Positions 1-36,239 of a DNA stretch of 36,239 nucleotides are shown piece by piece (positions within the stretch are counted from its first letter, which is position 1; each line of letters begins with the position of its first letter). Position numbers and translations under genes: made by a program. The DNA comes from Candidatus Wolframiiraptor sinensis (GTDB lineage: Archaea > Thermoproteota > Nitrososphaeria_A > Caldarchaeales > Wolframiiraptoraceae): contig JALNKA010000002.1 of NCBI GenBank assembly GCA_023261815.1, positions 1 through 36,239 on the forward strand, in the 5' to 3' direction. Under the pieces are notes generated by a model, which ran no database searches, was not told the DNA's origin, and saw nothing but the letters and a program-made list of their open reading frames with translations.

Positions 1-44
1 GCCTTCTAAGCCGGGGGTCGGGGGTTCAAGTCCCCCCGGGCCCG
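1..44 (+). tRNA. tRNA-Arg(TCT), 3' part (5' half lies outside the window)
   Basis: Anticodon loop CT-TCT-AA, T arm GGGGG-TTCAAGT-CCCCC, acceptor 3' strand CGGGCCC, discriminator G44; CCA not encoded. Confidence 0.9.
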
Positions 45-79
45 CTACGTAATTACGATTCGAGCATGTGGACAAAGTT

Positions 80-86
80 AAAAAAA
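80..86 (-). terminator. Oligo-T terminator candidate for the dehydrogenase gene ending at 102
   Basis: A7 on + (T7 on -) about 15 nt past the stop; archaeal intrinsic terminators are U-tracts. Confidence 0.55.
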
Positions 87-101
87 TTAGGGAGAATTGT
101 T

Positions 102-1106
102 TCACGTGCTGATTTTTGCTCTTAGGTTCTTTTTCTCCAAAACCTCCGGGTTTGCTATGTATTTCGGCTTTTTGCCACTGAGGACAGCTATTACGTCCTC
201 TGTTACCATGTCTCCCATGTTCTTCACGGCCTCCCATGTATGCGCTCCCGCGTGCGGCGTTATTATCACGTTGTCGAGCTTTAGGAGCTCGCTGTCTGGT
301 GGCGGCGGCTCATGCTCCAGCACATCTAATGCTGCTCCCGCTATCCAGCCTTCTTTCAGCGCCCTCACTAATGCCGCCTCATCCACGAGCTCTCCTCTCG
401 CCGTGTTTACGAGATATGCCGTCTTCTTCATCATTTTCAGCTCCCTCTCTCCTATCATGTGATACTTTCCCGGGGCCATCGAGGTGTGGATTGAGACTAT
501 GTCGGCTGTTGAGAGGAGCTCTTCAAGAGAGACGAGCTTTATTCCGATCTTCTCCGCCTCCTCTCTCGGGACATGCGGGCTATAGGCTATCACGTTCATA
601 TCGAACCCCTTAGCTATCTTCGCGACTATCCTCCCTATCCTTCCAAGCCCTATAATTCCCAGGGTCTTTCCATTCAGCTCGCGGCCGAGGCCTCTTCCCT
701 TAGCCCAGAGGCCCTGCTTGCCCGCCTCATTCAGCTTCGGAATATCTCTCATCAGGGCTAAAATGAGCGCGAAAGTATGCTCGGCGACAGCATTAGTATT
801 CGCTCCGGGGGTATATGTGACTATTATCCCGTTTCTCGTGGCCGCTTCCAAGTCCACGTTATCGGTGCCGACGCCATATCTCGCGAGGATCTTCAAGTTT
901 TCGGCAGAATCTATGACCTTCGCGGTATACTCATCCACGCCGGCGACCACCGCATCGTACTTCCCGATTATCTTCAGTAGATCAGCCTCCTTCAAGGGAG
1001 GATTTTCGGCGAACTCGACATCTCCAGCGGATTTCAGCCTCTCCAGTTGCTCTGGATAATATCTACCGTAAGATCTGGGTGTAACCAGTATCCTGGGCCT
1101 ACTCAT
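102..1106 (-). CDS. D-isomer-specific 2-hydroxyacid dehydrogenase (phosphoglycerate/glycerate dehydrogenase family)
   Basis: ARYGVGTDNVD, GIIGLGRIG (Rossmann), VNTARG, LDVLEHEP, TPHAG; start moved to ATG 1106 (MSRPRILVT) where the family domain begins, with a TAATAT box about 33 nt upstream. Confidence 0.9.
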   Translation of the reverse strand: MSRPRILVTPRSYGRYYPEQLERLKSAGDVEFAENPPLKEADLLKIIGKYDAVVAGVDEYTAKVIDSAENLKILARYGVGTDNVDLEAATRNGIIVTYTPGANTNAVAEHTFALILALMRDIPKLNEAGKQGLWAKGRGLGRELNGKTLGIIGLGRIGRIVAKIAKGFDMNVIAYSPHVPREEAEKIGIKLVSLEELLSTADIVSIHTSMAPGKYHMIGERELKMMKKTAYLVNTARGELVDEAALVRALKEGWIAGAALDVLEHEPPPPDSELLKLDNVIITPHAGAHTWEAVKNMGDMVTEDVIAVLSGKKPKYIANPEVLEKKNLRAKIST

Positions 1107-1271
1107 ATGAACATCGAGTGATCGTATAGTGTTGCAGGATATTAGCATTTTGTTTGTTTGAGCCATCACAGCCGCAATCTCCCTGCTTCAAGCCTGCTAA
1201 TATTGTAATGCAAGGTTAATTAGGAGGTGAGGAGATGATTGCCGCGAAGCGGAATAAGAGGGGATGAGTGA

Positions 1272-1958
1272 ATGGGCTTATTCGAGAAGCATGAGGTGAT
1301 CGCAGGCGTCATAAACATCGGGCTCGTGCCAATCTTCTATCATGGCGATGTTGAGATTGCTAGAAATGTTTCAGCCGCGGTTGCGGAAGCAGGTTCAAAG
1401 ATTCTCGAATTCACGAATAGGGGTCCAAGAGCCTTCCTAGTTTTCGAGGAGCTAGTGAGATGGAGGGATCGAGAGAGGCCTGACTTGATACTCGGGGCGG
1501 GGACAATCTTGGATCCGGCTACAGCCGTGCTTTACATAAACCTGGGGGCGGACTTCATAGTGGGCCCGAACTTCAACCCGGAGGTTGCTAAGATCTGTAA
1601 TAGGAGGCATGTGCCGTATATTCCCGGATGCAGCACTCCAACGGAGATAACCACCGCCGAGGAATATGGTGCGGACATCTTCAAGATATTCCCTGCCGAG
1701 GTTTTGACTCCGAAATTCATCAGCAACCTACTCGGGCCATATCCATGGCTTAAGCTTATGCCATCAGGGGGATTAAGGCCTGTTAAGGAGGAGATTGAGG
1801 AGTGGATTAAGGCGGGTGCCATCGCCTTGAACATGGGCGGCGCCCTCTTAAGAAAGGACTTAATCGATGCCAAGGACTATGAGGGGCTGAGAAAGAAGGT
1901 TGAGGAATGCTTAAGCTACATCAAGGAAGCAAAGTCGAAGTATGGGAAGAAGAAGTAA
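1272..1958 (+). CDS. eda: 2-dehydro-3-deoxy-phosphogluconate / 4-hydroxy-2-oxoglutarate aldolase (KDPG/KHG aldolase, Eda family)
   Basis: LEFTNR, LGAGTILD, FIVGP, PGCSTPTE, Schiff-base Lys in FKIFPA, MPSGG. Confidence 0.88.
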   Translation: MGLFEKHEVIAGVINIGLVPIFYHGDVEIARNVSAAVAEAGSKILEFTNRGPRAFLVFEELVRWRDRERPDLILGAGTILDPATAVLYINLGADFIVGPNFNPEVAKICNRRHVPYIPGCSTPTEITTAEEYGADIFKIFPAEVLTPKFISNLLGPYPWLKLMPSGGLRPVKEEIEEWIKAGAIALNMGGALLRKDLIDAKDYEGLRKKVEECLSYIKEAKSKYGKKK

Positions 1959-1974
1959 GCTGTTTACTAACCCC

Positions 1975-3021
1975 CTATTTTCTCCCTATTTTTGCTCTGA
2001 GATTCGGCATTTCCAATACTTCGGGATTTAGTATCCAGAGGGGCTTTTCGCCTCCAAGTATCCTTAGGGTTTCAGCTATAGCATATTCATCCATCAGCTT
2101 GCAAGTCTTATCCACGGCGAATCCTACATGCGGCGTTATTATTACGTTATCCATTTTCAGTATTGGGTGGTCAGCTGGTATGGGCTCCGGGTCGAATACG
2201 TCGAGCGCGGCTGCTTTGACGATGCCGTTCTTCAATGCCCAGAGCAGGGCTTCAGAGTCTATTATCCTCCCCCTAGCCGTGTTGATTATATAGACGCCCT
2301 TCTTCATCTTCCTGAACCTCTCCATGTTTAGCAGTTTCTCGGTCTCGGGTGTTAATGGGGCATGTATACTTATTATGTCGGATTGCGCAAGGAGCTCATC
2401 TATGCTGGAGACCGCTATCGCGCCGCTTAACCTGATGAACTCGCGCGATACATATGGGTCGTAAACTAGAATCTGTTTAGGCTTAAAGGGCTTGATCAGC
2501 TCCAGAACCCTGAATCCTATCGCGCCAAGCCCTATCAAGCCCACCACCTTATCCTCCAGGGATTCGCCGATTAAGGTCTCGAACTCTTCCCCGTATCCCT
2601 GATTTATCCTCCATTTACCTGCCTTGATGAAGTCTCGTGCTTGCGGGATTTTCCTCAGCATCGAGAGCATCAGGGCGACCGCTTGCTCCGCCACAGCCTC
2701 ATTTAACAGGTAGGGCGGAAGCCTCGAGACTATCACGCCCTCCCTCGTTGCATCCTCTATGACGACATTATCGTATCCCACGCCCCACCGTATCACGGCC
2801 TTGAGCTTTGGAAGCCTTCTGAAGAGCTCTCCATCATAGGTTATGGTCGAGCCCGCTATTATAATGTCTGAATCCCTTAACTTCTCGCACTTCTCCTCGA
2901 TAGGGGCATCCGCGTTGATGTAAACCTTCGTCAGCTCTATATCCTGGCCTTGAAGCATTTGGTGGATATTGCCGACAACTCCGAATAGCCTCACGTTCAC
3001 CACGCAAATTTTCGCCGGCAT
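1975..3021 (-). CDS. D-2-hydroxyacid dehydrogenase (glyoxylate reductase/glycerate dehydrogenase-like)
   Basis: RWGVGYDNV, GLIGLGAIG, INTARG, LDVFDPEP, TPHVG. Confidence 0.9.
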   Translation of the reverse strand: MPAKICVVNVRLFGVVGNIHQMLQGQDIELTKVYINADAPIEEKCEKLRDSDIIIAGSTITYDGELFRRLPKLKAVIRWGVGYDNVVIEDATREGVIVSRLPPYLLNEAVAEQAVALMLSMLRKIPQARDFIKAGKWRINQGYGEEFETLIGESLEDKVVGLIGLGAIGFRVLELIKPFKPKQILVYDPYVSREFIRLSGAIAVSSIDELLAQSDIISIHAPLTPETEKLLNMERFRKMKKGVYIINTARGRIIDSEALLWALKNGIVKAAALDVFDPEPIPADHPILKMDNVIITPHVGFAVDKTCKLMDEYAIAETLRILGGEKPLWILNPEVLEMPNLRAKIGRK

Positions 3022-3116
3022 TTCCTCATTTAAGCCGTTAATCCATGAAATATACTTTGGTTATGATCCCGCTATTTTGCCTTGACGTGGGATTTTAGGA
3101 ATGGTCCATGTGTGGG

Positions 3117-3133
3117 GAAAATGCTTTTAAATA
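3117..3133 (+). promoter_or_regulatory. BRE-TATA promoter of the speD-speE operon
   Basis: GAAAATGC followed by TTTTAAATA about 55-60 nt upstream of the speD ATG; TGCTTTTAAA is repeated about 20 nt downstream. Confidence 0.6.
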
Positions 3134-3188
3134 GTCTTGCTGCTTTTAAACCGGCTCTTCGGGGGAGGGGAGAATCTGATTGGGGGAG

Positions 3189-3566
3189 ATGAAGGTCTTG
3201 GGGCGGCATATAATAGCGGAGATGTATGGATGCGACTCCAGCCTTCTCTCAGACATAGATAAATCTGTCTCGATATTGCGCGAGGCCGTGGAGGCTGCTG
3301 GCGCGACCTACTTAGGAGAATTTCATAAAAAGTTTGAGCCATGGGGAGGCATTACTGTGATTATAGCGCTTGCCGAGTCGCATATATCGTTGCATACGTG
3401 GCCAGAGTATGGTTATGCTGCTCTGGATATCTTTACTTGCGGGGAGAAGGCGGATCCATGGAGAGCCTATGAATATGTCGTGAGGAGCTTCAAGCCCGAG
3501 AAAGTGAATGTAACGGAGATGGTGCGAGGGCTTATAAAGATGGAGAAATTCCAAGAAACGAGATAG
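3189..3566 (+). CDS. speD: S-adenosylmethionine decarboxylase proenzyme (pyruvoyl-dependent)
   Basis: GRHIIAE, self-cleavage site AE|SHISLHTWPE, DIFTCG; adjacent to an aminopropyltransferase; ATG 3189 after GGGGGAG. Confidence 0.9.
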   Translation: MKVLGRHIIAEMYGCDSSLLSDIDKSVSILREAVEAAGATYLGEFHKKFEPWGGITVIIALAESHISLHTWPEYGYAALDIFTCGEKADPWRAYEYVVRSFKPEKVNVTEMVRGLIKMEKFQETR

Positions 3567-3571
3567 GTGGT

Positions 3572-4525
3572 ATGCTCATCAGAATATCCTCAACGAAGTT
3601 CGTCCTCGAGTGGATAACCGAGAGCCTGGCATCCCTCTACGGCATCGAGGAGGTAATCTATTCCGGGAGAACGAGGTATCAAAGGGTCGATATACTGAGG
3701 ACGAGGGATTTCGGCGTGGTCCTGCTTCTAGATGGCTTCCTCCAATCCTCCGGGGAGGATGAATTCATCTATCATGAGCTTCTCGTTCATCCAGCTATGG
3801 TGGCTCATCCAAGGCCGAGGCGTGTCCTAATAATAGGCGGGGGCGAGGGCGCGACCGCCAGAGAGGTCGAGAGATACCTTGATGTCGAGGAGATACAGAT
3901 GGTCGATCTAGATGGAGAGCTGATAGAGATCGTGAAGAAGTATCTTCCATGGGGGAGGGAGGGGTTCGAGGATCCGCGCCTAAAGCTCGTGATCGCGGAG
4001 GGCAGAGAATACCTGTCCAAGCAGCCCGACGAGCACTATGACGTGATAATCATGGATGCGACGGATCCATCGGAGGAAGGGCTGTCAATACAGCTCTATA
4101 CTAGGGAGTTCTATGAGCTCGCCTTCCGGAAGCTCGGAGCTCGAGGGATAATCGTCACCCACGCCGCGCCCCTGCTGATCAGGGATGCTGTTGTAGCCTC
4201 GGTCCAGAAGACCATGGCTTCAGTCTTTCCCCGCACATGCCTCTACGCCTCATATGTGAAGTCCCTTGAGGCGATGTGGAGCTTCATCGCGGGCTCTAAG
4301 GGGATTCTGCCATCCGACCTGCGAGGAGGTGAAGTTGACAAGAGGCTTGAGGAGCGGGGCGTTAAGGGGCTGAGATTTTACTCCGGCGAGGTCCATGATG
4401 CCATCTTCGCCCTCACGAGAAGCTACCTGAAGCATGTTAAGGCTGAGGGAGTAACTTACTCGGATGGGATGTTTTCTAAGGCTGCGAGCCAAAACCCTAA
4501 ATCCCCCCGTGCTGGAGCTCTTTAA
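3572..4525 (+). CDS. speE: Polyamine aminopropyltransferase (spermidine synthase family)
   Basis: LLLDGFLQS, DEFIYHELLVHP, VLIIGGGEGATARE, DVIIMDATDP, LYTREFY. Confidence 0.93.
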   Translation: MLIRISSTKFVLEWITESLASLYGIEEVIYSGRTRYQRVDILRTRDFGVVLLLDGFLQSSGEDEFIYHELLVHPAMVAHPRPRRVLIIGGGEGATAREVERYLDVEEIQMVDLDGELIEIVKKYLPWGREGFEDPRLKLVIAEGREYLSKQPDEHYDVIIMDATDPSEEGLSIQLYTREFYELAFRKLGARGIIVTHAAPLLIRDAVVASVQKTMASVFPRTCLYASYVKSLEAMWSFIAGSKGILPSDLRGGEVDKRLEERGVKGLRFYSGEVHDAIFALTRSYLKHVKAEGVTYSDGMFSKAASQNPKSPRAGAL

Positions 4526-4538
4526 TAGGAGCTCGGAT

Positions 4539-4940
4539 ATGATCGAGGGCATAGAGTGGCTCTTTATAGCGCTCATAGTAATCATCCTCATACTATGGGA
4601 TCCGCAAACCATACCGAGATTCGCCCGAGCGCTGGCCGAGGCGAGGAGAGAATATGAGAAGGCCTCCTCAACCGTTCAGGAGCTGGTCAGAGAGTTCGAG
4701 AGCGAGGTCGAGAAGCAGGCTCAGCAAGATCAAGGGGATATCGAGAGGGATATAATCGAGAAGGCGAGAAGCCTCGGGATAGAGACGTATGGAAAGACTA
4801 GGGAAGAGCTTCTCATAGCTATATTCAAGAAGAGCATGGAGAAAGCGGAGAAGAAGGAGGAGACCCAGCCATCAGAGAGCAAGACTGATCAGAATTCCTT
4901 AAATAATGAGGCCGCGCCACCTAGACCCGACAAATCTTGA
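4539..4940 (+). CDS. tatA: Twin-arginine translocase TatA/TatB family subunit
   Basis: MIEGIEWLFIALIVIILILW (single N-terminal TM), PQTIPRFARALAEARREYEKA amphipathic helix, and a tail with ARSLGIETYGKTREEL as in TACK TatA; ATG 4539 follows the speE stop. Confidence 0.75.
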   Translation: MIEGIEWLFIALIVIILILWDPQTIPRFARALAEARREYEKASSTVQELVREFESEVEKQAQQDQGDIERDIIEKARSLGIETYGKTREELLIAIFKKSMEKAEKKEETQPSESKTDQNSLNNEAAPPRPDKS

Positions 4941-6544
4941 GGTCGAGAAGGTTATCGTTATTCACGGCTCTCGTGATAGCGCTACTGGCCTCACAGCTGA
5001 TAGCTCCAGCCTCAGCCTTCAATCAACAAGCCCCGCGCAGAGTTATCGAGGTGAATGAGAATGGACTCGTGTACGTTTACGACGTCTTACCATCGACCGG
5101 CGGCGCCATCAGAGTTGGATTTCCGAGGGATCTCATCAGGAACCTGGTGAACTACGCGTGTGAGGAGGATCATGAGCTCGAGCTCGTGGTAGAGGGTGAT
5201 TTCTTCTGGATAGTTGTGGACGGCGCGCCGAGTCCCGAGATCCATCTCCTAACCATCTTCCGCGACATCGTTTCATGGAATTCCATTGCTCAGACGTATT
5301 CCTTGAGAATTCCAATTCATCCGAGAGTTGAGGGCCTTAGTAGGGCTGAGTTCTCGGTGGAGGTTAGGCTGCCCAAGGATGCCTTGATTGCCGAGATCTC
5401 GCCAAGCTTACTCAATCAGACCGGGCCCGGCGTGCTCTCCGGAACGCTGCATGACCTAGACCTATCTAGAGAGAACATTAGCATGGTCTCGATAAGCTTC
5501 TCGAGCGAGAGCCTCAGGCTTCTCGACGTAATCTTGGCGAGGCTCCTCGTCGAGGTTCCGGATGGGAAAGTCAGCATATCGCTGAGGATGAGGCTTCTCG
5601 GCGGCTCCCGGCTGAGCGAGATTAGGTTGAAGCTGCCAGAGGGCTTCGAGCTGCTAGGGGTCGAAGATGCGCTGGGAAAGCTGTCGAGCAGCGCGGGTGA
5701 GGGCGGCGTGGTCGCGGTGAGGCTGAGGCAGCCTCTCACTGAGGGCAGATTCGAGTTTTTCACCGTTATCGCTAAGGCGGGCGAAGGCTCCAATCCAATA
5801 AAGCTCGGGGATAGAGAGGTCTCGATAGGCCTGCTCATGCCTCTGAATACCACAGTATGGACCTATGATGTTGAGATACGATTGAGAGGAGGAGAAGTCA
5901 AGTCGTGGAGCCCCGAGCCCATCGAGTTGAGGAGAGAGTATCCCGAGAAGACGATTCTAGTCTATCGATTTAATCGCATTGACCCGATTAACGCCGGCGA
6001 GTTCAGGATCGTCATGAATTATGAGCGGGGGGTGAGCTTCTTCCAGATAGCGCCTTACCTCGCTCTAGCATCCCTAATACTTCTCGCATCCTCGATAACC
6101 GCTATCTACAGATCTCGGGGAAAAGCTGTCGAGAAGAGGCCCGGCGAGGGCCTTATCGATGAGGTGATCTCGATCACTGGGATCTATCAGAGGCTCATGG
6201 GCTTGATCTCGAGCGATAAGATTTATGATCGCGGCCTAGCCCGCAAGACGCTATTAGAGCTGAGGGCAGAGGTCAAGCAGCGGGTTGAGAGCATTAGGAG
6301 GATGGGCAATGAGCTCGCGAGGGAGGAGCCCAAGGCCGCCGAGCAGGTTAAGGAGCTCGTGAAAGCGGTCGAAGACTTCCAGCACGCTGTCGAGAGAACT
6401 TGGAGCATGATCTACCCGTATCTCTCGAGATCTCTGCCGAGGAGCAAGCTCGATGAGGCTCTGAAGGAGTGCCGCGAGAGCCTCAGGAGAGCCTATGACC
6501 CAATAGCCAGCGAGCTCGAGGGCTTAAAGAGGAGGCTAAGCTAG
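4937..6544 (+). CDS. Type I membrane protein: signal peptide, two beta-rich extracellular repeats, TM helix, helical cytoplasmic tail (ribophorin I-like architecture)
   Basis: Signal peptide ending PASA-F; RRVIEVNENGLVYVYD; two VEVRLP / IRLKLP-type modules; TM IAPYLALASLILLASSITAIY; about 140-aa charged helical C-terminus; TTG start overlaps the tatA stop. Confidence 0.6.
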   Translation: MRSRRLSLFTALVIALLASQLIAPASAFNQQAPRRVIEVNENGLVYVYDVLPSTGGAIRVGFPRDLIRNLVNYACEEDHELELVVEGDFFWIVVDGAPSPEIHLLTIFRDIVSWNSIAQTYSLRIPIHPRVEGLSRAEFSVEVRLPKDALIAEISPSLLNQTGPGVLSGTLHDLDLSRENISMVSISFSSESLRLLDVILARLLVEVPDGKVSISLRMRLLGGSRLSEIRLKLPEGFELLGVEDALGKLSSSAGEGGVVAVRLRQPLTEGRFEFFTVIAKAGEGSNPIKLGDREVSIGLLMPLNTTVWTYDVEIRLRGGEVKSWSPEPIELRREYPEKTILVYRFNRIDPINAGEFRIVMNYERGVSFFQIAPYLALASLILLASSITAIYRSRGKAVEKRPGEGLIDEVISITGIYQRLMGLISSDKIYDRGLARKTLLELRAEVKQRVESIRRMGNELAREEPKAAEQVKELVKAVEDFQHAVERTWSMIYPYLSRSLPRSKLDEALKECRESLRRAYDPIASELEGLKRRLS

Positions 6545-7588
6545 GAGCTCAATCTCCCTCAAAACCGCGTTGAAGGGATCCTCCATTATCCTCCAGAGAT
6601 TCTGAGCCCTTCTTCTCCAGGAATCCCTGATCGCGTCGAGCTCCTCCAGAAGCTCGGCTAGAGCTCGGATCACCGCTTCCGGCTCCCTGATGTGCATGAG
6701 GAGCTTTCTTTTCACGAGGAACCTGAGGACCGCTGGAAGCTCTCCCGGGTAGATGGAGATTGCCGGGATCCCCAGTAGCGAGGCCTCCTGAGTCATCGTC
6801 CCACCGCCTCCGATAAAGATCGCCGAGAACGCTATCAATGATGCTCCAGGAACCAGTCTATCCACTATCACCGCCTCTCCGCCCAGAGTTCTCCTCGCGA
6901 GCTCAGCCTGCTCCAAGTACCTGCACAGCACCACGAGCTTCATCTCTCCGAGCATCCCGGCGATCTTGCGCGCGAGCTCCAGGAACTCGCGGTCTTCAGC
7001 TTTTAGGTATGATGCTTGGGTCTCGGGCATCCTGAAGAGCACGTAACCTCCCTCCTCTAAGTCTCCAAGAGCGCTTCTATCGGGCTTGAAATCCCTGAGC
7101 CAGAAGCATGGATCCAGCGCCCTATAACGCGCTATCATTCTCCTGCTGGCGCCAGCCTCAATCCACTCTTGAAGAGGAATTACCCAGGGGGTTAGAATCT
7201 TTCTGGAGAGGGGAGCGGATAGCCTATTCACCGGCGAGTGCGGCGTATCGGAGATCATGAGGTGGGGTATCCCGAGGCCGTAAGCTATTCTAGCAGCCTC
7301 CGGCGAGCCGCTCGAGAAGCATACATCCGGTTTATCGCCGATCACGATATCAAACAGAATCCTCATTCTCTCTATGCTGGCTTTGAGCTTGCCCTCCATG
7401 CTCCCGCCACCCCACTCCCCGACCCTGATTACACCCCAATCCCTGAATTTCGTCTCAATGAGCTCGTCAAGCTGAACATATCTCCTCGATGTTAGGAGGA
7501 TGCTGTGGCCCAGCCTCCTAAATCTCTCGGCCAGGCTCGTGAATAGGAGGAGCTGCTTGGGGCTCAGGATATCCATCCAGACTTTCAT
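6536..7588 (-). CDS. DUF354 family GT-B fold protein (glycosyltransferase / UDP-GlcNAc epimerase-like)
   Basis: MKVWMDILSPKQ, SSGSPEAARIAYGLGIP, ISDTPH, IGGGGTMTQEASLLGIP. Confidence 0.85.
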   Translation of the reverse strand: MKVWMDILSPKQLLLFTSLAERFRRLGHSILLTSRRYVQLDELIETKFRDWGVIRVGEWGGGSMEGKLKASIERMRILFDIVIGDKPDVCFSSGSPEAARIAYGLGIPHLMISDTPHSPVNRLSAPLSRKILTPWVIPLQEWIEAGASRRMIARYRALDPCFWLRDFKPDRSALGDLEEGGYVLFRMPETQASYLKAEDREFLELARKIAGMLGEMKLVVLCRYLEQAELARRTLGGEAVIVDRLVPGASLIAFSAIFIGGGGTMTQEASLLGIPAISIYPGELPAVLRFLVKRKLLMHIREPEAVIRALAELLEELDAIRDSWRRRAQNLWRIMEDPFNAVLREIELLA

Positions 7589-7597
7589 GTCCCGAGG

Positions 7598-8881
7598 CTA
7601 CTCCGGCTTCTGCGGATTTATAGACTCGAACTCGCCGTAAACGTGATCGACGTCGAGACCGGAGCTCAGCAGGAGCCTCGCCTCAACCTCGTCCGCGAAC
7701 TCCGATGCCAGCTCCCTGTCAAATGACACGATCTCATCTATCAAGTCTATTGGAAATGGCAGGCCTGTCGCCGGGTTCGCGGATGCTTGAAGATGGGCTA
7801 GGGCTTGATCCTGATCTACGCCGCTTCCGAGCTCTATGCATGCCGGCGCGGCATAGGGAGATAGCCTGACGTAAAGCCTCCTCGGAGATAGCACCTCGCG
7901 ATAGGTCGCGTCCTTGAGAGCGTCGCACGCGCCCTCGGGGCAGAGATCCGTCGCTATCTGAAGTCTAAGCTTCCCCTCAACATGCTCAAGGACTATCCTT
8001 AGCTTCTCATCATCGGGCTTTCCACTGATCTTCCTCTTTATCTCGCGGAACCATCCCTTCAAGCCGCTGTAATGGAGGTAGTATGAGTTTTCGCCGAGTA
8101 GGTCCGCGTAGTCGAAGTATTCTCCGGGGCGCATGAGCCTCCTGAGTATTGCTCTATCGTTTCTGTTCAACATCGAATTGAGGGACCATGTTCTCGAGAG
8201 GAGCCAGCCATCTATCGCCGCTGTTCTAACCCTCTTTATCACCGCCACGGCTCTCCCGCTCTCCCTCAACCTCCTCGTAAGCTCATAGACCTCGTCGATT
8301 AGATCCCATCCAGTCTTTATGCTCAGCCGCTCGAGCTCCGGGCCCTCGAGGCCCATCTCATCAACTCTCTTATCCTTTATCTCGCTACACCGGGTCCTAA
8401 AGCCGTAGAAGGAGCCGTCGATGAGCATGAGATCGACATCATACTTCTCGATGCATCGGAGGGCCAGCCTGCGCTCGAGGAGCGTCGCGAGAAGGCTTAA
8501 GATCTTCCTAGTGTGCAGCGGGCTGCCGGTCTGGGGAGATACCAGGTACCCCGACTCCATGGACTCCTCATCATCGTCCGTGATTATCTCATCGCCATCG
8601 AAGACCATGTATGTCGCCGCGTAGACCCCGATCCTGAAGCCGAGCCTTTCGCTGAGCTTCGGCGAAAAGGATCCATCAACAACACCGATCCTGAGATCGG
8701 GGAGGCGATCGCCGGAAATTCTCCTAAACCTCAGGTTTTGCATAAGCTGGCCAAGCTTCTCATCCTCCCTTCTAAGGATCCTTGAGATCCGCCCGCAAGC
8801 CTCCTCCGCCAGCTCGAAGAACTGCTTTTGGAGCCTTGGAGGAAGCTTCGAGAATGCCGTCTCCCTCTCCGGCTCGCTCAA
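7598..8881 (-). CDS. nurA: NurA family 5'-3' nuclease
   Basis: GVVDGS, LMLIDGS, AVAVIKR, GLPFPIDLID; probable TTG start at 8881 behind SD GGTGGAGG and a GAAAACC-TTTATC promoter (ORF track start is 8938). Confidence 0.85.
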   Translation of the reverse strand: MSEPERETAFSKLPPRLQKQFFELAEEACGRISRILRREDEKLGQLMQNLRFRRISGDRLPDLRIGVVDGSFSPKLSERLGFRIGVYAATYMVFDGDEIITDDDEESMESGYLVSPQTGSPLHTRKILSLLATLLERRLALRCIEKYDVDLMLIDGSFYGFRTRCSEIKDKRVDEMGLEGPELERLSIKTGWDLIDEVYELTRRLRESGRAVAVIKRVRTAAIDGWLLSRTWSLNSMLNRNDRAILRRLMRPGEYFDYADLLGENSYYLHYSGLKGWFREIKRKISGKPDDEKLRIVLEHVEGKLRLQIATDLCPEGACDALKDATYREVLSPRRLYVRLSPYAAPACIELGSGVDQDQALAHLQASANPATGLPFPIDLIDEIVSFDRELASEFADEVEARLLLSSGLDVDHVYGEFESINPQKPE

Positions 8882-8934
8882 CCGGCCTCCACCAGCGGGT
8901 TGAGAGCCGCCCATCCGATAAAGGTTTTCCGAGA

Positions 8935-11724
8935 TCAACGCTCGGCGGACTCTATCGTCGGCGGCCTGACCTTAAGGTAGGTCTTCTTCTTTGAGCGGGC
9001 TATTATCTCGCGCTCCGGTATCTCGGATATCTTCTCGCCCTTCAAGTTGAGCTCCACGATGACCTCCTCGGGCGTGTATCTTACCTCGAAGCCGAGCCTC
9101 TTGCAGAGCTCTATCATCCTGGTGTTCTCGGGCATCACTAGGCCGTAGATGGATTCAAGGCCCTTCTCCATGGCCACTTGGATGAGCATATCTATCAGCT
9201 TCGTGCCGAGCCCCTTCCCCTGGAAATCATCCGCGACCACCACCGCGAAATCCCCGCGCTTCCTGAATGGGTCCATTATCAGCCTTCCAACGCCCACATG
9301 CCTTTTCCTCCCATGGTTGTCGGTGTACTCGGCTATTATCGCCATCTCCCGGTCGTAGTCTATATTGCAGAACCTCACGTGCATGTCATGCGTTATCTCC
9401 TTGATCGTGTAGAAGAACCTGAACCTCTTCGTCTCCTCTGAGAGGTTCTCGATGAACTCCGCCTCCAGCGGCTCATCCTCGGGTCTAATAGGCCTAAGAA
9501 TCACCTGCGTCCCATCCCTCAGCCTATATGGGACAATGTACTTCGATGGATAGGGCATTATCACGAGATTGGAGTAGGGCTCGGGCTCCCTATCCCCCAG
9601 CTCGGGGTCCAGTATTATCCTCACATCGACCGCATACGCCTCGCTGCCGGAGATGAGGAGTGGGTTGATGTCGACCTCCTTGATCTCTGGGAAGTCGACT
9701 AGCATGTTGGAGAACCTCACGAGTATCTCCTCGAGCTTCACGATGTCGACCGGGGGCTTGCTCCTATACCCCTTCACGAGGAACTTGTAGATCTTCGTCT
9801 CCTCCATAAGCCTCCTAGCCAGAACCTGGTTGAGCGGTGGAAGGCCTATAGCGTAGTCCTTGAATAGCTCGACACCGAATCCTCCAGCCCCGAAGAGTAT
9901 CACGGATCCGAAGATCGGATCCTTCTTTGACCCGATGATGAGCTCGTAATCCGCGTTCGCTATCATCTTCTGGACGTAGACTCCCTCGATCCGCGCATCC
10001 GGCACCCTCTCCCTAACTCTCTGGATCAGCTTGTTGAACGCATCTCTGAGCTCATTCTCATTCTTCACCCCAACGACGACCCCGCCGACATCAACCTTAT
10101 GCACTATATCCGGGGAAACTATCTTCAGCACCACCGGGTATCCTATCTTGGACGCGATCAGCATGGCCTCGCCGGCGCTCTTTGCGAGGCCCCCCTCGGG
10201 GGTTGGGATGCCGTAAGCTTTCATGAAGCGCTCAGCCTCATCTATTAGCAGAACATCCCTCTTCTCCTTCCTCGCCCTCCTAATCAGCACCTTGAGATGA
10301 TATTTAGGCGGCGACAGGTCGATCGAGAGCTCCCTCGGCGTCTCGTAAAGCAGTTCCAGGTTCCGCTTGTACCTGTACATAAACATGTATGTCTTCACAG
10401 CGTCCTCCGGTGTCGTGTAGCATGGGATGTCGTTCTTGGAGAATAGCTTCCTAGCCTCCCTGACTTTGTCGCTTCCGCCCATCCAGACAGCGAGGACGGG
10501 CTTCCTCTTCTCGGCGATTATGTTTATCATTGCCTCGGCGAGCTCGATCGGCCCCGCCGCTCCCTGCGGAGTATATATCACGATGACGCCGTCGATCTCC
10601 GGATCGCTTAAGCAGACCTTCAGGGCTTCAACGTATCTCTTGACATCGGCATCTCCTATGATGTCCACCGGGTTCCCCCTGCTCCAGTGGGGCGGCAGGA
10701 TCGCGTCGAGGGCTTTGATCGTTTTCTCAGAGAGCCTCGCCACCTCGCCACCATAATCGATGACGGCGTCAGCGGCGATCACCCCCGGCCCTCCCGCATT
10801 CGTTATTATCGCGAGCCTCGGGCCCGCTGGAAGATATCTGGAGTCCAAGACCCTGGCGCAGTTGAATAAGTCCTCTATCTCGTCGACGCGGATCGCGCCC
10901 ACCCTCTTGAATGCGGCATCATAGATCTCGAAGCTCCCGACCATCGCGCCCGTGTGAGATTTCGCGGCCCTGGCGCTCGCCTCATACTTCCCCGGCTTCA
11001 GGATGAGTATCGGCTTTGTCCTGGCGAACCCCCTGACGGCGCTCATGAACTTCCTGGCCCTCTTGATGTCGTCGAGCCCCTCCATGTAGATGAGTATGCT
11101 GCGCGTTTCAGGGTCTTCTCCTAGGTAGTCTATCAGGTCGCCGAAGTCTATGTCGAGCATCGAGCCGAGCGATATGAACATGCTGAATCCTATGTGATGC
11201 GTGAGCGCCCAGTCTAGGATCGCCGACCCGAGCGCCCCGCTCTGCGAAATGAATGCTATCGGCCCAGGCTCGGGCATCTTCCTGAAAAACGTGGCGTTAA
11301 GCCCTATGTGGGGCCTGATGAACCCGAAGCAGTTTGGGCCGAGAATTCTCATCCCGTATTTCTGCTGGATGCGCTTTATCTCCTCCTCGAGCTTCCTCCC
11401 CTCCTCTCCAACCTCCCTGAAGCCCGCGGAGATTATCACCACGCCGTCGACGCCGGCTTCCCCGCACTCCTCCACGACCTTTGGAACAGCTTTCGCCGGG
11501 ACCGCTATTATCGCGAGATCAACGTGCTTCGGGACATCCTTGATGCTCGGATAGCACTTCAGCCCGAAGGCGGACTCCCTATTCGGGTTGATGGGGAAGA
11601 TTTCCCTATTATTCTTCCACTCGAGCAGGTTCTCCATGATCGCTCTTCCGACGGAGCCCTCCCTATCGGTCGCGCCGATCACGGCCACGGTCTCAGGATC
11701 AAACATGCGCTCAATGCTTCCCAA
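8935..11724 (-). CDS. Fused ADP-forming acyl-CoA synthetase (alpha+beta) / GNAT acetyltransferase (Pat/Pka-type protein lysine acetyltransferase)
   Basis: CoA-binding VAVIGAT...GPNCFG, SQSGA, SHTGA, TNAGGPG, NPVD, ATP-grasp HKVDVGGV and DINP; C-terminal GNAT RPIRPEDE...IDYDREMA...FQGKGLG. Confidence 0.93.
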   Translation of the reverse strand: MGSIERMFDPETVAVIGATDREGSVGRAIMENLLEWKNNREIFPINPNRESAFGLKCYPSIKDVPKHVDLAIIAVPAKAVPKVVEECGEAGVDGVVIISAGFREVGEEGRKLEEEIKRIQQKYGMRILGPNCFGFIRPHIGLNATFFRKMPEPGPIAFISQSGALGSAILDWALTHHIGFSMFISLGSMLDIDFGDLIDYLGEDPETRSILIYMEGLDDIKRARKFMSAVRGFARTKPILILKPGKYEASARAAKSHTGAMVGSFEIYDAAFKRVGAIRVDEIEDLFNCARVLDSRYLPAGPRLAIITNAGGPGVIAADAVIDYGGEVARLSEKTIKALDAILPPHWSRGNPVDIIGDADVKRYVEALKVCLSDPEIDGVIVIYTPQGAAGPIELAEAMINIIAEKRKPVLAVWMGGSDKVREARKLFSKNDIPCYTTPEDAVKTYMFMYRYKRNLELLYETPRELSIDLSPPKYHLKVLIRRARKEKRDVLLIDEAERFMKAYGIPTPEGGLAKSAGEAMLIASKIGYPVVLKIVSPDIVHKVDVGGVVVGVKNENELRDAFNKLIQRVRERVPDARIEGVYVQKMIANADYELIIGSKKDPIFGSVILFGAGGFGVELFKDYAIGLPPLNQVLARRLMEETKIYKFLVKGYRSKPPVDIVKLEEILVRFSNMLVDFPEIKEVDINPLLISGSEAYAVDVRIILDPELGDREPEPYSNLVIMPYPSKYIVPYRLRDGTQVILRPIRPEDEPLEAEFIENLSEETKRFRFFYTIKEITHDMHVRFCNIDYDREMAIIAEYTDNHGRKRHVGVGRLIMDPFRKRGDFAVVVADDFQGKGLGTKLIDMLIQVAMEKGLESIYGLVMPENTRMIELCKRLGFEVRYTPEEVIVELNLKGEKISEIPEREIIARSKKKTYLKVRPPTIESAER

Positions 11725-11840
11725 GAATGATCCCGCCTACTCACTTCAGAATCCACTATTAGAATTTTGACATCATACCTGCTGTGGGGGAAGCGTTTCC
11801 AGAGCTGTGAGCCAATTGACGATTTCATATTCGTCATGTG

Positions 11841-12443
11841 CTATCTCCGGAGCCCGCCGCCTTCCAGAATCCTTCTCATGTTCTCCTCGACCTCTCTCCT
11901 CCTCTCATCGTAGAAGTTTCTTCCGGACGGGTCTATAGCGATCATCAGCGGGCCGAAGCCCCTGACCCTGAGAACCCACATCGCCTCCGGTATCCCGAGG
12001 TCGAGCCACTCAACCCGCTCGACGCTCTCGATCGCGTTGGCCGCTAATGCTCCAGCGCCTCCCGGGTAAATCGCGTAAGCGGCTCCGAATCTCATGCATG
12101 CTTCAGCAGTCCTCGCTCCCATTCCGCCCTTTCCCACTATGAGCCTTATCCCGGTCCTCTCTATCAGCTCCGGCTCATATGCCTCGAGCCGCGCGCTCGT
12201 CGTCGGCCCCGCAGCCACGATCTCCCAGCCGCTCTCAACTCTCTTCACGACAGGCCCCATGTGATACAATACTAGGCCTGAGAGGTCTATTGGTAGCCTC
12301 CTGCCGCTCCTAAGATGCTCTATGGCCCTTCTATGGCCTGCATCCCTCATCGTGACCACGAGCCCATCCACGATAACCAGGTCTCCGACCCTGAGCCTCC
12401 GGATCTCCTGCTCGCTTATGGGTGTCTTAAGCCTGTACTCCAT
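11841..12443 (-). CDS. Class I Fe-S fumarate hydratase / L(+)-tartrate dehydratase, beta subunit
   Basis: MRDAGH, YHMGPVV, AGPTTSARL, GKGGMG, DLGIPEAMW, FGPL. Confidence 0.92.
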   Translation of the reverse strand: MEYRLKTPISEQEIRRLRVGDLVIVDGLVVTMRDAGHRRAIEHLRSGRRLPIDLSGLVLYHMGPVVKRVESGWEIVAAGPTTSARLEAYEPELIERTGIRLIVGKGGMGARTAEACMRFGAAYAIYPGGAGALAANAIESVERVEWLDLGIPEAMWVLRVRGFGPLMIAIDPSGRNFYDERRREVEENMRRILEGGGLRR

Positions 12444-12446
12444 CCC

Positions 12447-13367
12447 TCAACGCACCTCCAAGTCATTCAAGAACTCGTGGGTTAGGAACTCAACCCTATC
12501 ACCGCTAATCCTCATCGTGGAGTATCTGAATGCCCAGCAGCTAGACACTACTCCGACTGCAAGGGATGCTGGATGCCTGTGAGAGGCCTCTATCCTCGCT
12601 TCCAGCGCGGTCGTTATGCCGCCCACGCCATGAACCCCCCAGCCGAGCCCATTCACCATCTCGAGAATCTTCTCCTCGAGCAGGGCAAGCTCCCGCCTCG
12701 GATTCCGAGAGCCCATGCCTCTCAGAAGAGCTCTCTTAGCCAGGCAGATGGCCGCGTAAGCGGTTCCGCCGAGCCCGATGCCGATGATTAGAGGCGGGCA
12801 TGCTCTCGGGCCAGCCTCCTTAATCACCTCCAAGACAAACTTCGATGCTCCTTCAATGCCCGCGCTCGGCGTCATGACCGCGACGCCGCCCGCCGCCTCG
12901 CTACCACCGCCCTTAAGCAGGACAGTTATCTCCGCATAATCCTCTCCTGGCATTATTTCCCAGTCTATCCACGGGATGTAATCGCCCGTATTATCCCCAG
13001 TATTAATCCCGGTTACGATGTCCATGGCATTGGGCCTGAGGGGTATCTTCCTCGTCGCCTCCGCGACAGCCATCCGGAGGATTCCGGGAAGCTTTCCGAG
13101 AAATGGGAACCTCTCTCCAGCCTTCACGCTGAACATCACGATGCCGGTATCCTGGCATATGGGCCGCCCGCGCTCCTCGGCCAGCTCAACATTCTCGAGA
13201 ATCGCGGAGAGCATCCGCCTCGCAAGCGGATTCTCCTCGAGCTCATACGCCCTCCTCAGGGATGCCTTCACGTCCTCGGGCAGATGAGTTGCGGCGGCTC
13301 GAATAAGCTTGACCACGCATCTCCTTATCCCATCTTCCGCGAGCACGCGATGATGTGCATGAATCAC
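12447..13367 (-). CDS. Class I Fe-S fumarate hydratase / L(+)-tartrate dehydratase, alpha subunit
   Basis: PICQDTG, PLRPN, KGGGSE, ACPP, HRHPAS, SCWA (three Fe-S cysteines); true start may be GTG 13346. Confidence 0.92.
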   Translation of the reverse strand: MIHAHHRVLAEDGIRRCVVKLIRAAATHLPEDVKASLRRAYELEENPLARRMLSAILENVELAEERGRPICQDTGIVMFSVKAGERFPFLGKLPGILRMAVAEATRKIPLRPNAMDIVTGINTGDNTGDYIPWIDWEIMPGEDYAEITVLLKGGGSEAAGGVAVMTPSAGIEGASKFVLEVIKEAGPRACPPLIIGIGLGGTAYAAICLAKRALLRGMGSRNPRRELALLEEKILEMVNGLGWGVHGVGGITTALEARIEASHRHPASLAVGVVSSCWAFRYSTMRISGDRVEFLTHEFLNDLEVR

Positions 13368-13409
13368 CGAGAAATAGGTTTCGCCGGAGCGACGGTTTTG
13401 CCTGTAATT

Positions 13410-14897
13410 TTAGCGCGCCTTATCTTCGCTTATCTGGAAGCTTATGAGGAGCGGCGTGGGAGATGGATTCATTCTGCCGAGGAAGTAGAAGTGGCCCTCG
13501 GGGAGCGTCAGCAGATTCTCGGGCGAGATGTAGTATGATGCCGCGAGCTTCTGAGCCTCCTCGAAGTCGAGCGGGTGAATTCTCCCTATGAACTGCGTGT
13601 TGAGGTTTCTTCTCACGGCCGCGTTTAGCCCTATCTCGCCCGCCATCCCCTGCGATAAGATCACTATCGAGAGGCCATAGCTTCTCCCGAGCGCGCAGAG
13701 GTCAATTATTATGTCGGTCGTCTCCCTTTCGAGACCTCGCGGCTGCCATGGAGCATACTGCGGCCCCTCATCTATCACGAGAGCGACGTCGAGCCTCTGC
13801 TTATTCTCCATAAGCCTCTTCAGGTATCTGGCTATCGAGTAGAATGCCGCGAGCTTCTGCTCCTTCTCGCCCTTGCTCATGTCTATCACGACTACGCCCC
13901 TCTCCTTCGCCATCGTCATGATCCTCCATGGCTCGATCGTCCCGAGAAAGCGCTCAATCTCCTCCTCCGTTATCAGCTCGAAGGATGAGTCGAGCCTATC
14001 GAGCCAGAGCTGGAGGGTCTCGGCTTTAATCCTCCCCGCGTTCTGCTGCAGAGTGGCTTTTGCATATTGGTAGATTAGGTTCCTAGCCTCCTCGGGCGGC
14101 CTCCCCCTCCACTCAACTCTCCTTAGCGCCCTCTCAACGGCTATCGCGACCGGGTTCTCCTCCCTCTCAAGGTACCCGAAATTCCTCGTCAGCTGGCTGA
14201 AGTATCTCAGGACGGTCGAGTCATCTATCTTGACTTGGTCAAGCGGTATAACGTTCTCGAAGAATGGCGCGTAATCGCTTCCCTTCCAGTCCATGATTAT
14301 CACACTGTAGCCCGCTTTCCTGAGAAGGGGTATCACCTCGTATCTCGCGAGATAGCTCTTCCCCGAGCCCGTTACGCCGAATATGCCTATGTGGTAGTTT
14401 ATGTACTGCTTGAGAACCGGCACCTTCCACCTCGGCTCCGCCCAATAGTGCCCTATCGTAAGATCAGATCTGCAAAGGTACTTCATCGGGTCATCCTCGC
14501 TCGTATACATCTCGACGAGCGATGTGGGCGCGATTATGAGCTTGTTCTGCTCCAGCCCATTCTCCCCTATCATGCCGATTATCTCGAGGTTGAAGACGTA
14601 GAACTCCTTGACGCTGCTCGGCGATCTCCCGGTCTTCGCATAGGCTATGCCTGGCGTGAAGCTAGCGGTCCTAACATTATCGTTCATGCCCCTCCCTCCC
14701 CTGCATATCGCCAAGACATCCCTGCCATTCTTGTTCCTGATTACGACAAGGCTCTCATTCTTGACCACCTTCTCCATCCCGTCGTAGAGTATCACGGATG
14801 CCCTGGACTCGCTCGCGCCGCTCGAGATCACGCCTATGGGTGTGGGCAGCCTACAACCCCCCACTATGATGGGCTGGGCAGCCGTATATAATGCCAT
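13410..14897 (-). CDS. herA: HerA/FtsK family ATPase (HAS barrel + DUF87 P-loop domain)
   Basis: Walker A HIGIFGVTGSGKS, DWKGSDY, Walker B LVIDEG, arginine finger GRSYG and ILSQ; true start probably GTG 14864 or CTG 14849, since a TTATATA box lies at 14886-14892. Confidence 0.88.
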   Translation of the reverse strand: MALYTAAQPIIVGGCRLPTPIGVISSGASESRASVILYDGMEKVVKNESLVVIRNKNGRDVLAICRGGRGMNDNVRTASFTPGIAYAKTGRSPSSVKEFYVFNLEIIGMIGENGLEQNKLIIAPTSLVEMYTSEDDPMKYLCRSDLTIGHYWAEPRWKVPVLKQYINYHIGIFGVTGSGKSYLARYEVIPLLRKAGYSVIIMDWKGSDYAPFFENVIPLDQVKIDDSTVLRYFSQLTRNFGYLEREENPVAIAVERALRRVEWRGRPPEEARNLIYQYAKATLQQNAGRIKAETLQLWLDRLDSSFELITEEEIERFLGTIEPWRIMTMAKERGVVVIDMSKGEKEQKLAAFYSIARYLKRLMENKQRLDVALVIDEGPQYAPWQPRGLERETTDIIIDLCALGRSYGLSIVILSQGMAGEIGLNAAVRRNLNTQFIGRIHPLDFEEAQKLAASYYISPENLLTLPEGHFYFLGRMNPSPTPLLISFQISEDKAR

Positions 14898-14920
14898 CAG
14901 GGCTCGGCGAATGTGGAAGC

Positions 14921-16363
14921 TTAGCTTCCCTCATTCTCCAGAGCCCGCTTATGCTCTTCATCATCATAACTCCTATACTTCAGTATTATCTCGCACCATC
15001 TCCTCTCGGGGCAGTATCCGAGGTGCTTGCACTTCTCGCCCATCAGCTCGCCCAGCCATGGGGCCTTCTCGCTAACCTGCCTCCAGACCTCATACGCTAT
15101 CCTCCTAACCTCCCACTGCGATGTGCTGCACGCCCTAGTCGCGATGAAGCCCTGCGGCCAGAGAAGATTAAACGCATTATAGGATCTGATCGCATATATT
15201 CTCACCGCCTGAGGGATTATGTAGATCGCGTCCGATGGCTGGGCGCCTCCCTCGATCAGCTTCTTATATGCTTCCAGAAGGCCGGCCGCCGCCTCCATGA
15301 AAAGATCCACGAGCCTCTTGCTTCTTGCAATCCTCGGGGGAATAATCAGGCCCTGCTCGGGCTTGGAGAGGCAGCGCTCAGCCGCCGAGTATATCGACTC
15401 CACCGCCGTCGGGATGGTCCTATGCCTTATCGCCTGATGATAGGCTGCGAGGGACATCGGCTCGAGGAATACCGCCTGGATGAGCGGGTTCAGGACATGT
15501 GCTCTCGCTGGATCCTCGAGGGATTCCTTGATCGTATCAGCCCGCTCCAAGAGCGAGATGAAGTTCAGCATAACGGGGCCTCCTCCATGCTTCTCCACGA
15601 GATCTTCGATCACGTGATCCGGTTCCCTATACGGATTAGCATACGGATATGTTGGGAGCTTCATCCTAAACTTCAGCCTAGCCTCCGTGAGATGGGGCGC
15701 GATCCTCCTAGCGACCTCGCCGATCCTCCTGCCGATTAGCGAGAGCTCCTCCGGATACCATGGTGATCCATCCCCATGTTTCTCCGCATCGATTATGAAT
15801 CCGAGGAATGTTTCTAGACTCCCGCTCATGAAAAGCGATGTCGCCGAGGCGAGCGGGAGAACGTATCTAGCATCCTCGGGCTCCACGCCCTCTTCCAATA
15901 ATCTCGAATACGCGTCATGAGCTGCATCAACCATCCTGGCATACGTGAATCTGAGATCTTCTCTTGCCGCGGCTCTGGGCGGGATGAAGAAGCCCTCTCT
16001 TCTGACGATGCTCCTCCGCTGAGACTCTTGGAGATATGAGCCGAAGGGCGGTGAGACCAAGAGGAGGGACGCGGCCCTGCTGCACCGGGATATCTCTAGC
16101 TGAAGCGTCAGGGATGTTGTTAAGGATGCGTGGCCCCTTCGAGTTGACTCGCGGTGAAATGTAGAGACTATTCTCCTGAGATCGCCACCAGATTCCAAAA
16201 GCTCACCATATCTCTCGGCTATGGATACTCTCCTGAGCGTCCCGATGCCTTCTAGGGCTATGAGGGTGTCAGGCTCGAGCTTGATCTTCTCGCCGTGTAG
16301 CTCTATCTCGCCGGCCGGCCCATAATCCAATAGCCTCACACATATGTCATTGAGGGTTAGCAT
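14921..16363 (-). CDS. thyX: Flavin-dependent thymidylate synthase ThyX, tandem two-domain form
   Basis: Domain 1: RRGHAS, CSR, LQESQR, EDARYVLP; domain 2: HQAIRHR, DAIYIIP, RACSTSQWEVR, terminal KC-x4-YCPE; ATG 16363 preferred to 16417. Confidence 0.88.
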   Translation of the reverse strand: MLTLNDICVRLLDYGPAGEIELHGEKIKLEPDTLIALEGIGTLRRVSIAERYGELLESGGDLRRIVSTFHRESTRRGHASLTTSLTLQLEISRCSRAASLLLVSPPFGSYLQESQRRSIVRREGFFIPPRAAAREDLRFTYARMVDAAHDAYSRLLEEGVEPEDARYVLPLASATSLFMSGSLETFLGFIIDAEKHGDGSPWYPEELSLIGRRIGEVARRIAPHLTEARLKFRMKLPTYPYANPYREPDHVIEDLVEKHGGGPVMLNFISLLERADTIKESLEDPARAHVLNPLIQAVFLEPMSLAAYHQAIRHRTIPTAVESIYSAAERCLSKPEQGLIIPPRIARSKRLVDLFMEAAAGLLEAYKKLIEGGAQPSDAIYIIPQAVRIYAIRSYNAFNLLWPQGFIATRACSTSQWEVRRIAYEVWRQVSEKAPWLGELMGEKCKHLGYCPERRWCEIILKYRSYDDEEHKRALENEGS

Positions 16364-16438
16364 GCTGCTCTTAAGATGGTGCCGGGAGCCCGGATATAGC
16401 GCCTCCCCAAGCGCCAAAGAGGGAGTATTACCGGAGAA

Positions 16439-17695
16439 TTATCTCATGCGCAAAAGAGCATCCTCAGGGCACTGGATATCCGCGTTCGGTATTATCGCGG
16501 CTCTTAGATCTCTTCTCCCGGCGGCGGACATCGCCTCCTCCAACACCTCGCCCCAATCCCTAATCCACTCCATCTTCTCCGCGGCTATCGGAAGCTGGGG
16601 ATCAGCCTCAGGATATCTCGAATACACTATCAGCTTTCCGACGTGGCCGAGCTTCCCGGGCGGATTGAATATCGTTCCTCCCCTCCTTTTCCCGAATTTT
16701 CCATAGGCGTAATGGGTTACTTGGCCGCGCGGGTCATCCGCGATCATTATCACGATCGCTCCCGGCTTGATGCATCGGCCCCAGGCGGACAGAGCCAGAA
16801 CAGCCTCATTCGACTTCGATGAAGCATTCAGGACCAGCACATCGTATTTTTCGGGGACCTTGCTGGAATACATTGTCCTCGCGCATTCAACTCCCATCCG
16901 GTACTTGGCCATCACGTCGCCGCAGAAGATGCGCGTCGAATCATTGAATCCGTTAATTATCACGTCCACCTTGAAGTCGAGTCCAGAAATCTTGGCAAAG
17001 TCCCATGCATCCTCTAATAGAATATTGCTCTCAACGCTCCCCCAGCCCGTCGATGGATGAGGCTTTGCTCCTGCAACATAGCCGCCGACCGAGCCATGAT
17101 TATGGCTTATAGCGTTTATCGATGCCATTCCAGGCAGGATTATCTTAGGACCTCCGCCGAATCCGAACATCGGATGGGGCAGTATGCATCCCACGGCTAT
17201 CTTCAGATCGCATGAGAGGTACTCGCCATTAACCTCCACGGGCGTCCCATGCCTCGTCTCGCCGATGTGATCGCAGCCGTGAAAAGGATTATGATTGTAG
17301 ACCGGATACTCCTCCAGAATCTCCTCCCCGAGCTTCTTCGAGAAGTCGATCCTGCTCATGGCCCCATGAGCTCCCGTCGCCGCAATGAATCTGATATGAT
17401 CAGGTGATATTCCCGCGAGCTTTAGCTCCCTCAGGATGGCCTCGGCTATCGGCATAACCCTCGTGGGCCTAGTATGATCGTCAAACACCACGACGACTTC
17501 TTCTCTGCCCTCCGCAAGCCGCCGCAGCGGCCTAGACCCAACGGGGCTCCTCAAAGCCCGGATTATATCCTCCGCGTTAATGGGCCTCTCATCATAAGCC
17601 CTCATCCGGTAAACATTGACGCTCCATCCATCCGGAAACTCGAGAACCCTCTCCCTAGAATCGCCCCACGCAATATCCGGAATAGCGATCCTCAT
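16439..17695 (-). CDS. larA: LarA family nickel-pincer racemase/epimerase (lactate racemase homolog)
   Basis: DDHTRPT, ATGAHG, PHPMFGFGGGPKIILPG (NPN-linked Lys), SHNH; ATG 17695 has GAAAAGG-TTTATC upstream; the longer ORF-track start runs into the tRNA. Confidence 0.85.
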   Translation of the reverse strand: MRIAIPDIAWGDSRERVLEFPDGWSVNVYRMRAYDERPINAEDIIRALRSPVGSRPLRRLAEGREEVVVVFDDHTRPTRVMPIAEAILRELKLAGISPDHIRFIAATGAHGAMSRIDFSKKLGEEILEEYPVYNHNPFHGCDHIGETRHGTPVEVNGEYLSCDLKIAVGCILPHPMFGFGGGPKIILPGMASINAISHNHGSVGGYVAGAKPHPSTGWGSVESNILLEDAWDFAKISGLDFKVDVIINGFNDSTRIFCGDVMAKYRMGVECARTMYSSKVPEKYDVLVLNASSKSNEAVLALSAWGRCIKPGAIVIMIADDPRGQVTHYAYGKFGKRRGGTIFNPPGKLGHVGKLIVYSRYPEADPQLPIAAEKMEWIRDWGEVLEEAMSAAGRRDLRAAIIPNADIQCPEDALLRMR

Positions 17696-17811
17696 TCGAT
17701 CAGAGCTCGGCGCATATAGCGGTGATAAACCTTTTCTCAGAAGCTCTAGCTCATTGGCCAAGAACTCCGCCGGCTCACCGCCGATAACAATGACACATGT
17801 CTTGAAAGCGA

Positions 17812-17896
17812 TGCGGGGGGTGGGATTTGAACCCACGAACCCCTACGGGACAGGGTCCTAAGCCCTGCGCCTTTGACCAGGCTTGGCTACCCCCGC
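17812..17896 (-). tRNA. tRNA-Leu(TAG), intronless, long variable arm
   Basis: Reverse complement GCGGGGG-TA-GCCAAGCCTGGTCAAAGGC-G-CAGGG-CT-TAG-GA-CCCTG-variable arm-GTGGG-TTCAAAT-CCCAC-CCCCCGC-A; CCA not encoded. Confidence 0.97.
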
Positions 17897-17997
17897 ACCA
17901 TTTAATAGGCTTCTGGTCAAGCTCTCATTAACCTTTTCGCGTGCTTCGCGGCGCTAGATTTTTCTCTAGCTTTCGGGGTTTTTCTAGCGCGGCTAGA

Positions 17998-18067
17998 GGC
18001 AATGAGGATTGAACGTCGCGGCTGAGGCTTCGGGGGGCCTATGAGCGGACCTCCTCTCGGCTGAGCC
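17998..18067 (+). ncRNA. Box C/D methylation-guide sRNA
   Basis: Terminal stem GGC/GCC, C box ATGAGGA (18002-18008), 13-nt guide, D' CTGA (18022-18025), hairpin, C' ATGAGCG (18041-18047), 13-nt guide GACCTCCTCTCGG, D CTGA (18061-18064); intergenic. Confidence 0.8.
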
Positions 18068-18189
18068 GGCCATTGCATCATCAACTCCTCGAGAGCGCCA
18101 TCGCCTTAATCGCATAATATACGTAACATCTCTCCCGGAATACTTGGATTTCCTCCTTTAGCCTATTGATGCGCGTGCAGCTGCCGCGT

Positions 18190-19173
18190 TCATATCCGCT
18201 TTATTGCTTCTTTGAGTTCCTCGGCTGATTTCTCCGGGAGCATGGTGTTCACGTATATGCCGAGCCCGATCTCGGCGACCATCGGCACGAGAATCCTCGG
18301 AACTATCTCTATGTGCCAGTGAAAGTCGTCTGCATCCATGGGTCTTGTGTGGAGTGCTAGATTGAATGAGGGGTTCTCTAGAATTATTTTCAGCGCCTTG
18401 AAGAGCGTTGAGAGCATGCTCGCGAGCTCCAGCAGCTCGGCGTCGTCGAGCTCCGTGAATCTCTGGCGATGATTCTTCGGATAAACCATGATCTCATAGG
18501 GCTCTCTGCTGGCCCATGGGCATATCGCGATGAAGCCCCCGGTCGAGATCAGGGTTCTAGCCGGATCCCTATCCCGGCATAATATGCAGTTGCCTGCCCG
18601 GAGGGCTTCCGACTCTCTTCTCAGGAGCGGCGGCGTAATCGATGATGCGATGATGTGGCTGTGCGGGTGCCTCAGCGATGCGCCGGAATATGGTCCATGA
18701 TTCTTGCCAAAGCAAGCATAGCTAAATTCATCTTTCTCGAGCTGGCTGAGTCTCTCCCTGAGCGTCACCAAGAGATACTGGAGCTGCATTATCGTGAGGG
18801 ACCATGGATCGGCCTCATGATCGGGAGAGTCTATCACGGCTTCATGCAGCCCTGGAGATTTCTCGAGACCATGCTCGCCCCTGAGCGCATCCTCCGCCGA
18901 GAATACTGGATAGAGATTCGGTATGCATTTTACGAGCCATTCTCTGATCCTTTTATCGCCGCTCTCACGGTCAAACCTCACGCAAGCTCCAGCCCTGGCC
19001 AAGACGAGGGTCGCCGGAGATAGCACTTCCTCTTTCCCGGGGCAGAATGGGCATCTAGCCGGATCATCGAGAAGCCTCGGAGCCTGCGGCCCGACTTCAT
19101 GAGGTCTCTTAGCCCGCTCAGGAGCATAAGATACAAGCCTACCGGATAATGGATCGATCCTAAGCTCCGGCAT
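18190..19173 (-). CDS. GalT-like HIT-superfamily nucleotidyltransferase (galactose-1-phosphate uridylyltransferase / ADP-glucose phosphorylase family)
   Basis: ELRIDPL, RAKRP, CPFCPG, PNLYP, KNHG...GASLRHPHSH, FHWHIEIVPR. Confidence 0.88.
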   Translation of the reverse strand: MPELRIDPLSGRLVSYAPERAKRPHEVGPQAPRLLDDPARCPFCPGKEEVLSPATLVLARAGACVRFDRESGDKRIREWLVKCIPNLYPVFSAEDALRGEHGLEKSPGLHEAVIDSPDHEADPWSLTIMQLQYLLVTLRERLSQLEKDEFSYACFGKNHGPYSGASLRHPHSHIIASSITPPLLRRESEALRAGNCILCRDRDPARTLISTGGFIAICPWASREPYEIMVYPKNHRQRFTELDDAELLELASMLSTLFKALKIILENPSFNLALHTRPMDADDFHWHIEIVPRILVPMVAEIGLGIYVNTMLPEKSAEELKEAIKRI

Positions 19174-19246
19174 AAGCGATCTCAGAATACTATAGGTCTC
19201 GGGAAAGATTTAACCCCTCCAGTTCCCTTCTAGGGCTTGATACTGT

Positions 19247-19855
19247 TTGCGGAGAGGTCTTGTGATTCTCGTCTTGGGTGTGGCCGGTGTCGGCAAGACT
19301 ATGTTCGGTAAAGCTCTCGCCGGCTTCCTCGATCTCAAATTCATCGATGTCCCCGAGTTGGTGGAGATGAGAGGGCTTCATACAGGCTATGATGAAAAGT
19401 CCAAGGCTTATCTCGTAGATCTCAGGAGGCTCTCGGCGGCAGCGGGCTCCGAGCTGAGAATGGGTGGGGTATTGGCCTCTGTTTACGCCTTCAAGCCCCG
19501 CGGCATTAAGGTCTCATGCGCAATAGTCCTTAGAATGAGGCCAACAGCACTACTAAGCATTCTCAGGGCCAGAGGATACTCGGATGAAAAGATTAGAGAA
19601 AATGTCTCAGCGGAGCTTATAGATCAGCCCCTCGTCGAGGCGATTCAGAGGTTCGGGAGGAGGAGAGTAATCCAGCTGGACGCAACCGGCGGCGATCTCG
19701 AGCTTCTCGCGAGAAGAGCTGCCGAAGTGATTAGATCACGCGGGATAGTGGGTCTCAAGCAGCTGGATCAGGAGATAGACTGGATAGCTGAGCTGGAGAG
19801 ATCGGGCGAGCTAGACGGCCTGCTCAAGTTTCTGGAGTCCGGCGAGGCCCGATAA
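19247..19855 (+). CDS. AK6/Fap7-type adenylate kinase / ATPase
   Basis: P-loop GVAGVGKT and lid motif RARGYSDEKIRENVSAE; start TTG 19247 or GTG 19262. Confidence 0.8.
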   Translation: MRRGLVILVLGVAGVGKTMFGKALAGFLDLKFIDVPELVEMRGLHTGYDEKSKAYLVDLRRLSAAAGSELRMGGVLASVYAFKPRGIKVSCAIVLRMRPTALLSILRARGYSDEKIRENVSAELIDQPLVEAIQRFGRRRVIQLDATGGDLELLARRAAEVIRSRGIVGLKQLDQEIDWIAELERSGELDGLLKFLESGEAR

Positions 19856-19960
19856 ACATTTTAACAGGCCCGAGAAGCCCATAACTAGGCCCTTGAGAAG
19901 GTTTTTCACGCCCCCACCCCATCGCTTTTGACTACCTCGCGAGGTTAGGGGTGAATATCC

Positions 19961-21232
19961 ATGAGTAGCGGTGAGTTGAGCTTTAGCAGAAAGGATTATG
20001 TTAGCTTATACAGGTTCAAGAAGCTGATTAAGGAGCTCGAGTCGAAGGAGGGCAGGGGAACAGAGCTAATCTCGCTCTATATTCCGCCGAATAAGCCTAT
20101 CTCTGACGTCGTAGGATATCTCAGGCAGGAGTATTCGACTGCGGCTAACATAAAGTCGAAGAGCACGAGAAAGAACGTACAGGACGCGATCGAGAGCGCG
20201 ATTCAGAGGCTCAAGCTATTCGATCGCGCGGGCCCAACGGGGCTCGTGATATTCAGCGGAGCCATTCCTCAGGATGGCGGAGCCGGAACCGAGAAGATTG
20301 AGGTTTACCACATCATCCCGCCTGAGCCGATAAACCTCCTGCTATATCGATGCGATAGCAAGTTTTACCTCGAGCCGTTGAAGGAGCTTCTCAAGGAAAA
20401 GGACGTCTACGGGGTTCTCGTAATAGATAATGAGGAGGCGGCGGTTGCAGTGGTGAGGGGGAGGAGGATAGTCGAGCTGAAGAAGTTTACATCAGGAGTT
20501 CCGGGGAAGCATCACGCCGGAGGACAGTCAGCCCGAAGATTTGAGAGGCTGAGGGAGATGAACCTAAACGAGTATTATAAGCGTGTCGCCGCACACGCAA
20601 ACGAGATCCTTCTCAAAGAGCCTGGCCTGAAGGGCGTGATAGTCGCGGGTCCAGGCCCAACTAAGGAGGTGTTTGTCGAGAAGGGATATCTCCATTACAC
20701 GCTCCGGGACAAGATCCACATAGTCGATACTTCTTACTCGGGCGAGGAGGGGGTGAGGGAGGCGATAAGGAAGGCCGAGGACTTCCTGAGAGAGCTCAGG
20801 CTCGTCGAGGAGCAGAAGCTCGTCAGAAAGCTGATGGACGAGATAGCGAGGGAGAACTCAAGAGCCGTCTATGGGGAGAAGGAGATTCTAAGAGCCATGG
20901 GAAGCGGGATGCTCGAGCTCCTACTCCTCTCGGAGGATCTCGATAAGTATAGAGTTATAGTGAAATGCGGTAACTGCGGCGCGGAATACGAGTACACCCT
21001 CAGCGAGGATGAGAAGATCTCAAGGCTTCCCGAGATGCTGGCGAAGCCCTGCGAGAGGTGTGGCCAGCGATCTCTCCAAGTCTCCGGGGAGCAGCCTCTC
21101 GTGGACTTCTACATCGAGGAGGCCGAGAAAGCGGGAGTCAAGGTGGAGCTCATCTCATCGGATCATGAAGAGGGTGCCATGCTTAAGAGCCTCGGGGGGG
21201 TCGCGGGCTTCCTGAAGGGCTACGGCGGCTAA
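19961..21232 (+). CDS. prf1: Peptide chain release factor aRF1
   Basis: GTELISLYIP, NIKS, YRCD, GGQSARRF, CGNC...CERC Zn-ribbon insert in domain 3; SD GGGGTGA. Confidence 0.97.
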   Translation: MSSGELSFSRKDYVSLYRFKKLIKELESKEGRGTELISLYIPPNKPISDVVGYLRQEYSTAANIKSKSTRKNVQDAIESAIQRLKLFDRAGPTGLVIFSGAIPQDGGAGTEKIEVYHIIPPEPINLLLYRCDSKFYLEPLKELLKEKDVYGVLVIDNEEAAVAVVRGRRIVELKKFTSGVPGKHHAGGQSARRFERLREMNLNEYYKRVAAHANEILLKEPGLKGVIVAGPGPTKEVFVEKGYLHYTLRDKIHIVDTSYSGEEGVREAIRKAEDFLRELRLVEEQKLVRKLMDEIARENSRAVYGEKEILRAMGSGMLELLLLSEDLDKYRVIVKCGNCGAEYEYTLSEDEKISRLPEMLAKPCERCGQRSLQVSGEQPLVDFYIEEAEKAGVKVELISSDHEEGAMLKSLGGVAGFLKGYGG

Positions 21233-22191
21233 GCGAGCCTGGGGATAGCTAAGTTGGCTATATCATACTGCATGTCCGCGATTCCGAGAACTGCGTCTCT
21301 TATCCGGAGCTGCTCGACTGCGAGCTTTGGAGGGGTCAGTAGCTTAGTCAGGATCTCCAGATTCTTCTTCATCTGCGGTATAACTTCGAGCCTCCTATTC
21401 AGAAACGCCTCCATCGCGAGCTTATGGTTCGCTAAGAGTATCTCCGAGACCTTGCCGGCGTGAAGTGCGCTCTCCGCAGTCTTACCGCCGCCCGAGATTA
21501 AGCCCGAGACTTCAAATGCCTTATCGGCTATATTCTCGAGAAAATACGCCGCCAGCCTATAATCGAGGATTTCGACGCTCGTGAGGCCTAGGAGGACTGC
21601 TAGTGCCGGGTTCGCGAGACTTTTCCTCAGTGTCCTGACCATGTAGAAGTATAGCCTATCCATGTCATCCTCGATCTTCTCGAGAAGGCCGGAGGTCTCC
21701 AAGCCTTTATCGCCAGCGGGGCTGAAGGAGTATCTCAGCATATCATCCGAGAGCTTCCACATTCTTCTTAGAACCTCGGAGGGCTTGAGCTCCAGCGGGT
21801 CTATAACCATCCTGAGCAGCAACGTTGACTCCGCAGACTCGACTATCTCGAGGCCCATGAGCCTCTCCTTCAGGTAGAAGAGCTCGCTCTCGAGAACTTC
21901 CTTTACATGCTGGGGGAAGTTTATGCGCATCGAGTCATAGCCCATGAGATAGGCGGCTACAATCTTATCCACGAGCGATCGAGTATCTGACTCGAACTTC
22001 AGCTTAACCTCGCTCTCCCTCTCAACGCCGGTCGGCGAGATGATAAGGGAGTTTCCGGCGATCTCCACGACGAGGTAATCGCCTTCGCCAAGCCCGATAG
22101 CCTCCACCCAGCTCTTCGGAAGACTGACCACGAGAGATCCGCCGCTCCTCATGATGCTTCGCAGGACCCTGCCCTCTTGCTCCTGCGTCAT
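21229..22191 (-). CDS. AbrB/MazE-domain + PhoU-domain transcriptional regulator
   Basis: GGSLVVSLPKSWV...GEGD, AAYLMGYD, GLEIVE, EDDMDRLYF, LENIAD. Confidence 0.9.
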   Translation of the reverse strand: MTQEQEGRVLRSIMRSGGSLVVSLPKSWVEAIGLGEGDYLVVEIAGNSLIISPTGVERESEVKLKFESDTRSLVDKIVAAYLMGYDSMRINFPQHVKEVLESELFYLKERLMGLEIVESAESTLLLRMVIDPLELKPSEVLRRMWKLSDDMLRYSFSPAGDKGLETSGLLEKIEDDMDRLYFYMVRTLRKSLANPALAVLLGLTSVEILDYRLAAYFLENIADKAFEVSGLISGGGKTAESALHAGKVSEILLANHKLAMEAFLNRRLEVIPQMKKNLEILTKLLTPPKLAVEQLRIRDAVLGIADMQYDIANLAIPRLA

Positions 22192-22198
22192 CGCTCAC

Positions 22199-22224
22199 TC
22201 AATATCAGTATTGACTAATATTGA
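22199..22224. promoter_or_regulatory. Imperfect palindrome, candidate operator
   Basis: TCAATATcAGT-attg-ACTaATATTGA (10 of 11 bp in each arm pair), 7 nt upstream of the regulator start. Confidence 0.55.
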
Positions 22225-22298
22225 TTTCCAAGATGCAATACTTATCTAGGCAGCCCCTCTAGGGGAGGCGGAAAAGTCTGCGCGGGGGATCCGGCATT

Positions 22299-23057
22299 AT
22301 GCTCAGCAGAAACGGTGTTAAGCCCGGTCTCGAGGCCTCCCTTACATCGGTATGCGCCGCCCTCTATGCGGCCCTAGGCTACCTAACCTATCTAGGGATA
22401 TTTGCGCCGGTTTTTGGGACCGTCCGCTTCTGGCCATCCGTGATCGTGCCCGCGATCTTCTCGATACTCTTCTCGCCGAGGATTGGCGGGATAGGCGCGG
22501 CCATAGGCATATTCATAAGCGATATGATGATCCACGGGAACCCGATCTTGAGCCTGACCGTGGGCGTGCCCGCAAACTTCACAGCATTCTACCTGATGGG
22601 CTGGCTCGCTCGGAGATGGAGGGGCAGGAACTCCGCGGCCCTCGCAACATCTATACAGCTCATACCGGCTGCGGGATGCGTGGCCATCTACTTCTTAGAT
22701 CTAATTGACCAGCTCTCCGCCCTGATCTACCTCTCGGTCTCGATAATCGTTTTAGCGTTCACGATTATGCTCGTGCTAGCTCAAAGGAGTTTCCTCGGTC
22801 TCGCGGCGGCCTCAAGCCTAGGTCTCATGGCTGGGAGCGCCATAATCGGCATAGGCTTATGGGCTTACAGCCAGCTCTTCATCCTGCCCGGAGGAATCAG
22901 GAATGCTCCTATGATATTCGCTCTCGGATGGTTTCTCTGGACATACCTGACGGAGATACCATTCATCCTATTCCCCCTCCCGCCTATCCTCAAAGCGATC
23001 TCAAGAGCCATTCCAAGCGCCTCCGTGATCCTCGGTGAGGAGCGTGCGAGAGCTTGA
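22299..23057 (+). CDS. ECF transporter S component (membrane substrate-binding protein)
   Basis: AALYAAL (AxxxA), RFWPSVIVPA...GGIGAAIGIFISD, multiple TM helices. Confidence 0.8.
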   Translation: MLSRNGVKPGLEASLTSVCAALYAALGYLTYLGIFAPVFGTVRFWPSVIVPAIFSILFSPRIGGIGAAIGIFISDMMIHGNPILSLTVGVPANFTAFYLMGWLARRWRGRNSAALATSIQLIPAAGCVAIYFLDLIDQLSALIYLSVSIIVLAFTIMLVLAQRSFLGLAAASSLGLMAGSAIIGIGLWAYSQLFILPGGIRNAPMIFALGWFLWTYLTEIPFILFPLPPILKAISRAIPSASVILGEERARA

Positions 23058-23968
23058 ATCCTAAAAGGAGCTATGCTCGGGCTCCAGCCCCGCTCTCAAG
23101 CATCTTCTCGCCCAAGACTCGCGGAGAAAGTCCAGAGGAGGTCGGAGCCAGGGGCGGCGGATTCACCTTGCCCGGAGCAATAGAGACATATGCGGAATAT
23201 TATCCTGGGGAAAGCGATCTAGTAGAGGTCTATGTTAATGGCGCGGCGGCTGATCATCCGACGTCATGCAGGGCTGCCGAGATCTCGAGAAAGCTCCTAG
23301 GCCTTCGGGGGAGGATAGCTCTCAGGCACAGCGTCGGCGTCCCGATAGGTATGGGCTTTGGCACGAGCGCCTCCCTGGCCCTAACAACGATCCTAGCATT
23401 ATTCAGGATAGCTGGCCGCGGAATATCACTCATGGACGCCTGCAGGATCGTCCACGAGATAGAGATCGAGTGCGGGACCGGATTGAATAGCGAGGCCGGT
23501 TTCCTGTCCGATGGCCTAATCCTAGTTTTGAATGCTGGCGCGCCTCCTAAGCTCAGAGTTGACTCCATTCCGCTGCCGCGCAATTCCGTCCTCATAGTCG
23601 TGGCCGCCGGCCCGCTTGAGACTCATAGAGCACTGAGCCGAGGTGACCTCGATATGATCGAGGAGGTCGGGGACAGGAAGATCGGCGAGATCTTGGAGAA
23701 CCCGACGCCTGAGATTTTTCTCGAGAAGTCGAGGGAGTTCGCGCTGGAGACGGGGCTCGCGACCAAGAGGGTTCAGGAGATCTTCAGAGAGCTCGAGAGG
23801 CTCCGGTTGATCGGCTATGCCCAGAACATGATTGGCGAGGCATGCCACGCGCTGGCGCTGAAAGAAGATGCGGAGGTTGCGGTGATGAGGCTCAAGGAAG
23901 TTTTCCCAGATTATCTGGTGAAGACATTTGAGCTGGCCAGCTCGATAAGCTCCTCCCTCACGTCTTAA
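23054..23968 (+). CDS. GHMP kinase, pantoate-kinase-like (divergent)
   Basis: GHMP loop PIGMGFGTSA, HEIEIECGTGL, SREFALETGL, AQNMIGE; TTG start overlaps the ECF-S stop. Confidence 0.78.
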   Translation: MNPKRSYARAPAPLSSIFSPKTRGESPEEVGARGGGFTLPGAIETYAEYYPGESDLVEVYVNGAAADHPTSCRAAEISRKLLGLRGRIALRHSVGVPIGMGFGTSASLALTTILALFRIAGRGISLMDACRIVHEIEIECGTGLNSEAGFLSDGLILVLNAGAPPKLRVDSIPLPRNSVLIVVAAGPLETHRALSRGDLDMIEEVGDRKIGEILENPTPEIFLEKSREFALETGLATKRVQEIFRELERLRLIGYAQNMIGEACHALALKEDAEVAVMRLKEVFPDYLVKTFELASSISSSLTS

Positions 23969-25142
23969 ACTCGCCCACGAGGCCGTCAAAGCTCCGGATG
24001 AATTCATCCTCGGCTCCGGCGGGTATGAGGCCTGAGGCGGCGAACTTGTGCCCATCAGCCGATCCGCCGACCATCTCGGAAGCCTTTATCGCTAGATCGG
24101 AGATCGGCGGCATGGAGCCCCTCTCCACTAGGCCCGCGAGCTTCCTCGGTGCCCTGATAGATAACTTGATCCAGCTGCCCTGTATTCTCCCGAGCTCCGG
24201 GATCTCCGGCTCGAAGTTCATGAAGCCTATGATGTAGCGGTCTGGATCGATGTTCTTCCTGTAGCTGAGCATCGAAGTTAATGTTCCGATGGTCTTTGAT
24301 CCCAAGCCCTTGAAAAGGTCTCCGAGATGATACCACTGAGCCCATCTGCTCCTCCGCATCCCAGTCTTAGCGATGAGGGCGAAGGCTTGAGCGAACTTCC
24401 TCCTCCTCAGATCCTCGAACTTGGCCGCCAAGCTCTCCGGGATCATCCTATTCTTAAGGTGTCTCACAGCCTCCTGCGGCCCCCGCATATAATATCCCAC
24501 GCTCCCGATCGCAGAGAGCGTTGAGGAGAGCTCCTTCCAGGACTTCCCTAGAAACTTCACCTGATAGCTCTCTCCACTGCCCTCGCCGACTACCTCCACG
24601 TCTCCAGAGCTCACGGCGTCCTCCAGCGCAATTCTATTCAGCTTCCTCAATTCTCCGGGGATCTCAGCCGACCCGATCACGGCCATCCAGGCTGCATCCC
24701 GCGCGCCCAGCACCTCTCTAACCAAGAGGTAGGCGGCGGTTGATCCACTAACATCGCTCTCGCCCTCATATCCATACAGCTCGGGGTTCAGGTGAAGGAG
24801 CCTCGGATGCTCCGCCTCAACCGGGTCGTGGTGATCTAGGATTATTGCCGCGCCCCCAAACCTCTCGAGAGCCCGCGCTATCAGGTCGGCCCTACCCGAG
24901 CCTATATCCGCGTAAAGATAGAGACCTTCACCTCGAGAATGTATGAGCTTCACGATCTCCGGAGAGAGCTTCTCGACGCATATTAGCCTATGCGATATCC
25001 CAACTCTATCCAAGAGGAGGGAGAGGATTGCTCCGGCGCAAAGGCCATCGGCATCATCGTGAAAGATCAGGAGAGCCTCGCGGAACTCTTTAAGTAGCGA
25101 GGAAACCCGTCCCAACGCCTCCCTATACTCCAGGTTCATCAT
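23958..25142 (-). CDS. DHH-family phosphoesterase (archaeal RecJ/GAN/HAN-like nuclease)
   Basis: HDDADG, ADIGSG, ILDHH, HLNPELYG, DHHA1 motifs KLSIR and DGHKFAASG. Confidence 0.88.
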   Translation of the reverse strand: MMNLEYREALGRVSSLLKEFREALLIFHDDADGLCAGAILSLLLDRVGISHRLICVEKLSPEIVKLIHSRGEGLYLYADIGSGRADLIARALERFGGAAIILDHHDPVEAEHPRLLHLNPELYGYEGESDVSGSTAAYLLVREVLGARDAAWMAVIGSAEIPGELRKLNRIALEDAVSSGDVEVVGEGSGESYQVKFLGKSWKELSSTLSAIGSVGYYMRGPQEAVRHLKNRMIPESLAAKFEDLRRRKFAQAFALIAKTGMRRSRWAQWYHLGDLFKGLGSKTIGTLTSMLSYRKNIDPDRYIIGFMNFEPEIPELGRIQGSWIKLSIRAPRKLAGLVERGSMPPISDLAIKASEMVGGSADGHKFAASGLIPAGAEDEFIRSFDGLVGEFKT

Positions 25143-25218
25143 CGCCTAGATTATTCGGCTCGGCGGCTATAAAGTCCGCGGCGAACCGTTTAATAGCGTG
25201 CAGTTATGAGATGGGGTC

Positions 25219-25773
25219 ATGGGATCCCAGCTGAAGGATCAGGTGATCCAGGCCGCAGGCCTCATGTGTGTGAGCGCCAGAACAGCCCCGAAAACCCGCG
25301 GACTAGACGACCTGGAGATCCTGGTAATATCCGATGAGGGCGATCTCAGGAGGCTGGCTGATGAGATGGAGCGCATGGGCTCCGAGCTAGGCCTAGCGTT
25401 CTTCCAACGCGATGCCGAGAACGTGAGGCAATCGGATGCTGTTCTCCTTATCGGTGTGAAGTCCTCGAAGCCCAAGGAGCTGAACTGCGGCGGATGCGGC
25501 TACCCGACATGCGAGGAGTTCAGGAAGGCGAGGAGGATGAGCGGGAAGCCTTATCATGGGCCTAGCTGCGCGTTCCAGCTCATCGACCTTGGAATAGCAG
25601 TTGGATCAGCAGTCAAGACGGCCTCGCTCCTGAACATCGATAATAGGATCATGTATTCTGTTGGAGCCGCTGCCTTGAGAGTCGGATTCCTGAGGGAGTC
25701 CGATACAGCCCTCGGCATCCCGCTATCCGCCTACGGGAAGAGCATATACTTCGATAGAAGGCCGAAGGCTTAG
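25219..25773 (+). CDS. DUF2148 ferredoxin-like Fe-S domain protein
   Basis: SARTAPKTRG, FFQRDAENV, LNCGGCGYPTC, GPSC, DLGIAVGSA, DNRIMYSVG, KSIYFDR. Confidence 0.85.
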   Translation: MGSQLKDQVIQAAGLMCVSARTAPKTRGLDDLEILVISDEGDLRRLADEMERMGSELGLAFFQRDAENVRQSDAVLLIGVKSSKPKELNCGGCGYPTCEEFRKARRMSGKPYHGPSCAFQLIDLGIAVGSAVKTASLLNIDNRIMYSVGAAALRVGFLRESDTALGIPLSAYGKSIYFDRRPKA

Positions 25774-28037
25774 CCGAAGAAGTCTATCAGCGTTCTCTCG
25801 CCGGACTCCAGAATCTTCTCTGCACTTACTCCAACGGCCTCGAGGATTCTACCACACGCCGCCACAACCTGCTTCTCCACATAATACTCCCAGTCAACCT
25901 CATCCCTTGAGACCTTGAAGTAGGGTTTTGCTCTGGAGTATAGAGGGCCGGAGCCGGCGGTCACGATGAACCCTATCTTGTCTCCGGGTTGAATCCTCCA
26001 TCCCTCGCTCATGAGCTGCTTGGCGACGACTATGTGGGGCTGGGTCGCGGAGTACTCGCTGAGCGGCCTAGTTATCTGCTTCCAGATTATGAGCTTCCTC
26101 AAGTCGACCTGGTGATTTCTAAGCGCTTGGACGTATTCTCTGGCCTTCTTGAGGGCTTGAGCTGGATCTCCAGTCTCGAGCAAGGCCTTGACCGTCTCGT
26201 ATTGGGCTTCTCTCGCTATCCCGCTCCAGTCTCCTCTTACGGTCTCCAGCCCGGCGACCTCTATCCCTCCATCAGCGGTTATGCCGGCATACCTCTTCTT
26301 CGCCTCCGTGAAGATTATCCTCTTGAAGATCTTCTCCAGCTTCGCCTCGAGGCCGAGCTCCACCTCGATCCACTCAACCAGCTTCTCCAGCTTTCCATGG
26401 TAGTTCTTGAGGAAGACGGAGTCCGTGTCCGAGTAGATCACTTTCATCCCAAGCTCTTCGGCCTTTCTCATCGTGGAGGCGATCACCTCCCTGCCCCAGG
26501 CCGTAGTCGCCTCCGCAACCTCCCTAGAGTACCACCTCGCGCCCGACCAGCCCGTATAACCATAGACGGCGTTCGCGATGATCTTGACCGCCCTCTGCCT
26601 CGCGTCTAGAATCTTGGCCTCAACGCTTCCATGCGGCGCCGCCTTCAGCCTTTCCTGAATCTTCCTGCGCTCCTCGAGCAGCGTCTTCAGGGCCATCGGG
26701 AGGAAGCCCTCGGGCCTTGCCCTAAACCTGTGGCCGCTAGGCGCAATATTCTCACCATCATCGCTCAGCGTGTCGAATGAGATGTTATACTTGATTATCA
26801 GGCTCGGGTACATCGACCTGAAGTCTAGGACCGCGACGTCCTCGTGCATGCCTCTTATAGGCTCCTTCACGAGGCCGCCGGGATAACTCACGTGCGCGAT
26901 CTCGGTTCTCCTCGGGATGAGCTCGCCAGCTCGGGGGGCCAGCCTCATCAAGTAGCTCTCAACCCTGAAGCCGGCGGAGGCCGTCAGAACATAGTCGGCG
27001 GGCATGCCGGTCAGCTCGCTCAGGCTGAAGATGAACTCCCTGATGGCGTCGAATGCCCTGAGAATCGCCTCAGACCTCTGAGCCGAGTAATTCTTAACCC
27101 GCCGCCTGTCCTCCCTCCAGAGATCGCCGAGCTCATATTCTTCTATCGTATCCAGCCTCGCGTCTATGCCGAGATATCTCACGAACTCCTCTAGCGTTTC
27201 CACGGTGAGCTCCGGTATATCCCTGGCCATGTCCTCGAGGTCTATGTTGAGCCTCCCGCGTATCGAGACGTGGCCGTGCACGCTCATCCTGGGCTCGGCT
27301 CCCAGCCTGCCAACAGCCATCCTAACACCAATCCTCTTAGCCCTCTCCGCGAGATAGCTCCACTGAAATCTATTCGAGCCGAAGCCGACGATGATATCTG
27401 GATCGGCCTCGCGCACAGTCGAGATGAAGGATCTAATGATCTCGGCCTCATCGCCCTCGAGCTGGATAATCCTCCCATCATCGAAGCAAAGGGTTATCAG
27501 CCGAATGGGATCCCGCTCAGCCCTCGGAGAACCCTTCTCGCCGAAGACCACCATATCCATGGACACGACCTTGAGCGCCGGCGGCGGAGCCTCATCCGCC
27601 TCCCTGACCTCGCAGCACTCGAGAACCCGGACGCCATCCTCGGCGCCCACGTCCAAGCCATCGACCTCGAGCCAAGAGCACGGCCTCAGACCCACATCCA
27701 TCAAATACTTGACGGTGATTCGGACATCATCCTCATAGGCCTCCAGCGCCGGCATCCTCCTCAAAAGCCTCCCAGCATAATCCTCCAGATCCTCCCTGTC
27801 CACGTAGACCCTTAGAGCCTCAACAGGTTTTCCGCGAACCCTCCGAGAGCACCTCTCAAACCTGAGGCCCTCAGCCCTTAATAACTCAGCAGCCCCATCC
27901 AGATTCCCGACAAGATAGAAGCTTGGAGTATACCTCACTCTAGCCAGCCAGGTAGATCCGTCGCCCGCCTTCATCCAGAGCGCTATCACGGGCCCTCCAT
28001 CCTGCTCTGATGCTAGGTCGAGTAGCCAGAGCCTCAT
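25770..28037 (-). CDS. polB3: Family B DNA polymerase, PolB3 type, with degenerate 3'-5' exonuclease
   Basis: Pol motifs DFRSMYPS, KIIANAVYGYTGW, YSDTDS, KKRYAG, ETVRGDW; C-terminal PIP-like RTLIDFF; Exo motifs altered. Confidence 0.9.
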   Translation of the reverse strand: MRLWLLDLASEQDGGPVIALWMKAGDGSTWLARVRYTPSFYLVGNLDGAAELLRAEGLRFERCSRRVRGKPVEALRVYVDREDLEDYAGRLLRRMPALEAYEDDVRITVKYLMDVGLRPCSWLEVDGLDVGAEDGVRVLECCEVREADEAPPPALKVVSMDMVVFGEKGSPRAERDPIRLITLCFDDGRIIQLEGDEAEIIRSFISTVREADPDIIVGFGSNRFQWSYLAERAKRIGVRMAVGRLGAEPRMSVHGHVSIRGRLNIDLEDMARDIPELTVETLEEFVRYLGIDARLDTIEEYELGDLWREDRRRVKNYSAQRSEAILRAFDAIREFIFSLSELTGMPADYVLTASAGFRVESYLMRLAPRAGELIPRRTEIAHVSYPGGLVKEPIRGMHEDVAVLDFRSMYPSLIIKYNISFDTLSDDGENIAPSGHRFRARPEGFLPMALKTLLEERRKIQERLKAAPHGSVEAKILDARQRAVKIIANAVYGYTGWSGARWYSREVAEATTAWGREVIASTMRKAEELGMKVIYSDTDSVFLKNYHGKLEKLVEWIEVELGLEAKLEKIFKRIIFTEAKKRYAGITADGGIEVAGLETVRGDWSGIAREAQYETVKALLETGDPAQALKKAREYVQALRNHQVDLRKLIIWKQITRPLSEYSATQPHIVVAKQLMSEGWRIQPGDKIGFIVTAGSGPLYSRAKPYFKVSRDEVDWEYYVEKQVVAACGRILEAVGVSAEKILESGERTLIDFFG

Positions 28038-28188
28038 AGCCCCTGAATGTATGCGGGAAGCCGAGATAAGCCTTTAACCCCGGCCCTCCGGCAAGCAATA
28101 CGCGGTAGATCCTCTAGAGGATACGCTGCGATAAATATCGCTAAACAGCTCGTGTTAGCCCCAAGAAATGGGCGCCGGATTTACGGCC

Positions 28189-28434
28189 TTAAGCCTTGGT
28201 CTTTACCTCTATCTCGATCTTCTCAGCTTCCTTCAGAAGCTGATTCGGAACTTTGACGACTTTGGCGTTCTTCAAGGATTTCTTCTTCCTAGGCGAGTTC
28301 CTCAGCAGAATCCCGCAGTACGGGCACCTGACGCTATCCGTGAGATAGTATATCCTGCACCTAGAGCAGTACTTGTAGCCATTGGCGTAGCTCCTCCTCA
28401 GAGACATCTGAGGCTTGTTATCCAGAAACAGCAT
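28189..28434 (-). CDS. Small basic C4 zinc-ribbon protein
   Basis: CSRC-x10-CPYC followed by LRNSPRKKK; SD GGGGGTGA upstream of the ATG; fills an otherwise empty gap. Confidence 0.72.
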   Translation of the reverse strand: MLFLDNKPQMSLRRSYANGYKYCSRCRIYYLTDSVRCPYCGILLRNSPRKKKSLKNAKVVKVPNQLLKEAEKIEIEVKTKA

Positions 28435-28518
28435 CCCGACCCTTCACCCCCGCATGAGGGCATTTCTTCCTCCAAATAAACCTTATCTATAATCTTCTAC
28501 ATAAAGTAAGTAGAGACC

Positions 28519-29574
28519 ATGAGAGGCGGCCGAGCGGAAAGGGTCTTCCGGAGGCTTCAGGTAGTCGGTAGGGCCAGCTACTCTATCTCCATTCCGAAGA
28601 GCTGGGTTCTTAGAATGGGGTTGAAGCCCGGGGATATCCTCGAGATAAGCGAGGGTATTGATGGTAGTCTTAGGCTTAGCCCGCCAGAGGCTAGGCTGAG
28701 GAGGAGCCTATGCAGGATAAATGCTGATCTCTGCAGGGATCTCGATCATCTTGGAGCGATAATCTTGGCGAGCTATAGGGTTGGCTATGATGTGGTCCAG
28801 GTAAGCTGCTCGAAGAGCCCGATCCATGAGCTATCTAGGAGCTTGGAGAGCCTTATCGAGGGCCTTCCGGGCTTCGAGCTGGATCAGGGCCAAAACTCCG
28901 AGCTAATTCTCCGAAATGTTCTCGACTACTCCCGATTCCCGGCCGATGATCTCGTTAAGCGGAGCTATATCATTGTCTCCGAGATGCTCAATACTCTCTC
29001 GAGCTTTCTCGAGACCGGGAGATACGACCTCATACCCTATATCGAGACCTTGAGGCGGCGCATTGGCGAGCTTCTCCAGCTGCATGCCAGGCTCATGATG
29101 ACCTATTTCAGGAGGAGGGAGCTGGGGAGGTTTCTCAAGCTTCAAAACCCGCCCCACATATACTCCTCGATAATCCTGGAGAACTTGATGGATTCTCTCG
29201 CCGAGGTCATCTTGGAGCTCGCCAAGCGAGCATCCATGCTGGGGAAGAAGGTATGGGCGGACTCCACGACGTACAATGGATTGAGGAGGGCGCTCGACGA
29301 GTCATCAAGACTCATTGATGGAGCTATCAGAGCCTATCTCTCCTTAGATCCGGAGCAAGCGCACTCGATTTTAAGCCTCCCAAAAGAGCACCTCGCGGGG
29401 ATCCTGAGGGAGGAGGTCGAGGAAACTCCTCCGAAGGATAGGCAATTGATAGCTTTGATAGCTCAAGCCGAGGCCGCCCTAACTATAATCCAGTCAATAG
29501 CTCAGAGGATAGCGCAGCTCTCCCTCGACATCTTCATGGAGTCTGAGAACCCCATATGCGAGGTAAGGAGCTAG
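28519..29574 (+). CDS. AbrB/MazE-domain + PhoU-like regulator (second, more divergent paralog)
   Basis: RRLQVVGRASYSISIPKSWV...GLKPGD, ASYRVGYD, PGFE, helical PhoU-like repeats. Confidence 0.85.
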   Translation: MRGGRAERVFRRLQVVGRASYSISIPKSWVLRMGLKPGDILEISEGIDGSLRLSPPEARLRRSLCRINADLCRDLDHLGAIILASYRVGYDVVQVSCSKSPIHELSRSLESLIEGLPGFELDQGQNSELILRNVLDYSRFPADDLVKRSYIIVSEMLNTLSSFLETGRYDLIPYIETLRRRIGELLQLHARLMMTYFRRRELGRFLKLQNPPHIYSSIILENLMDSLAEVILELAKRASMLGKKVWADSTTYNGLRRALDESSRLIDGAIRAYLSLDPEQAHSILSLPKEHLAGILREEVEETPPKDRQLIALIAQAEAALTIIQSIAQRIAQLSLDIFMESENPICEVRS

Positions 29575-29589
29575 GGCTTCGACGTGCTA

Positions 29590-30240
29590 CTATCGGTCTC
29601 TCATAAATCTCAAGAATGGATTCAGCATCTTCTCAGCGCCTATTGTCGATGAGGGCCCATGCCCGGGGTAAACAGCGTAATGATCCGGGAGGCTCAGGAT
29701 CTTTGCGCTTATCGAGCTCAGTAAGCTCTGGAGGCTTCCACCCGGCAAGTCCGTTCTACCGATTGATCCGGCGAAGAGCGTATCTCCCGTGAAGATCATC
29801 TCCTCAGCCAAATAGCAGACGCTGCCGGGAGTATGTCCAGGCGTATGAATCACCCTGACATTATGGTCTCCGACGCGCAAGATCTGCCCATCAAATATCC
29901 ATTCATCGGGCTCGGGTGGCGGATCAACCTCCACGTCCAAGAAGTATTTCGCGTCAGCTGGGGCTCGTGATAGAATCGCCGCATCGCCCTCATGGATATA
30001 GAAGCCGCATCCAAGATCCTCCTTCAGATCCCGGACGCCGAGCACGTGGTCGAAGTGGCCGTGAGTCAGGTAAATCCCCTTAACCTCGACACCGCGTTCA
30101 TCAACGATCTTGATGATTTTCTCCGCATCATCTCCCGCATCGATTATTATTCCATCTCCAAGCTCCGGATCATAAAGTAGGTAGGAATTTGATAATAGCC
30201 TGCCGACGGGGATACACTCGACTCGCAACATCCTCATCAT
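29590..30240 (-). CDS. MBL-fold metallo-hydrolase (glyoxalase II / YcbL-like)
   Basis: THGHFDH, HTPGHTPG, FTGDTLF, GRTDLPGG, YPGHG. Confidence 0.93.
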   Translation of the reverse strand: MMRMLRVECIPVGRLLSNSYLLYDPELGDGIIIDAGDDAEKIIKIVDERGVEVKGIYLTHGHFDHVLGVRDLKEDLGCGFYIHEGDAAILSRAPADAKYFLDVEVDPPPEPDEWIFDGQILRVGDHNVRVIHTPGHTPGSVCYLAEEMIFTGDTLFAGSIGRTDLPGGSLQSLLSSISAKILSLPDHYAVYPGHGPSSTIGAEKMLNPFLRFMRDR

Positions 30241-30285
30241 ATCCCAAGACTGGGCTGGATAAATATCGTGGGGACCGCGAAGCCG

Positions 30286-32781
30286 CTAGATGAAGTATTC
30301 CAGGCTCGTCATGCCCGTTATCTTGTTCACGTCTATTCCAAGCGCGTCCAAGACCTGCTCGAACGTTGATAGGAGGTATTCGACGTACTTATCGACATCC
30401 ACTTGATCTTTTCTAGCGAATTCTAGGGGCTCCACGCCATCGCTATCCTTGGTCTTGACGTAGGCTATTATATCTCCGGGAACAATAGATATTCCTCGGC
30501 TGATGAGCTTTCTGGCAGCCTTGACGTGGGGCGGGGTCGTCTTCACATACCTGTCCACGCTCTTAGAAAGCATGACCTGAAAGGATAAGTCCTCCAAGTT
30601 GTATTCCCCCTTCTTAAGGGCCTGATACTTGGCTCGAACCAGCTCCTCGATCCTCCTCTTCGCGCGCTCGAACTCCTCCTCGTTCCTGACCCCCCTGAGT
30701 ATCTCCAGCATCTCCTCGAAAGAATCTTTTATGAACTTGGGGATGTGGGCTTTCTTTCCCGTGAGCCCCTTGACATCGACGACCCCCTTATCGGTGACGC
30801 CTAGATAATTCTTCTTCCTCTGCGAGAAGACCACGTACCTGTACTTCTTGTCGAGCTCCAAGTCGAGCTTCATTTCCTTTTTGACCCATGAGACTAGCTC
30901 GTTTATCAGCTCCTCATTATCGGTCTTTATGAAGAGGCTGTCCGTGTCGCCGTATAGCACTTGGATCCCCAGCTCCGTCGCCTTCTCGACCGTTCTCCTG
31001 AACGCGTATCTCGCTATCGCCGCCGTGCTCTCGGCAACGGGCGGGCAGTAAAGCGGGAACTCCTCGAATCCGAAGACGCCGTAAGCCGCGTTTAGGAAGA
31101 CCTTGAGAGCTCTCTGGACGACGCCATACCATCTTCGCTGGCTCTCGGGGAGGCTTTTATCCGAGCTCTTCGGTTTATACCATCTAACCCTTATGTCTCT
31201 GAGGCATCCTATCACCTCGCTCTGAATCCCCCTTCTCTCCCTGCATATCCAGTGGCTGGTCTCCGGGACGACGTTATCTCTGCACCCCGGGTGCGGGCAT
31301 CTAGCGGTCTCATAGCTGAGATTCCACTCCTTTAAAACCGATGGATAAAGGGATGAGAAGTCTAGGACCGTTACGTCAAAGTGCACTCCGGGGACGGGTT
31401 CGACGACTATCGCGCCCCTATACTTCTTCCCCTCAATGATCGCCTTCGTCGAGATTACTCCCTTCTCCTCGAGGAGCTCATCATGTCTCGGTATCAGATA
31501 CCCCCTCCTCCTATGCTCGAAGTAGAGGAGGCTCTTGATCCACCCCGATACACCATGCCTGCATACGTCCTCCATCGGCATCCTGCTTATCCTCGAGAGG
31601 ACGACTAGGAGCTTGAGAATTAGCTCGTTATCCATCGTGAGGAGCTCATGGACGAGGAGAGCGTCTTGGAAGCAGTATCTCGCCAGCTCCTCTCCACTCA
31701 GCTCCCCGATCGGCTTCTCCAGCGCGATCTTACCCTTACCCAGTATCGCATGGGCTATAGCCTCGAGAGTGTGCTCCCTATACTTGTTGTCGAAGGCATA
31801 AACTTGTATGCTCCTATTCATGAAGAACTTGTAGAGATCTATATGTATCCCGTGTCTCAGCGATGCGCCCTCCTTCCCAAGGACTATCGGGATCTGCTCC
31901 TTTGGGATCTTCAGGGCCTCGGCCCTATGCCTGAGATATGGTAGATCAAAGTCGTCGCCGTTGAATGTCGCTAGTATTGGGTATTGCTGGATGACCTCAA
32001 AGGCATCCTTGAGCATCTTGGCCTCATCATCATATACCTTGACCTCGTAGATGCTCGTGCTCGAGATGTCTCCCAGCTTCGGCGTTCTGAGCAGGTAGAC
32101 CTCCCTCCTACCATCGCTTCCGATGAAGGCTATTGTCCCGACCTTATCTCGAGCCTTGCTCGGCGACGGAACTCTGGTCGCGACCGGCGACAAGACCTCT
32201 ATATCCATCGAGAGGTGCTTGAATGCCGGCTGATCGGCCTCGAAGAGGCTTATCCACTCTGCTAGAAGCCTTTTCTCCTCATCCGGCAGGTCGCCGAAGA
32301 CATTCTCCACGATCTCCCTGATCCTCTCGTCGCTAGGTAGATATTCGCTCAGCTTATTATCCGAGAGGATATATGGCATGCATGGCGTGAGCTTCATATC
32401 ATAGAGGTAGCAGAGGTGGTATGGTATATCGGCCTCCCAGGCTTTTATCCTCTCCCTTATCGAGCTGCTGCTACCGCCTATAGCCAGTGGATCGCTTGCG
32501 ATTATCTTCGTCAACTCAACCTCCCGATCTCTCAGGAGATCATACTTTCTTTCACGTGTTAGCTCCACGACTCCGGGGAGCCCGAGCCCCTTAACCTCCT
32601 CGATCGCCTCCTTGACATAGCAGTAGGGCTTATGCCCGCTCTCATCGTATACCAGCTTGACCTCCTGAGTCTCAGGGTTCAGGAGCTTGAGATAGGCCTT
32701 CCCAGCCTTTCCATCATAACTGCACCCTATCAGGAAGTAGATGTCGTGGCGAATATGCTCGTCGAGCCGCGTCTGGGGCAT
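30286..32781 (-). CDS. polB1: Family B DNA polymerase, PolB1 type, proofreading intact
   Basis: ExoI DIE, ExoII FNGDDFD, ExoIII YCFQD; pol motifs DFSSLYPS, KVFLNAAYG, YGDTDS, KKNYLG; B1 signatures DESGHKPYCY, WEADI, NLSYET. Confidence 0.95.
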   Translation of the reverse strand: MPQTRLDEHIRHDIYFLIGCSYDGKAGKAYLKLLNPETQEVKLVYDESGHKPYCYVKEAIEEVKGLGLPGVVELTRERKYDLLRDREVELTKIIASDPLAIGGSSSSIRERIKAWEADIPYHLCYLYDMKLTPCMPYILSDNKLSEYLPSDERIREIVENVFGDLPDEEKRLLAEWISLFEADQPAFKHLSMDIEVLSPVATRVPSPSKARDKVGTIAFIGSDGRREVYLLRTPKLGDISSTSIYEVKVYDDEAKMLKDAFEVIQQYPILATFNGDDFDLPYLRHRAEALKIPKEQIPIVLGKEGASLRHGIHIDLYKFFMNRSIQVYAFDNKYREHTLEAIAHAILGKGKIALEKPIGELSGEELARYCFQDALLVHELLTMDNELILKLLVVLSRISRMPMEDVCRHGVSGWIKSLLYFEHRRRGYLIPRHDELLEEKGVISTKAIIEGKKYRGAIVVEPVPGVHFDVTVLDFSSLYPSVLKEWNLSYETARCPHPGCRDNVVPETSHWICRERRGIQSEVIGCLRDIRVRWYKPKSSDKSLPESQRRWYGVVQRALKVFLNAAYGVFGFEEFPLYCPPVAESTAAIARYAFRRTVEKATELGIQVLYGDTDSLFIKTDNEELINELVSWVKKEMKLDLELDKKYRYVVFSQRKKNYLGVTDKGVVDVKGLTGKKAHIPKFIKDSFEEMLEILRGVRNEEEFERAKRRIEELVRAKYQALKKGEYNLEDLSFQVMLSKSVDRYVKTTPPHVKAARKLISRGISIVPGDIIAYVKTKDSDGVEPLEFARKDQVDVDKYVEYLLSTFEQVLDALGIDVNKITGMTSLEYFI

Positions 32782-32864
32782 TCTAGATCATTTACCCGCA
32801 TCAGGCTAATATAGGGTTTTAGATGCTTGAATGCTGCAGGAGCCGCAAGAGGATAGGATAAGGG

Positions 32865-34172
32865 ATGAGTGTCGAGGCGGCTGAGGCGGTCTCTCTAGCA
32901 TTCGCGGCTATTAAAAGGCACTTGGAGCAGGAAATCTCCCTCAAATCAGCCCTCTACGCCTCATACCAAGAGCATGGGGCGAGGATCCGAGCCTTAAGGC
33001 TCGCCCGCAAGATGCTCCACCTATACGCCCTGGGGGGCTATCAGGCCTCCAGCCTCCTGAGAAAGCTCTCCCGAGATAAGCTCGACCAGGACTCAGTAAT
33101 ACTACTAAGCCTGCTATTGTGCTCGATCCAGGCCGGCTTGAACCTGGGCGACCCAAAGGAGCTCGTGAACGCCCTCCGGAGGCTGATGGGCAGGCTTTGG
33201 CCAAAAGGCGTCGAGCCATGGATAGGAATGATAAGATCCATTCAAAGCGCGGAGCTCGGCCTCCAAATACGCCCAGGTTATCAGCAGTGGTTTATCAAAC
33301 TCGCGGCAAGAGTCTTGGGAAGAGCCGGGGCGCGCGAGTTGCTAAGATTCCAAGATGAGAATAAGCCGAGAACATACGTGGCGCTGAACACGCTTTTCGC
33401 ATCCCCGGAGAGAATTCTAGAGGAAGCCGAGAGAAGTGGTGTTCGCCTGACCCCGGATCGAAGGCTTCCAGGCATTTACGTGCTCGATCATGTGGAGGAT
33501 ACTCGGGGCCTGATATCGCTCACTAGGAGAATGCTACTCCTGATCCAGGATCTGTCAAGCTATTACGCTGTTCACGCGCTGGATCCGAGGCCGGGTCAGA
33601 GGATCCTCGATATTTGCGCCGCGCCGGGCTCCAAGACCATTCTCGCGGGAATCAGGATGAGGAATAAGGGCCTGATAATCTCGATGGACTCCTCGACGAG
33701 CAGGCTCAGAACTCATCTAAGGAGGATTAGAGGAGCTGGGCTGAGGATCGTGGAGGATGTGGTCGCTGATGTAACCAAGCCGCTCCCCCTGAACATGGAG
33801 GCTGACGCTATTCTCCTCGACCCTCCATGCAGTTCCACAGGCCTCTTCTGGAGGGAGCCGATATACAGGCAGATGGTGAAGCCGAGGCATATCAAGATGT
33901 TCGCGCGGCTTCAGGCGAAGATGCTCGAGAGCTCTGCGCCACACGTCGCGAAGGGCGGCCACATAATCTACTCGACCTGCAGCATCTCGCTCGAGGAGAA
34001 TGAGCTCCTCATCGAGGACTTCCTCAAACTTCATCCCGAGTTCGAGCTGGTGGACCTGGAGCCGAGGCTTGGCATGAATGGATTGAGGGGCTTGGCTGAA
34101 GCCAGGCGACTCTACCCGCACAAAGACTACTGCAATGGCTTCTTCATCGTGAAGCTCAGGAGGAGGTGGTAG
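32865..34172 (+). CDS. RsmB/NOP2/NSUN family RNA m5C methyltransferase
   Basis: IQDLSS, LDICAAPGSKT, LDPPCSSTG, YSTCS, ENE, NGFF. Confidence 0.92.
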   Translation: MSVEAAEAVSLAFAAIKRHLEQEISLKSALYASYQEHGARIRALRLARKMLHLYALGGYQASSLLRKLSRDKLDQDSVILLSLLLCSIQAGLNLGDPKELVNALRRLMGRLWPKGVEPWIGMIRSIQSAELGLQIRPGYQQWFIKLAARVLGRAGARELLRFQDENKPRTYVALNTLFASPERILEEAERSGVRLTPDRRLPGIYVLDHVEDTRGLISLTRRMLLLIQDLSSYYAVHALDPRPGQRILDICAAPGSKTILAGIRMRNKGLIISMDSSTSRLRTHLRRIRGAGLRIVEDVVADVTKPLPLNMEADAILLDPPCSSTGLFWREPIYRQMVKPRHIKMFARLQAKMLESSAPHVAKGGHIIYSTCSISLEENELLIEDFLKLHPEFELVDLEPRLGMNGLRGLAEARRLYPHKDYCNGFFIVKLRRRW

Positions 34173-35025
34173 ACGATAGCATGGCGTAGTAGGCGGCATA
34201 AACCGCGCAAGCAACTGCTGATCCATCATCGAAGAGCGGATTAACCTCGACGATGTCTAGGGCGGCGAGCCCCTTCCCTGCTACCAGCTTGATGAGCTCG
34301 TACAGATGTATTGGCGCGATCCCGCCAGGCTCCGGGTTGCTGACGCCCGGCGCATAACCAGGGTCGAGCACATCGACGTCGATGCTCAGGTATATGTTCT
34401 CTAGGCCTGATGTAAGCGCCTCGAGCTTCTTCATGGCGCCCCTGAGATCCAAGAAGATCTCCGTGCTCGTGATGATGTGGATGCCCATTTCATCGGCTGC
34501 GCTGGACTCCTCGTCCACGTATGCCCTGGCCCCGGCCACTATCACGCGCTCAATCCTCCTCTCCTCCAGAAGCCTCCTCAGCCACGTTGTGTGATTGATC
34601 TTGGTATCCATGAACTCGTCCCTCATGTCGAGGTGGGCGTCGAGTATCACCAGGCATCCCATGCTCCTAAGCCTCGAGGCCGATCCGAGGGTCAGCGTGT
34701 GCTCTCCACCGAGAATCACCGGTATCCTGCCGGACTCCTCGATCCTCTCAACCGCCTCGCCGACTCTCCGAAGCATCACCTCAACGCTATTGGTCGGGTG
34801 AAGATCACCTAGATCGCATAATCTTATCATCTTCTCTGCGGGGAGCTCGAGGTATTCTGACGCGACTCTCAGGCTAAGGGGGCCGAATCTAGACCCGGGC
34901 CTATAGCTCGCCGTGGCATCAAATGGCACGCCGAAAGCGGCGTAATCAGCTTCCTCAAAGCTCGCGCCAGCTCCAACGAAGGAAGGCCCCCTATAGAATA
35001 GGAACTCGATCCAATTCCCACTCAT
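34156..35025 (-). CDS. speB: Agmatinase (ureohydrolase family)
   Basis: GVPFDAT, RPGSRFGP, GGEHTLT, DAHLD, SIDVDVLDP, PGVSNPEPGG, DIVEVNP; ATG 35025 avoids overlap with the divergent gene. Confidence 0.92.
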   Translation of the reverse strand: MSGNWIEFLFYRGPSFVGAGASFEEADYAAFGVPFDATASYRPGSRFGPLSLRVASEYLELPAEKMIRLCDLGDLHPTNSVEVMLRRVGEAVERIEESGRIPVILGGEHTLTLGSASRLRSMGCLVILDAHLDMRDEFMDTKINHTTWLRRLLEERRIERVIVAGARAYVDEESSAADEMGIHIITSTEIFLDLRGAMKKLEALTSGLENIYLSIDVDVLDPGYAPGVSNPEPGGIAPIHLYELIKLVAGKGLAALDIVEVNPLFDDGSAVACAVYAAYYAMLSSTTSS

Positions 35026-35053
35026 CGGCGTCGAGCGTGATGATGGGGTAACC

Positions 35054-35062
35054 GATATAAAA
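35054..35062. promoter_or_regulatory. Single TATA element centred between two divergent starts (candidate bidirectional promoter)
   Basis: GATATAAAA on +, TTTTATATC on -; about 25 nt from ATG 35087 and about 29 nt from ATG 35025. Confidence 0.55.
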
Positions 35063-35086
35063 TGCTCTCGTAACCCTATCCGCGGA

Positions 35087-36239
35087 ATGCTATCCGCTAG
35101 GAGGAAGCTGCTTATCATACTGTTAATGGGCGCTGTGGCCCGCCTGATCCCGGCGCCATTCTACGCTCATCCATGGGACATGTATATCTGGTTTAAGTCG
35201 GGCGAGCTCGGCTTACAGGACCCGAACATCTACAGGTTTGGAGATTATGTCGAGTATCCGTGGGGGTTTTACGCTTATCCGCCGGCATGGCTTTACTGGC
35301 TGATAATCGTCGCGCTCCTAGGCGGGGGAACATCATTCAAGATCTTCATGATAAAGCTTCCAATAATTCTCGCCGACATAGCATCCGCAATCGTGATTTA
35401 CCGGATAATGAGGGAGCTAGACTTCGATGAGCGCAAGTCGCTGATGGCCTCGGCGATATGGCTCTTCAACCCGATCACCTACTTCATATCATCATTCTGG
35501 GGCATGTTCGACTCCATGGCAGTCCTCTTTCAGCTGCTCGCGATCCACATGCTGCTTAGGCGGAGGCTCATCCTATCCGGGGTAATGGCCGGGGTCGGGG
35601 CGGCAATCAAGCTGGTTCCAGCCTTGATACTAATCCCGGCCGCAATCTACTTGCTCAAGCGGAGGGAGTGCGGCCTCGGAGAAGCTGCCCTAAAGCTGAT
35701 ACTCCCGGCCTCGGCGACCTTCCTAGCGATCTCAACGCCATTCTTGACGACTCCGATGGAGTATTTGAGGGCGATACTTCTCCACGCTAAAAGCGTCGGC
35801 GGCTTCACCTACTGGATGGCCTTATCCGCGCTCATAAACCTCTCGAGCTTCTGGTTCATTCCGCTAATAGCCTTCGGCATTATGATGATATTCATTGCAA
35901 GGAGGATGAAGGCCGATGATCACAGCATGATATGGGCACTGACGCTCACGATCACATCATTCCTAGCGACATCCCCGAAGGTCAACATCCAGCACATGAA
36001 CTTCCTCATCCCCATGATACTCATGTCCAAAAATCTATGGGGCTCAAAAAACGTCGGGAGAAATCTCACGATGCTGATCATCTCGGCAGCCGCCTGGATC
36101 GCGAGCGCCTGGATAATTTTAGCGGGCTTCAGCCCCATATACATCGGCAGGCTCTATGTCCCCGAAAGCTATGAGGTTGGGCTACCATACATCGTGAACA
36201 TCGCCTCTGGGATATTCGGGGGAACGAGGCTTCTGGCCT
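35087..36239 (+). CDS. GT-C fold integral-membrane glycosyltransferase (GT87/PIG-M-like), truncated by the window end; absent from the ORF track
   Basis: Manual translation: MLSARRKLLIILLMGAVARLIPAPFYAHPWDMYIW...FYAYPP...IKLPIILAD...WLFNP...SSFWGMFDS...AIKLVP. Confidence 0.85.
   Translation, partial: MLSARRKLLIILLMGAVARLIPAPFYAHPWDMYIWFKSGELGLQDPNIYRFGDYVEYPWGFYAYPPAWLYWLIIVALLGGGTSFKIFMIKLPIILADIASAIVIYRIMRELDFDERKSLMASAIWLFNPITYFISSFWGMFDSMAVLFQLLAIHMLLRRRLILSGVMAGVGAAIKLVPALILIPAAIYLLKRRECGLGEAALKLILPASATFLAISTPFLTTPMEYLRAILLHAKSVGGFTYWMALSALINLSSFWFIPLIAFGIMMIFIARRMKADDHSMIWALTLTITSFLATSPKVNIQHMNFLIPMILMSKNLWGSKNVGRNLTMLIISAAAWIASAWIILAGFSPIYIGRLYVPESYEVGLPYIVNIASGIFGGTRLLA

Follow-up and report, generated by a model that had tools for sequence, protein, structure and literature searches.

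The PolB3-type DNA polymerase encoded in the window (the whole stretch of 36,239 nucleotides of Candidatus Wolframiiraptor sinensis DNA analysed here) combines an intact polymerase site with an exonuclease site from which most of the catalytic carboxylates have been lost. The protein is not a local oddity but an ordinary member of an old branch of PolB3, and its gene is under strong purifying selection. The reading that we favour, and consider probable without regarding it as settled, is that the enzyme serves as an accessory, non-proofreading polymerase that works with a RecJ-like nuclease encoded nearby, beside PolD and PolB1 as the bulk replicases.

The polB3 gene and the polymerase site

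The gene is an unbroken open reading frame with an ATG start, as seen in both the reading frame listing and the translation, from which the following elements were mapped:

25770..28037, minus strand: polB3 gene; the product is a family-B DNA polymerase of 755 aa whose exonuclease site is degenerate
26802..26825, minus strand: polymerase motif A (DFRSMYPS), intact
26559..26585, minus strand: polymerase motif B, K-xxx-N-xx-YG (KIIANAVYG), intact
26418..26435, minus strand: polymerase motif C (YSDTDS), intact
25773..25793, minus strand: C-terminal PIP-like tail (TLIDFFG)

Both Pfam domains of the B family are present, PF00136 (DNA_pol_B; E 1.3e-66, 225.8 bits) and PF03104 (DNA_pol_B_exo1; E 1.2e-17, 64.5 bits), each above its gathering score of 23, and together with motifs A, B and C they place the protein in this family. 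The equivalog models for archaeal DNA polymerase II/I score below their NCBIfam cut-offs (best NF004421, 241.3 bits versus 570), and the superfamily model TIGR00592 is the only NCBIfam model that is passed (254.7 versus 239.95). The best solved relative found with HMMER is 5mdn_A (E 3e-166), which aligns from residue 1 to 783 of the chain with residues 1 to 755 of the query.

Among 39 sequences compared, no variation is seen at D405, F406, S408, M409, Y410 and P411 of motif A, at K485, N489, Y492 and G493 of motif B, or at Y535, D537, T538, D539 and S540 of motif C; the KKRY region is likewise canonical and invariant. Both aspartates of motif C (Y-x-DTD) are retained in all 66 PolB3 rows of the phylum sample described below. 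The tails of the family members shown (TSLMDFF, TSLTDFF and STLTDFF) resemble the one found here, through which the protein probably binds PCNA. As predicted from these features, PolB3 would be a complete, polymerase-competent B-family enzyme. The initial annotation had described an unbroken frame with intact motifs A, B and C and an intact PIP-like box, and the coordinates that it gave for the gene and for the Exo positions match ours.

The exonuclease and N-terminal sites

The positions at which the exonuclease motifs are expected were located by HMMER alignment and residue mapping, and three N-terminal sites were compared by residue:

27549..27557, minus strand: ExoI position, D-M-V (D161-M162-V163) replacing D-x-E
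27363..27380, minus strand: ExoII position, G-SNR-F-Q (G220 to Q225) replacing N-xxx-F-D
27075..27089, minus strand: ExoIII position, Y-SAQ-R (Y317 to R321) replacing Y-xxx-D
27720..28022, minus strand: N-terminal sites LDLAS (28008-28022), YTPSFY (27915-27932) and YEDDVR (27720-27737)

Alignment and mapping agree that all three Exo motifs are replaced, just as the initial annotation had claimed. Three of the four exonuclease carboxylates are substituted, since the residue-by-residue alignment with 5mdn_A pairs FDIEV with MDMVV, YNSNGFDW with FGSNRFQW, and YVLDDVRS with YSAQRSEA. The set of ExoI, ExoII and ExoIII carboxylates that marks a proofreading enzyme is not found, and because three of the four metal-binding carboxylates of the 3'-5' exonuclease site are lost, the protein is predicted to be unable to proofread. 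In fact, even the surviving carboxylate, D161, is variable among the orthologues, several of which carry N or other residues. At the four catalytic columns, D or E accounts for 17%, 5%, 52% and 2% of 42 exo-degenerate rows, as compared with 100% at each column in 23 exo-intact rows. Two other acidic columns, E300 and E334, are specific to the exo-degenerate rows (88% versus 0% in exo-intact rows), and a rebuilt exonuclease site that includes them is conceivable though improbable.

The three N-terminal sites may, on the basis of work with the Pfu/Tgo polymerases, line the uracil pocket, whose conserved residues include Y7, P36/Y37, V93 and P115/F116 (Pfu/Tgo numbering). All 23 exo-intact PolB3 rows carry (S/T/N)-Y-(E/D/S/G/T), RPYFY and DIRF/DIRY or near variants at these sites, and the PolB1 of this genome has SYDG, KPYCY and DIPYH. 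In this PolB3 and its family the corresponding residues are LASE, TPSFY and DVRIT, so that aromatics kept throughout the exo-intact rows are replaced, as the earlier description of these residues as eroded implied. We infer that this PolB3 may have lost uracil sensing.

Distribution of exonuclease loss, phylogeny and selection

The phylum sample consists of 66 PolB3 rows, from 60 of the 233 matching genomes of the phylum (taken from the 150 places listed, with one to a few for each family) and six earlier rows. Of these, 43 are exo-degenerate, and the 23 exo-intact rows form one supported clade. The D-x-E motif is found in none of the 24 orthologues from the order and in none of the best 120 database homologues. 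The expectation that PolB3 usually proofreads therefore holds for the exo-intact clade, but in the sampled PolD-bearing lineages the exo-degenerate form is the rule. Relatives with an exo-degenerate PolB3 carry labels such as Wolframiiraptor, Geocrenenecus, Bathyarchaeia and Brockarchaeota.

In a tree of the polymerase domain with 78 rows, made by a quick search without bootstraps and with euryarchaeal PolB3 left out, PolB3 (65 rows), PolB2 (nine rows) and PolB1 (four rows) are separated with SH-aLRT supports of 99, 98 and 100, respectively, and this protein groups with PolB3 rather than with PolB2 or PolB1. The exonuclease state changes at least twice on the PolB3 tree. When PolB1 and PolB2 serve as outgroups, the branches to which are long, the exo-degenerate rows come out as a basal grade with low support (69 and 11); the rooting is unreliable, and we therefore do not claim one loss over several.

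Orthologues in 19 relatives are 59-87% identical to this protein. Pairwise dN/dS is 0.029-0.067 in the polymerase domain (10 of 10 pairs) and 0.071-0.150 in the exonuclease domain (nine pairs, dS being saturated in one), and each pair with an estimable dS gives values far under 0.2 in the three regions compared. Exonuclease-domain divergence relative to that of the polymerase domain is 1.37 for exo-degenerate and 1.21 for exo-intact pairs. The exonuclease domain itself is probably retained as a constrained structural domain. Both the clade-wide loss and the purifying selection that the initial annotation had proposed to look for are found, and the tree that it called for confirms the assignment to PolB3.

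Our literature search found no description of an exonuclease-deficient PolB3 clade or of a PolB3-RecJ pairing, and no paper in which PolB3 and Bathyarchaeota appear together; motif logos may be contained in the supplements or figures of PMC7544198 and PMC4104785.

The RecJ-like neighbour gene

Next to polB3 on its own strand is a gene for a paralogue of RecJ, and a gene of opposite strand lies between the two:

23958..25142, minus strand: gene for a 394-aa DHH nuclease, a divergent paralogue of RecJ/Cdc45 type
25219..25773, plus strand: DUF2148/Fe-S protein gene, 184 aa (PF09918, E 1.2e-31)

The DUF2148 gene is probably unrelated to the pair that it separates. The RecJ-like protein shows the features of the DHH/RecJ family, namely motifs I-IV (DxD, D, DHH and a GGGH-type His) and the DHH plus DHHA1 fold, and all 26 sequences compared have the residues H28, D30, D32, D79, D103, H104, H105, D106 and H365. 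Among PDB entries it matches archaeal RecJ, GAN and RecJ2 with E values of 1e-20 to 1e-22, and a predicted model (pLDDT 94.1) superimposes on archaeal RecJ with Foldseek TM values of 0.75-0.80, the best match being RecJ-Cdc45 (E 1.9e-29). It is not a canonical RecJ/GAN, for which it falls below the cut-offs (NF053576, 173 bits versus 360; NF053575, 86.3 versus 850); the canonical RecJ of this genome is a 486-aa frame on another contig, C23 (NF053576, 447.2 bits).

At this locus polB3 is accompanied by the DUF2148 gene, the RecJ-like gene, and genes for a MazE-type protein and a metallo-beta-lactamase. The gap between polB3 and the RecJ-like gene is about 0.65 kb in the genus, and the two are directly adjacent in G014 and G018. 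Of the 20 family genomes that carry this PolB3, 16 have the RecJ-like gene no more than 1.3 kb from polB3 on one contig, one has it elsewhere, and in three the contig breaks; in three genomes of family f3 it is upstream and adjacent. Of 30 loci compared, 21 show the two genes side by side, and seven of the nine that do not run out at a distance of no more than about 0.9 kb from the gene. The genes also adjoin, in two orientations, in 20 of 55 further genomes of the phylum for which both coordinates are listed. In the remaining 35 of these genomes, from outside the order, they are separated.

The two proteins are fused in G035 and in the database proteins P0100/P0122, and this fusion is confined to one narrow lineage. 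A search with P0123 found no longer, fused forms, and with the RecJ part of P0100 as query the only matches were P0100, P0122 and P0124, the last an unrelated multi-domain protein.

Metatranscriptome contigs from one run span polB3 and the RecJ-like gene with an identity of about 98% and a strongly uneven depth where a DNA run is flat, which as presence in an RNA library gives a weak hint that both genes are transcribed. Rfam and folding-energy checks of an RNA depth peak at 27262-27774 found nothing; sigma-70 and terminator scans are inapplicable to archaea.

Other polymerases and the proposed role of PolB3

A second B-family polymerase is encoded 2.2 kb from polB3:

30286..32781, minus strand: polB1 gene (831 aa), exonuclease motifs intact (NF004417, 1066.7 bits, cut-off 780)

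This PolB1 retains DIE, NGDDFD and YCFQD, and hence every Exo motif, which vindicates its use as an internal control in the initial annotation. The DP2 subunit of PolD is also present in the genome. As to the two enzymes whose possible absence had been raised, no PolY (PF00817) is found in this genome, whose completeness is 92%, but PolB2 is present on another contig as a 718-aa protein with a 91-aa gene upstream. In the phylum sample, DP2 occurs in 39 of 41 exo-degenerate genomes as compared with 1 of 23 exo-intact genomes; given that the exonuclease state changes twice on the tree, the independent events behind this association are very few. Also, PolD alone does not explain the loss, since PolD-bearing Euryarchaeota retain an exo-intact PolB3.

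In the reading that we favour, the exonuclease-deficient state would have been inherited within an old PolB3 branch, in Thermoproteota that keep PolD together with an exo-intact PolB1. PolD carries its own proofreading subunit, and bulk high-fidelity replication would fall to PolD and/or PolB1, with PolB3 undertaking short-patch synthesis, i.e. the filling of repair gaps or the extension and maturation of lagging strands. The RecJ-like nuclease would act as its partner in the processing of DNA or RNA ends, by 5' resection, by removal of flaps or primers, or by removal of 3' mismatches in trans. This division of labour, a physical binding of PolB3 to the nuclease, and the polarity and substrate of the latter are what we infer from the combined observations.

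A different role, to which the initial annotation had inclined, is that of a translesion or mutator polymerase that takes the place of the missing Y-family enzyme and, free of proofreading and of stalling at uracil, copies past damage or extends from it. The distribution of PolY within the order fits such a role, PolY being found in no genome of the families with this PolB3 (0/24 in f1 and 0/4 in f3) and in every genome of those without it (6/6 in f2 and 6/6 in f4), as do the replaced N-terminal aromatics and the loss of the exonuclease, which typifies the bypass polymerases of the B family, Pol zeta and PolB2 (PMC7544198, in part). In the phylum at large, however, PolY and exo-degenerate PolB3 often occur together (11/17 in f10, 23/25 in f15 and 2/3 in f26), which weakens a reading based on lesion bypass; PolB3 as a stand-in for PolY thus agrees with the order but is rejected for the phylum as a whole. 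Genus g3, moreover, has neither PolY nor this PolB3, the genome already possesses PolB2, the recognised archaeal bypass B polymerase, and the canonical, invariant motifs A, B, C and KKRY bear no mark of an open or altered active site. On balance we regard the translesion role as unlikely.

It might also be supposed that PolB3 is replicative and that proofreading has moved to the RecJ-like nuclease, which would remove 3' mismatches in trans. Precedents for proofreading in trans are epsilon for bacterial Pol III and DP1 for PolD. The genes for polymerase and nuclease are linked, and fused in one lineage, the motifs of the nuclease active site are intact, and some archaeal RecJ homologues are 3'-5' exonucleases (e.g. 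6tvv, '3'-5' RecJ exonuclease from M. jannaschii'). The paralogue is also enriched with exonuclease loss, being found in 26 of 43 exo-degenerate as compared with 4 of 23 exo-intact genomes, although these counts are phylogenetically dependent. Three of those four carry it beside PolB3, and exo-intact PolB3 has it as a neighbour in families f29, f35 and f47; conversely, it is not found in 17 of the 43 exo-degenerate genomes (at a contig end in one) and persists where this PolB3 is gone (7/7 genomes of genus g3 and 2/2 of g11). Because it occurs beside exo-intact PolB3 and is missing from 17 exo-deficient genomes, the nuclease is not a simple proofreading substitute, and its replacement of the lost exonuclease as a strict rule is rejected by the pattern of presence and absence across exonuclease states. 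We consider a replicative PolB3 that is proofread in this manner distinctly unlikely. That the gene is in decay or has lost its function, or that it arose as an artefact of assembly, is so improbable that it may practically be set aside: only the loss of the exonuclease catalytic residues speaks for it, whereas the frame is unbroken over its whole length, the orthologues are well conserved with dN/dS well below 0.2 and invariant polymerase residues, and near-identical DNA is present in 20 of 24 runs among those listed, from 10 studies.

Beyond the accessory role that we favour, we entertain, as a speculation by analogy to which we give little credence, that exonuclease-deficient PolB3 and the Cdc45/RecJ-type paralogue might form a physical module that tethers the polymerase to the GINS-MCM helicase or the fork, much as in eukaryotes the exonuclease-deficient Pol alpha extends primers on the CMG helicase beside proofreading polymerases, with PolD and PolB1 performing bulk synthesis here. 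If this were true, a division of labour among three polymerases, one of them a dedicated non-proofreading enzyme, would have arisen in PolD-bearing Thermoproteota independently of, or before, eukaryotes.

Implications

In reviews and textbook accounts, PolB3 figures as the 'major' archaeal B polymerase, able to proofread, whereas degeneracy is ascribed to PolB2. In our sample, most PolB3 enzymes of PolD-bearing Thermoproteota lack the proofreading site yet are strongly conserved, and uncultured groups of high abundance are among the lineages concerned, with the labels Bathyarchaeia, Brockarchaeota and Caldarchaeales occurring among the relatives. The polymerase set of such archaea needs to be reread as to which enzyme replicates and which repairs. 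The branch is also a source of natural thermostable exo-minus B polymerases, and the compact RecJ-like nuclease, adjacent or fused, provides a specific, testable partner. A relative of this genus is reported to have been obtained in enrichment culture (PMC9246946, in part), so that expression and biochemistry are feasible.

Comparison with known systems

Compared with the crenarchaeal PolB3 of Pyrobaculum calidifontis (5mdn; PMC7544198, in part), this protein is collinear over its full length and shares the domain order, the polymerase motifs, the kind of C-terminal tail and the PolB3 clade. The difference lies in the exonuclease site, where 5mdn and the 23 exo-intact rows carry DIE, N..FD and Y..DD and this PolB3 carries DMV, G..FQ and Y..QR. 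Furthermore, the exo-intact clade keeps the N-terminal aromatics that are missing here and is almost wholly without PolD (1/23).

PolB2 (Dpo2), the recognised exo-degenerate archaeal B polymerase, which is encoded in the iRadA-PPB2 operon (PMC7544198 and PMC11791011, each in part), likewise has an inactive exonuclease site in a B-family body, and a repair role is plausible for both. In PolB2, however, motif C has a single Asp, often after His (HGIVDS; in some YGDVDS), and ExoIII is deleted, whereas this PolB3 has YSDTDS and the ExoIII helix is present. The PolB2 operon contains an inactivated RadA and PPB2; no RadA-like or PPB2-like gene adjoins this polB3, and the two polymerases fall in separate clades (SH-aLRT 98). 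Both the tree and the gene neighbourhood lead us to reject membership of the group termed 'PolB2 with intact DxD' (PMC11791011, in part).

The catalytic subunits of eukaryotic Pol alpha and Pol zeta are B-family enzymes in which the polymerase site is active and the exonuclease domain, though inactive, is retained (PMC7544198, in part), and as exonuclease-deficient polymerases beside proofreading replicases they offer a functional analogy only. The relationship is distant (Pol alpha, E 1e-36 to 1e-39 over the polymerase domain only; Pol zeta, 1e-26), and this PolB3, unlike them, has neither the C-terminal metal-binding domain nor a B-subunit.

The RecJ-like protein shares its fold (Foldseek E 1e-29, TM 0.75-0.80) and its DHH/DHHA1 motifs with archaeal RecJ/Cdc45 proteins, the structures compared being GAN (5ghr/5ght), P. 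furiosus RecJ (5x4h), M. thermautotrophicus RecJ-Cdc45 (7bhi/7bih) and M. jannaschii RecJ2 (6tvv), but it is only about 20% identical to them and about 80 residues shorter (394 aa versus 430-480). The canonical archaeal RecJ gene has S15, S3 and Pcc1 as its neighbourhood (PMC3307487, in part), whereas the gene of the RecJ-like paralogue is linked to that of PolB3.

Inactivated exonuclease motifs in a complete polymerase frame

The polB3 gene is a single uninterrupted frame whose product matches the Pfam families DNA_pol_B (E 1.3e-66, residues 346-734) and DNA_pol_B_exo1 (E 1.2e-17) and aligns end to end with its top solved relative, chain 5mdn_A (E 3e-166, 557.7 bits). In this alignment ExoI reads FDIEV in 5mdn_A and MDMVV in the window protein, ExoII YNSNGFDW and FGSNRFQW, and ExoIII YVLDDVRS and YSAQRSEA, respectively. 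The initial annotation had described three degenerate Exo motifs beside polymerase motifs A, B and C, a C-terminal tail and an unbroken frame; mapping the residues onto the window returns identical coordinates for the Exo sites, and the finding is confirmed as real and correctly described. PolB1, said there to retain every Exo residue at a distance of 2.2 kb, indeed carries DIE, NGDDFD and YCFQD.

Features of the polymerase region (coordinates, strand, description)
21229-22191, -, MazE/AbrB-type and PhoU domain protein, flanking the polymerase region
23958-25142, -, RecJ paralogue, 394-aa DHH protein, next gene to polB3 and on the same strand
25770-28037, -, PolB3 ORF, 755 aa
25773-25793, -, C-terminal tail TLIDFFG
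26418-26435, -, polymerase motif C
26559-26585, -, polymerase motif B
26802-26825, -, polymerase motif A
27075-27089, -, ExoIII site, Y-SAQ-R
27363-27380, -, ExoII site, G-SNR-F-Q
27549-27557, -, ExoI site, D-M-V
28519-29574, +, MazE/AbrB-type protein, paralogue of the 21229-22191 product, flanking the polymerase region
30286-32781, polB1, 2.2 kb from polB3 (NF004417, 1066.7 bits)

The tail, T/S-L-x-D-F-F, is conserved in the PolB3 family members examined. The window protein scores below the NCBIfam equivalog cut-offs (241 versus 570 bits), which fits a divergent branch. At three N-terminal sites, which we take to be the uracil pocket, an aromatic residue is present in all 23 exo-intact PolB3 sequences (those with full ExoI, ExoII and ExoIII motifs) and in the genome's own PolB1 (x-Y-E/D, P-Y, D-I-R/P-F/Y), and the window protein and its family carry LASE, TPSFY and DVRIT-type sequences. 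The erosion proposed for these residues is seen in the aromatics, which are replaced at all three sites. Many other exo-degenerate PolB3 sequences retain the aromatics, so that the N-terminal change is narrower in spread than the exonuclease loss.

Distribution and selection

The loss is clade-wide, a point that the initial annotation had left for comparison. Among 40 relatives of the order, orthologues at 59-87% identity (labelled Candidatus Wolframiiraptor, Geocrenenecus, Benthortus or Aigarchaeota/Caldarchaeales) occur in 19 of the 24 genomes of the family, with more distant ones (32-44%) in family f3, and D-x-E is found in none of 24 aligned orthologues of the order. The ExoI pair is likewise missing from the best 120 of 215 database homologues (39-99% identity), in which motif C (DTD) is present in 120/120 and motif A in 119/120; these are labelled Nitrososphaeria/Nitrososphaerota, Bathyarchaeia, Brockarchaeota, Conexivisphaera and Thermoproteota, with one Methanosarcinales.

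In an even sample of the phylum, a search for PolB3-type proteins at E <= 1e-60 gave matches in 233 of 401 genomes. An alignment of 60 of these (one to few per family, among 150 places listed) with six earlier rows contains 23 sequences with all three motifs intact and 43 degenerate ones, the latter having D/E at the four catalytic columns in 17%, 5%, 52% and 2% of rows versus 100% of intact rows. On the polymerase-domain tree, the intact rows form one branch (SH-aLRT 97) together with a nested pair from family f45, which keeps D-x-E and has lost the ExoII and ExoIII aspartates. Exonuclease state changes at least twice on this tree, versus a mean of about 20 with shuffled labels. With PolB1/PolB2 outgroups the degenerate rows form a weakly supported basal grade, and a single old loss versus several is left undecided because the outgroup branches are long.

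Purifying selection on the polymerase domain, also raised earlier, is borne out by Nei-Gojobori estimates from ten pairs of family orthologues, with dN/dS of 0.029-0.067 in the polymerase part (residues 346-755), 0.071-0.150 in the exonuclease domain (131-345; one pair without a ratio, dS saturated) and 0.054-0.159 in the N-terminal domain (two such pairs). The ratio of exonuclease-domain to polymerase-domain divergence has a median of 1.37 in 255 degenerate pairs versus 1.21 in 231 intact pairs. By these measures the exonuclease domain is somewhat relaxed yet clearly retained and hence has a structural role; the gene is not a decaying one.

A RecJ-type neighbour

The neighbouring DHH protein belongs to the RecJ family. 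It scores 26.3 bits against Pfam DHH, slightly under the cut-off, and 173 bits against NF053576 (cut-off 360). Its PDB matches are archaeal RecJ-Cdc45, GAN, P. furiosus RecJ and M. jannaschii RecJ2 (E 1e-20 to 1e-22), and its AlphaFold model (26 sequences; pLDDT 94.1, pTM 0.91) resembles archaeal RecJ-Cdc45 structures at TM 0.75-0.80 and about 20% identity. Elsewhere the genome encodes a canonical RecJ (486-aa frame, 447 bits) as well as a DHH/DHHA1 protein of 337 aa, which makes the neighbour an extra paralogue. Its active site looks live, as H28, D30, D32, D79, D103-H104-H105-D106 and H365 are invariant in 26/26 sequences.

In 16 of 20 family genomes carrying PolB3, the paralogue and PolB3 share a contig and stand within 1.3 kb of each other; among the other four the paralogue is elsewhere in one, and contig breaks intervene in three. 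It is directly upstream in three f3 genomes and adjoins PolB3 in 21 of 30 named loci. Of another 55 genomes of the phylum with both coordinates listed, 20 have the two genes adjacent, co-directional or convergent. Exo-degenerate PolB3 is moreover fused to the paralogue in a pair of database proteins of 1187 and 1202 aa (81% alike) and at one locus of genome G035, where a linker about 50 residues long stands in place of the T/S-L-x-D-F-F tail. We conclude that the two proteins probably work in a common job. The linkage does not follow exonuclease state: the paralogue occurs in 4 of 23 exo-intact genomes, adjoining PolB3 in three, is not seen in 17 of 43 exo-degenerate ones, and is kept in genera g3 and g11, where window-type PolB3 is absent. 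A simple replacement proofreader is rejected on this ground.

Paralogues accompanying exo-intact PolB3 (rows L111, L127, L117) have PCNA-binding-box-like ends of SLLEFM, SLDEFF or TLESFLF type; the window paralogue and its family have no such tail. A further database protein, P0124 (1840 aa), joins a RecJ-like DHH part (32% identity to the RecJ part of fusion P0100) to HAD-hydrolase and FAD-oxidoreductase domains; either a true fusion or the merging of separate gene calls could account for it.

Expression and surroundings

Near-identical DNA occurs in hot-spring metagenome runs from 10 studies. One metatranscriptome run yields contigs across polB3 and the RecJ paralogue gene (about 98% identity), with a summed depth along the stretch of 9-2789 versus 12-30 in a DNA run, which hints at transcription of both genes. 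Starting at 73, the RNA depth reaches 866-2789 within 27262-27774 and is then 116-398 as far as 28458, with the DNA run steady near 15. In another RNA run from this study, the main contigs fall at 26880-27143 and 27505-27714. Neither an Rfam match nor an unusual folding energy was found for the peak region, which may reflect a 5' mRNA fragment, an antisense transcript or the summing of strain variants.

The MazE/AbrB-type domain is N-terminal in both flanking paralogues, PhoU being reported for the 21229-22191 product. Further upstream, the window also encodes a NurA-domain protein (7598-8938, -), a HerA-type (DUF87) ATPase (13410-14897, -) and a ThyX of 498 aa that contains two Thy1 stretches (14921-16417, -); genes for a 929-aa acyl-CoA synthetase/GNAT fusion and fumarase lie between those for NurA and HerA.

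Possible role and relation to other polymerases

The assembly (1.18 Mb, 33 contigs, 92.4% complete) holds three B-family polymerase genes, namely PolB3, PolB1 and a 718-aa protein with motif C HGIVDS, together with PolD (DP2, 1128 aa, contig C4). DP2 is present in 39 of 41 exo-degenerate genomes examined versus 1 of 23 exo-intact ones in the phylum sample, and is not found in the exo-intact families f7 (0/16), f14 (0/23), f16 (0/12), f20 (0/5), f24 (0/3), f25 (0/12), f28 (0/12) and f29 (0/4); as exonuclease state switches only about two times on the tree, this should be read as a contrast between two large groups, without statistical weight.

Judging from sequence, PolB3 is most likely an accessory, non-proofreading polymerase, predicted to be PCNA-bound, that would act with the RecJ-type nuclease alongside PolD and PolB1, both of which proofread. 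A weaker alternative is translesion synthesis. PolY (PF00817), whose absence had been suggested as a check, is not found in this 92.4% complete genome, and within the order it is found only in the two families without window-type PolB3; across the phylum PolY is common beside exo-degenerate PolB3 (f10 11/17, f15 23/25), so that the complementary pattern is only local. Proofreading of PolB3 in trans is likewise a weaker alternative to the accessory polymerase with its nuclease partner.

The interest of the finding lies more in the PolB3 branch and its nuclease partner than in the single gene. In the main-text passages and abstracts consulted, neither an exo-degenerate PolB3 branch nor a PolB3-RecJ pairing is described (PMC4104785, PMC7544198, PMC11791011, PMC3307487, PMC3914693, PMC12680538, PMC6647314).

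Comparison with PolB2

A possible lack of PolB2 did not hold, since the 718-aa protein is one.

PolB2 region on contig C9 (coordinates in locus L073, strand, description)
7365-9521, -, PolB2, 718 aa, motif C HGIVDS, ExoIII region deleted
9499-9774, -, 91-aa gene preceding and overlapping PolB2

The 91-aa gene may correspond to PPB2, the partner known from the PolB2 operon described before. PolB2 is flanked by PIN and MazE-type genes, and a RadA-like gene was not found adjacent. In family f2 (L138-L140; genomes G031, G025, G039), motif C of PolB2 is YGDVDS and most of the ExoI region is missing; the remaining PolB2 rows have HGIVDS or HGIVDC as motif C.

In the part of the literature consulted, PolB3 is presented as the major polymerase, and PolB2 is regarded as the group that has been inactivated (PMC4104785). 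The PolB2 hallmarks, a single-Asp motif C, a deleted ExoIII and a RadA-like/PPB2 neighbourhood, are absent from the window PolB3. In a tree of polymerase-domain columns (419 columns, 78 rows, IQ-TREE quick search, LG+C20), of the kind that the initial annotation had proposed, PolB2 (9 rows, SH-aLRT 98), PolB1 (4 rows, 100) and PolB3 (all 65 rows, 99) form separate clades, with the window protein beside its own family (99) within the last; because of this placement, the window polymerase is a PolB3 by descent and not a PolB2.
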